NCBI GenBank assembly: GCA_046705565.1
Contig: JBJKQI010000010.1
Location: forward strand, 1 to 39,861
Direction of reading: 5' to 3'
From: Candidatus Pacearchaeota archaeon
Lineage (GTDB): Archaea > Nanobdellota > Nanobdellia > Pacearchaeales > GW2011-AR1
Length of the DNA stretch: 39,861 bases
Shown here: positions 1 through 39,861 of the stretch, one piece after another
Layout of the letters: every line of letters begins with the position of its first letter
How positions within the stretch are numbered: position 1 is the first letter of the stretch
Notes under the pieces: generated by a model
The model's database searches: none
What the model saw: the letters and a program-made list of their open reading frames with translations, nothing else
Told to the model about the DNA's origin: nothing
Program-made: the position numbers and the translations under genes

Positions 1-41
1 ATTCAAAAAAATAAAGATGCGAAGGGGGTTCTGGTTATCAA

Positions 42-437
42 ATGAAAGTAATTGACGGAAAAGGAGTTGTTCTTGGAAGACTTGGAACCTATGTGGCTAA
101 GCTGGCGCTCAAGGGAGAAGAAGTTTCGGTTGTAAACTGCGACGAAGTTATAATCACAGGAAACTTCAAGGCAACAAAAGAAAATTTTGAAGCAAAAAGA
201 TCAAGATTCGGGTCTAGTCAGAAAGGACCAAAACACCACTCCACAACTGAGAAAATTGTAAAAAGAGCAATTCGCGGAATGCTTCCAAATCACAGAATTG
301 GAAGAGGAAAAGAGGCTCTAAAGAGAATAAAATGTTATGCAAGAATCCCAAAAGAATTTGAAAAAGAAAAAATTGAGACAATTGAGGCTCCAAGAAAAAT
401 TAAATATTCAAATGTAAAAGAGTTTACAAAGAAATAA
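42..437 (+). CDS. rpl13: 50S ribosomal protein uL13
   Basis: 131-aa ORF. The N-terminus MKVIDGKGVVLGRLGTYVAK and the internal AIRGMLP..R.GR pattern are typical of archaeal L13. uS9 starts 1 nt after its stop, as in the conserved L13-S9 operon. Confidence 0.92.
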   Translation: MKVIDGKGVVLGRLGTYVAKLALKGEEVSVVNCDEVIITGNFKATKENFEAKRSRFGSSQKGPKHHSTTEKIVKRAIRGMLPNHRIGRGKEALKRIKCYARIPKEFEKEKIETIEAPRKIKYSNVKEFTKK

Positions 438-438
438 G

Positions 439-861
439 ATGGCAGGAATAGAAAACAAATACAAAAAGATTCACACGTCGGGAAAAAGAAAAGCAGCCGT
501 AGCACGTGCTGAAATTTATGACGGGAACGGGAAAGTTACCTTTAACGGCCGTGATTACACAAACCTTCAAATGTTTGATAAACTGAAAATTGAAGAACCA
601 ATAAAAATTGCACAAAATGTTTTGGGAAAAATTAATTTTAATATAGACTCGACTGCAATAGGCGGCGGAGAAAAAGGACAAATTGAAGCTGCAAGACTTG
701 CTATTGCAAAAGCAATTGTTGAATTCTCAAAGTCAGAAGAACTTAAGGCGGCATATTTAGATTACGATAGAAACCTGCTTGTTGCCGACGTGCGACGTAA
801 AGAAGCTCGTAAGCCAGGGGATTCTAAAGCCCGTGCAAAGAGACAGACTTCTTACAGATAA
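439..861 (+). CDS. rps9: 30S ribosomal protein uS9
   Basis: 140-aa ORF with the GGG..GQ..A..LAIA.A core and a basic C-terminal tail ending ...AKRQTSYR, characteristic of S9. Immediately downstream of uL13. Confidence 0.92.
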   Translation: MAGIENKYKKIHTSGKRKAAVARAEIYDGNGKVTFNGRDYTNLQMFDKLKIEEPIKIAQNVLGKINFNIDSTAIGGGEKGQIEAARLAIAKAIVEFSKSEELKAAYLDYDRNLLVADVRRKEARKPGDSKARAKRQTSYR

Positions 862-905
862 ATAAAGTTTATTTTACAAAACCTTATTTTAAATGCATAA
901 ATTTT

Positions 906-1442
906 TCAGAGCTTGTTAAATCGAGGTATGAAATGTATGCTGTGTTTAAATGGTGCAAGAACGTCTGCATGATAAACCACTGCAGGACACAAAGGATGTT
1001 TTTCTATGCGACCTTTTTTGTTTAAATTCTTTTTTATGAAGTTATCTACAACTATTTTTTCTATACAGGTATATTCAAAAAGAAAATCCCTTATAGCTTG
1101 TTTTGCACCTCTTTCAAGTCTTCCATCTAAATAAATATTTAACTTTCCTGGGTGCAATTTTTCTTCCAGGAGATATTTAGTAACCATTTTTGGAATTACT
1201 TCAACTAAATTCTGGCTTGAATGCCTGTATTTTTCTGAGGTAAGTGCAGAATATCTGTAGTCCCTATTTTCATTGTTTAACCATTTTACAGTGCTTTGAT
1301 AATCTCGGGTATTTTTAAAACGGTTTACAATGCTATCCTCTCTTAAAAAAGAGAATGTACTCACAATAATCTCCCCTTTTGAAGTTCCTGCATGATTTGA
1401 ATCGTCCCCTCCAACGTAAAGAACCCCAATTTCTTTTTCCAT
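906..1442 (-). CDS. hypothetical protein, no family recognised
   Basis: 178-aa uninterrupted ORF on the same strand as the two recombinase-related genes upstream of it. I recognise no motif; the N-terminus is VLYVGGDDSNHAG. Confidence 0.5.
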   Translation of the reverse strand: MEKEIGVLYVGGDDSNHAGTSKGEIIVSTFSFLREDSIVNRFKNTRDYQSTVKWLNNENRDYRYSALTSEKYRHSSQNLVEVIPKMVTKYLLEEKLHPGKLNIYLDGRLERGAKQAIRDFLFEYTCIEKIVVDNFIKKNLNKKGRIEKHPLCPAVVYHADVLAPFKHSIHFIPRFNKL

Positions 1443-1489
1443 TTTTGGGAAAAAGAAAAGACTATTTTAAAAGATTGTTGTAAAAAAAG

Positions 1490-1909
1490 CTATTTAACAC
1501 CAAGTCTTTCAAGTTTGTCCTGAACGTGATTAAAAAGCGTTGAGGATATTAGGGGTTCATGAATAGCGGGATAAATTTCGCCGTCAAACTTTACTTTTCC
1601 AAGATAAGTGAAATTTCTTAAAATCTTCTTAACACCGTTAACTGAAAAACCATATTTTTTTGCAAGCTTGTTTAAACTTATCTTGCTGTTTTGAAATTCC
1701 ATAAATATATTCTCGACAACCTGAAAATTTGGAGCTTTCACTAATTTGTTTTCAATGATTTTATAGCCAAAAGGTGCACGCGATACAACATTCCCCCCAC
1801 TTGCTTTTTTCTTCATTCCATCTTTTAATTTCTCCTTTTCACGACGGAGTTCTTCAATTTCTTTTCTCAAGACTTCATTCTCTTTTTTTAAATTGTCAAG
1901 CTCACTCAT
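1490..1909 (-). CDS. Coiled-coil protein carrying a serine-recombinase 'recombinase' (DNA-binding) domain but no resolvase catalytic domain
   Basis: 139 aa. An N-terminal heptad-rich stretch (LKKENEVLRKEIEELRREKEKL) is followed by PFGYK...ISLNKLAKKYGF...VKKILRNFTYLGKV...HEPLIS..LFN.VQ, matching the pattern of the domain that follows the catalytic domain in large serine recombinases. Its start overlaps the stop of the upstream tyrosine recombinase gene by 8 nt. Confidence 0.6.
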   Translation of the reverse strand: MSELDNLKKENEVLRKEIEELRREKEKLKDGMKKKASGGNVVSRAPFGYKIIENKLVKAPNFQVVENIFMEFQNSKISLNKLAKKYGFSVNGVKKILRNFTYLGKVKFDGEIYPAIHEPLISSTLFNHVQDKLERLGVK

Positions 1910-2747
1910 TTTGTATCCTTAATGTATCAATAGGACTTTTAATTTTTTTAAGTGATTCGGCTGAGACATGGGTGTACATTTCTGTTGTTGAGAGAGACGA
2001 ATGTCCCAGAAGCTCCTGAATGAATCTTATATCTGTCCCATCTTCCAAGAGATGAGTTGCAAAGGAGTGTCTTAATGTGTGACAATGAACATCTTTTTTT
2101 ATTCCTGCCTTCTTGGAGGCATACTTTACAATCTTTTGCAAATTTCTCGAAGACATTTTTTTCCCGTCACGTCCCTCAAAAAGATATTTTCCACCACGCT
2201 CTTTTTGTTTTTCCGAATATTTTTTTAATCTTGAAAACAAAAATTTTGGAATATTAAAAACCCTGTCCTTTTTTCCTTTCGCCTGTCTTATGTGCCCGAT
2301 ACTCTCGTCGAAATCCAAATCATCTACTTTGAGTGTAGCAACTTCCGAGACACGCATGCCTGCCGCGTACATAAGCGAAATCATGAGTTTTGATTTTTTT
2401 GTATTAATTGCCCTAAATAAATCGAGAACCTCTTTTTTTGTTAAAACCGTCGGAATTTTTTTCTCACGTTTGGGTCTACGAATGTTTGCTGTTAAATCTT
2501 TTTTTAAAATTGCTGAAGTTGAAAATTTTAATGCAGCCAAAAACATAATTATTGAGATAGCTGACCTGTCCGAAAGATTTTGCGCAATGTAGAGCTTTAC
2601 GTCATCTTCGGTTGTATTATCCGGATCTTTTCTTATATACTCAAGAAAGTTTTCATTAAACTTTATATAATTTTTCAAAGTGTACTCTGAATTTTTCCCT
2701 ATCTTTAACTCTACCTCGAGCTTTTTCAAAAATTCCTCTTTATTCAT
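1902..2747 (-). CDS. Tyrosine recombinase, XerA/XerC/XerD-like
   Basis: 281 aa. The N-terminal SAM-like domain is followed by the catalytic-domain signature: ...AGMRVSEV..., HTLRHSFATHLLEDGTDIRFIQELLGHSSLSTTEMYTHV (R..H-x-x-R..H/W..Y). Confidence 0.9.
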   Translation of the reverse strand: MNKEEFLKKLEVELKIGKNSEYTLKNYIKFNENFLEYIRKDPDNTTEDDVKLYIAQNLSDRSAISIIMFLAALKFSTSAILKKDLTANIRRPKREKKIPTVLTKKEVLDLFRAINTKKSKLMISLMYAAGMRVSEVATLKVDDLDFDESIGHIRQAKGKKDRVFNIPKFLFSRLKKYSEKQKERGGKYLFEGRDGKKMSSRNLQKIVKYASKKAGIKKDVHCHTLRHSFATHLLEDGTDIRFIQELLGHSSLSTTEMYTHVSAESLKKIKSPIDTLRIQNE

Positions 2748-2870
2748 CGGTGCGGTGTCCTGATAAGATTATACGAACTTTGTTTAAATAATTTTTCACT
2801 GGGGCCTAAAAAAGATTTATAAAATAGTTCTCCCTTTGAGGTTTAGAGTAAATGGGCGGGAGGTATGAAA

Positions 2871-3143
2871 ATGAGTAAAAAAGTGTACGTAGGAAACTTG
2901 CCCTTCAAATATAAAGGAAAGGAGTTAAGAGAACTTTTTTCCAAGTTTGGAGAAGTAGAGTTTGCAACAGTTATTCTTGACAAATTTAATCGGAACAGGT
3001 CTAAAGGATTCGGTTTCGTAACTTTTGTTAACGATGCTGATGCCGACAAAGCTATTGCTGAGATGAACGGTAAAGAAGTCGAAGGCAGACAACTAACTGT
3101 AAATGAGGCAAAGCCAAGAGAAAACGAAAACTCTTCGGAATAA
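2871..3143 (+). CDS. RNA-binding protein with a single RRM domain
   Basis: RNP-2 (VYVGNL) and RNP-1 (KGFGFVTF) motifs at the canonical spacing. GGGAGGT at 2858-2864 lies 6 nt upstream of the ATG at 2871. An in-frame ATG at 2865 is an alternative start. Confidence 0.85.
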   Translation: MSKKVYVGNLPFKYKGKELRELFSKFGEVEFATVILDKFNRNRSKGFGFVTFVNDADADKAIAEMNGKEVEGRQLTVNEAKPRENENSSE

Positions 3144-3162
3144 TTCTGGAGAATCAAATAAA

Positions 3163-3303
3163 TTATTTTTTATTTTTTATTAATAATTTCTGATTAATTA
3201 ACATAAGGACGACTGCACCAATTAAAAAGAGCCAGTCAACGGCAAAAGCCAGATAAACACAGAGCAATGCGACGAGGGAGTTTGCTACAACAATCTTGTT
3301 CAT
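3163..3303 (-). CDS. possible small (46 aa) membrane protein
   Basis: Manual translation of the minus strand gives MNKIVVANSLVALLCVYLAFAVDWLFLIGAVVLMLINQKLLIKNKK, one long hydrophobic stretch with a basic tail. It is below the ORF-track cutoff and has no other support. Confidence 0.25.
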   Translation of the reverse strand: MNKIVVANSLVALLCVYLAFAVDWLFLIGAVVLMLINQKLLIKNKK

Positions 3304-3331
3304 AATTTTGTGAAGAAAGATTGGTTTTTAT

Positions 3332-3715
3332 ATGTTAATAAAGCAGATAAATAGTTATAAACCTAAAAATTCTTTTTTATTTATGGAAAAAGAGAAACAA
3401 GTTGAATTTATTCTTGGGGAGATATTAATAGTTATTGTTCTTGCAGCGATAATACTCTTAATTTATTCTACCGGAAACTCGAACGCAAATCAGCAGAATT
3501 ATAATTATTACCAAAGGAGTTCCTCACAGGTTTTAAGAAACGGAATTTATTATGGAAATGAAAATATTTATTCTTCGTCATATAACAACAATGTCTACAA
3601 AACTCAAATCTCAAAGACAACTTTTTTAAATATTCAAAACAAGTTTATCCTAGAAAGAGAGGTAAGTTTTGAAAAAACAAGCGGAGAATCCGATTTAATA
3701 GTTTCAGTAAATTAA
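3332..3715 (+). CDS. hypothetical membrane-anchored protein with an N/Y/S-rich region
   Basis: 127-aa ORF with one hydrophobic helix (ILIVIVLAAIILLIY) followed by a low-complexity N/Y/Q/S region. The in-frame ATG at 3383 (MEKEKQVEF...) is an alternative start. Confidence 0.45.
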   Translation: MLIKQINSYKPKNSFLFMEKEKQVEFILGEILIVIVLAAIILLIYSTGNSNANQQNYNYYQRSSSQVLRNGIYYGNENIYSSSYNNNVYKTQISKTTFLNIQNKFILEREVSFEKTSGESDLIVSVN

Positions 3716-3716
3716 A

Positions 3717-4343
3717 ATGACTTTTGAGTTTATTTTGTGGATTATTCTTTCAGGAGTTCTTGTGGGCCTCACTTCCGGAATTCCCTTTGGACCGGTAGGA
3801 GCTTACTGTATAAAAAAGAGTATTGAAAATAAGAAGCATGGAGGTTATTATGCCGGAATGGGGGCTTCTGTTGTTGATGGAGTCTATGCTCTTGTCGCAA
3901 GTTTTGGAATTTCAATGATCTCGGGATTTTTGATTTCACACGAATCTGCAATCCAGACAATTGGTGGACTTTTTCTTATTGCTGTAGGGTTGAGAGAATT
4001 TTCAACAAAATTTTCATTACAAGGTAGAAAAAGCAGCGGCAAAAAGGATTTTATCAAAGGAGTTTCAGTTGCCCTTGCAAGTCCATTTGTAATTTTTTCG
4101 TTCCTTGCTCTTTATGCAATATTGGGACTTAGCCGAATAGGAGGAAACTACCTTTATTCATTTATTTTAACCGTTTCTACTTTTGTTGGTTCATTTGTTT
4201 CAGTGTTATTCCTAAACTGGATTGTAATACGCAATAAGCACAAAGTAAAACCAGCAACACTTGGTAGAATAAACAAAGCAATAAGTGTGATAATATTAGG
4301 AACCGGGTTATATCTTCTTATAAGGGGGGTATTCTTTTCATGA
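3717..4343 (+). CDS. LysE/RhtB-type exporter-like membrane protein
   Basis: 208 aa with about 6 hydrophobic segments. The N-terminal ...GIPFGPVGAYCIKKSI...G...GMGASVVDGVYALVA pattern resembles the LysE translocator family. Confidence 0.55.
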   Translation: MTFEFILWIILSGVLVGLTSGIPFGPVGAYCIKKSIENKKHGGYYAGMGASVVDGVYALVASFGISMISGFLISHESAIQTIGGLFLIAVGLREFSTKFSLQGRKSSGKKDFIKGVSVALASPFVIFSFLALYAILGLSRIGGNYLYSFILTVSTFVGSFVSVLFLNWIVIRNKHKVKPATLGRINKAISVIILGTGLYLLIRGVFFS

Positions 4344-4552
4344 GAATATATCTAAAGTATGAAGTGCTTTTGTTGTTTGGAATTTTACTTGCATTGGGAA
4401 CTCTGCTAAAGCTGTTACTGCATCTCAATATTGATTCAGATTGGTTTTGGTTTTTTGCAGGAGTTGCAATTACTGTTGAAGGTGCAATAAATTTATCAAA
4501 ACAAAAACAATTTGACAAAAAATATAAAGTTGTGTTAAGGGATGAAAAGTAA
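4340..4552 (+). CDS. small two-helix membrane protein
   Basis: 70-aa ORF overlapping the previous stop by 4 nt (ATGA), with two hydrophobic segments. No family recognised. Confidence 0.4.
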   Translation: MRIYLKYEVLLLFGILLALGTLLKLLLHLNIDSDWFWFFAGVAITVEGAINLSKQKQFDKKYKVVLRDEK

Positions 4553-4554
4553 AA

Positions 4555-6498
4555 TTACTTTTCAATTCTTTTTTGCAATTCAGCAATTCTGTTTTTTAAC
4601 CTAATTGCGGTTTCAAAATCAAGTTTGTCGGCTGCTTCTTTCATGTCTTCCTGTAAGTTTATAATTAAATTTGGAATTTCTTTTTTAGGTATGTGCTTTG
4701 TGTCTGTTACTTCAACCTGCTTTTCTCTTATTGGTTTTATGATTGTCTTTGGGATTATATTGTGTTCTCCGTTATATTTCATTTGAATTTCACGACGACG
4801 CTTGGTTTCACTTATTGCGGTTTCTATTGATTCGGTCATAACGTCTGCGTAAAGGATAACTTTAGACTCTGAATTTCTTGCGGCTCTTCCGATAGTTTGG
4901 ATTAATGATTTGTCATTTCTTAAAAATCCCTCTTTATCTGCATCAAGAATTCCAACAAATCCTACTTCTGGAATGTCAAGACCTTCTCTTAAAAGATTTA
5001 TTCCGACTAAAACATCAAAATCTCCGAGGCGTAGCTCTCTAATTATTTCGGTTCTCTCTAAGGTGTCAATTTCTGAATGAAGGTATCTGGCTTTAACTCC
5101 ATTTTCAGCTAAATAATCTGTTAATTCTTCTGCTAATTTTTTAGTTAAGGTCGTGACTAGAACTCTGTTGCCTTTTTCAATTGTTTTTCTTATTTCATTT
5201 GTTACATCAATTACCTGTGACTTGGCAGGGCGAACTTCAACCTCTGGATCTAAAAGCCCCGTCGGTCTGATTAATTGCTCAACAACTTTTGAAGAGTGTT
5301 CTGTTTCATAGTAACCGGGAGTTGCCGAAACAAAAATTGTTTTTTCTTTTTTCAAATATTCCTCAAACTCTTCAAATCTTAACGGCCGGTTATCATACGC
5401 GGAAGTTAATCTAAAACCATAATCAATTAAATTTTTCTTTCGGGCTAAATCTCCTTTGTACATTCCATGAAGTTGAGGAATTGTCTGGTGGCTTTCATCA
5501 ATTACAATTAAAAAATTTTCTCTGAAATAATCTAATAAACAGTATGGCTTTTCACCGGGGGCTCTTTTATCAAAATGCCTTGAATAGTTTTCAATTCCCT
5601 TGCAGTAGCCTGTTTCTTTTATCATTTCAAGGTCATACATTGTTCGCTGTTTAAGGCGGTGGGCTTCAAGTTGTCCTAATTTTGGCAAATCCTCTTCTAG
5701 TTGTTTTAAAATTGAAGACTTCACTTCATCAAATTCATCGTCTGAAATTACAAAATGCCTTGCTGGGTAAACCGTGAAATGATCCCACTCTTCGACTTTT
5801 TCTCCTGTGACTTTGTCCAGTTCAACAATTCTAATTATTTTGTCTTTTTCCAATTCAACTCTTATAATGTTCTCAAAGCCTGATGGAATGAAATCAACTG
5901 TGTCTCCCCTAACTCTAAACTTTCCCGCTGAGAGATCCATATCATTTCGTTCGTACTGAGAAGCAATCAATTTATACAAAATTTTTTTCCTTTCGATTTC
6001 TTGTCCCTTTTCAAGAGAGAATCTGAATCCTAGATAGTTTTCGGGATTTCCCAACCCATAAATGCACGAGACTGATGAAACGACAATGGTGTCACTTCGC
6101 GCGAGAATTGAAGAAGTGGCGGCTAAACGCATCTGGTCAAGTCGTGAATTTATTGCGGCGTCTTTTTCTATGTACTGGTCTGTAGTTGGGATGTATGACT
6201 CGGGCTGGTAATAATCATAATAAGAAACGAAGTATTCGACTTTGTTGTCGGGAAAGAGTTCTTTTAATTCTTCATAAAGTTGGGCTGCGAGAGTTTTGTT
6301 GTGTGCTATAACAAGTGTCGGCATCTGAACTTTTTCAACAACGTTTGCGATTGTGAAAGTTTTTCCACTACCTGTTACTCCAAGAAGAGTTTGCATTTTA
6401 GCTCCATGACGAATTCCATTGGCTAATTCTTCAATCGCTTTTGGCTGGTCGCCTGTTGGTTTATTCGGTGAAACTATTTTGAATTTTTTAGATTCCAT
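4555..6498 (-). CDS. uvrB: Excinuclease ABC subunit B (UvrB)
   Basis: 647 aa with Walker A GVTGSGKT, helicase motifs (DESH, VSATP, QTIGRAARN) and a C-terminal UVR motif (DFETAIRLKNRIAELQ). Confidence 0.96.
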   Translation of the reverse strand: MESKKFKIVSPNKPTGDQPKAIEELANGIRHGAKMQTLLGVTGSGKTFTIANVVEKVQMPTLVIAHNKTLAAQLYEELKELFPDNKVEYFVSYYDYYQPESYIPTTDQYIEKDAAINSRLDQMRLAATSSILARSDTIVVSSVSCIYGLGNPENYLGFRFSLEKGQEIERKKILYKLIASQYERNDMDLSAGKFRVRGDTVDFIPSGFENIIRVELEKDKIIRIVELDKVTGEKVEEWDHFTVYPARHFVISDDEFDEVKSSILKQLEEDLPKLGQLEAHRLKQRTMYDLEMIKETGYCKGIENYSRHFDKRAPGEKPYCLLDYFRENFLIVIDESHQTIPQLHGMYKGDLARKKNLIDYGFRLTSAYDNRPLRFEEFEEYLKKEKTIFVSATPGYYETEHSSKVVEQLIRPTGLLDPEVEVRPAKSQVIDVTNEIRKTIEKGNRVLVTTLTKKLAEELTDYLAENGVKARYLHSEIDTLERTEIIRELRLGDFDVLVGINLLREGLDIPEVGFVGILDADKEGFLRNDKSLIQTIGRAARNSESKVILYADVMTESIETAISETKRRREIQMKYNGEHNIIPKTIIKPIREKQVEVTDTKHIPKKEIPNLIINLQEDMKEAADKLDFETAIRLKNRIAELQKRIEK

Positions 6499-6545
6499 AA
6501 AAAGCCGACGAGCGTCGGGTTTAAAAATTTAAGGATTAAAGAAAA

Positions 6546-8120
6546 TTAAGCCCTATCAAAAAACTTCTTGGTTCTTCTTTCCCTTTGAAAAGTTATTACA
6601 AAACGATGAGCTTCATCACGAATTTCTCTCAAGAATAGCAAACCTTTGTCTTTCAAATCAAACCTTAAAATGTTTCCGTCAGGCAAATAAATTTCTTCTT
6701 CTCGTTTTGCTAATGAAATTATTGGAAGTTTAACGTTAATTTCTTCAAGCGCTTTTATAGAGGAGGAAAGTTGTCCGGCTCCCCCATCAATTACAACCAA
6801 ATCAGGCATTGCCTCATTTTCTCTTTTTAGCCTTAAATATCTTCTCTTGACTACTTCATTCATTGCGCGAAAGTCATCGTTACCTGTAAAAGACTTTATT
6901 TTGAATCTTCTGTAATTTGACTTGTCGGGTTTTCCATTTCTAAACTGAACCATTGAAGCCACAACCTCGGTTCCGGAAAGGTGAGAAATGTCAAAACATT
7001 CAACAACAACCGGTGAAAACTGCAAATTAAGAGATTTTTTTAAAGCGTTAACTTTTTCCAAATTTCCAAAGAACTGAATTTCAACATTCTTTTTTACTAA
7101 TTCCAAAAGAGACTTTAAGTCCCCCTTTGCGGGAACTACCCCCTCAACTTTTTTTCCTTTTTTTGAAGAGAGCAATTCAATTAAAGAATCTGAAACCCTC
7201 TCAGGCAAAATTATTTTTTTTGGAATTTTATTTTCATCATAATACTGGATTAAGAATTCTTCAAGGAAGTCTCTTTTAAAATCAAACTCATAAGACCTTT
7301 TATTCTCAAGTATTCCTTTTTTCACGTTAAACAAAATTAAGTAAACTTTCCCGTTTGTTAAAATAAAATTTAATATGTCTTCATCATAAGACTTCATTCT
7401 CTCAACGGTCTGCTTTTCCGATAAGGCCTCCACCGCCTCCACTTCGTTTTTTAGAACAAGCGCTCTTTCATAATCTTGTTTAGAAGAAAATTCTTTCATA
7501 TCCTCTTTTAACTTTTTTAATAGCTCATCATTTTTTCCCTTCAAAATCATTTTTGCTTTCTCAACGCTCTTAAGATAATCCTCTCTTGAAATCTTATTTA
7601 TGCAAGGCGCTGAACAAAGTCCTAAGTCATAGCGGATGCACTTTTTTTTAGGAAGTTTTTTACAAGTTCTTAATTTGAAAGCTTTATTGAGTGTTCCAAT
7701 AATATAATCCCTTGTCTTTCCAGATGGAAAAGGACCGAAAACTTCTGAGTCCACTTTTTTGTTTTTTATCCTCTCAGTCCTTGAAGAAATTAGTCTTGGA
7801 AACTTTTCATTTGTAAGCTCAATTACCGAGTATGATTTAGAGTCCCTTAGATTTATATTATACTTTGGTCTAAACTTTTTTATTAAATTATTTTCTAATA
7901 GTAATGCCTCAACTTCAGAGTTCGTTACAATAAAATCGATGTCTCTTATATGTTTAACAAGCGCTTTTGTTTTTGGATCAAGATCTTTATCAAAAAAATA
8001 ACTTGAAATTCTTCGTTTGAGGTTTTTTGCCTTTCCGACGTAAACTACTTTTTTTGAAGAATCTTTATATAAATAGCATCCCGGGCTTTCTGGAATTTTT
8101 GAAATCTTTGTTGGGTCCAT
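6546..8120 (-). CDS. uvrC: Excinuclease ABC subunit C (UvrC), ending before the usual C-terminal (HhH)2 domain
   Basis: 524 aa with an N-terminal GIY-YIG (GCYLYKD...VVYVGKAKNLKRR), a UVR motif (DYERALVLKNEVEAVEAL) and an endonuclease domain (ECFDISH...DGGAGQL...IRDEAHRF). The ORF stops 17 aa after IRDEAHRF. Confidence 0.92.
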   Translation of the reverse strand: MDPTKISKIPESPGCYLYKDSSKKVVYVGKAKNLKRRISSYFFDKDLDPKTKALVKHIRDIDFIVTNSEVEALLLENNLIKKFRPKYNINLRDSKSYSVIELTNEKFPRLISSRTERIKNKKVDSEVFGPFPSGKTRDYIIGTLNKAFKLRTCKKLPKKKCIRYDLGLCSAPCINKISREDYLKSVEKAKMILKGKNDELLKKLKEDMKEFSSKQDYERALVLKNEVEAVEALSEKQTVERMKSYDEDILNFILTNGKVYLILFNVKKGILENKRSYEFDFKRDFLEEFLIQYYDENKIPKKIILPERVSDSLIELLSSKKGKKVEGVVPAKGDLKSLLELVKKNVEIQFFGNLEKVNALKKSLNLQFSPVVVECFDISHLSGTEVVASMVQFRNGKPDKSNYRRFKIKSFTGNDDFRAMNEVVKRRYLRLKRENEAMPDLVVIDGGAGQLSSSIKALEEINVKLPIISLAKREEEIYLPDGNILRFDLKDKGLLFLREIRDEAHRFVITFQRERRTKKFFDRA

Positions 8121-8158
8121 AATTATAATTAAGAATGAAAGTATAAATTATTTTGGAA

Positions 8159-10951
8159 TTACTTATTTAGAACTTCTTTAAGGAATTTCCCTGTCCAGGA
8201 ATGCGGATTTTTGGCGACCTCTTCAGGAGTCCCAGCTGCAACAATTTCTCCTCCACCATCTCCTCCCTCAGGTCCAAGATCGATTATGTGGTCTGCTGAT
8301 TTTATAACGTCAAGATTATGTTCAATAACCACCATTGTGTTTCCTTTTTCAACTAATTCGTGCATCACTTCAAGAAGTTTTTTAACATCTTCGAAATGCA
8401 ACCCTGTTGTTGGTTCATCTAGAATGTATAAAGTTTTTCCGGTTGTTCGTTTACCAAGTTCTCTGGTTAATTTTATTCTTTGGCTCTCCCCCCCTGAAAG
8501 AGTTGTTGAGCTTTGCCCCAGTTTGATATAACCTAAACCTACTTTTACGAGAGTCTCAAGCTTTCTTTTTATTGAGGGAAGAAATTGAAAAAAGCCAAGA
8601 GCTTCCTCAGTTGACATATCCAAAACATCTGCAATTGATTTGTCCTTGTACTTTACTTCCAAAGTTTCCCGATTATACCTTTTTCCGTGGCATTCTTCAC
8701 ATTCAACATAAACATCTGGCAAGAAATTCATTTCTATTTTGATTGTACCATCCCCCTTACACTTTTCACATCTCCCTCCTTTAACATTAAAAGAAAACCT
8801 TCCCATCTTGTAACCCCTCATTTTTGCTTCTTTGGTCTCTGCAAAAACGTTTCTTATTTCGTCAAAAATCTTTGTGTAAGTTACGGGATTACTTCTCGGA
8901 GTTTTTCCAATGGGGGATTGATCAATAATTACAACCTTGTCAATGTAAGCATCCAGATAAATTCTGTCATGCTCTCCAGGAACTTCTTTGGAAAAGTTTA
9001 TTCTTTTTGCTAAACCCTTGTATAAAATTTCATTAACTAAAGTTGACTTTCCAGAGCCAGAAACACCCGTAACTAAATTTAAACATTGGGTTGGAATTTC
9101 AACATCTATATTTTTTAAGTTGTGCTCTCTTGCCCCTTTTATTTTTATTAGGGGCCCGGGTTCACGTCTAACTGTCGGCACGGAAATTTTTTCTTTTCCG
9201 CTTAAGTATTTTCCAGTTAAAGAGTTTTTATTTTTTTCAATCTCCTTTGGCGTCCCCTCTGCAACAATTTTTCCTCCATGAATTCCGGCACCCGGACCCA
9301 TATCAACAACATAGTCTGCTTCTCTAATGGTGTCTTCATCATGCTCAACTACAACGAGAGTATTGCCTAAATCTCTTAATTTGTGTAGAGTTTCAATTAA
9401 TTTTCTATTATCCCTTTGATGTAAACCAATCGAGGGTTCATCTAGAACGTAAAGAACCCCAGTTAAATTTGAACCTATTTGAGTTGCCAACCTGATTCTT
9501 TGGGCTTCTCCCCCTGAGAGGGTCCCGGCACTTCTTGAAAGTGTTAAGTAGTTAAGTCCAACGTTGTCTAAAAACTCCAACCTATCTTTAACTTCTTTTA
9601 AAATTTGCCTTGCAATTTCTTTTTCTTTTGCTGAAAGGTTTATTGAACTGAAGAATTCTCTTGCATCCTTAATTGAAAGGTCCGTTACATCAATAATTGA
9701 TTTATTATTTATTTTTACGGAGAGAATTTTTTCTTTTAACCTTTTTCCTTTACAAGTCGGGCAAACTGTTGCCCTCATGAATTTTTCGTATTCTCTTTTT
9801 CTGTATTCAGAGGTTGTTTCTTTGAAAAGTCTCTCTGCCTGGGGAATTATCCCTTCCCATCCATTTTCAAAATGCATTTTTGCTCCGCCGGGCCACTTTC
9901 CGTTTATTTCCTTACCCGATCCGTAGAGTAATGCATCCTTTTGCTTTTTGGTAAATTCTTTTATTGGAGTAAATAAATCGAAGCCAAAAGCTTTTCCGAC
10001 AACCGCAATTTGCTTTTGACGCCACGAGTTTTCCATTCGACCATAAATCTTTATTGCACCATCAATGATTGAAATGTTTTCGTCAGGGATTATCAAATTT
10101 GGATCAAACTCTATTTTTACTCCAAGTCCGTGGCAGTCTTCACAGGCACCAAAAGGGGAGTTGAATGAAAACATCCTTGGTTGAAGCTCTTCAAAAACAA
10201 TTCCACATTTGGGGCATGCTAGGTTTGAGGAAAAAAGTTTTTCCTGTTTTTCACCTTTTGCAACCAAGAGTCCTCCTGATTTTGAAAGTGCATTTTCAAC
10301 TGCTTCAGTTAAGCGGGATAAATCTTTTGACTCCACAGAATCAATGAAAAGTTCTATGTCATGCATTTTGTATTTTTCAAGGGAAATTTTTTCGTCTGTT
10401 CTAAAAACAATTCCATCAATTCTTACTTTTGAAAATCCTTCTTTGTTGTAATCTGAAATTAGCTTTTCGTATGTTCCCTTTTTTTGTCTCACAACAGGAG
10501 AGAGGATTGTGATTTCTCCCGGAAATTCTTTTTGAATGTTTTGAGCAATCATTTCAGGTGTTTGGGAAACTATTGCTTCATTGTGGGTTGGGCAATATGG
10601 GATTCCAATTCTGGCATAAAGAAGTCTTAAGTAGTCATAAATTTCGGTTACGGTTCCAACTGTTGAGCGAGGATTTTTAGATGTTGACTTTTGTTCTATT
10701 GAAATTGCCGGGCTTAGCCCTTCAATTGAATCTACATCTGGCTTGTCCATAACCCCTAAAAATTGTCTTGCATACGAGGAGAGGCTTTCAACATACCTTC
10801 TTTGCCCTTCGGCGTATAAAGTGTCAAAAGCAAGTGTTGACTTTCCTGATCCAGATAGCCCCGTTAGTACAACGAGTTTATCTTTCGGAATTGTGAGACT
10901 CACGTCTTTCAAATTGTGCTCTCTTGCTCCCTTAATCTTAATCTCTTTCAT
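8159..10951 (-). CDS. uvrA: Excinuclease ABC subunit A (UvrA)
   Basis: 930 aa with two ABC ATPase modules (GLSGSGKST and GVSGSGKST, LSGGEAQR/LSGGESQR signatures) and Zn modules (CPKC...CEDCHG, CPTCKG, CEKCKGDG...CEECHG). Confidence 0.97.
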   Translation of the reverse strand: MKEIKIKGAREHNLKDVSLTIPKDKLVVLTGLSGSGKSTLAFDTLYAEGQRRYVESLSSYARQFLGVMDKPDVDSIEGLSPAISIEQKSTSKNPRSTVGTVTEIYDYLRLLYARIGIPYCPTHNEAIVSQTPEMIAQNIQKEFPGEITILSPVVRQKKGTYEKLISDYNKEGFSKVRIDGIVFRTDEKISLEKYKMHDIELFIDSVESKDLSRLTEAVENALSKSGGLLVAKGEKQEKLFSSNLACPKCGIVFEELQPRMFSFNSPFGACEDCHGLGVKIEFDPNLIIPDENISIIDGAIKIYGRMENSWRQKQIAVVGKAFGFDLFTPIKEFTKKQKDALLYGSGKEINGKWPGGAKMHFENGWEGIIPQAERLFKETTSEYRKREYEKFMRATVCPTCKGKRLKEKILSVKINNKSIIDVTDLSIKDAREFFSSINLSAKEKEIARQILKEVKDRLEFLDNVGLNYLTLSRSAGTLSGGEAQRIRLATQIGSNLTGVLYVLDEPSIGLHQRDNRKLIETLHKLRDLGNTLVVVEHDEDTIREADYVVDMGPGAGIHGGKIVAEGTPKEIEKNKNSLTGKYLSGKEKISVPTVRREPGPLIKIKGAREHNLKNIDVEIPTQCLNLVTGVSGSGKSTLVNEILYKGLAKRINFSKEVPGEHDRIYLDAYIDKVVIIDQSPIGKTPRSNPVTYTKIFDEIRNVFAETKEAKMRGYKMGRFSFNVKGGRCEKCKGDGTIKIEMNFLPDVYVECEECHGKRYNRETLEVKYKDKSIADVLDMSTEEALGFFQFLPSIKRKLETLVKVGLGYIKLGQSSTTLSGGESQRIKLTRELGKRTTGKTLYILDEPTTGLHFEDVKKLLEVMHELVEKGNTMVVIEHNLDVIKSADHIIDLGPEGGDGGGEIVAAGTPEEVAKNPHSWTGKFLKEVLNK

Positions 10952-11237
10952 CGAGTAAAATAAAAGAAAAATTGCTTTTAAGGTTTTGTGGAACTAGTGA
11001 GAATTAAATATTTTCTTATTCAAAAAGTTATTCGGTGAGCAACTTTTCTTTTTATGTCCTTGGTCGACTTTGTTCACTTAGGTTCCTTTTGGCAAATTGA
11101 AATTCACATTCCTAACTCTCACTTTTACTTTTTTAATAGGTAAATTTTTTTGAATTTGGATTCGGACAATAATGTTTATTTGTTTTTCTTTGATTTTTTA
11201 GGGCATACAAAGTATGGCAAAAAGGCTAATTTTACCT

Positions 11238-11444
11238 AGTTCGTATAATATATCTTGTACGAACTTTTTGTGTATAAACACAAAATATGCGTTCAGAGAG
11301 GCTAAAAATGGATTTATTCGATGCTTTTTTAGGAGACCTCCCAATTTTATTTTAATTTTTTATTTGATTATAAGAACTTTTTGTGTGTGAAAGTATTACT
11401 TGGGAAATGAGTTACTTTATTTAAAAACTCTTGTGGAGACCCCC
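11238..11444 (+). repeat. Two degenerate tandem modules, TA(C/A)GAACTTTTTGTGT ... GGAGACC(T/C)CC
   Basis: TACGAACTTTTTGTGT at 11258-11273 and TAAGAACTTTTTGTGT at 11371-11386 are 15/16 identical. Each is followed about 50-60 nt later by GGAGACCTCCC (11332-11342) or GGAGACCCCC (11435-11444). AGTTCGTA (11238-11245) is the inverted complement of TACGAACT (11258-11265). Confidence 0.6.
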
Positions 11445-11950
11445 TTTTGATTATGCGAATTATTTCAGTGGTTTAAATTGATTTTTTGCTAGGGGCGTTG
11501 GAAAGAAAAGTATGCACTTATTTTTTCTTAGATTATCCGAATTATTTTAAGGGGTTTGCTTAAAATTTGTTAATTTCTTCAGTAATATCTCATTTTCTAG
11601 AAAATTTTGGTCTATTAGGGGTTATATTTAGCCCCTTTCTATTTGGGTGAAACTTTTACCTTGCTTTTTTGAAATTTATTTTATCTAAAAAAAGACTAAA
11701 AATTGCCTACAAAAGACCCCAAAATTTTTAGAAAACTTTCATTAACTTAGGATACCTTTGTTTAAAAAGGCGAAATTTTAGGTTGTTTAAGTTAATTTTT
11801 ATTAGATTTCACCTTTTATTTTCAAAGCTAAACGGCTGTCCAAACAATACAAACACCCTTTTACCGAATATAATGCTGGCAAATGACACCATTGTTTTAC
11901 GCTTAATTCTTTGGGTGTTGGACGGTGTTTATGATTGTTTAAGCCCGTCC

Positions 11951-11997
11951 AAACAGCTGTTTTTAGTCCATTTTTTATTCCTATGCTGTTTAAACAG
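11951..11997. promoter_or_regulatory. Two perfect 12-bp palindromes upstream of the 12121 gene (candidate operators)
   Basis: AAACAGCTGTTT (11951-11962) and CTGTTTAAACAG (11986-11997). Each is followed by GTCCATTTTT(T)ATT (11966-11979 and 12007-12019). Confidence 0.45.
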
Positions 11998-12120
11998 TTA
12001 TTTTTGGTCCATTTTTATTATTAAAATTGGTCTTGAAGAACCCCTTGAAAAAAGGCAAAAATTACCTTTTTCTCGTCAATAAAAGAAAAAGTTTTTAAAG
12101 CAAACATACCTAAAAATAAT

Positions 12121-12759
12121 ATGTTTGGATTTTTCAAGTCAAAAAACAAAATTGAAGAGGTGCAAAAAGAGACCAAATTTGGTTTTGAGGCAGTTAAAAA
12201 GGATATTTTATCTGTTGGTGAGTGGATTAAACACCTTGATTCTGAAAAAAAAGTTCACAGAAATGAGATAAATGAGATAAAAGAGGATTTATCGTCGCTA
12301 AAAGAAGACTTTGAAGAATTAAAAAATATGGTTTCTGTGGTTGTTGATTTAAACACAAACAGCCGTTTAAACAAGCCGTTTAAAACAGATAAGTGGCTGT
12401 TGAATAAACAAACGCCTGTTTATGATGTTCAAACAGATGTTCAAACAGATGTTCAAACACCAAATTTAAGCAGTTTTTCAGTTACCGAAAGAGCAATTCT
12501 TTTAGTACTCTTAAATACTGACATGAAATTGAGCTATGAGGATCTTGCTGCAATGCTAAATAAAGAAAAATCTACAATAAGGGGTCAAATAAACTCCATA
12601 AAATCGAAAAGTGAGAGCTTAATAGAGGAAATAATAGAGAAAAATGGTAAAAAAAGGATATATGTACCTGAAAAAATGAAAGAAAAGATACTCAAAAAGC
12701 AAAAAGTGAGAGTAAAAGAGTCAAAAAAAGACAATAAAAAGAAGAAAAATGAGAGTTAA
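12121..12759 (+). CDS. Coiled-coil protein with a VQTD repeat and a C-terminal winged-helix-like domain (paralog A)
   Basis: 212 aa with heptad-rich N-terminal half (EINEIKEDLSSLKEDFEELKNMV), VQTDVQTDVQT, then ERAILLVLLNTDMKLSYEDLAAMLNKEKSTIRGQINSIKSK, which looks like a helix-turn-helix, and a lysine-rich tail. Confidence 0.7.
   Translation: MFGFFKSKNKIEEVQKETKFGFEAVKKDILSVGEWIKHLDSEKKVHRNEINEIKEDLSSLKEDFEELKNMVSVVVDLNTNSRLNKPFKTDKWLLNKQTPVYDVQTDVQTDVQTPNLSSFSVTERAILLVLLNTDMKLSYEDLAAMLNKEKSTIRGQINSIKSKSESLIEEIIEKNGKKRIYVPEKMKEKILKKQKVRVKESKKDNKKKKNES
12424..12459 (+). repeat. Perfect tandem repeat (GATGTTCAAACA) x3, in frame
   Basis: Read directly: three identical 12-nt units encoding D-V-Q-T x3 within paralog A. 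Confidence 0.95.
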
Positions 12760-12984
12760 AGACAAAAAAATTAAAAAAAGTCCAAAAGTGAGGCTTCTAT
12801 GCAAGGCATAGGATTCAAAACAGAAGGATTTTTATAAAAAAGTGAGGGATTTTAAGGATTTCCCAAGCTAAAAAAGAAAAAGAGGTAAAAACAAAAGATA
12901 AGTAAAAGCATGCTTTGTCGTCGGGAAAGGAAGGGTTGTGTTAGCTGAAGAAAGAAAGTTATTCGTTGTACAGAATTTCTCTCC

Positions 12985-13016
12985 TTTTTGTTTATTTTGG
13001 AGAAAATAAACAAAAA
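12985..13016 (-). terminator. Perfect 14-bp inverted repeat with a 4-nt loop just downstream of the stop at 13018
   Basis: TTTTTGTTTATTTT (12985-12998), GGAG loop, AAAATAAACAAAAA (13003-13016). The stem is all A/T apart from one G:C pair, with T-runs. It sits in the convergent intergenic region. Confidence 0.4.
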
Positions 13017-13017
13017 T

Positions 13018-13710
13018 CTAGAGACTTACTAGTGTTAAGATCGTATTAAGGGATGCAACCTTTTTAAGAGAAGAAGAAATATTTAACTGAATTTCTTTGT
13101 TGTTTATTTTGTTTTTCTCGACGGGAATTCCTTTAATTATGAGCCTTCTAACATAATCACGAAGGGAGCTTTCAGATAATCCGAGAAGGCCTGAGAGGGT
13201 TTTATAATCCGAATGACCTCTCTCTTCATCGAGCTGATAAATTGCACTGAAAACAGTTATTTCTTGCTTAGTTAACCTTTTGAATTTTAATCTTATCTCT
13301 TTTTTTAACGAATCAAGAGAATCTAAGGTATTTATTGCATCCTGAAAAAGGGTTTCTGGGAGATTCTTGGGGCTTTCTCTATATGAAAAACCCCCTTTTT
13401 GGCTTAAAATGTCTGTTTGTCTGTTTGTCTGTTTGTCTGTCTGAACCCCTTCATTTCCATTGGAAATACCCTCTTTTTGGTCATTTAAAGGCTTAAAAAT
13501 GTGTCTATTTGTCTGAATATTGGGCTCCTGCGTCTGAAAAGATTCCCTTTGTGTGGGGATTTCTTTTTCCTCTATAATTCTCATTCTTTTGTCTAAATTA
13601 TAAAAGGCGTTTCCCATTTCTACAATTAGTTCGTCAAACCTTGAGAGCTCCTCCCTTAATTCATTTATTTCTTCTTTTACCTTCAAGAAAGCTCCTTTTA
13701 TATTATCCAT
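13018..13710 (-). CDS. Coiled-coil protein with a QTD/QTN repeat and a C-terminal winged-helix-like domain (paralog B)
   Basis: Same architecture as 12121..12759: VKEEINELREELSRFDELIVEM, GVQTDKQTNRQTD, then LTKQEITVFSAIYQLDEERGHSDYKTLSGLLGLSESSLRDYVRRLIIKG. I prefer the ATG at 13710 (MDNIKGAF...); the track extends to a GTG at 13761. Confidence 0.7.
   Translation of the reverse strand: MDNIKGAFLKVKEEINELREELSRFDELIVEMGNAFYNLDKRMRIIEEKEIPTQRESFQTQEPNIQTNRHIFKPLNDQKEGISNGNEGVQTDKQTNRQTDILSQKGGFSYRESPKNLPETLFQDAINTLDSLDSLKKEIRLKFKRLTKQEITVFSAIYQLDEERGHSDYKTLSGLLGLSESSLRDYVRRLIIKGIPVEKNKINNKEIQLNISSSLKKVASLNTILTLVSL
13411..13442 (-). repeat. 8-nt tandem repeat (GTCTGTTT) x3 plus one imperfect unit, inside the coding sequence
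   Basis: Read directly: GTCTGTTT GTCTGTTT GTCTGTTT GTCTGTCT. The sense strand reads ...ACAAACAG... The unit length is not a multiple of 3. Confidence 0.95.
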
Positions 13711-13763
13711 AAAAAAAGTAAGTTTATTCACTTTAAAAAAATTAAGATAATTAAAAACCACAA

Positions 13764-14030
13764 TTATTGATATTTTCTGTAAGCTTCATAAGCAGAGGAG
13801 GAAAGAATCCATCGGGACCTTTTTAAGTATTGAATACCCTCTTTATTTTTTTTCACCTCGGAAACTAATCCTTTTTTTAATAGCTCCTTTAGAATGTTTT
13901 TTGTAAATTCTTCATCTCTTGCAATCTCTCTTGAAATGTGTGCCGTAAAAAGGGGTTTTGGGCTAGATTGAAAAAGGAGTGTCAGGATTTGCTCTGAAAT
14001 TTTTTCCCTCTTTTGCTTTGAAATTTTCAT
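13764..14030 (-). CDS. small winged-helix DNA-binding protein
   Basis: 88 aa. ISEQILTLLFQSSPKPLFTAHISREIARDEEFTKNILKELLKKGLV...G...Y has the spacing of a helix-turn-helix plus wing. Directly upstream of paralog B on the same strand. Confidence 0.6.
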   Translation of the reverse strand: MKISKQKREKISEQILTLLFQSSPKPLFTAHISREIARDEEFTKNILKELLKKGLVSEVKKNKEGIQYLKRSRWILSSSAYEAYRKYQ

Positions 14031-14089
14031 TTTAACAAAATAAAAAAGTCATAAAGAATTTAATAAGATTTCTAAACAAGAACAAAGGA

Positions 14090-14503
14090 TTATTCTTTAT
14101 TTGAAGTTAAAGAAGGCATTCTAAAATGAGCTGGCAAACCAAGCTCATCCTCTAGCTGAATTGCCTTTATGTTACATTTTATAAGAATCATATTAAATAT
14201 TTCAACTTTAACGTCTTCGTCAAGCTCTTTTTTCTTCCAATTTTTTATAATTTCTTTTGCTTTTCCTGAATCAACGCCAACAATTAATTTACCCTCAAGA
14301 TCAATCTTTGCAATTTTATCTGAGTAATCAAGGGAATATCCAAAAGAAATAGTTAATGCCTTTTGATTGTCTTCTCCTAGCTTGGCCAAATTTTCTTCAA
14401 TAGATTTTACATTCATAGAAGAATCTATTTTTAATTCAGTAAACTCAGAAACAAACCGCTCTGCACTTATTTTTGTTAATCCAAAACCCAAAAATTTAAT
14501 CAT
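14090..14503 (-). CDS. hypothetical protein with a weak SecB-like sequence pattern
   Basis: 137-aa ORF. The alternating beta-like N-terminal half and the ...IFNMILIKCNIKAIQLEDELGLPAHFRMPSL end loosely recall the SecB chaperone layout. This is by-eye similarity only. Confidence 0.45.
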   Translation of the reverse strand: MIKFLGFGLTKISAERFVSEFTELKIDSSMNVKSIEENLAKLGEDNQKALTISFGYSLDYSDKIAKIDLEGKLIVGVDSGKAKEIIKNWKKKELDEDVKVEIFNMILIKCNIKAIQLEDELGLPAHFRMPSLTSNKE

Positions 14504-14555
14504 GATGTTACCAAAAAAACCTTCTTTTTAAAGATTTGTATAAAATTTAAAAAAA

Positions 14556-14816
14556 TTAGATTAAATCCTCTTCGGAAACAACAACAAAATCCCCAATAGC
14601 GATAATTGCTGAATAGGGAATAAGCAATTCATTTGCACTTGATTTTTCGAGGTTCAAATTTTTTGTATAGATTGTAGAGTCTTTCACAACTAAATTTATT
14701 AGCTCTCCAGATTTCGTTTCAAAAGTAACATCTTTTACAAACCCTAGCCTCTTACCCTCTTTAGTAACAATCATTTTACCCAAAATTACATTAAAAGGTA
14801 TTTTTTCTGTTTGCAT
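14556..14816 (-). CDS. PRC-barrel domain protein
   Basis: 86 aa. ILGKMIVTKEGKRLGFVKDVTFETKSGELINLVV...LIPYSAIIAIGDFVVV fits the PRC-barrel pattern (G..V....G..lG.V.Dv......g.i..l.v....iP...v..ig.d.v.v). Confidence 0.75.
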   Translation of the reverse strand: MQTEKIPFNVILGKMIVTKEGKRLGFVKDVTFETKSGELINLVVKDSTIYTKNLNLEKSSANELLIPYSAIIAIGDFVVVSEEDLI

Positions 14817-15018
14817 GCAATTGTTAAAGATAATTTATTTATAAATTTATCTCTATTTGAAAAGGATTTTTAGAGTTTCTAAAATTAAAAGACAAATTTG
14901 AAGGAAGGTAAATAAATTATTAATCGTATAAATGTTATAACTTAAAAATTAATTAAAAATTATATAAACAAAAGAAGTCTGCTAAGTTCTCCTTGTAGTT
15001 TGAATAAAAAAGGTGTCT

Positions 15019-15049
15019 GGGGTGTGTCACACCTTTATTTCTTTTGGAA
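15019..15049 (-). repeat. ORB-like element 1 (inverted orientation)
   Basis: The reverse complement reads TTCCAAAAGAAATAAAGGTGTGACACACCCC. Its first 21 nt differ from ORB-2 at one position, and it ends in a C-run (a G-string on the other strand). Confidence 0.7.
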
Positions 15050-15214
15050 AATAAAAATTTACTGATTTTTGTTTTTTTGTATTTTTATTTTATTTAAAAA
15101 AATTTATATTATATATTATATATTTATATAATCTTTTTATAATATAATAATAAATTAATAACCTATTTAGAAAGATAAATTTATAGTTTTATATAAACTT
15201 GAACTTATACGTCT
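15050..15214. other. AT-rich candidate duplex-unwinding element
   Basis: I counted 9 G/C in the 120 nt at 15061-15180. It contains TA-rich runs such as ATATTATATATTATATATTTATATAAT. Confidence 0.6.
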
Positions 15215-15240
15215 TTCCATAAGAAATAAAGGTGTATTTC
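15215..15240 (+). repeat. ORB-like element 2
   Basis: TTCCATAAGAAATAAAGGTGTATTTC. Confidence 0.65.
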
Positions 15241-15312
15241 TTTTTTAGTAGTCATAATCTTTTATATACACTTTTCATTTTTTTCCGTTGAGGGTTTCGG
15301 GGACTTCATTTT

Positions 15313-15340
15313 TTCCATAAGAAATAGACGTCTCACCCCC
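15313..15340 (+). repeat. ORB-like element 3
   Basis: TTCCATAAGAAATAGACGTCTCACCCCC. Its first 14 nt are identical to ORB-2, and its C-run resembles that of ORB-1. It ends 22 nt upstream of the orc1 ATG. Confidence 0.7.
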
Positions 15341-15362
15341 TTTAAAATAAAAACAAGAAAAG

Positions 15363-16580
15363 ATGGAAAGCGAACTAGACAAAATTTTTGATTCGTTTGA
15401 TAAGAATAATATCTTCAAAGATAAATCTCTTTTACAATCAAACTATAAACCAGAAAATATTCCCCACAGAGATCATGAGATAAAACAAATTGCTTCTATT
15501 CTTGCGCCGGTCTTAAGGGGTGAAAAGACCAGTAATCTCTTTTTGTACGGAAATACAGGCACGGGCAAAACTCTTTCTATCTTAAAGGTACAAGAAGCTT
15601 TAGAGAAAAGAATGCAGAAAAATGAAAATATTGATTTTGAACTTAGGATTCAATACCTCAATTGTAAATTAAAGCAAGTTGCAGATACTGAATATAGAAT
15701 TCTTGCGGAGATTATACGGCAATTGGGCGGAGAAGTTCCTGCAACGGGGTTACCCACCCAGGCAGTTTATAGTAAGTTTATTGAAATTGTTGAAGAAAAG
15801 AAGCAGCTGGTTGTTCTAATTCTTGATGAAGTAGACCAACTTGTGAATAAAATTTCAAATAATTTTTTATATAATCTTACCAGATTAAACTTCGAATTAT
15901 CCAAGTCACAGATTTCTCTTGTAGGAATTTCAAATGATTTGACTTTTTTAGATAATGTTGATCCACGTGTGAAAAGTTCCCTTTCTGAGGAAGAGATTGT
16001 TTTCTCACCATATAATGCTTTACAAATTCAAGATATTCTCCTTAAGAGGATTGGAGGGGCTTTCAAAGAAGGAGTCTTAGAAGAAGGGGTCGTTTCAAAG
16101 TGTGCGGCTTATGCAGCGAGGGAATCTGGGGACGCGAGACGTGCATTGGATTTATTAAGAGTTGCCGCAGAATTAGCTGAGAGAGAAGGAGCAAAGAAAG
16201 TTAAAGTTGAGCATATAGATAAGGCAAAACAGAAAATCGAGAAAGATAAAATTATAGATGTGATTAGTAATCATCCAAAACAGTTTCAGATGGTCCTTAA
16301 TTCAATTATTTCACTTTATGAAGAGAAAAGAGGGAGCCCTTTTTTTACCGGGGAAGTTTACTTGAATTACCAAAAGGCATGTAATCTTTACAAAGTCGAA
16401 CCTCTTACCCAACGTAGAGTAGGAGACATTATTCAGGAGTTTGATATGCTTGGGATAATAAATGTTCGTGTTATTTCTAAGGGAAGGGGGGGAAGAATGA
16501 GGGAAATACGACTCATACTTCCAGAAGCGGTAATGGAAAAATCTAAAGAAATTTTAACCTCTACATTAAATTATGCTTAA
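15363..16580 (+). CDS. orc1: Orc1/Cdc6 replication initiator
   Basis: 405 aa with AAA+ Walker A (YGNTGTGKT), Walker B (ILDEVD), sensor region (GDARRALDLLRVAAE) and a C-terminal winged helix (TQRRVGDIIQEFDMLGII). Confidence 0.95.
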   Translation: MESELDKIFDSFDKNNIFKDKSLLQSNYKPENIPHRDHEIKQIASILAPVLRGEKTSNLFLYGNTGTGKTLSILKVQEALEKRMQKNENIDFELRIQYLNCKLKQVADTEYRILAEIIRQLGGEVPATGLPTQAVYSKFIEIVEEKKQLVVLILDEVDQLVNKISNNFLYNLTRLNFELSKSQISLVGISNDLTFLDNVDPRVKSSLSEEEIVFSPYNALQIQDILLKRIGGAFKEGVLEEGVVSKCAAYAARESGDARRALDLLRVAAELAEREGAKKVKVEHIDKAKQKIEKDKIIDVISNHPKQFQMVLNSIISLYEEKRGSPFFTGEVYLNYQKACNLYKVEPLTQRRVGDIIQEFDMLGIINVRVISKGRGGRMREIRLILPEAVMEKSKEILTSTLNYA

Positions 16581-16591
16581 TTTATTTCAAG

Positions 16592-18187
16592 ATGACACAA
16601 GAAGAACTGCAAAATCTCTGTTTGAAGAAAGATCTCCTGTTAGATGGAACTCTACTTGAACTTTTTTCGTCCTTTGACAACCCCAACCTTGCTGCACTAC
16701 TTCTCGAGAGAATAAAATTTTTTCTTGGGAAAAATTTTCTAACACTTTCTTTACTGAGAAACAATGAAAAGCGGGTTAAAGAAATAATTGATGAGGTTTC
16801 TATTGCTCAAAATTTTAACAAAGAAGAAATAAACAAAAAACTTAATCTTTTTGGGGGGAAAACTAATTCTTTTAGGTTGGAGAGGGAAAATCCAAGGCCA
16901 ATTGAGAGGGGGCCCAAGGTAAAAGTTGTCTCTTCTCCCCAGACTCCCTCAAAAAAATTGGAAGTTAAGGACTTTGTTATTCATTTTAGAAAAAGATATG
17001 AATTCTACAAGGGAGTTCTTGAAGGAAGTTCTTTACTTGAAAACCTCGTCTCTATTAATAAAATTTCTAATGATAAACAAAAGTTTTCTGTAATTGGAAT
17101 TGTAACTGAAAAAAGAGTGACTAAGAATAAAAATATAATCTTGGATATTGAGGATCTTACAGGCAAGATGAAAGTATTAATCAGTGCTTCGAAAGAAAAC
17201 CTTGTAGAAGAAGCGGATGATATTGTCTTAGACTCTGTAATTGGATTTAAAGGGATGGGAAATAATGAGATTCTCTTCGTAAATGAATTAGTTTTTCCCG
17301 AGGCAAATTTGCCCGAGAGAAAAAAATCAGATGTTGAAGAGTACGCACTTTTTATTGGGGATATGCATTATGGGAGTAAACGGTTCTTGAAAAAGGACTT
17401 CTCCAGATTTATTGATTACCTGAATGGAAAAGTTCCTGGGACCCCGGAAGTTAAGAAAATAAAATATCTTTTCATTGTGGGGGACATGGTGACCGGCATT
17501 GGAAATTACCCCAACCAGGAGCCTGATTTAATGACTGTTAATTTAGAGGAACAATTTAGTGAGATCGCCCAAATTCTTGGAACAATAAGAAAGGATATTC
17601 AAATAATAATTTCTCCTGGGAATCACGATTGTGTTCGGTTGATGGAACCTCAACCTCTCCTTGATGAAAAATATGCTTGGCCTCTTTATGAGTTAGAAAA
17701 TGTTACAATAACTGGCAACCCGGCGATGATAAAAATAGGAGAGTCGAAAACATTCGATGGGTTCAATATTCTAACTTATCATGGTTTTTCTTTTCCATAT
17801 TATGCTAACGCCGTTCCAAAATTAATTGCGGATAAGGCAATGAATCAACCGGAGAAGATTATGAAATTTTTGCTTAAACACCGGCATTTGGCTCCCACAC
17901 ACACCTCAACTCAATATTTTCCTCTTGAAAAAGATGGACTCTTAATCAGGGAAATTCCAGATATTTTTGTTTCCGGGCATACTCACAAAAGTGGGCTCGC
18001 ATATTTTAATAATATTCTTGTTATTTCTGTCTCGAGTTGGGAAGGGTTTAGCTCTTATCAGGAGAAATTTGGTAACAAGCCGGATCATTGCAAAGTGCCA
18101 ATGTTGAATTTGAAAACAAGACAAGTTAAAATCCTTGATTTTGAAACGGGTGAAGATGGTGTACGGCTTTATAGGGAGGATGAATAA
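16592..18187 (+). CDS. polB: DNA polymerase II (PolD) small subunit DP1
   Basis: 531 aa with an OB-fold region followed by calcineurin-like phosphoesterase motifs (GDMHYGS, GDMV, GNHD, GHTH). Stop and next start overlap as TAATG. Confidence 0.93.
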   Translation: MTQEELQNLCLKKDLLLDGTLLELFSSFDNPNLAALLLERIKFFLGKNFLTLSLLRNNEKRVKEIIDEVSIAQNFNKEEINKKLNLFGGKTNSFRLERENPRPIERGPKVKVVSSPQTPSKKLEVKDFVIHFRKRYEFYKGVLEGSSLLENLVSINKISNDKQKFSVIGIVTEKRVTKNKNIILDIEDLTGKMKVLISASKENLVEEADDIVLDSVIGFKGMGNNEILFVNELVFPEANLPERKKSDVEEYALFIGDMHYGSKRFLKKDFSRFIDYLNGKVPGTPEVKKIKYLFIVGDMVTGIGNYPNQEPDLMTVNLEEQFSEIAQILGTIRKDIQIIISPGNHDCVRLMEPQPLLDEKYAWPLYELENVTITGNPAMIKIGESKTFDGFNILTYHGFSFPYYANAVPKLIADKAMNQPEKIMKFLLKHRHLAPTHTSTQYFPLEKDGLLIREIPDIFVSGHTHKSGLAYFNNILVISVSSWEGFSSYQEKFGNKPDHCKVPMLNLKTRQVKILDFETGEDGVRLYREDE

Positions 18188-21100
18188 TGGAGACTCAGGA
18201 ATATTTTAAAAATTTTAAGTCCGAAGTTGATAAAATTTATGCAGTTGCAAATGAGGCAAGAAAAAAAGGGTTTGATCCTGTTAGAGAAGTTGAAATTCCC
18301 CTTGCCCTTAGTATGGCTGAAAAAGTTGTTGGTTTAATTTCTACAGTTTACCCTCAGATGATGAATTCTGGGATTTCTGAGAGAATAACAGAATTAGAAA
18401 AAGAATATGGGAAGCTTGACCCAACGGTAGTTTTTAAGATTGCAGATGAAATTTCTAACCAAAAGTTTTGTCAATTCAAGGATGTTTTGGAGGCAATGGA
18501 TGCAGGAATTCGAGTGGGAATAGCATATTTAACTTTGGGGGTTGTTTCCAGCCCGATTGAAGGATATACAGGAATTGAAGTCGGAAAAACAAGGGATAAA
18601 AAAGAGTATATTATTGCAAACTTTTCAGGACCAATTCGTTCAGCAGGAACTACTGCTTCATGTATGGCTTTAGTTTTAATTGATTTTATGAGAGAAAAAT
18701 TTGGTTATGCAAGGTATGACCCGACGGAAAAAGAGATAAGAAGAGTTTTTTCGGAACTCTCCGACTTTCATGATAGAATTGCAAATTTGCAGTATATGCC
18801 AACTGAAGAGGAAGCTGTCTTTCTTGCAAAAAATTTGCCTATTCAGGTTGCAGGAGATCCGTCGGAGAAAATGGAAGTTTCAAATTATAAAAATCTTGAG
18901 AGGGTTAATACAAACAATCTTCGAAGTGGAGTTTGCCTTGTTCTTGGAGAGGGCCTTGCACAGAAGGCGGCAAAAGGGTTTAGGCTCCTTAATCAGGCGA
19001 AGAAAAATGGTATAAAATCTACAGGTTTTGACTGGCTTAAAGAGTATATAGAACTTCATGAAAAAAGAACTCTCGGAAAAGACAAAAAAAGTGGACCTGC
19101 TACATACATAAAAGATTTGGTTGCAGGTCGTCCTGTTTATGGGCATCCGGCCCGTTCGGGGGGTTTTAGATTTAGGTATGGTCGTGGAAGATCTTCAGGT
19201 TTCAGTGCAGTTTCAGTCCACCCCGCAACGATGGGGATAACAGACGATTTTCTTGCGATGGGAACTCAACTCAAAATCGAAAAGCCAACAAAAGGGTGCA
19301 CGGTCACAACTTGTGACGAAGTCGACGGTCCAATCGTCAAATTAAAAAATGGGAGTGTTGTTAAACCAGATTCTTTAAAGAAAGCAAGGGATATCTACAA
19401 AGATATTGAAGAAATAATCTATCTAGGAGACATGCTTTTTCCATTTTCTGATGTCTTAAATAGAAATTCTCAATTAATTAAACCGGGTTATGTAGAGGAA
19501 TGGTGGAATCTTGATTTGAAAGAGAAGGGATTCAACGGAAAAATGAATTATTATGGTGTGCCTTTTGAAGAAGCCGTTAAAATAAGTCAGCAATATAAAG
19601 TTCCTCTTCATCCTCAATACATCTTTTATTGGACACAAATTTCAAGAGGAGAATTTTTTGGATTTATTAATTGGATTAGACATGCAAATGTTGATGGCGA
19701 AATAACTTTGCCTTGGACAAAAAAAGATAGGGAAGTTTTTTCTATTGGGAAGCGTGCTCTTGAACTTTTGGGGGTGGTTCATTTGGTTTCAATTGAAAGT
19801 GTTGTGATTGACAAAAAGACGAGTGAAGCTCTTTTGTTTAATTTAGGACTCAATGTTAATAATTTTCCAAAAGATAAAATTAAATTGAATGGCCTGGAAA
19901 TAAAATATCCAAAAGAATCTCCTTTAGAAATTGTGAATCTTTTGTCTTCAGTTATTATTAAAGACAAGGCCGGTGAATTTATTGGAACAAGGATGGGCAG
20001 ACCTGAAAAGGCTAAAGTTAGAAAACTAACCGGCAGCCCAAATGTTTTGTTTCCCGTCGGTGAAGAGGGGGGAAGACTTAGAAGTGTAGGTGCTGCGTGC
20101 GAGGCGGGTTTTGTTAAGAGCAGCTTTCCAATGTATTTTTGTGAAAATTGTGATAGGGAAACAATTTATAGAACCTGTGAAGTTTGTTTAAATAAAACAA
20201 AAAAGAGATATTATTTCACAGATATAAAAGAAAAAGCTTATGAGAAAAAAATAGAATATTCTTCGCGTGAAGGAATTTCTTATTGTACCCAAAAACTTGA
20301 TGTGAATCATTATTTTAATATTGAAAAAGAGAGGTTAGGTATGATTAAAGATGAGATGCCCCCCTTAATAAAAGGTATTAGAGGGATGAGCTCCGAAGAA
20401 AAAACCCCCGAACTTTTATCAAAAGGTATCTTAAGGGCAAAATACGGATTACAGGTAAATAAGGACGGAACTATAAGAATGGATGGAACTGAGTTGCCGT
20501 TAGTTTCATTTAAACCAAAAGAAATTGAAGTTAGTGTTAAAAAATTAAAAGAGCTCGGTTATGATAAGGATGTTTATGGAAAAGAACTTGAGAGAGATGA
20601 TCAAATATTGGAGCTTATGCCCCACGATGTTTTAATTCCCAGCTCTCCCGAAACCCCTGACGAAGATGGGGCTGACGTTTTTATAAAGATATGTAATTTT
20701 GTTGATGATGAGCTTACAAAAATTTATGGATTAAATTCTTATTATAATGTAAAAACAAAGGAGGACCTTGTGGGAACTTTAGGGGTTTGTATGGCCCCCC
20801 ACAATTGTGCCGGTGTCGCATGTAGATTTATCGGTTTTTCAAAAGCTCTGGGAATTGTTGCAAGTCCTTATATGCATGCAGCAATTAGACGTGATTGTGA
20901 TGGGGATGAAGCTGCAATAATGCTTTTGGGGGATGTATTAATTAATTTTTCAAGAAAGTTTTTGCCAAGTCATAGGGGAGGAAATCAGGATGCCCCCTTA
21001 GTTTTAAATTCCAAAATAGATGCAGGAGAGGTTGATGACCAGATCCTGGACTTTGAGGCAGTTTGGGAGTATCCTCATGAACTTTATAAATTGGCTGAGG

Positions 21101-21645
21101 AAGGAGTTCACTCTTCAAAAGTTGTTTTACCGACGGTAAGAAGTCTACTAAAAGAGGGAAAAGACCCTTTCAGAGATTTAGGGTTTACGCATGACACTAA
21201 AGACATAAATGAAGGAGTTCTTTGTTCTTCGTATAAGCTTCTTGAAAATATGGTTGAAAAAGTCGGTCATCAAATGAAACTTGCTGAAAAATTGAGAGCT
21301 GTTGACACTTCTGACACAGCCCGTCTTGTGATTGACAGACATTTCATAAGAGATTTAAGAGGTAACCTAAGGAAATTTTCGCAACAGGAATTTCGGTGTG
21401 TCAAATGCAATGAGATTCTTCGTCGGGTGCCTCTCTCTGGGAAGTGTCCGGTTTGCGGCGGGAAATTAATTTTTACAATTAATGAAGGCGGAATAAAAAA
21501 ATATCTTGAGCCTGCACTTAATCTTGCAAAACAGTATAATTTGAGCATGTATATGCAACAAAATCTTGCTCTAATTAAAGGATATATTGACAGCATCTTT
21601 GGACGTGAACTTGAAAAGCAAGAAAAATTGGGACAATGGTTTTAG
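18187..21645 (+). CDS. polC: DNA polymerase II (PolD) large subunit DP2
   Basis: 1152 aa with conserved DP2 blocks (GRPEKA, RRDCDGDE) and Cys clusters (CENCDRE...CEVC and CVKCNE...CPVCGG). The length fits an intein-free DP2. Confidence 0.95.
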   Translation: METQEYFKNFKSEVDKIYAVANEARKKGFDPVREVEIPLALSMAEKVVGLISTVYPQMMNSGISERITELEKEYGKLDPTVVFKIADEISNQKFCQFKDVLEAMDAGIRVGIAYLTLGVVSSPIEGYTGIEVGKTRDKKEYIIANFSGPIRSAGTTASCMALVLIDFMREKFGYARYDPTEKEIRRVFSELSDFHDRIANLQYMPTEEEAVFLAKNLPIQVAGDPSEKMEVSNYKNLERVNTNNLRSGVCLVLGEGLAQKAAKGFRLLNQAKKNGIKSTGFDWLKEYIELHEKRTLGKDKKSGPATYIKDLVAGRPVYGHPARSGGFRFRYGRGRSSGFSAVSVHPATMGITDDFLAMGTQLKIEKPTKGCTVTTCDEVDGPIVKLKNGSVVKPDSLKKARDIYKDIEEIIYLGDMLFPFSDVLNRNSQLIKPGYVEEWWNLDLKEKGFNGKMNYYGVPFEEAVKISQQYKVPLHPQYIFYWTQISRGEFFGFINWIRHANVDGEITLPWTKKDREVFSIGKRALELLGVVHLVSIESVVIDKKTSEALLFNLGLNVNNFPKDKIKLNGLEIKYPKESPLEIVNLLSSVIIKDKAGEFIGTRMGRPEKAKVRKLTGSPNVLFPVGEEGGRLRSVGAACEAGFVKSSFPMYFCENCDRETIYRTCEVCLNKTKKRYYFTDIKEKAYEKKIEYSSREGISYCTQKLDVNHYFNIEKERLGMIKDEMPPLIKGIRGMSSEEKTPELLSKGILRAKYGLQVNKDGTIRMDGTELPLVSFKPKEIEVSVKKLKELGYDKDVYGKELERDDQILELMPHDVLIPSSPETPDEDGADVFIKICNFVDDELTKIYGLNSYYNVKTKEDLVGTLGVCMAPHNCAGVACRFIGFSKALGIVASPYMHAAIRRDCDGDEAAIMLLGDVLINFSRKFLPSHRGGNQDAPLVLNSKIDAGEVDDQILDFEAVWEYPHELYKLAEEGVHSSKVVLPTVRSLLKEGKDPFRDLGFTHDTKDINEGVLCSSYKLLENMVEKVGHQMKLAEKLRAVDTSDTARLVIDRHFIRDLRGNLRKFSQQEFRCVKCNEILRRVPLSGKCPVCGGKLIFTINEGGIKKYLEPALNLAKQYNLSMYMQQNLALIKGYIDSIFGRELEKQEKLGQWF

Positions 21646-21648
21646 AAA

Positions 21649-22524
21649 ATGAAATGTGCGGATCTTCATTGTCACAGTTATTATTCCGACGGCGTTTTAT
21701 CCCCTACAGAAGTTGTAAGGAGGGCTAAGAATAATGGGGTAAAAATGTTGGCTTTGACAGATCATAATTCCGTTTCCGGTGTTAAGGAAGCTATTGAAGT
21801 CGGGAAAATAGAGGGGGTAAAAATTATCCCTGCAATAGAAATCAAGTTTGGGGGAGGAGAAGTTCTGGGATATTTTGTTAATATTGAAGATTCAAAATTT
21901 TTAGATTCTTTAGAAAAAATAAAAAAACCATATCTTGAACGCATGAAAAAAATTTGTATTCAGTTAAGTCTGGAAAGAATTCAAATTTCCTTTGAAGATT
22001 TGAAAAAAGCTTTTCCCCTGGCAAACAATAATTTCACATGGACGCACATACTTTATTATTTATATAATAAAAACCTTAGAAATTCTTTGTCTGAAATAAG
22101 TTCGCTTATTTTTGGTAAGATTAGATGGAATAAAATAAAAGAAATTTCCGCTGAAGAAGCAATTGAAATTGTTGTCGGTGCGGGAGGAATCCCTATCTTG
22201 GCTCATCCCTGGATAACTAAAAAGTCAAAAGCCCTTTTAGAAGAACCCAAAATAAGCCAACTTGTTAGAAGAGGTTTAAGAGGGCTTGAATTTGACCAAG
22301 GGGACAGGAATGAAAAAAGAAGTGAAGAATTTATTAAAAAAATAAAATCTATTGCAAAAATACATAACTTAATTCTAACCTCTGGTAGTGACTTTCATGG
22401 GGATTTTTTAATAGATTCTCATGAAGATAAATTTCATCATGAACTTGGTGCTCATAATTGCGAAGAGAATGTTTTTGATAACTTGTCGAAATTAAAAATA
22501 GAATCCCAAAAGACTTTATTTTAA
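21649..22524 (+). CDS. PHP-domain metal-dependent phosphoesterase (TrpH/YciV-like)
   Basis: 291 aa with the ordered motifs DLHCHSYYSDG, LTDHN, EI, AHP, GLE, GSDFHG typical of PHP-family esterases. It starts 4 nt after the DP2 stop. Confidence 0.8.
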   Translation: MKCADLHCHSYYSDGVLSPTEVVRRAKNNGVKMLALTDHNSVSGVKEAIEVGKIEGVKIIPAIEIKFGGGEVLGYFVNIEDSKFLDSLEKIKKPYLERMKKICIQLSLERIQISFEDLKKAFPLANNNFTWTHILYYLYNKNLRNSLSEISSLIFGKIRWNKIKEISAEEAIEIVVGAGGIPILAHPWITKKSKALLEEPKISQLVRRGLRGLEFDQGDRNEKRSEEFIKKIKSIAKIHNLILTSGSDFHGDFLIDSHEDKFHHELGAHNCEENVFDNLSKLKIESQKTLF

Positions 22525-22525
22525 T

Positions 22526-23716
22526 TTAAACAACTGTGATCAATCCAAGATAGTAAAGTATTGTTGGAATAATTAAACTTCCCATCATGTTTGTTCTTTT
22601 GACTCCGAGGCTAATTGAATAAATTCCGGTTAGTGTCGAGAGAATGAGAACAGCCAATCCAATTGGTCCTGAAACAAGCAAAACCACCGTAACTAGGATT
22701 GTGAGGGTCGCATAGGAAATAATTTGATAATTTATTTTCTTGAAATTCTTTGAGAAAAATCTTGCAATTGTGTCTGTCCATTTGAATGCAATTATTCCTG
22801 TGAAAAGAGAAACCGCAATTATTAAAATTAAATAATTTAAGTTTACACTTCCAATTAAGGTTTTAAGAGCCGAAGCAGTTCCAGTTCTTGTTTTTCCTAA
22901 AACATAAAGTGAGATAAATGAAAATCCCATGACGAGGGTGTTTACAATTCCAAGAAGGACCAAAAATTGTCTTTGATCATTTTTTACGAAAGTATTTCCA
23001 ATCACTGCTGCTTGCCCGGCACCAACTCCTGGAAGGAAACTACAAAACGGCGCAGAAATTATTGCTCCGGCAATTGGCCTTTTTAGATTAACCTTTGGTC
23101 TTGTGATCTCTTGAGGTGGAATTTTCGTTTTGTTTTTTATTGAAATAATTATATTTGATGCACCGAAGAGCCCGGTTAGTAATGGAAGAAGTGGTTGATT
23201 TATTGTAAAAATAGAAAGTGAGTAGCCTAAAAGGCCTGTAAGAAAAAAGACAAATAGTCCCTTGAATTTGTGTTTTTCGGTTAAAATTACGATAAGGGAA
23301 ACTGCAATTAAGAGATATGGGATTATTCTTGTAATCTCACTGTTCAAATCTTTTATTATAAAAATTGACGGAACTAAAATTGCAATTAAAATTATTATTG
23401 CAACAAAACTTCCAATGTTTGTTAAGTAGATTGCTTCATAACCTCTGCTTTTTTTTAGAAAATTGTGCCCCGGTAAAACTGAAAGTTCAGTATCTGTATC
23501 TGGACATCCTAAAAACACAGATGGAATAAAATCGAGGAAAGTGTGAGTTATTGCCATTGCAACAACAAAAGTGACAATGTAAACAGGGTTTAGCCCTACG
23601 AGTGGAAGCGAAATTAAAATTCCCGAAATAAGGTTTATGTGGATTCCGGGCGTCAAACCTGTAAATGTTCCAACAAGGATTCCGGCAACGAGAAACAAGG
23701 CAATCTCCAAAAGCAT
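22526..23716 (-). CDS. TctA-family (DUF112-type) polytopic membrane protein
   Basis: 396 aa and highly hydrophobic. GLTPGIHINL near the N-terminus and LPGVGAGQAAVIG mid-protein resemble the duplicated TctA motif. Confidence 0.55.
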   Translation of the reverse strand: MLLEIALFLVAGILVGTFTGLTPGIHINLISGILISLPLVGLNPVYIVTFVVAMAITHTFLDFIPSVFLGCPDTDTELSVLPGHNFLKKSRGYEAIYLTNIGSFVAIIILIAILVPSIFIIKDLNSEITRIIPYLLIAVSLIVILTEKHKFKGLFVFFLTGLLGYSLSIFTINQPLLPLLTGLFGASNIIISIKNKTKIPPQEITRPKVNLKRPIAGAIISAPFCSFLPGVGAGQAAVIGNTFVKNDQRQFLVLLGIVNTLVMGFSFISLYVLGKTRTGTASALKTLIGSVNLNYLILIIAVSLFTGIIAFKWTDTIARFFSKNFKKINYQIISYATLTILVTVVLLVSGPIGLAVLILSTLTGIYSISLGVKRTNMMGSLIIPTILYYLGLITVV

Positions 23717-23807
23717 TTTTTAGTTCAAAGTATCTTTCATTTAAGTTTTTTATTGTGTTCAAGTTGTTTTTCGAAATGTTTAATAAGAAGTTTTTGTTTT
23801 GGGAGGT

Positions 23808-24887
23808 ATGGAATTGAAGGAGAAAATAAAATTAGTTAAGGAAGTTGGCGAAGAAATAATTTCTCTTGAGGAACTAGAGGATTTATTTAAGAAAAAGAAG
23901 AACCCTGTTGCTTATGACGGATTTGAACCGAGCGGGAAAATTCATATTGCACAGGGATTACTTAGAACAATAAATGTAAATAAATTAACCTCTACGGGAA
24001 TAAAGTTCAAATTTTGGGTTGCAGATTGGTTTGGCATGATAAACAATAAAATGGGTGGAGATCTCGAAAAAATAAAAATTGTTGGAAAGTATTTTATTGA
24101 GGTTTGGAAAGCCTGTGGGATGAATTTAGAAAATGTCGAATTTATTTGGGCCAGTGATTTTATTAAAAAGCATCCAGAGTATTGGGAGACTGTGTTAAAA
24201 ATTTCAATGAACGCAACTGTCCAGAGAGTTTTAAGATGCGGCCAAATAATGGGAAGAGAGGAATCAATCTCAAATCCTTCTGCCCAAATTTTGTATCCTT
24301 TAATGCAGGCTTCAGATATTCATCACCTTGGGGCAGACATTGCTCAACTCGGGATGGATCAAAGAAAAGTAAACATGTTGGCAAGAGACGTTTTCCCAAA
24401 AATAGGCCTTGTTCCGCCGGTCATTGTGAGCCATCATATGCTTATGGGATTAACAGAACCTCCAAAGACGGGTATAATAGGAGTTGAAGCCGCAATAGCA
24501 AAAAAGATGAGCAAATCAAATCCAAATTCTGCAATTTTTATGACTGACACAAAAGAAGATGTCGAAAACAAATTCAAAAAAGCGTACTGTCCCGAGGGGA
24601 AAAAGGAAGACAATCCAATCTTAGAGTATTTTAAGTATATTGTTTTTGAAAAAACGGATAAAGTAAAAATTGAAAGGCCTGAAAAATTTGGCGGAAATTT
24701 AGAATTCAATTCTTACAGTGAATTAGAGAAATCTTTTCTGGAAGGCAAGGTTCATCCGTTAGATTTGAAAAACACCTGTGCAAATTATATTAATGAATTG
24801 CTGGATCCTGTCCGAGAGCATTTCAAAAAAAATAAAGAAGCAAAAAAACTTCTTGAAAAAGTTAACAGTTTTAAAATTACAAGATAA
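23808..24887 (+). CDS. tyrS: Tyrosyl-tRNA synthetase, archaeal type
   Basis: Class I motifs GFEPSGKIHIAQG (HIGH-like) and KMSKS, with archaeal TyrRS length. The start is ambiguous: ATG at 23808 directly abuts GGGAGGT, the track uses TTG at 23799, and TTG at 23814 has better RBS spacing. Confidence 0.93.
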   Translation: MELKEKIKLVKEVGEEIISLEELEDLFKKKKNPVAYDGFEPSGKIHIAQGLLRTINVNKLTSTGIKFKFWVADWFGMINNKMGGDLEKIKIVGKYFIEVWKACGMNLENVEFIWASDFIKKHPEYWETVLKISMNATVQRVLRCGQIMGREESISNPSAQILYPLMQASDIHHLGADIAQLGMDQRKVNMLARDVFPKIGLVPPVIVSHHMLMGLTEPPKTGIIGVEAAIAKKMSKSNPNSAIFMTDTKEDVENKFKKAYCPEGKKEDNPILEYFKYIVFEKTDKVKIERPEKFGGNLEFNSYSELEKSFLEGKVHPLDLKNTCANYINELLDPVREHFKKNKEAKKLLEKVNSFKITR

Positions 24888-24961
24888 TTAACAATAATTT
24901 TAAAAAACTCTAAATCCTATTTAATTTACAAAAACAAAAAAGGAGGTAATTAATTAAGGAA

Positions 24962-25411
24962 ATGACTTTATTTTTAGATGCAGCAACACAGTTGACTGCA
25001 ACGCAACTTAGCCAAGGTCAGGCTGCAAGTCTCTTTGCATTAGGTGCAACCTTGTTGGTGGTTCTTCTACTGCTGGTTATAGGAGCTTACATATACCTCT
25101 CTTTTGCTTATATGGCAATTGCAAGAAAGAACAAACAAAGCTCTCCGGGAATTGCATGGATTCCGGGGGTTGGTCCTTTGATAATCGCTTACAGAGGTTC
25201 AAAGATGCATTGGTGGCCATGGCTTTTGATAATCGGTTTTTTTATACCAATTATCAATCTCTTAGCAGGAATAGCATTCTTTGTCTTCGAGATAATCTGG
25301 AATTGGAAACTTCTTGAAGCAATAAAGAAGCCAGGATGGTGGGCAATATTTTTGATTATCCAGCCAGTTTATTGGGTCTTTGTAGGAATTGCTGCCTGGT
25401 CAAAGAGGTAA
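24962..25411 (+). CDS. hypothetical membrane protein
   Basis: 149 aa with about 4 hydrophobic segments and W-rich loops. GGAGGT lies 13 nt upstream of the ATG. Confidence 0.55.
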   Translation: MTLFLDAATQLTATQLSQGQAASLFALGATLLVVLLLLVIGAYIYLSFAYMAIARKNKQSSPGIAWIPGVGPLIIAYRGSKMHWWPWLLIIGFFIPIINLLAGIAFFVFEIIWNWKLLEAIKKPGWWAIFLIIQPVYWVFVGIAAWSKR

Positions 25412-25435
25412 AATTAATTTTTTATTTTTCTTTTT

Positions 25436-26356
25436 TTATTTTGTTTTAAATTCAACAGTATCTAAATCCTTTAATTTGTGGGTTAATCCAACAACCTGTC
25501 CTCCAAATTTTGAGGAAGGTCCCCAAATTTTTGTTTCAATAATTCTTTTTGATAATCCTTTTAGAATTTTTTCTGCAACATCCTTTACATTGGATGCCGG
25601 TTGCAAAATCATCGGCTTGTTTGCCTTTGGTTTTCCAGGTTCTTTTGTAAAAATTCTTATTACATTAAATGAGTCAAAAATTTTTTTCTTTAATTCTTCA
25701 ATTCCATTTTCTTTGATAAAAGGGAAGGTTGAAATTATCTGAAAATTATATTTTTTACTCTGCATTTTTCTTTCAAGTTTTCTTTTTTCTTCCGGAAGAA
25801 GCAGGTCTGAAAAGTTTACTACAATAATTTCTTTTGCATTTTCTGTTTGAATTTGTTTTTTTAATTCAACAATCTCTTCAAAAGATTTTACGAGGTAAAG
25901 AATAGTGTCAGCTGTGTAAACAATTCCTTTTTCATAATTCTCTCCTTCTATTGCAGGTATTTCAATGATTTGTATTTGTGCTCCTTCATAATCCATCATA
26001 CCGACTTTTGGTTCTTTAGTTGTGAATTTCACTGATGAGACTTTTTCATTTGCATTTGTTAAAATATTCAGAAGAGAGGACTTGCCGGAATTTGTTTTAC
26101 CAACAATTACAATCTGCATTTCCCCTTTTTTTATTCCTGTTTTTGCGCCTTTGCCTTTTTTAGATTTCTTCTCAATTTCACCCTCCAATTTTTTTCTTCT
26201 TTGAGTTAATTGTTGCCTTAGGTTTTCTCCTCCTTTGTGTTTAGGTGCGTGAGAAATCATTTTTCTTAATGCGAGGAGTTTGTCTTCATTTGTATTTGCA
26301 TTGGTATACTCCAATTCCGCTTTTAGGTATTCTGGGTCATTTACATTTATTGGCAT
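25436..26356 (-). CDS. DRG/Obg-class GTP-binding protein with a C-terminal TGS domain
   Basis: 306 aa with a basic N-terminal helix region, G1 (VGKTNSGKSSLLN), FTT (G2) and a TGS-like end (IRIFTKEPGKP...PMIL...VKDVAEKI...WG.S.KF.GQ.VG..H.L.D.D.V). The G3 position reads EIPA instead of DxxG. Confidence 0.75.
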   Translation of the reverse strand: MPINVNDPEYLKAELEYTNANTNEDKLLALRKMISHAPKHKGGENLRQQLTQRRKKLEGEIEKKSKKGKGAKTGIKKGEMQIVIVGKTNSGKSSLLNILTNANEKVSSVKFTTKEPKVGMMDYEGAQIQIIEIPAIEGENYEKGIVYTADTILYLVKSFEEIVELKKQIQTENAKEIIVVNFSDLLLPEEKRKLERKMQSKKYNFQIISTFPFIKENGIEELKKKIFDSFNVIRIFTKEPGKPKANKPMILQPASNVKDVAEKILKGLSKRIIETKIWGPSSKFGGQVVGLTHKLKDLDTVEFKTK

Positions 26357-26389
26357 AAAATATTAAATCTATTAAATTTTATAAGCTTG

Positions 26390-26935
26390 ATGGGGAAAAG
26401 ATTAGAAAAAAGTTTTTTTGAAAGGCGTGCGGACGTTGTCGCAAAAGACTTGATTGGGAAAATTCTTGTTAGAAAAGTTGGAAAGAAATTTCTTAAGGGC
26501 ATGATTACAGAGGCTGAAGCTTATTTTGGTGAAAAAGATCCTGCTTCATGGGCGAGGTTCGGCAAAAGAAAAGATAATTTTTATATGTGGGGTAAACCAG
26601 GAACTGTTCTTATAAAAAATGTTCACAAACATTTGATGCTTAATTTTGTTACCGGAAAAATTGGAAATGCACAGGCCATTTTAGTTCGTGCAGTTCGACC
26701 TATTAATTTTGTGGGGCGCACTGGCGGGCCCGGGCTTTTGACTTCGAGGTTCTTAATCTTAAGAGAGTTTAATGGGAAAAGTATTTATTCTTGCAAAGAT
26801 CTTTGGATTGAAGAAAATGAGGAACATTATAAAATAAAAAAAAGTGGCAGAATTGGAGTAAGAAATGATTTAAAAAAACACTTGAGGTTCTATGTTGAAG
26901 ATGATGAAAAAAGAATTAATAAAAAGGATAACTGA
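26390..26935 (+). CDS. mpg: DNA-3-methyladenine glycosylase, Mpg/AAG family
   Basis: FFERRADVVAKDLIGKILVRK...GMITEAEAYFGEKDPASWA...GKPGTVLI...LNFVTG..G.AQAILVRAVRP matches the methylpurine glycosylase pattern. I prefer the ATG at 26390 over the TTG at 26387. Confidence 0.85.
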   Translation: MGKRLEKSFFERRADVVAKDLIGKILVRKVGKKFLKGMITEAEAYFGEKDPASWARFGKRKDNFYMWGKPGTVLIKNVHKHLMLNFVTGKIGNAQAILVRAVRPINFVGRTGGPGLLTSRFLILREFNGKSIYSCKDLWIEENEEHYKIKKSGRIGVRNDLKKHLRFYVEDDEKRINKKDN

Positions 26936-27692
26936 GAAAAAAGAGTTTTCAGAACTGCCTGCTGAGGACGTTGAACGAGCTCTTGCACAATTTAATACTT
27001 TAGATTATTCGGATGAAGAAAAAATTAAATTAACGAGGGGGCTTTTGCAAAAGATTTATACCTCTTACATTAGCAGGCAACTGTTTTCTAAGAATGCTCT
27101 GAAAAAAGGATGGGCCTGGGTCTTGAAAAAACACCTTTCTTCAAGGGAGAGGTTTGAATTTTATCCAGAAATCTATGGGAGGATTTCCAGACTTTTGAAA
27201 ACTAAGAACAAAGTTACGGTTGTTGATTTTGGCGCGGGCGTTAACGGATTTAGTTACAATTTTCTTGAAGCTGCTTTTTTGAAAGTAAATTATCTAGCAG
27301 TAGAGGCATTAGGGCAATTTGTAAGTTTGATGAACGAATACTTTAACAAGAATAAATTAAATGCAAAGGCGGTCCACATGAGCTTATTTAATTTGCATGA
27401 GCTAAAAAAATTGGTTGAAATTTTACGCGGGCCGAGAATTGCTTTTATGTTTAAAACGTTCTCTTCTTTAGAACTTTTTGAAAAAGATTATACGAAAAAA
27501 TTCTTGCTTGAGTGTGCCTCTCTTTTTGATTTTTTTGTTTTGAGCAGTGCAACGAAAAGTTTGCATAAAAAGGAGAGTTTTAAGGCCAGTGGCAAATGGT
27601 TATGGAGGTTTATTGAAGATAACTTTAAAGTCATTGATGAGTTTGAATTTGGAGGAGAAAGATATTTTGCTTTTTCTAAAAAAGATTTATAA
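26892..27692 (+). CDS. ArmA/Rmt (FmrO) family 16S rRNA methyltransferase-like protein
   Basis: By-eye collinear similarity to ArmA along the whole length. Matching blocks are LIKRITEKKEFSELPAEDVERAL, LLQKIYTSYIS, HLSSRERFEFYPEIYGRI, VVDFGAGVNGFSY (SAM motif I), FVLSSATKSLHKKE and GGERYFAF. It overlaps the mpg 3' end, and the in-frame ATG at 26904 is a likely alternative start. Confidence 0.7.
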   Translation: MLKMMKKELIKRITEKKEFSELPAEDVERALAQFNTLDYSDEEKIKLTRGLLQKIYTSYISRQLFSKNALKKGWAWVLKKHLSSRERFEFYPEIYGRISRLLKTKNKVTVVDFGAGVNGFSYNFLEAAFLKVNYLAVEALGQFVSLMNEYFNKNKLNAKAVHMSLFNLHELKKLVEILRGPRIAFMFKTFSSLELFEKDYTKKFLLECASLFDFFVLSSATKSLHKKESFKASGKWLWRFIEDNFKVIDEFEFGGERYFAFSKKDL

Positions 27693-27714
27693 CCTTTGAA
27701 GTTTTTTGATTTTT

Positions 27715-27978
27715 ATGGCAGATGAAGACATAACATTACCTGAAGAAAAAAGTCAAAGGGACCCAAAATCCATCTTTGAAGAAAGTCGGGAACCTTCGGA
27801 AGAGGAAAAGAAAAAAGTCGAGCAGGAAAAAAAGTTTGAATTTAATGAGGTAGCCGGTCGTGAAGAGCGAGAAAAAGAAGAGGTAAAAGAACAAAAAAAA
27901 GGGGCGCTTTGGAGATGGGTGGTTGGAATTTTAATTTTAGCTTTAATTGTAGCGTTGTATTTATGGTTAATTAAATAA
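27715..27978 (+). CDS. acidic, lysine/glutamate-rich tail-anchored protein
   Basis: 87 aa from the ATG (MADEDITLPEE...). A charged E/K-rich body is followed by one C-terminal hydrophobic helix (WRWVVGILILALIVALYLWLI). Confidence 0.5.
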   Translation: MADEDITLPEEKSQRDPKSIFEESREPSEEEKKKVEQEKKFEFNEVAGREEREKEEVKEQKKGALWRWVVGILILALIVALYLWLIK

Positions 27979-29208
27979 TTAATCTTTCAAGTATTTTCTT
28001 TTTATAATTCCCACAAACTCGCTTGAATTTTTTCCTAAAATTGTTTTCAGATTTTTTTCGGGAGTGGAAAAAATCTTTTTTAATGTTTCAAATTTTTCTA
28101 AGAGTCTTTTTGCTTTTGTTGGTCCAATTCCCGGGAATCCTTCAAGAATAAACTGCAATTCCTCGTTGGGGGAGAGGTTCTTTTTCTTTGGATTTATTGA
28201 GGTTTCTTTTGTCTTTTTGTTTGCAATCAATTTTATGTACTGAGCTGTTTCTTCAGGACCCTTTGTGAAAATGATAGGGATATTATAATTAAGGGTTATT
28301 GAAAGTAAAAGTCCCTTTAGTGCATTTGGGTGCAAGGAGTTTTTTCCAGACAAGTCTCCTTCAACAATAAGAAGCTTTTTTTCATATTGGTTTAATTCTT
28401 TAAGTTGTGAAAAAATCCTTTTATCAAAAACAGATGCAAAAAAATCCGGTGCAGTCTTTCTTTCGATTGCAGTATCTTTCACAATATAATCTGCCACCTT
28501 TAATTCCTTAAATTCAACTGTTAAGTTTTGTCTTATTAATTCAGACGGAACAAGGGAATTTTTCTCACGAAAATCCACTTCAACGATCTCATTCGGCTTT
28601 TCCGAGGGAGCTTTTTCTTTTTGAAATATGTCATACATATTATTTGAAAAGGTCTTTTGTTTAAATTTTTTTATGTTTTTGAGTACTGTTAAAATAATTT
28701 CGACGACATCATTTGGCTGGATATTCGTTGTATCAATTACAAGATTATAGTTTGTCTTATCCATGAATGAAATCCCATATGCTTTTTTGAATCCTTCGTC
28801 AGTATCTCTTAGTCTCCTTTTTATTTGTTCCCTTGTTTCTTTTTCACTTTTTGGAATGGGTTCATCTGGGCGGTTTGTTTTTCTTATTCTCCCAACCGTG
28901 CTTTTTTCCTTCGCATGAAGGAAAATTTTGAAGGATTTTGGGATGAAGTAATAAGCAATCCAGGCTTCAATAACAAAGTCTTTTTCTGTTTTTCCTATTT
29001 CAATTGTCTTTTTGTCTGCTTCATAATGGATTCTTGAATCTGTTTTAGCGAGTTCCATCAATTTATTTATTGTAATCCCCATTTCTTTTGCAACCAAGCC
29101 GTGAATTTCACCCATAGATAAAAATGGGATTTTGAGCTTCTCTGAAATAATCCTCGCAGCAGTAGTTTTTCCAGAACCAGGCAATCCCGAGATTGTTATT
29201 TTAGTCAT
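27979..29208 (-). CDS. Fusion protein: archaeal-type cytidylate kinase-like P-loop domain + ERCC4 (XPF/Hef) nuclease + HhH
   Basis: The first ~185 aa (ITISGLPGSGKTT...FLSMGEI...YNLVIDTT...) follow the archaeal Cmk layout. The C-terminal half has the ERCC4 signature (VDFRE...VADYIV...AIERKTAPDF...LLIVEG) and HhH (FPGIGPTKAKRLLEKF). It is one uninterrupted 409-aa ORF. Confidence 0.8.
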   Translation of the reverse strand: MTKITISGLPGSGKTTAARIISEKLKIPFLSMGEIHGLVAKEMGITINKLMELAKTDSRIHYEADKKTIEIGKTEKDFVIEAWIAYYFIPKSFKIFLHAKEKSTVGRIRKTNRPDEPIPKSEKETREQIKRRLRDTDEGFKKAYGISFMDKTNYNLVIDTTNIQPNDVVEIILTVLKNIKKFKQKTFSNNMYDIFQKEKAPSEKPNEIVEVDFREKNSLVPSELIRQNLTVEFKELKVADYIVKDTAIERKTAPDFFASVFDKRIFSQLKELNQYEKKLLIVEGDLSGKNSLHPNALKGLLLSITLNYNIPIIFTKGPEETAQYIKLIANKKTKETSINPKKKNLSPNEELQFILEGFPGIGPTKAKRLLEKFETLKKIFSTPEKNLKTILGKNSSEFVGIIKRKYLKD

Positions 29209-29250
29209 GTAAAATCAGAGAAAATTTTATTTAATAAAGATTTAGCGAAT

Positions 29251-30807
29251 TTAAAATAATGTTTTTTGCTGAGGCTCTCTTTTGTATAAATTCCCATTGT
29301 TTAGATCTCTTTTTATTTTCTCAATTGAAGTTTTCATCTTTTTTTCACGAGAGCGTGAGGCGTAATATGCAAATTCATCTTTTGTTTTTTCTGTGATTAA
29401 GATTATTAATTTTCCTTTGGCAAGCCTTGCAGTTCTTCCTCTCCTCTGAATTGAACGAATTGCCGAAGAGACCGGTTCGTAGAAAATTACAGAATCCACT
29501 TCTGGAATGTCAAGACCTTCTTCAGCTATGGATGTTGCACATATAACATTTATTGTTCCTTCTGAAAATTCATCGATAATTATCTTTTGCTCCTTTTGGG
29601 AGAGCCCTTTTCCTTCTTTTTTTGCCTGTCCGACAAAAACTTTTGAATTAATCCCTGACAATTTGTTTATGTTCCTTGAGATTAAGTCGGCAGTTTCTCT
29701 AAATTGTGTGAAAATAATAATTTTTGGATTTGTTTTTTCCTTTTTCTCATCTCTTACAACTCTGATTATCTCTTCAACTTTTGGGTGCTCGAATCCTCTT
29801 TCAAGAAGGCTATTTGTTTTTTTGTAAAGAACAAAAAAATCTTCCCTTGCTGCAAGTTTTACAACCCCCCGTGATTTTCCTTTATTGGCTTCATCAAAAA
29901 TCTTCTTTAGATATTTCTGAAAGCTTGCGAGTGTTTGGGTTTCTAGAAGGTCAAGTGCATGAGAAAGTTTTATTGCCTGGGCAACAAGAGAAACTGCATG
30001 GTAACTTGATGGTGCAGTTAAATTTCTTGAAATTTGATTGCCTAATTTTCTTTGCAGTTCAATTAAGTTTATTTTATTCGCAGGACCAAAAAGGAAATTT
30101 TTGAGTTTAAGTTCATCTACATATTCTTCATAAATCTTTTTTAGAATTTCTCTTAATTCAATTATCTCTTTTGGGAGTACAACAATTTTCTTATCAAACT
30201 CCAACTCCTGGAGATAACTCTTTACATCCGGGGAATCTCTTGTTCTTAATTCAACTTCCTCAATGAAGAGGTTTTTGCATATTTCTTTTATTTTACCCGA
30301 GTCACTTCCCGGGGAGGCTGTGAGCCCAATTAACCGTGGGTGAGTGGAATCTTCCATGTATTTTTTTGCAAGGTAGTTATAGTCATAATTTCTTACACAC
30401 CTGTGGGCTTCATCCTCAATTAATAAGCACACTTCGTTTAAATTGTACAAATTTTTTTTGACATCATTTGCAACACATTGGGGGGTTGAGAAAATTATAT
30501 CTGCCGTATCCCAAATTTTTTTCCTTTTTGTTGAGTTCACTGCGCCTGTGAAAAGCTCAAGAGAACCAAAGAGCTCGGGAAGGCTTTTTCTAAATGAATT
30601 TAAATGTTGTTCTGCCAAAGGTTTTGTGGGGGCAAGAAAAAGCACTTTTTCCCCAGGAAATTTTTTCATTCTCTCAATTGTGAGCATTAGCGCAATTAGC
30701 GTTTTTCCAAGGCCTGTTGGGAGGACTACTAAACAATTCTTTTTAGTGCAAGTTTCAAAAATCTCTTTCTGATATTTTCTTGGTGTTATATTCTGTAAAA
30801 ATTCCAT
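29251..30807 (-). CDS. hef: Hef/FANCM/Mph1-type SF2 helicase, helicase part only
   Basis: 518 aa with PRKYQ, LPTGLGKT, EDEAHR, LTASPG, an inserted helical domain, and QRRGRTAR. The ORF ends with no nuclease domain. Confidence 0.88.
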   Translation of the reverse strand: MEFLQNITPRKYQKEIFETCTKKNCLVVLPTGLGKTLIALMLTIERMKKFPGEKVLFLAPTKPLAEQHLNSFRKSLPELFGSLELFTGAVNSTKRKKIWDTADIIFSTPQCVANDVKKNLYNLNEVCLLIEDEAHRCVRNYDYNYLAKKYMEDSTHPRLIGLTASPGSDSGKIKEICKNLFIEEVELRTRDSPDVKSYLQELEFDKKIVVLPKEIIELREILKKIYEEYVDELKLKNFLFGPANKINLIELQRKLGNQISRNLTAPSSYHAVSLVAQAIKLSHALDLLETQTLASFQKYLKKIFDEANKGKSRGVVKLAAREDFFVLYKKTNSLLERGFEHPKVEEIIRVVRDEKKEKTNPKIIIFTQFRETADLISRNINKLSGINSKVFVGQAKKEGKGLSQKEQKIIIDEFSEGTINVICATSIAEEGLDIPEVDSVIFYEPVSSAIRSIQRRGRTARLAKGKLIILITEKTKDEFAYYASRSREKKMKTSIEKIKRDLNNGNLYKREPQQKTLF

Positions 30808-31032
30808 CTTCCTAAAAATAAGCTTTAAGTTATAAATGTGTTTGTGAATTTTTGAGTGGAGAAAACCCCCAATTTGGTTTTTTAGGCCTTAAAACGCCAT
30901 CTTTTTACCTTTTTGTTTTTTTAACTGAAAACATTTAAAAATCTTTTGGTACCTCCACAGCGAGGGTGAAAACTTTATAAACCGACGGCAAATCATATTT
31001 TCATCTAACTAAATTAAACCCCCAATTACAAA

Positions 31033-31656
31033 ATGCCTTTAACAAACAACTCAATTGTATCTCCTGTTTTTTATAGAAAGGGGATGGAGAAAGTTAACCA
31101 CTGTGGTGCCAGTGCGGGCAGGATTGTCCTAAAGAAACTGAAGGGGATTGAATTTTCCGAACAAAAATTTTCTAAAAAGCTTATGAAACTTTATAATCAG
31201 AATAAGACTTCCGCAAAATTTGATGAATATTATGATGTTGAAAAAAACGGTGTAGACACTCTACACTGGGTAAATTTTGCAAAGTATTACAATCTTGGAC
31301 TTTTTACAACAAACCATTCGGACATAAATACTGTTACAAAAATACTTGACCTCGGCGGCACAGTTGTATTGCATCGACCGTGGAAGAGGGGAGGGAGTTA
31401 TGGGAACGATGATGGACATTATGTTGTACCCTATGGACATTTTAAAAAAGAAAAAATTATTTTACTTTTTGACCCGGGTCGACGCTATGTAGGCGAAAGA
31501 GTAAGGTTTCACAACGGGATACATCTTCTAGAGTCTTACAAAGATTTTAACAAAAATTGGAAATTTAAAGATTATCCAAAGAACAAGGAGATGCTTGTTT
31601 TTTATAAAAAACCGAAGCGGTTTAAAATTCCTTGCAAAGGAAGATATGTTGTGTGA
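31033..31656 (+). CDS. papain-fold cysteine peptidase, C39-like
   Basis: 207 aa with candidate catalytic Cys in VNHCGASAG and His in DGHYVVPYG, followed by LLFDPG. The spacing and context resemble the peptidase C39 / C39_2 families. Confidence 0.5.
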   Translation: MPLTNNSIVSPVFYRKGMEKVNHCGASAGRIVLKKLKGIEFSEQKFSKKLMKLYNQNKTSAKFDEYYDVEKNGVDTLHWVNFAKYYNLGLFTTNHSDINTVTKILDLGGTVVLHRPWKRGGSYGNDDGHYVVPYGHFKKEKIILLFDPGRRYVGERVRFHNGIHLLESYKDFNKNWKFKDYPKNKEMLVFYKKPKRFKIPCKGRYVV

Positions 31657-31657
31657 A

Positions 31658-32281
31658 TTAAATAACAAATGTTGCTAGTGCACCCAGAATTGAAACTATT
31701 GCTAAGAAAGTCCAGAGCGTTATATTTCCAAAGAAGATTTTTGCACCGTCCAAATCAAATAGGGGGATCATATTAAAAAATGCATATGTAAAGCTTATTT
31801 TTGAAAGGGCTTCTGCCCCGATTAAATAAAAAATTACACCGAAGATTATGCTTGCAACAATTCCGGATGCTGCAATCCATCCAATCTCTTCTTCTGAGAC
31901 TTCATAAAAAGAGTATATTCCGTGTCTTTGAGCTGCTCTGTAAGTTTTCCCAGAAGCATCGAAGGTTAAACAAGCCATCCAATTTATAAGCCCAACAGAC
32001 AGAAATTTTATTATTAAAGGGATGAAAATTCCCGCCAAGATTGGGTTTTTTGAATGCATGTGCTTTTTCACCCAAAACTGTTTCACTTCCCAAATTTTTA
32101 TGTTTATGTCTAAATCAAGATAATATGCAATTACTTTTTTTGCTATAACATTTACGAGTATTGCTATAAAGACAAAGAGAGTTGTTGTCCAAAGAAGGTT
32201 CCAACTTTCAACAAGAGAAATCATTAACCCCAACACTATTGAGATTGTGATTATTGAAAAAAATTCTTTTCTTGTTAACAT
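31658..32281 (-). CDS. M50 (site-2 protease)-like membrane protein lacking the HExxH motif
   Basis: 207 aa and polytopic. The C-terminal FNMIPLFDLDGAKIFFG matches the M50 NxxPxxxLDG motif, but the helix where HExxH is expected reads LVNVIAKKVIAYY. Confidence 0.45.
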   Translation of the reverse strand: MLTRKEFFSIITISIVLGLMISLVESWNLLWTTTLFVFIAILVNVIAKKVIAYYLDLDINIKIWEVKQFWVKKHMHSKNPILAGIFIPLIIKFLSVGLINWMACLTFDASGKTYRAAQRHGIYSFYEVSEEEIGWIAASGIVASIIFGVIFYLIGAEALSKISFTYAFFNMIPLFDLDGAKIFFGNITLWTFLAIVSILGALATFVI

Positions 32282-32351
32282 CCCTTTCTAAGTTCTCGAT
32301 TTTTTATAAAGCTTATTAGATTAACAGAGAGATAAACTGCTCCTGAAAAGT

Positions 32352-32666
32352 ATGGAAAACTATTTAAATAAAATTCTCTACAATTTTACCATGAGAGTAA
32401 AAAAAATAACAGAGGTTTTGGGAAAGAGAGTTTATACTGATCAGGGAGATTTCTTCGGACAAATTAAAGAAGCAAATTTGTTTGAGAATAAAGTCGACGG
32501 ATGGAGAATTGAAGTTGCACCTCAACTAAGTTCTGTTCTTGGCGGTGCAAGGGGGGTTGTAATTCCTCACCAATTCGTAAAAGCAGTTAGTGACATCTTT
32601 ATAATAAATAAAGCTGCACTTCCAAGCCAAGAAATGGACCTTGAAGAAGGTGCGGACATAATCTAA
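32352..32666 (+). CDS. PRC-barrel domain protein
   Basis: VLGKRVYTDQGDFFGQIKEANLFENKVDGWRIEV...VIPHQFVKAVSDIFIIN fits the PRC-barrel pattern. The ATG at 32391 (MRVKKI...) is an alternative start. Confidence 0.7.
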   Translation: MENYLNKILYNFTMRVKKITEVLGKRVYTDQGDFFGQIKEANLFENKVDGWRIEVAPQLSSVLGGARGVVIPHQFVKAVSDIFIINKAALPSQEMDLEEGADII

Positions 32667-32667
32667 A

Positions 32668-33198
32668 ATGTCAAATATACTTCAGGCATCATTGTTTACT
32701 AGTTTTTTGTATCCATTTTTGTTAATGTTTTTTATTATGTTTGCTCTTTTGCAGAAGTCTAAGTTGTTGGGAGACGGACAGGCTCAAATTAATGCATTTG
32801 TATCTTTGATTATTTCATTAATTTTTGTTTCGGTAGTTTATCCCGTTATTGTTGTGAATAATTTGATTTTATTTATGACCGTCGGAGTAATTGTAATTTT
32901 TGTTGGATTTGTTCTTTGGGGATTTATTAATAATGGAAATATTTCCTTTGGGAAAGACAGTAAAGTTCTGAAGCTTTTTGGAGTACTTGTTATAATTGCG
33001 TTAATCGTTGCAATTTTTTGGGCAACAGGTTCGTTCCCCGGACTTTGGACGTTTATACAAAATGTGTATAATTGGGCATTTGCATCAGGAACTGAAGGAT
33101 TCTGGACGAACTTTTTGCTTGTTGTAATCGTTGTTGCAGCTGTTGTTGCTGTTTTGGTTGGTAAGGGAAAAGCTACTGGGGGTAGTACAAAACCGTAA
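32668..33198 (+). CDS. polytopic membrane protein (paralog 1)
   Basis: 176 aa and hydrophobic. FLYPFLLMFFIMFALLQKSKLLGDGQAQINAFVSLIISLI aligns with the next gene's product. Confidence 0.6.
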   Translation: MSNILQASLFTSFLYPFLLMFFIMFALLQKSKLLGDGQAQINAFVSLIISLIFVSVVYPVIVVNNLILFMTVGVIVIFVGFVLWGFINNGNISFGKDSKVLKLFGVLVIIALIVAIFWATGSFPGLWTFIQNVYNWAFASGTEGFWTNFLLVVIVVAAVVAVLVGKGKATGGSTKP

Positions 33199-33328
33199 TT
33201 TTTTTGGCATTTATCAAATTTTCTCGTCAATAAGAAGTTTATTTTTTGGAGATTTTATTTATAGACCCTAAAAATTAAATTTAATGCCGAACAGAAATGT
33301 ATATAAATAATATTTCTTTTTTCTTTGC

Positions 33329-33931
33329 ATGATTGGAGGTTTAATTGCACTTGCTTCTTTTGGAATTGCCGGAGGAGGAAATATCGGAAATTTTCTATAT
33401 CAATTGGAAAATGCGGGAGTCTTTAGTTATGTTTTACCTTTCCTTATGATTTTTGCAGTAGTCTATGCAATTTTATCTCACTCAAATTTTTTGGGAAACA
33501 ATAATACTGTGGTTAATCTTATTGTTTCAATTGCAGTTGCATTAATGGCCTTACAGTTTCAATTTGTTTCTTATTTCTTTTCAGAAATATTTCCAAGGTT
33601 AGGTGTTGCCCTTTCTATAATTTTAACTTTCATGATTCTATTGGGGCTTTTTGTTCCGTGGGGCAATGGGCAGGGTTCAAATTGGACACGATGGTTCTTT
33701 GGGATTTTGGCAGGAATTGCCGGGGTGATTATTCTTGTCCAAAGTTTTTCAGATGCTTTTGGATGGAACGGAGATATCTTTGGGGGAGGTTCTTGGTATT
33801 GGGTTAGCCAATATTCAACAACAATAATAATCTGTGTTCTTGTCTTAGGGGTAATTATTGGGGTTCCACTAGCCAGTGCGAGGAGAAATAGAAGGAATCA
33901 GCAAAATAATCAAGGTGGACAGCATCATTAA
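33329..33931 (+). CDS. polytopic membrane protein (paralog 2)
   Basis: 200 aa. YVLPFLMIFAVVYAILSHSNFLGNNNTVVNLIVSIAVALM aligns with paralog 1. It has an R/N/Q-rich C-terminal tail. Confidence 0.6.
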   Translation: MIGGLIALASFGIAGGGNIGNFLYQLENAGVFSYVLPFLMIFAVVYAILSHSNFLGNNNTVVNLIVSIAVALMALQFQFVSYFFSEIFPRLGVALSIILTFMILLGLFVPWGNGQGSNWTRWFFGILAGIAGVIILVQSFSDAFGWNGDIFGGGSWYWVSQYSTTIIICVLVLGVIIGVPLASARRNRRNQQNNQGGQHH

Positions 33932-34029
33932 ATAATTTTTTATAAGATTAATTTTATTTAATTTGTCTTTTTGATTTTTCTTTGTTCGTTTTTTCAAAGG
34001 TGAAATCAAAGATTTCTCCAAATTATAAA

Positions 34030-34710
34030 TTATTTTTTGTTCTTGTTTAATTTTTCAAAAGAATCTTCAACCATTTCAACTTCTTTTTTTACGGCTTCAA
34101 TATTTTTCCCGAATGAACCAACTTTATCAAGAATTGCAATTTGCATCTTGTCAAATTGTTTTTCAATTCTTCTAAGCCTTTCATTCATGTCTTCTAAAGC
34201 GGGAGCCATAATTGCTCTAGCCTCTTTAAGTGTTTTCAAATCATCCTCAATCTTCTTTGTTTTTTCAGAGAAGACTTGTTCGGCTACTTCAATCATTGTT
34301 TCAGAATTCATTGAATAGTTCTGGTTTGGCGCATAGCCATTGTTTTCTGGTTGCTCATAATATTCTTCACTTCCTCCCTGGGCTTTGTCTGGGGAATAGT
34401 TTCCTTCTTCCTGGTATGAATAATTTGCATAATCTTGTGAGGAGTCTGGTGTAGGAGATGGAGCGTATGTTTCTTCGGCCGGTTGACCTGAAGGATTTGC
34501 ACTTTCTTCTTCTTCATTTCCCATCATTGAAGGAGTCATGCCTTTTGTTGAGAAACTATCTTCTCCTGAAACTGCCTCTTTTATTTTTGATTGATTCATT
34601 GCATCATTTATTTCCATCGGTGAAATTCCTTCTTCTTTTAGTCTGTCTGTAATGTTCTTTTCTGAGAGACCTTTCTCTTTCATCTCTTTAATTCTCTCAA
34701 GGAGCGCCAT
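34030..34710 (-). CDS. hypothetical protein: small N-terminal helical domain, Y/E/N/Q-rich disordered linker, C-terminal coiled coil
   Basis: 226-aa ORF whose start overlaps the upstream gene's stop by 1 nt. The composition shows three clear segments. No family recognised. Confidence 0.6.
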   Translation of the reverse strand: MALLERIKEMKEKGLSEKNITDRLKEEGISPMEINDAMNQSKIKEAVSGEDSFSTKGMTPSMMGNEEEESANPSGQPAEETYAPSPTPDSSQDYANYSYQEEGNYSPDKAQGGSEEYYEQPENNGYAPNQNYSMNSETMIEVAEQVFSEKTKKIEDDLKTLKEARAIMAPALEDMNERLRRIEKQFDKMQIAILDKVGSFGKNIEAVKKEVEMVEDSFEKLNKNKK

Positions 34711-35057
34711 TACTTTTTAATGTTTCTTTTACTTTTTAACTTTTCTAAGTCTTCTTTTGTTGCAAATTCCAATGGTTGAAACATCTTAGCCTGTTTTTTT
34801 AATATTTCAAGGTCATCTTTTTTTGCAAACTTTGAGAATTCTCCTGAGATTGTTTCCATAAAATCCTTTAATTTTTCAATTCCTCTTTTCATAATTTCAA
34901 CTTCTTTTTTTAGTTCAATTATTTCCTCTTCGTATTTTTCGCGAAAGTCAATTAAATTTTGTCCAATTAAAATTAGTCTATCTTTTATTATCCTTTGTCT
35001 CTCCTCAAGATCCATCAGACTTGAATAATTTTGCTCTTGGGTTTCATCCTCTTCCAT
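34710..35057 (-). CDS. coiled-coil protein
   Basis: 115 aa, heptad-rich throughout (EEEIIELKKEVEIMKRGIEKLKDFMETI). First gene of a two-gene operon divergent from the secretion ATPase. Confidence 0.55.
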   Translation of the reverse strand: MEEDETQEQNYSSLMDLEERQRIIKDRLILIGQNLIDFREKYEEEIIELKKEVEIMKRGIEKLKDFMETISGEFSKFAKKDDLEILKKQAKMFQPLEFATKEDLEKLKSKRNIKK

Positions 35058-35149
35058 ATACTAAATGGGGAAAGCTCACTTTAAATTTGTTTCTTTTGGT
35101 TGAAGTTTTTTTCACAAATTAATATAAACCATTTATTCTTTTTAATAGG

Positions 35150-37435
35150 ATGGAATTTGAAAAAGGTGAGAAGGTATATTCTAGCAGAGTTGAAAGAGAG
35201 GGTGGCGAGGATATTTTATACTTTAATTTTAATGGAGCGAATTATCCTCCGAGTGTTTCCGGATATCCGGAAGTGATGGAAATGGCGGTTGATGCACTAA
35301 TTGAGAACCCAAATGTTTCGAGGATGATCTTTGTGACGGACAAAAGTTATAATTATGGTTTTAATGAAACAAATTATCTTTTAGAAGTGGCCAGTCTTTA
35401 TGTTTATTTTCTAAAGCAAGAGGAGATTCTTTCACACAAAAAACTTGTGAGTTTGAATGAGTCCTTTTTCTCAAAAAGATATAACGACTTGTTTTCTTTT
35501 TTATACTCTTTCAAGAAAGATCCGGTTGGGGCTTATTATACTCTTAAAAGAATTATTGTTGATGCAAAGATTTTTTTCCAGAGGTTGAATGAAGAGGAAA
35601 AAATTGATCAGGGGAATTACATAAGGCTCTTAGATAAAACTCTTGCAACTGTTGAAAAGATGAAGATAATTGTTGATGCACGACCTTATCTGACAAATTA
35701 TTCTTTTGGTTCGAGAGAGATTTATTCAAAACTTTTTATTCCGGATATAATACCCAGTTTTACATTTACTAGGCTTGTGGCTGACATTCCAGAGGAGGCC
35801 CAAATTGTTGATCAGTATGAAGTATCGGTAGATGACTTTGATGTGAGTAATGTGACGATCTTAAAAAAGAAAAACGAGTCTAAACTTTACTACTATTTAT
35901 CTCCTCCAGAATCTTTATTAACAGAAGAAGAGAATGTGCTTTTGAATCTTGCAAGGGGTGTGTTGATTGAACACCAACCAAAAGCCGAAGAGTTTACAGA
36001 TGTTGAGAGAACGCGGAAAGTCTTCTTTAATATTTCAAAAGATTTGATAAGAGATTTGGCTGGAAGTAAAGGAATAAAATTGAATTACATTTCCCTTATG
36101 AAACTTTCGCAGGTTCTCGTGCGCCACACAATTGGTTTTGGCCTCGTTGAAGTGTTGTTGCAGGATAAAAATCTTCAGGATATTTCTCTTAATGCTCCAA
36201 TCTCACAGACCCCAGTTTATGTGAGGCACAGCGAATATGATGAATGTGTAACAAATATTCTGCCAAGTCGTGAAGATGCAGATAGCTGGGCTGCAAAGTT
36301 TAGGATGGTTTCTGGCCGGCCTTTAGACGAAGCTAATCCTATATTAGATACTCAACTTGAAATTGCAAAGCTTCGTGCGAGAATTGCGATAATTCAGGAT
36401 CCTTTAAGTCCGGATGGTCTTGCTTATTCAATAAGACGACACAGAGAAAATCCGTGGACGCTTCCTTTGTTCATTCAAAATAGGATGATTAATCCCCTTG
36501 GTGCGGGGTTGTTAAGTTTTTTAATTGATGGGGCTCGTACACTTTTAATTGCTGGAACAAGAAGTTCAGGTAAAACCTCTTTACTTGGAAGTCTTATGCT
36601 CGAAATAAATCCTAAGTCAAGAATTATAACTGTTGAGGATTCTCTTGAACTACCCATTGAAAGTTTAAGAAAATTAAATTTTGATATTCTAAGAATGAAA
36701 GTGCGTTCAGCCCTTTTGAAAACCGGAAATGAAGTTTCAGCTGATGATGGAATAAGAACTTCCCTTCGTTTGGGAGATTCTTCTTTAATTATTGGTGAAG
36801 TGCGTTCAGTTGAGGCAAAAGCACTTTATGAAGCAATGCGTGTCGGAGCTCTCGCGAATGTTGTAGCCGGCACAATTCACGGTGCTTCACCATACGGAGT
36901 TTTTGACAGGGTTGTAAATGATTTAGGGGTTCCAGCAACGAGCTTTAAAGCAACAGATATCATTGCTGTGGCTAACCCGATAAAATCTGCAGATGGTTTG
37001 CATTCATGGAGAAGATTATTGGAAATTTCCGAAGTGAAAAAGCATTGGAAGGAAGACCCTGTGCTAGAGAGGGGGTTTAGTGATTTGATGAAGTATGATG
37101 TTGAGAAAGATGAATTGGAAGCCTCTGATGCACTTATCAATGGAGAGAGTGAAGTCATCAAAGACATTGCTTCAAAAGTAAAAGGCTGGGCAGGAAATTG
37201 GGATGCAGTTTATGATAATATTCTTCTTCGCTCTAAGGTAAAAAATGAAATTGTTAAAGTTGCCAAATCTTCAGGTCATGAAGAAGTTCTTGAAGCTAAA
37301 TTTAATGTTTTAGCAAATCACGTGTTCCACAGAATTTCAGATGAAGTAATCGAGGAACTTGGCCTACCTGTCGGAGATGTTGTTTTTCCTCGTTGGCAGG
37401 AATGGCTTAATAAAGAGATAAAGAATATTGAGTAA
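35150..37435 (+). CDS. FlaI/PilB/VirB11-class secretion ATPase with a long N-terminal extension
   Basis: 761 aa with Walker A (AGTRSSGKTSLL), Asp box (ITVEDSLEL), Walker B (SLIIGEVRS) and His box (VAGTIHG) in the C-terminal half. About 330 aa precede the recognisable ATPase region. Confidence 0.85.
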   Translation: MEFEKGEKVYSSRVEREGGEDILYFNFNGANYPPSVSGYPEVMEMAVDALIENPNVSRMIFVTDKSYNYGFNETNYLLEVASLYVYFLKQEEILSHKKLVSLNESFFSKRYNDLFSFLYSFKKDPVGAYYTLKRIIVDAKIFFQRLNEEEKIDQGNYIRLLDKTLATVEKMKIIVDARPYLTNYSFGSREIYSKLFIPDIIPSFTFTRLVADIPEEAQIVDQYEVSVDDFDVSNVTILKKKNESKLYYYLSPPESLLTEEENVLLNLARGVLIEHQPKAEEFTDVERTRKVFFNISKDLIRDLAGSKGIKLNYISLMKLSQVLVRHTIGFGLVEVLLQDKNLQDISLNAPISQTPVYVRHSEYDECVTNILPSREDADSWAAKFRMVSGRPLDEANPILDTQLEIAKLRARIAIIQDPLSPDGLAYSIRRHRENPWTLPLFIQNRMINPLGAGLLSFLIDGARTLLIAGTRSSGKTSLLGSLMLEINPKSRIITVEDSLELPIESLRKLNFDILRMKVRSALLKTGNEVSADDGIRTSLRLGDSSLIIGEVRSVEAKALYEAMRVGALANVVAGTIHGASPYGVFDRVVNDLGVPATSFKATDIIAVANPIKSADGLHSWRRLLEISEVKKHWKEDPVLERGFSDLMKYDVEKDELEASDALINGESEVIKDIASKVKGWAGNWDAVYDNILLRSKVKNEIVKVAKSSGHEEVLEAKFNVLANHVFHRISDEVIEELGLPVGDVVFPRWQEWLNKEIKNIE

Positions 37436-37490
37436 TTGTATTTAGAAGGTTTTATTAATTATTTTTCTTTTGTTTTTAAAGAGGTGGATT

Positions 37491-39656
37491 ATGTCAAAAC
37501 CAACTGTAGATGAAATCTTAAAAAAGTACGGCGCTAAGATAGAAAATCAAATTAATTCAAATTCTGATGAAAAGTACAGCTCTTCTTATGAAACTTTTAA
37601 AGGGGAAATTGAGAGAGAATATTCTGGCTATGAAAAGTGGGCGAACAGCCTCGGAAACATAATAAAGTTAAAGCCGTCTAAAAAAGATGAAAAAAAGATT
37701 AGTAGGGCAATTGACTCAGCCCATCTTTCAATTGAACCCTGGCAGGCAATAAGTCTCTCTGTTGTTAGTTTTCTTCTGCTTTTTATGTTTGGTTTAATGA
37801 TCTCTGTTGCAGTTGTTTTTTTTAACAATGGGGATATTGCAAGTTTTCCACTGCTATTTTTCTTCTTAATTGTGTTTAGTTCACTTTTTCTATTTTCTTT
37901 TTTGAACGGTTTTCCTGATAGAATTGCAAGGAAATGGAGACTTAAGGCGTCAAGCCAGATGGTGCCTGCAATACTTTATATCGTTGTTTATATGAGACAC
38001 ACTTCAAATTTGGAGCGAGCAATCCAATTTGCTTCGGAACATTTAGATTACCCTCTCTCTTTGGATTTTAAAAAAATATTTTATGATGTTGAGGTAGGGA
38101 AGTATTCAACAATAAAAGAAAGCCTGGACCATTATCTTGAAACATGGAGGGATTATTCTCCGGAGTTTATTGAAAGTTTTCATTTAATAGAATCCAGCCT
38201 TTTTGAACCCGACCAAGGAAGGAGAATCTCTACTCTAGAAAAAGCTCTTCAGGTAGTTTTAGATGGAGTCTATGAGAAAATGTTAAAGTTTAGTCATTCT
38301 GTTCGAAGTCCCTTGACGAATGTTTATATGCTGGGGGTAGTTCTACCAACATTAGGGTTGGCTTTAATTCCTCTTGCTTCAGCGATGGTGGGGGGCTTAT
38401 TAACATACGTCCATGTCTTTCTTCTTTTCAATTTGATTGTTCCTTTTCTGGTTTATTATTTAACGGATAAAGTTTTGTCAATGAGGCCGGGGGGTTATGG
38501 GGAGACAAATTTACTAGAGAGAAATCCCCTTTATCCGAAATATAAAAGTAACACCCCTTACAGAAAAGCATTCTTAATAGCTTTCCCTCTTTTTGTTATA
38601 AGTCTTTTACCAATCATATTTCAATTCACCCCTGTTCCTGAGATGCTGGGCTTAGCTAAAGATTACACTTTTTCGCAGCTGGGGCTTTCTTTTTTGGGAA
38701 GTGGAAATTTCTTTGGTTTTGTCTCAACCTCTGCCGGAGTTAAGGGGCCTTTTGGAATGGGAGCTCTCTTGCTTGGGATGTTTTGTCCTGTCTCTATTGC
38801 AATTTTCTTTTCTATGGCTTACAAAGGTAAAACAAAAGAGCTTATTGTTGAAAGAAAAAAAACAAAGGAACTTGAAGCCGAGTTTAATAATTCTCTTTTC
38901 CAACTTGGGAATAGGTTGGGTAACGGCGTTCCTCCGGAGCTTGTATTCGGACGTGTTGCAGAATCTTCGACGGGCTTGCGTACAGGAGAATTTTTCCGTC
39001 GTGTTAATTATAATATACGCCAGATGGGGATGAGTGTTGAAGGAGCTATTTTTGACAAGCATCGGGGAGCATTGAGACTTTTTCCTTCAAATTTGATTGC
39101 AACTTCAATGAGGATTTTAGTTGAATCTTCGAAGAAAGGATTGAAAATTGCAGCGGTTAGCTTAATGAGCATTTCGGAATATGTTAAGAATCTTGATAAA
39201 ATTACGACACGTCTGAAAGATTTGCTTGCTGAGATAATAAGCGATATGAAATCAAATATGACCTTTTTAGCTCCTTTACTTTCCGGGATTGTTATTGGGT
39301 TGGCTGCTATGATCACTTCAATTTTAGGAATGCTTCAACTAGGAAATTTAGCGAATGTGTCAAGTCTTGGCGGGACTCTTGCAAATCTCGTTGGGCCGAA
39401 TGGAATTTTCCAGCAGAATAATATGATTCCCCCATACTTTTTACAAATCTCCATTGGCATTTATTTAATTGAAATAATATTCATCTTAACTTCAACGCTC
39501 GTGACAATTGATTCAGGGGAAGACCAACTTGAAAGGATAAACAAAATTGGCAGGAATTTGAAGAAAGGTATGGGGCTCTATTTTGTTGTCGCTCTTTTGA
39601 GTATCGTTGCTTTGAGTTTGTTAAGTATTTTTGTACTAGGAAATCTCCTGGGATAG
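37491..39656 (+). CDS. FlaJ/TadC-like polytopic membrane platform protein
   Basis: About 721 aa from the ATG at 37491, with GAGGTG 4 nt upstream; the track starts at a TTG at 37470. Clusters of hydrophobic helices alternate with two soluble domains. Its position directly downstream of the ATPase matches archaeal pilus/archaellum operons. Confidence 0.6.
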   Translation: MSKPTVDEILKKYGAKIENQINSNSDEKYSSSYETFKGEIEREYSGYEKWANSLGNIIKLKPSKKDEKKISRAIDSAHLSIEPWQAISLSVVSFLLLFMFGLMISVAVVFFNNGDIASFPLLFFFLIVFSSLFLFSFLNGFPDRIARKWRLKASSQMVPAILYIVVYMRHTSNLERAIQFASEHLDYPLSLDFKKIFYDVEVGKYSTIKESLDHYLETWRDYSPEFIESFHLIESSLFEPDQGRRISTLEKALQVVLDGVYEKMLKFSHSVRSPLTNVYMLGVVLPTLGLALIPLASAMVGGLLTYVHVFLLFNLIVPFLVYYLTDKVLSMRPGGYGETNLLERNPLYPKYKSNTPYRKAFLIAFPLFVISLLPIIFQFTPVPEMLGLAKDYTFSQLGLSFLGSGNFFGFVSTSAGVKGPFGMGALLLGMFCPVSIAIFFSMAYKGKTKELIVERKKTKELEAEFNNSLFQLGNRLGNGVPPELVFGRVAESSTGLRTGEFFRRVNYNIRQMGMSVEGAIFDKHRGALRLFPSNLIATSMRILVESSKKGLKIAAVSLMSISEYVKNLDKITTRLKDLLAEIISDMKSNMTFLAPLLSGIVIGLAAMITSILGMLQLGNLANVSSLGGTLANLVGPNGIFQQNNMIPPYFLQISIGIYLIEIIFILTSTLVTIDSGEDQLERINKIGRNLKKGMGLYFVVALLSIVALSLLSIFVLGNLLG

Positions 39657-39707
39657 TTTATTTTAGCTTTTAGCAATATTTATTAAATCGATTTTCTTTT
39701 GTTTTTT

Positions 39708-39861
39708 ATGAAGAGGGGGAACCTTTTTTTTAACAAAAAAGGAATTGTTTCAGAGTATCTCCCATGGATATTAATCTCGATTGCAGTTTTAGTGATTTTG
39801 ATGATTACAATTTATATTCTTCAGGGAAAAGGGACTGATGTTCTGGGTTCAATTAAAAATC
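39708..39861 (+). CDS. candidate type IV pilin-like protein, 5' part only, runs off the window
   Basis: Manual translation gives MKRGNLFFNKKG/IVSEYLPWILISIAVLVILMITIYIL... A short basic leader ends in KG and is followed by a long hydrophobic helix, as in class III (prepilin) signal peptides. It lies directly downstream of the platform gene. Confidence 0.35.
   Translation, partial: MKRGNLFFNKKGIVSEYLPWILISIAVLVILMITIYILQGKGTDVLGSIKN

Follow-up and report, generated by a model that had tools for sequence, protein, structure and literature searches.

A candidate XerA/dif site with helically phased half-sites probably accounts for a 1.17-kb gene-free gap near the predicted replication origin of a Pacearchaeota genome

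What occupies the 1169 nt between uvrA and the gene for a 212-aa protein (p212) in a window (the whole 39,861-nt stretch of DNA analysed here) whose genes are otherwise tightly packed? The initial annotation had described this gap as free of genes and rich in repeats, and had proposed one or more unannotated ncRNAs, a second iteron-type replication origin or replicon remnant, or a complex regulatory region. The gap and its borders are:

10952-12120: gap of 1169 nt, flanked by uvrA and p212 (start 12121)
8159-10951, minus strand: uvrA, with Pfam UvrA domains
12121-12759, plus strand: p212, encoding an uncharacterised coiled-coil and winged-helix protein of 212 aa
10974-10983, minus strand: putative TATA-like box of uvrA, CCTTAAAAGC, ca. 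27 nt upstream of the uvrA ATG
12091-12100, plus strand: putative TATA-like box of p212, GTTTTTAAAG, a conserved column block

The absence of genes was real, and the corresponding gaps of relatives were ORF-free as well. The interval from uvrA to p212 was kept at 1.1-1.3 kb in at least six genomes of the same genus. The sole long frame in the gap was a TTG-started 99-aa ORF (11783-12082) without a Pfam match; neither this ORF nor the 58-aa and 69-aa ATG-started ORFs of the gap had counterparts in relatives, and no ATG-started frame of 45 aa or more was found in the gaps of four relatives. With the 99-aa ORF discounted, the gap was the largest ORF-free one in the 682-kb assembly, followed by gaps of 916, 904 and 875 nt. 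Its GC content was 29%, below the coding average, and a tRNA/tmRNA scan detected none. The outer 40 nt at either end presumably hold the uvrA and p212 promoters, and the p212 TATA-like box, ca. 26 nt upstream of the ATG, implies a leaderless p212 mRNA. Three HTH genes adjoin the gap.

All the features listed in the initial annotation were recovered, either where it had placed them or a few bases away. They include the following elements:

11258-11273 and 11371-11386: heads of two repeated modules
11332-11341 and 11435-11444: tails of these modules, GGAGACCYCC
11593-11604: perfect palindrome, TTTTCTAGAAAA
11617-11636, plus strand: hairpin, AGGGGTTA-TATT-TAGCCCCT, followed by a T-rich tail

With 300 first-order Markov simulations of the region as the chance baseline, 12-nt perfect palindromes were observed three times against 0.9 expected (p ~0.04), perfect 8-nt inverted repeats with a 3-14 nt spacer four times against 1.7 (p ~0.14), and 18-nt inverted repeats (at least 15 matches, within 150 nt) four times against 1.6 (p ~0.16). 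Most of the listed items are unremarkable on composition alone, and it was conservation, rather than composition, that separated signal from noise. The heads and tails of the "~110-nt modules" did recur, but the modules measured 85 and 74 nt with a period of 113 nt. The tails and TTTTCTAGAAAA, although present here, were absent from all 17 relatives checked. The inverted match of ~17 nt was found (18 nt, 83%, 11593-11610 / 11718-11735) but was unconserved or at chance level, and the hairpin was present but its sequence was not conserved. In contrast, the inverted pair at 11238-11265 and the module heads were kept across the genus. Both of the features that count, this inverted pair and the repeated TAMGAACTTTTT heads, had been noticed in the initial annotation.

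The inverted pair had been described as 8-bp arms around a 12-nt spacer. It is present and conserved across the genus, but is better read as a 28-bp site of 11-6-11 format, resembling dif:

11238-11265, strandless: candidate dif core, AGTTCGTATAA-TATATC-TTGTACGAACT, 11-6-11 architecture
11205-11237, strandless: conserved left flank of dif in alignments, ATACAAAGTAT followed by AAGG-N-CCT (AAAAAGGCTAATTTTACCT)

Its two arms, separated by the 6-bp spacer, form an inverted repeat with 10/11 matching positions. Sites of this format with at least 10/11 arm matches were observed once against 0.09 expected in 300 first-order Markov simulations. The site had a single copy in the assembly, which is 86% complete, so that a second copy is possible. 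The pattern TTCG-N3-AA-N6-TT-N3-CGAA occurred once per genome in 18 of the 22 congeners and in six other genera, counts that rest on assemblies 74-93% complete, and the reversed pattern, used as a control, had matches in 2/22 congeners. One additional match to the 28-bp pattern, chance-like in appearance, was found in one relative (G015). The 11-6-11 format was common to the site in all relatives, and the site always lay between or beside xerA and/or p212. BLAST matches in relatives spanned 11194-11268, covering dif and its left flank, in which AAGG-N-CCT forms a small palindromic element. Stem position 7 of the 28-bp element varied independently on each side (U-A, U-G, C-A and C-G), which fits two degenerate protein half-sites and not a base pair.

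When compared with bacterial reference dif sequences (B. subtilis and E. coli, taken from PMC3025954), the candidate core matched B. subtilis dif at 20/28 positions on the plus strand and 21/28 on the reverse complement, and E. coli dif at 18/28. It was the best 28-mer in the assembly against B. subtilis dif, by a thin margin, as several others reached 20/28. Its innermost bases are TAA-N6-TTG, as against TAA-N6-TTA, the hallmark used for archaeal dif (PMC11840125); the canonical form was present at the sites of other families of the order (G025, G024 and G023). The candidate dif lies ca. 4 kb from the predicted oriC, not in the terminus region.

A presumed recombinase partner is encoded in the same window, 8.5 kb from the 28-bp site:

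1902-2747, minus strand: xerA, tyrosine recombinase gene, presumed partner of dif
2767-2791: xerA promoter, with half-site GATTATACGAACT (2767-2779) and TATA box (2782-2791)

The xerA product was the best PF00589 match of the genome and scored 231.8 bits against NCBIfam NF040815 recomb_XerA_Arch (cut-off, 220). Aligned with P. abyssi XerA (4A8E), the protein retains the catalytic Arg and Tyr as well as the HxxR motif. Half-site GATTATACGAACT abuts the xerA TATA box (TTATTTAAAC on the gene's strand), and AGTTCGYATAA directly follows the TATA box at xerA or HAD-xerA operon promoters in several families of the order. This promoter arm co-varied across genera with the left arm of dif, being AGTTCGTATAA at both places in G000 and AGTTCGATTAA at both in G024. 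Since a dif arm directly follows the xerA TATA box, XerA probably represses its own gene through this half-site.

The module heads were reread as single copies of a dif arm. Three such half-sites follow the core:

11366-11382, plus strand: accessory half-site A1, GATTATAAGAACT then TTTT, oriented as the dif right arm
11449-11465, plus strand: accessory half-site A2, GATTATGCGAATT then ATTT, 83 nt past A1
11531-11547, plus strand: accessory half-site A3, GATTATCCGAATT then ATTT, 82 nt past A2

The half-site pattern GATTATNNGAAYT had five matches in the genome, of which three were in the gap and one at the xerA promoter, and none in the reversed-genome control. In five relatives, 19 of the 31 exact matches fell within the gap locus and the xerA promoter. 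In at least 12 congeners, 3-5 half-sites followed the core on its right side. Almost all of them were plus-strand, with a single minus-strand half-site in each of G007 and G016. G025 and G039 had one further direct half-site ca. 30 nt from the core. The spacings between half-sites fell into classes of 21, 53, 73, 83, 92, 103 and 143 nt, which correspond to 2.06, 5.15, 7.09, 8.06, 8.93, 10.0 and 13.9 turns of 10.3 bp. This helical phasing gave a Rayleigh p of ~0.004, with the period picked within the plausible range of 10.2-10.5 and the related genomes being non-independent samples. The first half-site lay at a variable, unphased distance from the core. Between genomes, identity was 86% in the boxes and 58% in the inter-box spacers, against a shuffled expectation of 57%. 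The boxes and their spacing were thus kept while the spacer sequence was randomised, which points to selection on the boxes and not to the decay of scars. Two positions of the half-site pattern are free, and some protein besides XerA could be what binds it.

Further conserved boxes lie on both sides of dif and its array:

11027-11037, plus strand: D box, GTTATTCGGTG, one copy, kept across the genus, degenerate and half-site-like
11073-11086, plus strand: B1 box, TTCACTTAGGTTCC, half of the palindromic ACTTAGG-N-CCTAAGT, left of dif
11113-11126, plus strand: C box, TAACTCTCACTTTT, one copy, almost unchanged across the genus
11745-11756, plus strand: B2 box, ACTTAGGATACC, right of the half-site array
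11830-12000, strandless: TGTTTAAAC / AAAC-N4-GTTT repeats, just upstream of the p212 promoter

The C box was always found 39-40 nt past B1, and the full palindromic form of the B box was present in four relatives (G005, G015, G021 and G023). The TGTTTAAAC repeats showed a phasing of ca. 11 nt in relatives, and in G036, G025 and G023 this palindrome likewise preceded the TATA box of p212; the repeats probably form an array of operators for p212 or for its paralogue, encoded at 13018-13761. The gene p212 was linked to xerA and dif throughout the order. In at least 22 relatives it lay 2.5-16 kb from orc1, and dif adjoined p212 in most genomes. Searches of Pfam, NCBIfam and PDB profiles placed p212 in no family and returned only coiled-coil and weak winged-helix matches, and none of its 2300 homologues is named.

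Based on these results, the gap is probably a XerA/dif locus with phased accessory sites near the origin, that is, protein-binding DNA and not a gene. The complex regulatory region considered in the initial annotation comes close to this, since the conserved elements behave like protein-binding DNA, but that proposal lacked the Xer/dif identity. From the sequence, we hypothesise that binding, cleavage and the roles of the array and p212 are as described below. Two XerA protomers would bind the 11-bp arms of 11238-11265 and cut at the borders of the spacer, and strand exchange between two dif copies would convert a chromosome dimer back to monomers. A1-A3, spaced by whole helical turns, would recruit additional XerA protomers to a single face of the helix, and the higher-order complex of XerA and the array may regulate the core reaction, for instance by favouring resolution within a molecule; P. 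abyssi XerA is reported to catalyse fusion as well as resolution. The palindromic B boxes that bracket dif and the TGTTTAAAC repeats would probably bind p212 or a paralogue. A bolder and tentative version is that, in these DPANN archaea lacking SMC and FtsK, the locus could be a self-contained, plasmid-style dimer resolution system beside the origin, in which the extra XerA half-sites would wrap DNA and set the directionality of dif, the phased half-sites acting as a topological filter and the divergently encoded p212, whose palindromic sites would bracket the row, as an architectural helper.

Two of the explanations offered in the initial annotation gained no support. A role of the gap as the source of one or several unannotated small RNAs, with the boxes as promoter or terminator elements or RNA motifs, is very unlikely. 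Terminator-like plus-strand hairpins at 11238-11265 and 11617-11636, TATA-like A/T stretches after the B boxes and, in some relatives, a differently sequenced hairpin past the last half-site would suit such RNAs, but neither the window nor eight homologous loci had an Rfam hit at gathering score (the E-value mode returned noise only), and RNAalifold found no consensus structure on either strand of the conserved left part (D-B1-C; energy 0). The low GC content and the independent variation at stem position 7 also argue against an RNA, and the T runs right after the C box would halt archaeal RNA polymerase. The idea that each half-site is trailed by a structured RNA or a cruciform was likewise rejected, as the folding energy after the repeat boxes was no different from that of random windows (-3.20 vs -3.23 kcal/mol, p = 0.39). 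A second replication origin or plasmid-replicon remnant with the repeats as iterons is extremely improbable. The gap does contain phased direct repeats, transcription diverges there, orc1 is 3.2 kb away, and the cumulative GC-skew minimum falls at 10-11 kb (1-kb resolution); this minimum coincides with the switch of gene strand and is therefore not independent evidence for an origin. Against this, no ORB-like box (TTCCA-N-GAAA core) and no unwinding element were found in 10952-12120, where the lowest GC content of any 80 nt was 21%, no Rep-like gene is adjacent, and what the repeats match is the dif arm and the operator of the xerA promoter rather than a site for an initiator. Moreover, a complete ORB/DUE origin already lies directly upstream of orc1: the gap at 14817-15362, the predicted oriC, contains three ORB-like boxes that flank, in inverted orientation, DNA of 3-9% GC, in the order ORB(-)/DUE/ORB(+)/ORB(+) at 15036-15330.

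Two further readings were weighed. The row of half-sites is unlikely to be the debris of serial insertions by Xer-exploiting elements (IMEX/pdif-like cassettes) at dif, each integration leaving a one-armed hybrid site that is pushed outward from the live dif. Serial integration would yield the observed one-sided row with nearly uniform orientation, the xerA-dif interval ranges from ~2 to 21 kb among congeners, and genes at the edges come and go, for example UppP (G007, G016) and additional ORFs (G021). However, successive half-sites are separated by ORF-free units of 73-84 nt, dif-like sites bounding gene-carrying modules, as expected of IMEX/pdif-type elements, were not found here, and half-sites are absent from all gene junctions of the xerA-dif interval in this window; the whole-turn spacings, kept with the boxes while the spacers were randomised, also speak against debris. 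Alternatively, the gap would be an ordinary, large divergent uvrA/p212 promoter-operator region with winged-helix operators, XerA being uninvolved. We regard this as quite improbable, even though it would account for the TATA-like boxes 26-27 nt upstream of both start codons, the three adjoining HTH genes, the TGTTTAAAC palindromes that abut the p212 TATA box in several families, and the B-box palindromes that remain beside p212 in G024, where dif sits elsewhere. The 28-bp site and the half-sites track xerA, not p212, in G019 and G024, and the operator at the xerA promoter is a dif arm that co-varies with dif. In addition, ca. 1.1 kb of phased sites is well beyond the need of two leaderless promoters.

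Under the preferred reading as a XerA/dif locus, the gap resembles the archaeal systems of P. abyssi, T. kodakarensis, T. acidophilum and Sulfolobus (Cortez 2010, PMC2958812; Badel 2021, PMC8371274; Yamaura 2025, PMC11840125) in having a single XerA-type recombinase and one 28-bp 11-6-11 site per chromosome, placed in a remarkably long intergenic region whose flanks are conserved. For T. kodakarensis dif this region measures 1.9 kb, and the sequence around dif has a function of its own (PMC11840125); in Thermococcales, the flanks of dif are conserved and inverted repeats border the site (PMC2958812). Linkage of dif to xerA is shared with haloarchaea, in which dif is upstream of the xerA operon (PMC11840125). 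Unlike Thermococcales and bacterial dif, which are in the terminus region, the site here is 4 kb from oriC, and the Sulfolobus and haloarchaeal sites are also away from the terminus (PMC2958812, PMC11840125). Three features set this locus apart from known archaeal XerA/dif: the 3-5 extra single arms in helical phase, the arm built into the xerA promoter, and the coiled-coil/winged-helix gene linked across the order. A search of 23 genomes of the genus detected no SMC hinge, and an SMC-boundary role, considered for the gap in view of the T. kodakarensis dif surroundings, is thus unlikely. The locus also shares phased short repeats and a long intergenic region near orc1 with archaeal oriC, but its repeats do not match the ORB core and the AT-rich unwinding element is absent.

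[quoted passage not shown] TnpI also regulates its own expression through irs. By analogy, A1-A3 might be used by XerA as DR1/DR2 are by TnpI. Like Tn4430 irs, the locus combines an inverted tyrosine-recombinase core with direct repeats of its motif on one side, and across the order the site adjoins the recombinase gene and overlaps its promoter. The irs of Tn4430 is compact (ca. 116 bp), whereas the repeats here are 73-84 bp apart over 300-450 bp, and TnpI is a transposon resolvase whereas XerA here is chromosomal. At cer and psi, two plasmid multimer-resolution sites, accessory DNA of a few hundred bp beside a XerCD core makes the reaction selective for resolution independently of FtsK; PepA, ArgR, ArcA and TnpT are the accessory proteins of these systems and of TnpS/TnpT-rst. 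As described in PMC7157771, the site of TnpS/TnpT-rst (Tn4651-type) lies between the recombinase gene and a divergent helper gene, and an equivalent layout (xerA <- dif -> p212) was seen in G025, G031, G036 and G039. Both cer/psi and TnpS/TnpT-rst have a Xer or tyrosine-recombinase core flanked by accessory DNA as here, but their accessory DNA is not made of recombinase half-sites and their accessory proteins are unrelated to p212.

Archaea have XerA and dif without FtsK, and how the reaction is biased toward dimer resolution is named as an open question in a review of the field (PMC8371274). A search for FtsK gave only a borderline P-loop match (24.9 bits) within a 1052-aa frame. If the plasmid-style reading is true, it would provide an answer to how XerA achieves resolution selectivity without FtsK. 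The core with phased copies of its arm, the autoregulatory promoter arm and the conserved DNA-binding neighbour form an arrangement that can be tested in vitro. A dif beside oriC across a whole archaeal order would run contrary to the terminus-centred model; the genomes of these organisms are 0.5-0.9 Mb in size. For annotators, the locus would explain the largest "empty" stretch of these compact genomes, and the order xerA - dif - p212 - orc1 could serve as a marker of the origin region in Pacearchaeales-type assemblies.

Two minor elements were also considered. The palindrome TTTTCTAGAAAA was rejected as a decayed fourth half-site, since it gave no convincing alignment and was out of phase with the array. 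A terminal-inverted-repeat role was considered for the C box together with inverted copies of it at the end of the p212 gene (3' side); these downstream copies lie in the conserved KVRVK coding motif, and coding constraint explains them at least equally well.

The gap (10952-12120) lies between uvrA and p212, the gene of a 212-aa coiled-coil/winged-helix protein. The assembly comprises 682 kb in 79 contigs and is 86% complete, with the window as contig C10. The p212 homologues carry the labels Nanoarchaeota or Pacearchaeota, which places this small genome (ca. 34% GC) among the DPANN archaea. Every feature that the initial annotation had listed for the gap was found in the sequence, and its statement that the gap holds no credible ORF was borne out. 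The longest frame (99 aa from a TTG start, 11783-12082) had no Pfam match and no counterpart in the homologous gaps of relatives, and no ATG-started frame of at least 45 aa was found in four of these gaps (G008, G015, G006, and G009; G-numbers denote relatives' genomes). With the 99-aa frame discounted, the gap is the longest ORF-free stretch of the assembly (the next are 916, 904, and 875 nt), in which the median intergenic gap is 60 nt. The genes around it are as follows.

8159-10951, minus strand: uvrA, which ends a uvrB-uvrC-uvrA run; left border of the gap
12121-12759, plus strand: p212 (212 aa); right border of the gap
15363-16580: orc1/cdc6, right of p212 beyond two more HTH genes, a PRC-barrel gene, and a 546-nt gap

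Two long ORFs (531 and 1152 aa) follow orc1/cdc6.

Judged by base composition only, most of the symmetries listed do not stand out: three 12-nt palindromes were seen (0.9 expected), four perfect 8-nt inverted repeats (1.7 expected), and four 18-nt inverted repeats (1.6 expected). A single 11-6-11 site was seen where 0.09 were expected. This site (11238-11265) had been reported as an 8-bp inverted pair; the pair is present, and it is read here as part of a 28-bp dif-type site, AGTTCGTATAA / TATATC / TTGTACGAACT, whose arms agree at 10 of 11 positions. Xer recombination sites have this 11-6-11 layout in both bacteria and archaea (PMC2958812, PMC8371274).

The locus combines this single conserved site with a bona fide xerA and a promoter arm that co-varies with the site. 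The best tyrosine recombinase of the genome is encoded by xerA (1902-2747, minus strand). Its product passes the NCBI XerA equivalog model (231.8 bits; cut-off, 220) and aligns end to end with P. abyssi XerA (4A8E), with conservation of the catalytic Arg, the HxxR motif, and the Tyr. A search pattern consisting of the outer and inner arm bases only (TTCG-N3-AA-N6-TT-N3-CGAA) matched once per genome in 18 of 22 congeners, i.e., genomes of the same genus, and once each in six other genera; the backwards pattern, which served as a control, had matches in 2 of the 22. Every match of the dif pattern sits between, or adjoins, xerA and p212, and the order xerA <- dif -> p212 is found within 0.8-1.6 kb in G025, G036, and G039. 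In G024, dif remains beside xerA while p212 is elsewhere, and the same is probably true of G019, in which dif and xerA are on one contig and p212 is on another. The inner motif is the canonical TAA-N6-TTA in other families and TAA or CAA, N6, TTG in the window's genus. Compared with the experimentally confirmed dif of B. subtilis (sequence from PMC3025954), the 28-bp site agrees at 21 of 28 positions and is the best 28-mer of the assembly, by one position only. The 28-bp element is very probably the XerA site.

A single arm was also found at the xerA promoter. The sense strand 21-33 nt before the xerA start reads TTATTTAAAC-AA-AGTTCGTATAA (2767-2791), in which the TATA box is directly followed by an exact copy of the left arm of dif. 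This layout recurs wherever xerA has its own promoter, both in congeners (G005, G010, G015, G022, G003, G019, and G013) and in other families (G029, G037, G031, G036, G026, G028, G025, and G039). Where xerA follows a HAD-like gene in the same operon (G008, G009, and G006), the TATA box and arm are at the operon promoter instead. In the window, promoter and dif share the arm AGTTCGTATAA; in G024, the arm common to the two is AGTTCGATTAA. Such a shared, co-varying arm is the strongest evidence that one protein may read both dif and the promoter arm; linkage and precedent point to XerA as that protein.

The order uvrA <- long gap -> p212 was found in at least nine congener genomes. The gap is 1113-1287 nt long in six of these and 3.5 kb in G021. 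It reaches ca. 2.15 kb in G007 and G016 because an extra gene is inserted at the uvrA end. This gene, located between uvrA and the D box (loci L029 and L028, respectively), encodes a 245-aa membrane protein, at a guess from its sequence an undecaprenyl-diphosphatase, and leaves the module from the D box to p212 intact. BLAST and MAFFT comparisons resolved the gap into short conserved islands amid diverged DNA, whose order is constant throughout the genus.

11027: D box, GTTATTCGGTG
11073: B1 box, TTCACTTAGGTTCC
11113: C box, TAACTCTCACTTTT, always 39-40 nt after B1
11238-11265: inverted pair (dif)
11366, 11449, and 11531: box row, GATTATNNGAAYT plus a T-rich tail
11745: B2 box, ACTTAGGATACC
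between B2 and the TATA-like box of p212: TGTTTAAAC repeats
26 nt ahead of the p212 start codon: TATA-like box

The D, B1, and C boxes and the inverted pair are present in one copy each in the entire assembly. A sequence resembling the D box, GTTATTCGTT, was seen at 12959-12968, in the gap of 258 nt across which p212 and its paralogue converge.

The boxes, which are single dif arms, form a row that is phased, selectively conserved, and largely unidirectional. In 682 kb, five exact matches to GATTATNNGAAYT were counted, of which three are in the gap, one is in the xerA promoter, and one is elsewhere; the reversed genome has none. In five relatives, 19 of 31 matches to the GATTATNNGAAYT pattern fall within the gap and xerA promoter loci. 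Among the 13 congeners with at least two downstream boxes, the boxes are on the p212 side of dif and nearly all in right-arm orientation, with one minus-strand box each in G007 and G016. Box-to-box spacings fall into seven classes (21-22, 53, 71-74, 82-84, 92, 103, and 141-145 nt), which correspond to 2.06, 5.15, 7.09, 8.06, 8.93, 10.0, and 13.9 turns of 10.3 bp (Rayleigh p ~0.004); the step from dif to the first box is not in helical phase. Orthologous boxes are 86% identical, a value inflated by the choice of boxes by pattern, and the DNA between them is 58% identical, equal to the shuffled expectation (57%). Chance matches, estimated from base frequencies, amount to ca. 0.03 per strand in 400 nt vs four boxes seen per genome. 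Outside the genus, one extra direct arm lies ca. 30 nt from the core in G025 and G039 (none in G036 and G038), and a core with direct arms is thus a theme of the order that is expanded in the window's genus.

Two repeat modules described in the initial annotation were retained in part: one head is the right arm of dif and the other is the first of the three single arms, and their GGAGACCYCC tails, like TTTTCTAGAAAA, were found in 0 of 17 relatives. Within 11250-11448, both the head (TAMGAACTTTTTGTGT) and the tail are common to the first half-site unit and the segment next to the right arm of dif. Since the tail is absent from all relatives, the sequences suggest a recent local duplication of ca. 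110 nt in this lineage.

An unannotated ncRNA and a second replication origin had been put forward for the gap. Its GC content is 29%, the Rfam scan gave no match in the window or in the relatives' loci, Alifold gave no consensus structure on either strand for the conserved left part, no extra folding followed the boxes, and the two sides of the 28-bp element vary independently at stem position 7; a known or structured RNA was rejected on these grounds. An Orc1-type origin in the gap was likewise rejected, ORB-like boxes being absent and the lowest GC being 21%. A textbook archaeal oriC was seen at 14817-15362, directly upstream of orc1, with the following boxes.

15036, minus strand: ORB-like box, TTTCCAAAAGAAATA
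15214 and 15312, plus strand: ORB-like boxes, two copies of TTTCCATAAGAAATA

The boxes at 15036 and 15214 bracket ca. 160 nt of 3-9% GC. A cassette array was dismissed as well: the units between half-sites contain no genes, and no arm was found at the gene junctions between xerA and dif. The dif of T. kodakarensis is surrounded by 1.9 kb of intergenic DNA, the non-dif part of which functions as an SMC-dependent boundary needing TrmBL2 (PMC11840125), so a large empty region around dif is not new in itself. A boundary role of this kind is unlikely here because no SMC hinge domain was found in 23 genus genomes (74-93% complete), 10 of 14 control genomes being positive. For FtsK_SpoIIIE, the genome gave a single signal, a P-loop match of borderline strength within a frame of 1052 aa (contig C3).

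The repeat-rich gap is real, appears to be functional, and is best filed as a variant of the Xer/dif system, and we consider this reading of the locus as a whole likely. Archaeal XerA/dif is already established (PMC2958812), and haloarchaeal dif-like sites lie upstream of the xerA operon (PMC11840125). No description of dif in this DPANN order was found, the literature searched containing no paper that names both DPANN and XerA, nor was any found of an origin-proximal dif, a phased arm row, the promoter arm, or the p212 linkage. The linkage of xerA, dif, p212, and orc1 is conserved: a distance of 2.5-16 kb separates p212 from orc1 in at least 22 relatives, most of which have dif next to p212. 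Across nine families (relatives G001-G040), the four form a conserved neighbourhood. The interval between xerA and dif ranges from <0.1 kb to ca. 21 kb and resembles a gene-insertion hot spot; in the window, the genes within it are uvrBCA, a LysE gene, and one for an RRM protein.

In the proposed mechanism, XerA would bind the two arms of dif, cleave at the spacer borders, and resolve chromosome dimers, and at the single arm it would repress the promoter of its own gene. Further XerA would be loaded by the extra arms on one helix face, and the resulting complex would control the core reaction, most plausibly favouring intramolecular resolution. That the row acts as an accessory, directionality-setting device is a tentative proposal, which we hold to be somewhat short of an even chance. 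The closest described logic is that of the Tn4430 irs, in which the IR1-IR2 core is accompanied by direct repeats, DR1 and DR2, of its TnpI-binding motif (PMC7157771); accessory Xer sequences at plasmid cer and psi follow the principle proposed for the arm row. The divergent arrangement xerA <- site -> p212 resembles tnpS <- rst -> tnpT, in which TnpT is a helper protein (PMC7157771).

The p212 protein combines a coiled coil at its N-terminus with VQT repeats and a winged helix at its C-terminus, and matched no described family. The palindromic B boxes flank dif in the window's genus and in G023. Because they remain with p212 in G024, the B boxes, together with the TGTTTAAAC repeats, are more likely to be bound by p212 or its paralogue. 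Other families retain the CTGTTTAAACAG palindrome of the p212 promoter region (G036, locus L040; G025, L078; G023, L034), which is also found twice directly upstream of xerA in G014 (L066). Inverted near-copies (AAAGTGAGAGT...) of the C box (11113-11126) were seen in the 3' part of p212 (12600-12759): one at the stop codon and two ahead of it, at positions -151 and -56 relative to that codon. Most of the 11 p212 orthologues checked keep the two inner copies. Since the copy at -56 encodes the KVRVK motif of p212, coding constraint and internal binding sites would account for these copies equally well. A 139-aa ORF (1490-1909, minus strand) overlaps the end of xerA and encodes a coiled coil followed by a PF07508 'Recombinase' DNA-binding domain (30.3 bits; cut-off, 21.1), and its product is possibly a partner of XerA or a reader of one box.

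Follow-up and report, generated by a model that had tools for sequence, protein, structure and literature searches.

Two convergent genes, here termed A and B, lie close to the gene of the replication initiator Orc1/Cdc6 in Candidatus Pacearchaeota, and both encode proteins with a central run of Q-T-x repeats. The question raised by this locus is whether these repeats are kept for the sake of the peptide or for that of the DNA by which it is encoded. From comparison of the window (the whole analyzed stretch of 39,861 nucleotides) with orthologous loci, we consider it probable that the Q-T-x peptides are by-products, i.e., in-frame translations of cis-acting DNA repeats which lie in the disordered linkers of both winged-helix genes, close to the origin.

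Proteins A and B and their position at the origin

The translation of gene A contains ...YDVQTDVQTDVQTPNL..., and that of gene B, which lies on the minus strand with its start (MDNIKG) at 13710 and its stop codon at 13018, contains ...GVQTDKQTNRQTD.... In the AlphaFold2 models protein A displayed a helix (residues 4-80), a disordered stretch (79-110) and a winged helix (116-191), and protein B a helix (2-48), disorder (52-117) and several helices together with a winged helix (119-229), with pLDDT values below 50 in both motif regions and of about 90 in the winged helices. The order of coiled coil, repeat and C-terminal HTH-like domain, which a sequence-only reading of the locus had proposed, was thus found in both proteins. 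Foldseek retrieved MarR/Lrs14-type winged helices for A (E ~1e-3) and MarR-type folds for B, the top matches of the two winged helices being MepR, MarR, AbfR2 and ST1889 (E ~1e-3, rmsd ~2 Å); the C-terminal domains superpose on the regulators MepR (3eco), AbfR2 (6cmv) and ST1889 (2d1h) at ~2 Å over ~75 residues. In contrast to these regulators, A and B stay below every Pfam and NCBIfam cutoff, and where MarR has its dimerisation helices they carry a coiled coil at the N-terminus and a long disordered linker. Scans with Pfam and NCBIfam assigned no family to A, B or the 88-aa and 137-aa proteins of the same locus, all HTH matches being sub-threshold (HTH_11 16 bits vs 25, HTH_36 18 vs 25, Sta1 19 vs 80), and PDB sequence searches gave weak HTH and coiled-coil matches only. 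Homologs are numerous, with more than 2300 for A, all unnamed, and more than 870 for B, which was found in 185 of 301 sampled genomes of the phylum.

The two genes had also been regarded as paralogous. The shared architecture and the similarity of the winged helices speak for this, since hhalign gave a probability of 95% and E = 2e-8, limited to 52 winged-helix columns; nothing else underlies the claim, BLASTP of A against B yielded E = 0.008, and a search of the own genome with A or B returned in each case only the query itself and not the other protein. Paralogy is only remotely supported.

Gene order was the same in all 80 related Nanoarchaeia/Pacearchaeota loci: A on the forward strand is followed by B, the gene of the 88-aa winged-helix protein, that of the 137-aa protein and a PRC-barrel gene, all on the reverse strand, then by oriC and by orc1 and dp1 on the forward strand. 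The homologs in these loci are consistently origin-proximal, a point which the sequence-only reading had left to be checked. The orc1/cdc6 product matched TIGR02928 with 412 bits (cutoff 181), the models for dp1 and dp2 were matched as well, and GC skew changes its sign around 10-15 kb. The layout of oriC, with ORB-like sites, an AT-rich core and orc1, recurs in ~50 loci (coordinates in Table 1). No description of DPANN/Nanoarchaeia replication origins was found in the literature searched. The locus offers a clear and testable model of a DPANN origin, with three intergenic ORBs and one intragenic ORB kept across many families.

Table 1. Features of the A-B-oriC region, in positions of the window.
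Feature	Position	Strand	Description
Non-coding AAACAG/CTGTTT sites upstream of A	11836..12000	.	include palindromes AAACAGCTGTTT (11951-11962) and CTGTTTAAACAG (11986-11997)
Gene A	12121..12759	+	212 aa; coiled coil, disordered linker, MarR-like winged helix, basic tail; from ORF list
Nucleotide-frozen block in A linker, codons F87-L116	12379..12468	+	TTTAAAACA ... AAACAAACg ... (GTnCAAACAGnT)x3 ... CCAAATTTA; codon alignment of 81 orthologs
Three perfect 12-nt units GATGTTCAAACA	12424..12459	+	encode (D)VQT x3; Tandem Repeats Finder: period 12, 3.0 copies, 100% matches
Gene B	13018..13710	-	230 aa; coiled coil, long disordered linker, helical region and winged helix; from ORF list
Tetranucleotide-type tract directly 3' of ORB G-string	13410..13443	-	(CAGA/CAAA)n, 8-nt period, encodes QTDKQTNRQTD
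ORB-like site inside B coding sequence, TTTCCAATGGAAATGAAGGGGTT	13444..13466	-	translated (I)SNGNEGV
oriC ORB-like site, left of AT-rich core	15032..15050	-	
AT-rich core between inverted ORB-like sites	15051..15213	.	10% G+C; putative DNA-unwinding element
oriC ORB-like site, right proximal	15214..15232	+	
oriC ORB-like site, right distal	15312..15330	+	98 nt after right proximal site
orc1/cdc6 initiator gene	15363..16580	+	followed by PolD dp1, dp2

Nucleotide-level constraint and the repeat block of gene A

Synonymous sites of the motifs are nearly frozen in both genes. Given a conserved residue, the probability of finding the same codon was 0.95 inside versus 0.50 outside the motif in B (Mann-Whitney p = 6e-8) and 0.88 versus 0.64 in A (p = 6e-6), where the orthologs are related and the other columns of the same genes control for kinship only in part. 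From codon usage alone 0.44-0.51 would be predicted, and when all sliding windows of a gene are compared, those of the motif take first or second place in A as in B. Invariant residues of the winged helices show, unlike the repeats, normal synonymous variation, and the invariant SPGNHD motif of DP1 served as negative control for the codon freeze.

Tandem Repeats Finder recovered the three perfect 12-nt units of A that had been noticed from the sequence. Within them Gln is encoded by CAA in 234 of 234 cases, compared with 72% in the background, and Thr by ACA/ACG in 234/234, whereas ACT and ACC, together 39% of the background, are never used. Variation is confined to the third position of the Val codon and to the second position of GnT, which is nonsynonymous; the third position of GnT is T at 96-99%. 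Because this nonsynonymous position varies while adjacent synonymous positions do not, and because unit and peptide of the B tract change between deep lineages while the DNA layout persists, the constraint is read as one on nucleotides, in agreement with the sequence-only reading, which had favoured a nucleotide-level signal over simple conservation of the peptide.

Ordinary peptide conservation, in which xQTx would act as a structural element or short linear motif and an A+T-biased preference would have made the codons identical, could account for the fixed position and near-fixed copy number of the motif in both families, and CAA and ACA are indeed preferred codons. Such a preference is at odds with the lack of any Gln codon but CAA and of ACT and ACC in the A units and with the rare codons TCC, GGG and GAC being fixed in B; moreover, both regions are predicted to be disordered, the A hexamer is also arrayed in non-coding DNA, and the peptide after the B ORB is wholly different between lineages although the 4-nt period of the DNA is kept. 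This explanation is accordingly disfavoured and regarded as very improbable, while a short linear peptide motif in the disordered linker could coexist beside a DNA signal.

The units of A are mutually identical in 43 of 71 orthologs, though the unit differs between genomes, and homogenisation within genomes reached 0.82 versus 0.41-0.60. Slippage homogenisation of this kind can keep codons identical without selection for a binding site. Neutral microsatellites, drifting as low-complexity sequence in unconstrained linkers and seemingly conserved by homogenisation with the ORB alone being functional, would fit these values, the lineage-specific units and the disorder of the linkers. However, three units were present in 106 of 120 A proteins (88%), a constancy atypical of neutral microsatellites, the unit GTYCAAACA is invariant down to 37-44% protein identity, and in B a tract follows the ORB in essentially every homolog of several families, and neutrality is considered unlikely.

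The A units GTnCAAACAGnT and the palindromic arrays upstream of A have AAACAG in common. In orthologous loci this hexamer occurs in ~5.7 copies, in both orientations, within a 200-nt stretch that begins 300 nt and ends 100 nt before the ATG of A (background ~0.2). The two 12-nt palindromes AAACAGCTGTTT and CTGTTTAAACAG occur once each in the 682-kb assembly, and CAAACAG is found ten times in the window, eight times between 11950 and 14813. AAACAG, the core of the three units in the A linker, is the half-site of the upstream palindromes and of the ~10-nt-phased arrays. In all likelihood the upstream sites are of the operator type and serve a winged-helix protein encoded in the module, which may be A itself. 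The palindromic half-sites fit an autoregulatory layout as in MarR/Lrs14-type regulators. An operator does not generalise simply, however, as distant homologs of A keep GTCCAAACA in the coding sequence, while the upstream arrays are absent.

The GGTGTT of A had been considered as an ORB G-string and was dropped, the middle base of GnT being variable.

The intragenic ORB-like site and tetranucleotide tract of gene B

In B, the peptide 'GISxGNxGV' arises by translation of TTTCCAnnGGAAATnAAGGGGT, an ORB-like site that matches those found three times ahead of orc1. At zero mismatches the degenerate 19-nt pattern TTTCCANNNGAAATNNANG occurs four times in the window and nowhere else in the 682-kb assembly; three of these matches are situated upstream of orc1, the fourth in B. 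The consensus TTTCCA-N3-GAAAT-N2-A-N-G-N-G is common to all four classes of site, for each of which 30-49 loci were compared, and every class has its own conserved 3' extension. TTCC and GAA, the cores perfectly conserved in the ORBs of Pyrococcus (PMC1904270), form the dyad TTTCCAATGGAAAT at 13453-13466 (-) in B. The core TTCCAnnGGAAA is carried by 75 of 81 B orthologs; in B of the window the core is followed 3' by the G-rich string GAAGGGGTT, and core plus GG[GT]G was found in 77/81. The sense strand of B bears a full ORB-like site in 77 of the 81 orthologs, in an identical frame in 75. The codon TCC is used in 72 of 73 cases (background 11%) and GGG likewise in 72/73 (23%), and the site is retained in distant homologs at 25-35% identity. 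The B copy belongs to the repeat set that flanks the AT-rich core near orc1/cdc6, from which core it is 1.6 kb distant, and would thus constitute the fourth ORB of the oriC region, presumably bound by Orc1/Cdc6. For the two conserved 'peptide motifs', GISxGNxGV and the QTD/VQT repeats, the best explanation is that a DNA signal is being translated, and dual coding of this kind can mislead motif-based annotation.

Two further candidates were rejected. The 'ORB' TTTCCAGGAGAAAT in dp1 of several loci is the antisense of the SPGNHD phosphoesterase motif and shows ordinary codon scatter, and a second inverted ORB beyond the B tract was seen in two loci only (L016, L022) and is not general.

Synonymous constraint would be equally expected from a signal in the RNA, where the frozen nucleotides might form mRNA structure or be bound by a small RNA or an RNA-binding regulator, and ATTTCC-N3-GGAAAT is able to form a hairpin of 6-7 bp. 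Yet folding predictions gave no exceptional stability (z = -1.67 for A, +1.06 for B), invariance is seen instead of covariation, and Rfam models, searched over 10-16 kb at E <= 1, had no matches at the repeats and only two chance matches, both in the A-B spacer. Furthermore, motifs recur in both orientations upstream of the promoter-like box of A and in the untranscribed origin upstream of orc1. RNA structure was set aside, folding of the tracts not being significant, and an RNA-level element as a whole is judged to have very little probability.

Directly after the ORB follows the tract, an adjacency absent from the sequence-only reading. Tandem Repeats Finder reported it at 13410-13440 as 3.9 copies of an 8-nt period, matching at 100% (plus strand TGTCTGTT, B sense ACAGACAA), and also with period 4 x 8.5 at 80%, which together with the ORF bears out the 8-nt units and the peptide QTDKQTNRQTD described before. 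The core CAAACAGA, by contrast, which had been proposed as common to A and B, could not be upheld in general, as most B orthologs use CAGACAGA. The 'QTDR' repeat of B is an in-frame (CAGA)n tetranucleotide tract of 7.5-13 units in the orthologs, in which CAG-ACA-GAC-AGA is read as Q-T-D-R with a period of four residues; the 8-nt variant was the best period in five further genomes (L022, L026, L035, L043, L051). Distant lineages of B possess (CAAA)n, (CAAT)n, (CATT)n or a 12-mer after the ORB, and the peptide switches accordingly between QTDR, QTNK, NQSI, HSFI and HMQT. Tracts of A and B were encountered at the same positions in ~100 orthologs, which is more than chance would produce.

Contingency loci with tetranucleotide repeats in coding regions are known from phase variation in Haemophilus and Neisseria, and the B array resembles them in being perfect, coding and built from a unit whose length is not divisible by three. 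Slippage of the 4/8-nt microsatellite would then turn expression of the winged-helix domain on or off; the presence in relatives of arrays with as many as 13 units, turnover of the unit between lineages and one scaffold (L069) that breaks at the tract are compatible with such a switch. But the B arrays are short, ORB-linked and archaeal, and in the assemblies gene B was in frame in 81/81 close loci, with no frameshifted allele among the matches listed from ~185 genomes except for one TGA in a weak match. Repeat counts differ by whole 4-residue units (1-4, mostly 3 or 4), and a simple switch needs no adjacent ORB, to which the B tract is nonetheless tied. Phase variation is therefore considered improbable. 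The sequence-only reading had alternatively suspected a slippage-prone tract, and this holds in part: units are homogenised within genomes and the tetranucleotide arrays are perfect, whereas the stable copy number of A and the in-frame alleles of B do not fit frequent slippage. Since the unit differs between lineages, the B array would turn over by slippage on long time scales, staying in frame and conserved in its presence beside the ORB.

Precedents and possible function

The closest precedent for the B site is the dp1 cluster of Thermococcales, where ORBs and mini-ORBs lie inside dp1 and are bound by Cdc6/Orc1 in vivo and in vitro in Pyrococcus (Matsunaga et al. 2007, PMC1904270). In both cases an ORB is situated inside a protein gene, a kilobase or two from oriC, flanks the orc1 region and is conserved across an order-level group. 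However, the B site lies across oriC from dp1, and its host, an uncharacterised coiled-coil/winged-helix gene, carries a single full ORB-like site instead of a cluster, placed in a disordered linker and followed by a conserved tetranucleotide array. With canonical archaeal oriC ORBs (Sulfolobus oriC1, Pyrococcus, Aeropyrum) the sites share the TTCC...GAA dyad core, the G-rich string and inverted copies around an AT-rich core next to orc1 (PMC1904270, PMC4010727), but differ in the intragenic, remote position of the B copy and in the separate 3' extensions of the four sites. Extra ORBs outside a core origin have been proposed to modulate initiation in Haloarcula hispanica, where a downstream cluster negatively regulates oriC2 (Wu et al. 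2014, as reviewed in PMC4010727); H. hispanica belongs to another phylum, the cluster is not described as coding-embedded, and a regulatory role of the present site is a hypothesis only. The B site may act as an auxiliary or negative origin element, or couple the expression of A and B to initiator occupancy.

A more far-reaching proposal, which we regard as unlikely though worth stating, is that A and B each recognise the DNA repeat in their own linker-coding region, thereby forming self-referential gene/operator pairs beside the origin in which B would dock next to Orc1 on the intragenic ORB and tract and reading head would co-evolve. If true, this would represent a lineage-specific accessory layer of origin control. 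The tract unit of B, which is lineage-specific, tracks the recognition helix of the protein, and a factor that binds the origin in an accessory role and co-evolves with its site is thereby a testable possibility. In A, an invariant recognition helix KSTIRGQI accompanies the invariant unit GTYCAAACA across lineages; in B, the recognition helix changes along with the tract unit, in the pairs SSIRDY/(CAGA)n, GCIRTY/(CATT)n, HCIRSH or xCxR[GA]Y/(CAAT)n and SGVRHY/(CAAA)n.

Architecture and genomic setting of genes A and B

The 682-kb assembly (34% G+C) represents a DPANN genome, and homologs of A and B, two genes with Q-T repeats in their linkers, were found in MAGs named Pacearchaeota, Nanoarchaeota or Woesearchaeota. 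Their module is deeply conserved: B was convergent to A in 80 of the 80 loci fetched with family A, and loci with enough contig displayed the order A> <B <88-aa wHTH <137-aa <PRC-barrel / intergenic / orc1/cdc6> dp1>, orc1/cdc6 and the small and large PolD subunits being confirmed by NCBIfam. From this order it follows that the homologs are origin-proximal. With orc1-dp1-dp2 the locus is similar to Thermococcales, where the order is oriC-cdc6-dp1-dp2.

Both reading frames and both repeats reported by the sequence-only reading were recovered, the repeats being perfect, and AlphaFold2, based on alignments of 46 (A) and 47 (B) sequences, gave a common layout of N-terminal helix, linker and C-terminal domain. 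Predicted for A were a helix at 4-80, a disordered linker at 79-110 and a winged helix at 116-191, and for B a helix at 2-48, a disordered linker at 52-117 and helices plus winged helix at 119-229. In both proteins pLDDT was < 50 in the linkers and about 90 in the C-terminal domains, which Foldseek grouped with MarR/Lrs14-type winged helices; none of the curated family models scanned was matched at its cutoff. Of the claimed paralogy, architecture and winged-helix similarity stood and nothing beyond these: BLASTP gave E = 0.008, and hhalign (95% probability, E = 2e-8) aligned 52 winged-helix columns only, so that sequence support is thin.

Features of the A-B region and the adjoining origin in the window
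Feature	Position	Strand	Details
GTTGTGCACTAAGGTTAnCTTAGTT element, degenerate copy	11058-11090		tttgttcacttaggttcc; large spacer upstream of A
AAACAG palindromes	11951; 11986		each once in the assembly
GTCCATTTTT(T)ATT copies	11967-11981; 12007-12020		possibly decayed ORB-like sites
Promoter-like box	12090-12120		about 30 nt before the ATG of A
Gene A	12121-12759	+	212 aa; reads ...YDVQTDVQTDVQTPNL...
Leu57-Ser58-Ser59 patch	12361-12368, 12289-12297		coiled-coil region of A
A repeat	12424-12459		period 12, 3.0 copies, 100% matches; unit GATGTTCAAACA (Tandem Repeats Finder)
AAAAGTGAG(A/G) copies	about 12704, 12786, 12840	+	motif zone 12700-12860
GTTATTCGGTATACCGAATAAC palindrome, degenerate version	12960-12985		gttattcgttgtacagaat
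Gene B	13710 to stop at 13018	-	230 aa; reads ...GISNGNEGVQTDKQTNRQTD...
B tract	13410-13440		period 8, 3.9 copies, 100% matches (Tandem Repeats Finder)
ORB-like site	13448-13466	-	inside B; zero mismatch
ORB-like site	15032-15050	-	orc1-upstream spacer; zero mismatch
ORB-like site	15214-15232	+	orc1-upstream spacer; zero mismatch
ORB-like site	15312-15330	+	orc1-upstream spacer; zero mismatch
orc1-dp1-dp2	15363-22524		followed by a PHP-family phosphoesterase

Constraint on the linker motifs acts on nucleotides

Both peptide motifs were retained at fixed positions in >100 homologs each. When the codons of 81 orthologs were aligned for each family, invariant winged-helix residues had about the codon freedom predicted from family codon usage, and codons of the linker motifs were nearly frozen. 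P(same codon) was 0.95 inside the motif vs 0.50 outside in B (Mann-Whitney p = 6e-8; codon-usage expectation 0.44-0.47) and 0.88 vs 0.64 in A (p = 6e-6; 0.47-0.51). Within A's units Gln was encoded by CAA in 234/234 cases (background 72%) and Thr by ACA (219) or ACG (15), with 0 ACT or ACC (background share 39%). In B, Ser83 was TCC in 72/73 (background 11%), Gly88 GGG in 72/73 (23%) and Asp92 GAC in 65/65 Asp codons (24%). The invariant SPGNHD motif of DP1, used as a control from the same loci, displayed ordinary synonymous scatter. The constraint on both repeats acts at the nucleotide level.

The 12-nt unit of A, GTnCAAACAGnT, has only two variable positions, the third base of Val and the second base of GnT, which changes the amino acid to G, A or D, while the third base of GnT is T in 96-99%. 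A nonsynonymous base thus varies and a synonymous one is nearly fixed, opposite to the pattern expected from protein-level selection. Another small patch of synonymous constraint was observed in A, where Leu57-Ser58-Ser59 is TTA-TCG-TCG in about 90% of orthologs (TCG background 14%).

The ORB-like site in gene B and its adjoining tract

The frozen block of B reads TATTTCCAnnGGAAATnAAGGGGTTCcaACAGACAGA... on the sense strand and shares its motif with the ORB (origin recognition box) set of the origin: with no mismatch allowed, the degenerate pattern TTTCCANNNGAAATNNANG matches at four places in the window, which are also its only matches in the whole assembly. The orc1-upstream sites lie in inverted orientation on either side of a 163-nt core (10% G+C), a layout repeated in about 50 loci. 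Consensus sequences were TTTCCAcaGGAAATgAaGGGGTTC (B), TTTCCAtaaGAAATa.AGGtGT (right-1), TTTCCAtagGAAATaaAcGTGT (right-2) and TTCCA.aaGAAAtcAagGgG (left). The peptide GISxGNxGV is interpreted as a translated fourth ORB, because the core matches the origin sites and the Pyrococcus ORB motifs TTCC and GAA, perfectly conserved there (PMC1904270). The full ORB was present in 77/81 B orthologs, in a single frame in 75, and was kept in B homologs of other families of the class at only 25-35% identity.

Immediately 3' of the ORB G-string follows a 4-nt-periodic array, in B orthologs a frequently perfect (CAGA)n repeat with 7.5-13 units, whose in-frame reading CAG-ACA-GAC-AGA (Q-T-D-R) accounts for the peptide's period of 4 residues. 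In the window the period of 8 nt, with period 4 x 8.5 (80%) as second score, reflects alternating CAGA/CAAA and was the best period in five more genomes (L022, L026, L035, L043, L051). Distant lineages have other units after the ORB, namely (CAAA)n (QTNK), (CAAT)n (NQSI), (CATT)n (HSFI) or the 12-mer CATATGCAGACA (HMQT); since units differ after a constant ORB, the tract is kept as a DNA feature, and unit and peptide turn over. This history fits slippage-driven evolution under frame constraint. No frameshifted B was found in 81 close loci or among the matches listed from about 185 genomes, and unit count was 3-4 in 110/120 proteins. A slippage-prone tract is partly supported on the evolutionary timescale; a switch is not.

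In Pyrococcus the dp1 gene holds an ORB cluster that is Cdc6-bound in vivo and in vitro (PMC1904270), and the present locus is a case of origin-associated cis-elements embedded in coding sequence, a kind already known. Orc1/Cdc6 would bind the ORB of B as in Thermococcales dp1. The site could be an auxiliary or negative origin element, for which the H. hispanica oriC2 model was compared (PMC4010727), or alternatively could link the expression of B to occupancy by the initiator. The recognition helix of B tracks the tract unit (SSIRDY/CAGA, GCIRTY/CATT, HCIRSH/CAAT, SGVRHY/CAAA), a lead in which the association is confounded by phylogeny; in A, helix and unit are both invariant.

In two related loci (L016, 6032; L022, 6001) a second, inverted ORB brackets the tetranucleotide tract, giving an intragenic ORB-tract-ORB mini-palindrome.

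AAACAG arrays and flanking elements

In 52 full loci AAACAG was strongly concentrated in the linker of A and in 200 nt upstream of A, 100-300 nt before its ATG; in this upstream stretch a locus has about 5.7 copies, which occur in either orientation. This non-coding zone comprises the palindromes AAACAGCTGTTT and CTGTTTAAACAG and CTGTTT/GTGTTT arrays phased at roughly 10 nt. A's three units are homogenised (variable-position identity 0.82 within vs 0.41-0.60 between genomes), identical in 43/71 genomes, and the copy number is 3 in 106/120 proteins. At 37-44% identity, distant homologs of A keep GTC-CAA-ACA and lack the upstream arrays, and the coding copy therefore seems older. A winged-helix protein encoded in the module would use the AAACAG sites as operators.

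The sequence-only reading had left a DNA- or an RNA-level signal open. RNA folding of the A and B tracts was unremarkable, Rfam gave no matches and the motifs also occur in non-coding DNA in both orientations, and a DNA-level signal is therefore preferred; such a signal is supported and can be described in more detail than before.

Several further elements flank the genes. In six loci (L016, L021, L058, L062, L070, L081) another ORB-like site, GTTTTTCCATAGGAAAT..GGTTCTTCGACAC, lies about 100-140 nt upstream of A, directly after the AAACAG array; in the window only two GTCCATTTTT(T)ATT copies occur there. Nearly all loci have the promoter-like box (t)cgacgaaaaacaaaa(c/g)atttttaaa, whose position suggests a short-leader or leaderless A transcript. 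The spacer also contains recurring CGACG-containing boxes. Many loci have, in the large spacer upstream of A, the conserved element GTTGTGCACTAAGGTTAnCTTAGTT at 150-400 nt from the gene, with a short hairpin (ACTAAG/CTTAGT). The third of the conserved motifs, AAAAGTGAG(A/G), has about three copies in each locus, all on the + strand (around 5400-5800 in loci L003-L082). One lies within A's last codons (KKQKVRVK), where 100% of orthologs use GTG for Val220 (background 21%), and the others are in the A-B spacer. Just past B's stop codon several relatives carry the palindrome GTTATTCGGTATACCGAATAAC (around 5700-5800), which looks like a hairpin terminator common to convergent A and B.

Follow-up and report, generated by a model that had tools for sequence, protein, structure and literature searches.

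A Hef-type repair enzyme appears in split form in a Pacearchaeota genome, with a stand-alone helicase gene followed by a gene in which an archaeal-type (d)CMP kinase is joined to the ERCC4 nuclease half. Both genes lie on the minus strand of the window, the whole 39,861-nucleotide stretch of Candidatus Pacearchaeota DNA that was analysed. The preferred reading, held at a probability of about 0.6, is that of a vertically conserved fusion of operon neighbours, found within a narrow clade of uncultivated DPANN archaea with tiny genomes, labelled Pacearchaeota or Nanoarchaeota, and consisting of two autonomous modules. No relevant description of a cmk-ERCC4 fusion or of a split Hef in DPANN archaea was found in the searchable literature, in keeping with a preliminary description of this DNA that knew of no kinase-XPF/Hef nuclease fusion.

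Organisation of the split hef locus

The first gene of the cassette (29251-30807, minus strand) encodes a Hef-type SF2 helicase of 518 aa and ends at the stop codon 29251-29253. An AT-rich spacer of 42 nt, read from the sequence (29209-29250), separates it from the fusion ORF of 409 aa (27979-29208), in which a (d)CMP-kinase module, a linker, an ERCC4 nuclease and an (HhH)2 domain follow one another. The preliminary description had placed a 409-aa ORF 42 nt downstream of the helicase on the same strand and had viewed the pair as a split Hef; both ORFs are present as described, helicase and nuclease are indeed separate, and all the motif strings that it quoted occur in the ORF translations. Within the spacer, TTTATTAAATA (roughly -30 to -20 relative to the fusion ATG) is a candidate TATA-like string, although such strings are common here because the genome has a GC content of 34%.

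The helicase ORF matches the Pfam families DEAD, ResIII and Helicase_C, together with RNA_helicase_helical (E 2e-10), and thus combines an SF2 core with the helical insert specific to Hef. Its best match in the PDB is 1wp9, the Pyrococcus furiosus Hef helicase (E 1e-118), and it aligns with the NCBIfam Hef model NF010337 over positions 14-518 of 781, at 567 bits. The single polypeptide of canonical Hef is lacking, with scores against this model of 566.9 for the helicase and 187.7 for the fusion vs a cutoff of 610 bits.

The C-terminal part of the fusion holds an ERCC4 nuclease domain (aa 208-335; 28204-28587, minus strand), which Pfam places at aa 211-326 (E 2.5e-25) and which resembles the P. 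furiosus Hef nuclease 1j22 both in sequence (E 2e-28) and, for the structure model, in Foldseek (TM 0.86, rmsd 1.6 A). The catalytic motif A239-D240-Y241...E249-R250-K251-x3-D255 (28444-28494) is intact and is kept across all fused homologs. The (HhH)2 domain (aa 347-409; 27982-28170), which includes FPGIGPTKAKRLLEKF, is recognised by HHH_5 at aa 355-390 (29.5 bits), aligns with the Aeropyrum pernix XPF 2bgw through residue 201 and is modelled as helices spanning residues 347-403. Profiles, PDB matches and Foldseek agree with the original assignment of an ERCC4 active site and an HhH motif to this half, and the combination of a D...ERKx3D nuclease with a C-terminal (HhH)2 is that of Hef.

Relationship to known Hef and XPF proteins

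Euryarchaeal Hef (P. furiosus, Thermococcus kodakarensis; NF010337; 1wp9, 1j22-1j25, 1x2i) has in common with the window genes the helicase with its helical insert, the ERCC4 domain with ERKx3D and the C-terminal (HhH)2, and both halves find their best PDB matches in P. furiosus Hef; it is, however, one polypeptide, whereas the window has two genes and a cmk module on the nuclease N-terminus. The helicase-only Hef of Thermoplasma acidophilum (taHef) resembles the window helicase in standing alone, in its length of about 510 aa and in a Q-containing PIP-like end, and the C-terminal QxxIxxF of taHef mediates PCNA binding (PMC4838364). The window helicase has a shorter Q-x-x-L-F in this position, and the window operon retains the nuclease half, in contrast to the taHef protein, for which that paper reports no nuclease domain. 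The crenarchaeal short XPF proteins (A. pernix 2bgw/2bhn, Sulfolobus solfataricus; NF040956) likewise combine ERCC4 and (HhH)2 with no helicase in the same chain and provide the top Foldseek matches to the window nuclease (sequence E 2e-25); known examples are described as PCNA-dependent (PMC2836553). The fusion nevertheless reaches 113.9 bits vs the NF040956 cutoff of 300 bits and, unlike these proteins, is encoded alongside a Hef helicase and has a kinase fused on. Its PIP-like motif is N-terminal to the nuclease, in contrast to the C-terminal position in crenarchaeal short XPF, and by inspection its own C-terminus (...IIKRKYLKD) has no Qxxhxxaa pattern.

The kinase module

Residues 1-178 of the fusion (28675-29208, minus strand) form an archaeal-type (d)CMP kinase module. 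Cytidylate_kin2 is found at aa 4-161 (E 7e-19) and the archaeal (d)CMP kinase model TIGR02173 at aa 3-176, with fold matches to 3hdt, 3fdi, 7l4a and 3akc. The P-loop G8-LPGSGKT15 (29164-29187) conforms to GxxGxGK[TS], and the module has all 11 residues that occur without exception in 120 stand-alone relatives (G8, G11, G13, K14, G33, D65, R107, R113, E116, R132, Y144). The module agrees with archaeal (d)CMP kinases in length, P-loop and invariant residues, and the cytidylate-kinase-like domain proposed in the preliminary description is accordingly a true P-loop kinase of the cmk family. A Fap7/AK6 identity (PRK03839) was rejected, with 39.7 bits vs a cutoff of 152 and a top PDB sequence match, 4cvn, at only E 6e-5.

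The module differs from archaeal (d)CMP kinases in its fusion to a nuclease, in its score and in several residues. Its TIGR02173 score (99.7 bits for the full protein, 100.8 for the isolated domain) is marginally below the equivalog cutoff of 102.1, which is exceeded by cassette relatives (108-114 bits) and by the fused kinase of P0007 (107.9). The arginine of S-x-G-D-L-R, which presumably lies in the NMP site, is replaced in the window kinase by H36; this position is R in 114 of the 120 relatives (95%) and H in the window, in the fused P0002 and in the unfused P0146. W83 and G139 stand where many relatives carry R (51 of the 120 stand-alone relatives also have W83), and N51, G54 and W59 differ from residues whose conservation is 93% or higher. 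CMP kinase activity is thus not assured, given the score just under the cutoff and the residues H36, W83 and G139. A second cmk homolog was not seen within the window, nor among the top 80 genome matches for four genomes representing the fused proteins. In P0263 and P0265 a kinase of the window's subtype is joined to another C-terminal extension, for which an identity as nucleoside deoxyribosyltransferase/DNPH1 was discarded, with no Pfam or PDB support.

Conservation of the fusion

The fusion is genuine and not an assembly artefact, to judge from the sequences of its relatives. A search of related genomes, as suggested in the preliminary description, gave no fewer than 12 fused proteins, diverged to 40-65% identity and drawn from independent assemblies with matching synteny; full-length homologs (P0002-P0010, P0014, L012) come from NCBI, JGI, ENA and Logan assemblies, so that the junction is not unique to one of them. 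Eight contigs carry P0002 and 15 carry P0007, and the order helicase then fusion is found at L001-L005, L012-L014 and L040. That two separate genes were merged by an error of sequencing or assembly, for instance a homopolymer indel, is scarcely credible, even though the junction DNA is full of A/T homopolymers and one relative, L010, is a single base away from a fused frame (deletion of one base from its A7T8 run gives a fused ORF of 414 aa). Against such an error, the in-frame linker KNIKKFKQKTFSNN-MYDIF is homologous to those of at least ten further fusions, whose projects and assemblers are unrelated, and both alternative frames run into immediate stop codons at the junction. The linker (aa 179-207; 28588-28674) has the peptide K-N-I-x-x-F-K-Q/H-K...MYDIF in common with the fused homologs. 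Matches of odd length from an exhaustive search, considered as other nuclease fusions, proved to be truncated canonical Hef proteins.

Origin of the fusion

Split Hef is kept in more than 20 related loci, and these differ in what lies between the two halves. At L006 and L008 the nuclease follows the helicase directly, with a 4-nt overlap and no cmk at the locus. A separate cmk gene, which had been proposed as something to look for in relatives, stands between helicase and nuclease at L007, L009, L010, L011, L015-L019, L024, L048 and L076, and in L009 and L011 there is an overlap of 8-11 nt between its stop and the nuclease start. Other nucleotide-metabolism genes are also found in the cmk slot, namely a dCMP deaminase (L007) and an IMPDH/GMP-reductase-like gene (L004). 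The closest stand-alone nucleases begin MYDIFSK, which corresponds to M192 of the fusion. The preliminary description had regarded the kinase as occupying the place of the helicase-nuclease linker within one polypeptide; the relatives contradict this, as cmk began as a separate gene inside an already split hef operon. A euryarchaeal-type Hef would have come apart at its PIP motif, yielding one gene for the helicase and one for the ERCC4-(HhH)2 nuclease, after which the genome's archaeal-type (d)CMP kinase gene would have moved in between them to give a tight cassette whose stop and start codons overlap. Once the cmk stop was lost, or the frame changed, cmk would have been joined to the nuclease, leaving a read-through linker of about 12 aa ahead of the nuclease's original Met.

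The histories of the two halves of the fusion are incongruent (r = 0.39): for P0010 vs P0004 the value is 0.81 for the nuclease half and 0.48 for the kinase half. Identity is lower in the kinase half (0.53) than in the nuclease half (0.68), and in the kinase tree the window protein and P0002 have long branches. Among close relatives, the fused state alternates with the unfused one. A single fusion event was considered and set aside. Fused proteins fall in about five places of the kinase tree, but the helicase tree and the common linker point to few fusion events combined with module exchange and fission, and the claim is limited to at least two junction types, that of L004/5 being of a different type without MYDIF. 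The junction sequences suggest that the fusion is labile or recurrent.

Partition of the PIP motif

The split in Hef falls at a PIP motif. The helicase ends in the PIP-box-like remnant Q513-Q-K-T-L-F518 (29254-29271, minus strand), and M192-Y-D-I-F196 (28621-28635), a PIP-like h-x-[DN]-I-F that marks the ancestral nuclease start, survives inside the linker of the fusion. In the unsplit Hef of L086, QTTLDSF lies 16 aa before DQRE, and the conserved QQKTLF and MYDIF are positionally homologous to it. Thirteen of 24 split-locus helicases end in LF and have Q as the third residue ahead of the L, and most of the remainder show a truncated Q-x-x-L form. Of 109 stand-alone nucleases, 103 carry the MYDIF-type motif and the other 6 carry IFxIF variants, 15-18 aa ahead of D[YF]RE. 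The PIP-type motif of the Hef linker thus persists, shared between the helicase C-terminus and the nuclease N-terminus, and in the fusion the nuclease copy lies between kinase and nuclease. These remnants may mediate docking on PCNA, and the helicase would cooperate with the nuclease, probably by joint docking through QQKTLF and MYDIF. That the split point is the PCNA-interaction motif invites a testable model: PCNA would bring the two Hef halves back together.

Autonomy of the modules and alternative interpretations

A structure model of the fusion, also proposed in the preliminary description, yielded two confident domains but no confident contact between them. AlphaFold2 gave the 409-aa chain a pLDDT of 92.6 and a pTM of 0.54, with pLDDT below 50 at residues 183-199, which are predicted to be disordered; this was a single-chain model, and about 12 fused sequences give low power for inter-domain or dimer interfaces. 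We infer from the model that two independent domains are carried on a disordered linker. Kinase and nuclease activities are both predicted, and the protein is most likely bifunctional, having arisen from fused operon neighbours. The N-terminal NMP kinase would phosphorylate (d)CMP with ATP, and the C-terminal structure-specific nuclease would dimerise through ERCC4 and (HhH)2 and cut fork or flap DNA.

Functional coupling, in which the kinase is integral to the split-Hef machine, is considered unlikely; it could take the form of a (d)CMP kinase at PCNA-bound repair sites, a link between dNTP salvage and fork repair in salvage-dependent organisms, or allosteric gating of the nuclease by ATP or NMP. 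Conservation of the three-gene cassette in more than 20 species-level loci, together with repeated fusion through at least two junction types, can be read as selection for physical coupling, the fused architecture and linker persist despite exchange of kinase subtype, L007 and L004 carry other nucleotide-metabolism genes in the cmk position, and the PIP-like motif directly adjoins the kinase. Nevertheless, the low pTM and disordered linker offer no predicted inter-domain packing, and close relatives use separate genes (L009, L011) or have no cmk at the locus (L006, L008). ERCC4 nucleases cut endonucleolytically and release no mononucleotides, so that there is no obvious substrate channel. The earlier suggestion of ATP sensing or of coupling to fork processing gained no positive support, given the disordered linker and the alternation of fused and unfused states. 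A more specific proposal is quite unlikely: a three-piece Hef machine organised by PCNA, with the kinase as a functioning component and the two halves of Hef reassembling on PCNA through the ancestral PIP pieces.

It is also rather unlikely that the kinase is altered or dead in the window's subclade, serving as an ATP-binding or structural appendage or acting on another substrate. The replacements at positions 36, 83 and 139, the departures at N51, G54 and W59, the sub-cutoff score, the faster evolution of the kinase half and the long branches with P0002 would all fit such a change, but the full window-type substitution signature is also found in the unfused P0146 and P0175, and W83 occurs in many presumably working cmk proteins. 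Moreover, the strictly invariant residues, from K14 and D65 to Y144, are retained and no other cmk was detected nearby in the window. Kinase decay caused by the fusion (R36H, R83W, R139G, giving a pseudokinase) was rejected on the evidence of P0146 and P0175 and of W83 in stand-alone relatives, and the 'repurposed P-loop' of the preliminary description is weakly supported, since these substitutions recur in unfused relatives. Production of a free nuclease beside the fusion, by internal transcription or translation from M192, appears distinctly improbable. Of the fused proteins only L004/5 lacks M192, TTTAAA occurs 22-27 nt ahead of the M192 codon and the nuclease of relatives starts precisely at the equivalent residue; the Met may, however, be kept merely as the hydrophobic position of h-x-D-I-F, and the low GC content again makes TATA-like strings unremarkable.

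Implications

The conserved fusion of autonomous operon neighbours looks like a new combination, without earlier description, of two ordinary enzymes on a floppy linker. Unsplit Hef, split Hef, the inserted cmk gene and the fusion provide a natural stepwise series for the dismantling and rebuilding of a multidomain repair enzyme. The public names of the fused proteins cover one half only ('cytidylate kinase family protein', 'ERCC4 domain-containing protein', 'AAA family ATPase'), and metabolic and repair reconstructions of these DPANN genomes may for this reason miss cmk or the Hef nuclease. For the proteins of the window itself, no public name is on record. Were the kinase functionally coupled, nucleotide metabolism and fork repair would be directly connected in an unusual way. 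In a three-piece Hef, the kinase beside the nuclease PIP motif would supply (d)CDP locally or sense nucleotides for fork cleavage, physically tying nucleotide supply to fork repair in salvage-dependent ultrasmall archaea.

Organisation of the locus

On the minus strand of the window, a 518-aa Hef-type helicase ORF (29251-30807) is followed, after a gap of 42 nt, by a 409-aa ORF (27979-29208) in which kinase and ERCC4 modules are joined by a linker. The helicase ORF matches the NCBIfam Hef model NF010337 (567 bits, model positions 14-518 of 781), contains the Pfam DEAD, ResIII, helical-bundle and Helicase_C domains and resembles the P. furiosus Hef helicase 1wp9 (E 1e-118). Within the fusion, residues 4-161 correspond to Cytidylate_kin2 (E 7e-19), 3-176 to the archaeal (d)CMP kinase model TIGR02173 (99.7 bits in the full protein; equivalog cutoff 102.1), 211-326 to the ERCC4 domain (E 2.5e-25) and 355-390 to an HhH region. 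The nearest matches of the nuclease half are 1j22, the Hef nuclease of P. furiosus (E 2e-28), and 2bgw, the XPF of A. pernix, and the catalytic D240...E249-R-K-x3-D255 motif is intact in this protein and in every fused homolog. These Pfam, NCBIfam and PDB matches uphold the preliminary description of a stand-alone Hef helicase followed by a kinase-ERCC4-HhH ORF, and all the motif strings quoted there are found in the two ORFs. An AlphaFold2 model built on a 135-sequence alignment (pLDDT 92.6, pTM 0.54; residues 183-199 below pLDDT 50) predicts two domains, each modelled with confidence, connected by a disordered tether. Foldseek matched the nuclease half to 1j22 (TM 0.86, rmsd 1.6 Å) and also to A. 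pernix XPF, and the kinase half to 3hdt and 3fdi, both of Cytidylate_kin2 type, and to the CMP kinases 7l4a and 3akc.

Distribution and origin of the fusion

A search covering 5.8 billion protein clusters recovered full-length fused homologs P0002-P0010 (52-64% identity) and P0014 (40%) from NCBI, JGI, ENA and Logan assemblies, and a scan of species-representative genomes added locus L012 and confirmed L013, L014 and L040 as fused. Fused loci are syntenic, with a PRC-barrel protein, a 208-aa protein, the helicase, the fusion, an M16 peptidase, an FmrO-like methyltransferase and a DRG GTPase. The window's reading frame appears to be authentic, and not a homopolymer error, because the fused proteins have a homologous linker peptide (K-N-I-x-x-F-K-Q/H-K...MYDIF) that is read in frame. 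Some relatives encode cytidylate kinase (cmk) and nuclease as distinct genes, and the junction is not unique to one assembly. The architecture is confined to one narrow clade, since P0004 alone spanned both halves in an exhaustive library at 50% identity that comprises 1.84 billion representatives. Other odd-length matches in that library were truncated canonical Hef proteins.

The relatives form a graded series. Canonical Hef is a single ORF in the Iainarchaeal locus L086; in L006 and L008 a 224-226-aa nuclease directly follows the helicase with a 4-nt overlap; and in L007, L009, L011, L015-L019, L024, L048 and L076 a separate 176-189-aa cmk, often overlapping the nuclease start by 8-11 nt, lies between the two. 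The fused state is found in the window and about 11 others. The junction is read as cmk, then about 12 read-through residues and then the original methionine of the nuclease, because the closest stand-alone nucleases begin MYDIFSK, corresponding to fusion M192-F196. In L004 and L005 the domains are joined without this read-through/MYDIF segment. At L010 (4550-4590), cmk and nuclease are kept apart only because an A7T8 run is one base too long, and deleting that base gives a 414-aa fused ORF with a typical linker; the difference reflects recent fission, variation in the population or an assembly error. In the helicase tree, L009-L011, whose genes are separate, are nested among the fused loci in one tight clade, with L004 and L005 outside. 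Overall, the boundary is labile and junctions of at least two types exist. As the trees were neighbour-joining only, fusion and fission events are given no firm count. Other genes also occupy the helicase-nuclease slot, namely an opposite-strand dCMP/cytidine deaminase in L007 (5440-5940) and an IMPDH/GMP-reductase-like gene in L004 and L005 (L004 4959-5999).

The Hef helicase of T. acidophilum, which lacks the nuclease, binds PCNA via a C-terminal QxxIxxF (PMC4838364). The split in the present family appears to have fallen at such a PCNA-interaction (PIP) box, leaving a PIP-like peptide on both products, because helicase ends, nuclease starts and the spacing in unsplit Hef agree. Helicase ORFs of split loci end Q-[KRE]-x-L-F, including the PIP-like end of the window's helicase (...EPQQKTLF, 29254-29271, minus strand); in 103 of 109 cases nucleases start with h-x-[DN]-I-F-S-K, which precedes D[YF]RE by 15-18 residues, and the other 6 have IFxIF variants; and unsplit L086 Hef (6370-8688) carries QTTLDSF 16 residues ahead of the nuclease DQRE motif. 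The nuclease copy in the fusion, a PIP-like MYDIF (28621-28635, minus strand), lies inside the disordered linker, and both halves may dock on PCNA.

The kinase module

Similarity patterns of the kinase and nuclease halves are incongruent (r = 0.39), as in P0010 and P0004, whose nuclease halves are 0.81 identical and linkers nearly identical, while their kinase halves are 0.48 identical and of different subtypes. This incongruence suggests that the kinase module has been exchanged within the locus, inside the fused gene. Against TIGR02173, stand-alone cassette relatives score 108-114 bits and the kinase of fused P0007 107.9, whereas the window's kinase domain (100.8) and that of P0004 (96.1) fall below the cutoff. 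The module retains every residue that does not vary among 120 stand-alone relatives (G8, G11, G13, K14, G33, D65, R107, R113, E116, R132, Y144); position 36 is H (R in 95% of relatives), and W83 and G139 replace arginines. These three changes leave real doubt over substrate or activity. They predate the fusion or are independent of it, because the E-G-R motif arginine at position 83 is dimorphic in the stand-alone proteins P0121-P0240 (R in 69/120, W in 51/120) and the whole signature recurs in unfused P0146 and P0175; since unfused relatives share it, it is no evidence of fusion-driven kinase decay. A correlated D61H/R139Q/Y140F subtype also exists. The window's subtype (GDIHGE...EGWIAY...(Q/E)GF) is also fused, in P0263 (338 aa) and P0265 (367 aa), to an unrelated 150-180-aa C-terminal domain that starts FYLAHPT or FYFGHPT and has no match in Pfam or PDB.

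Members of this archaeal-type cmk family are also common in genomes of CPR/Patescibacteria (Uhrbacteria, Magasanikbacteria; loci L022, L025, L028-L033, L037-L039, L045-L047, L068 and others) at 35-43% identity to DPANN proteins, suggesting that the gene has moved between the DPANN and CPR lineages. No second cmk homolog was found in the 40-kb window, and each of the four fused representative genomes has a single match among the best 80 genome hits; these results weakly suggest that the fused gene is the sole cmk of its genome.

Genomic context and possible function

The window brings together genes of replication and repair, with a bacterial-type UvrB, UvrC and UvrA cluster (4555-10951, by Pfam) on this archaeal (DPANN) contig, Orc1/Cdc6 (15363-16580), PolD DP1 (16592-18187) and DP2 (18187-21645) and a methylpurine-DNA glycosylase (26387-26935). 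Within 11000-21645, an AT-rich stretch at about 11-15.3 kb (GC 0.27-0.30) lies directly upstream of Orc1/Cdc6, DP1 and DP2 and is a candidate replication origin region. The glycosylase gene, flanked by those for the DRG GTPase and the FmrO-like methyltransferase, is absent at that position from syntenic L001-L008, and its 3' end overlaps the predicted start of the next ORF by 44 nt. Because bacterial-type UvrABC is present, and leaning on the established roles of Hef, action of the ERCC4 nuclease with the helicase at stalled forks would be more likely than a role in excision repair.

The fusion is most likely a bifunctional protein that arose from translationally coupled neighbours and whose kinase and nuclease are predicted to work autonomously. 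Less probably, the kinase would be functionally coupled to the nuclease or helicase, given that the helicase-cmk-nuclease cassette is conserved, that fusion has recurred and that other nucleotide-metabolism genes enter the same slot (dCMP deaminase in L007, IMPDH/GMP-reductase-like in L004). The searchable literature yielded no account that ties Hef, ERCC4 or XPF to cytidylate kinase, nor one of split Hef in DPANN, in agreement with the initial view that no kinase-XPF/Hef nuclease fusion had been described. Public annotations of the fused proteins name only one of the two halves; the parts and their chemistry are known, and it is their arrangement that is new.
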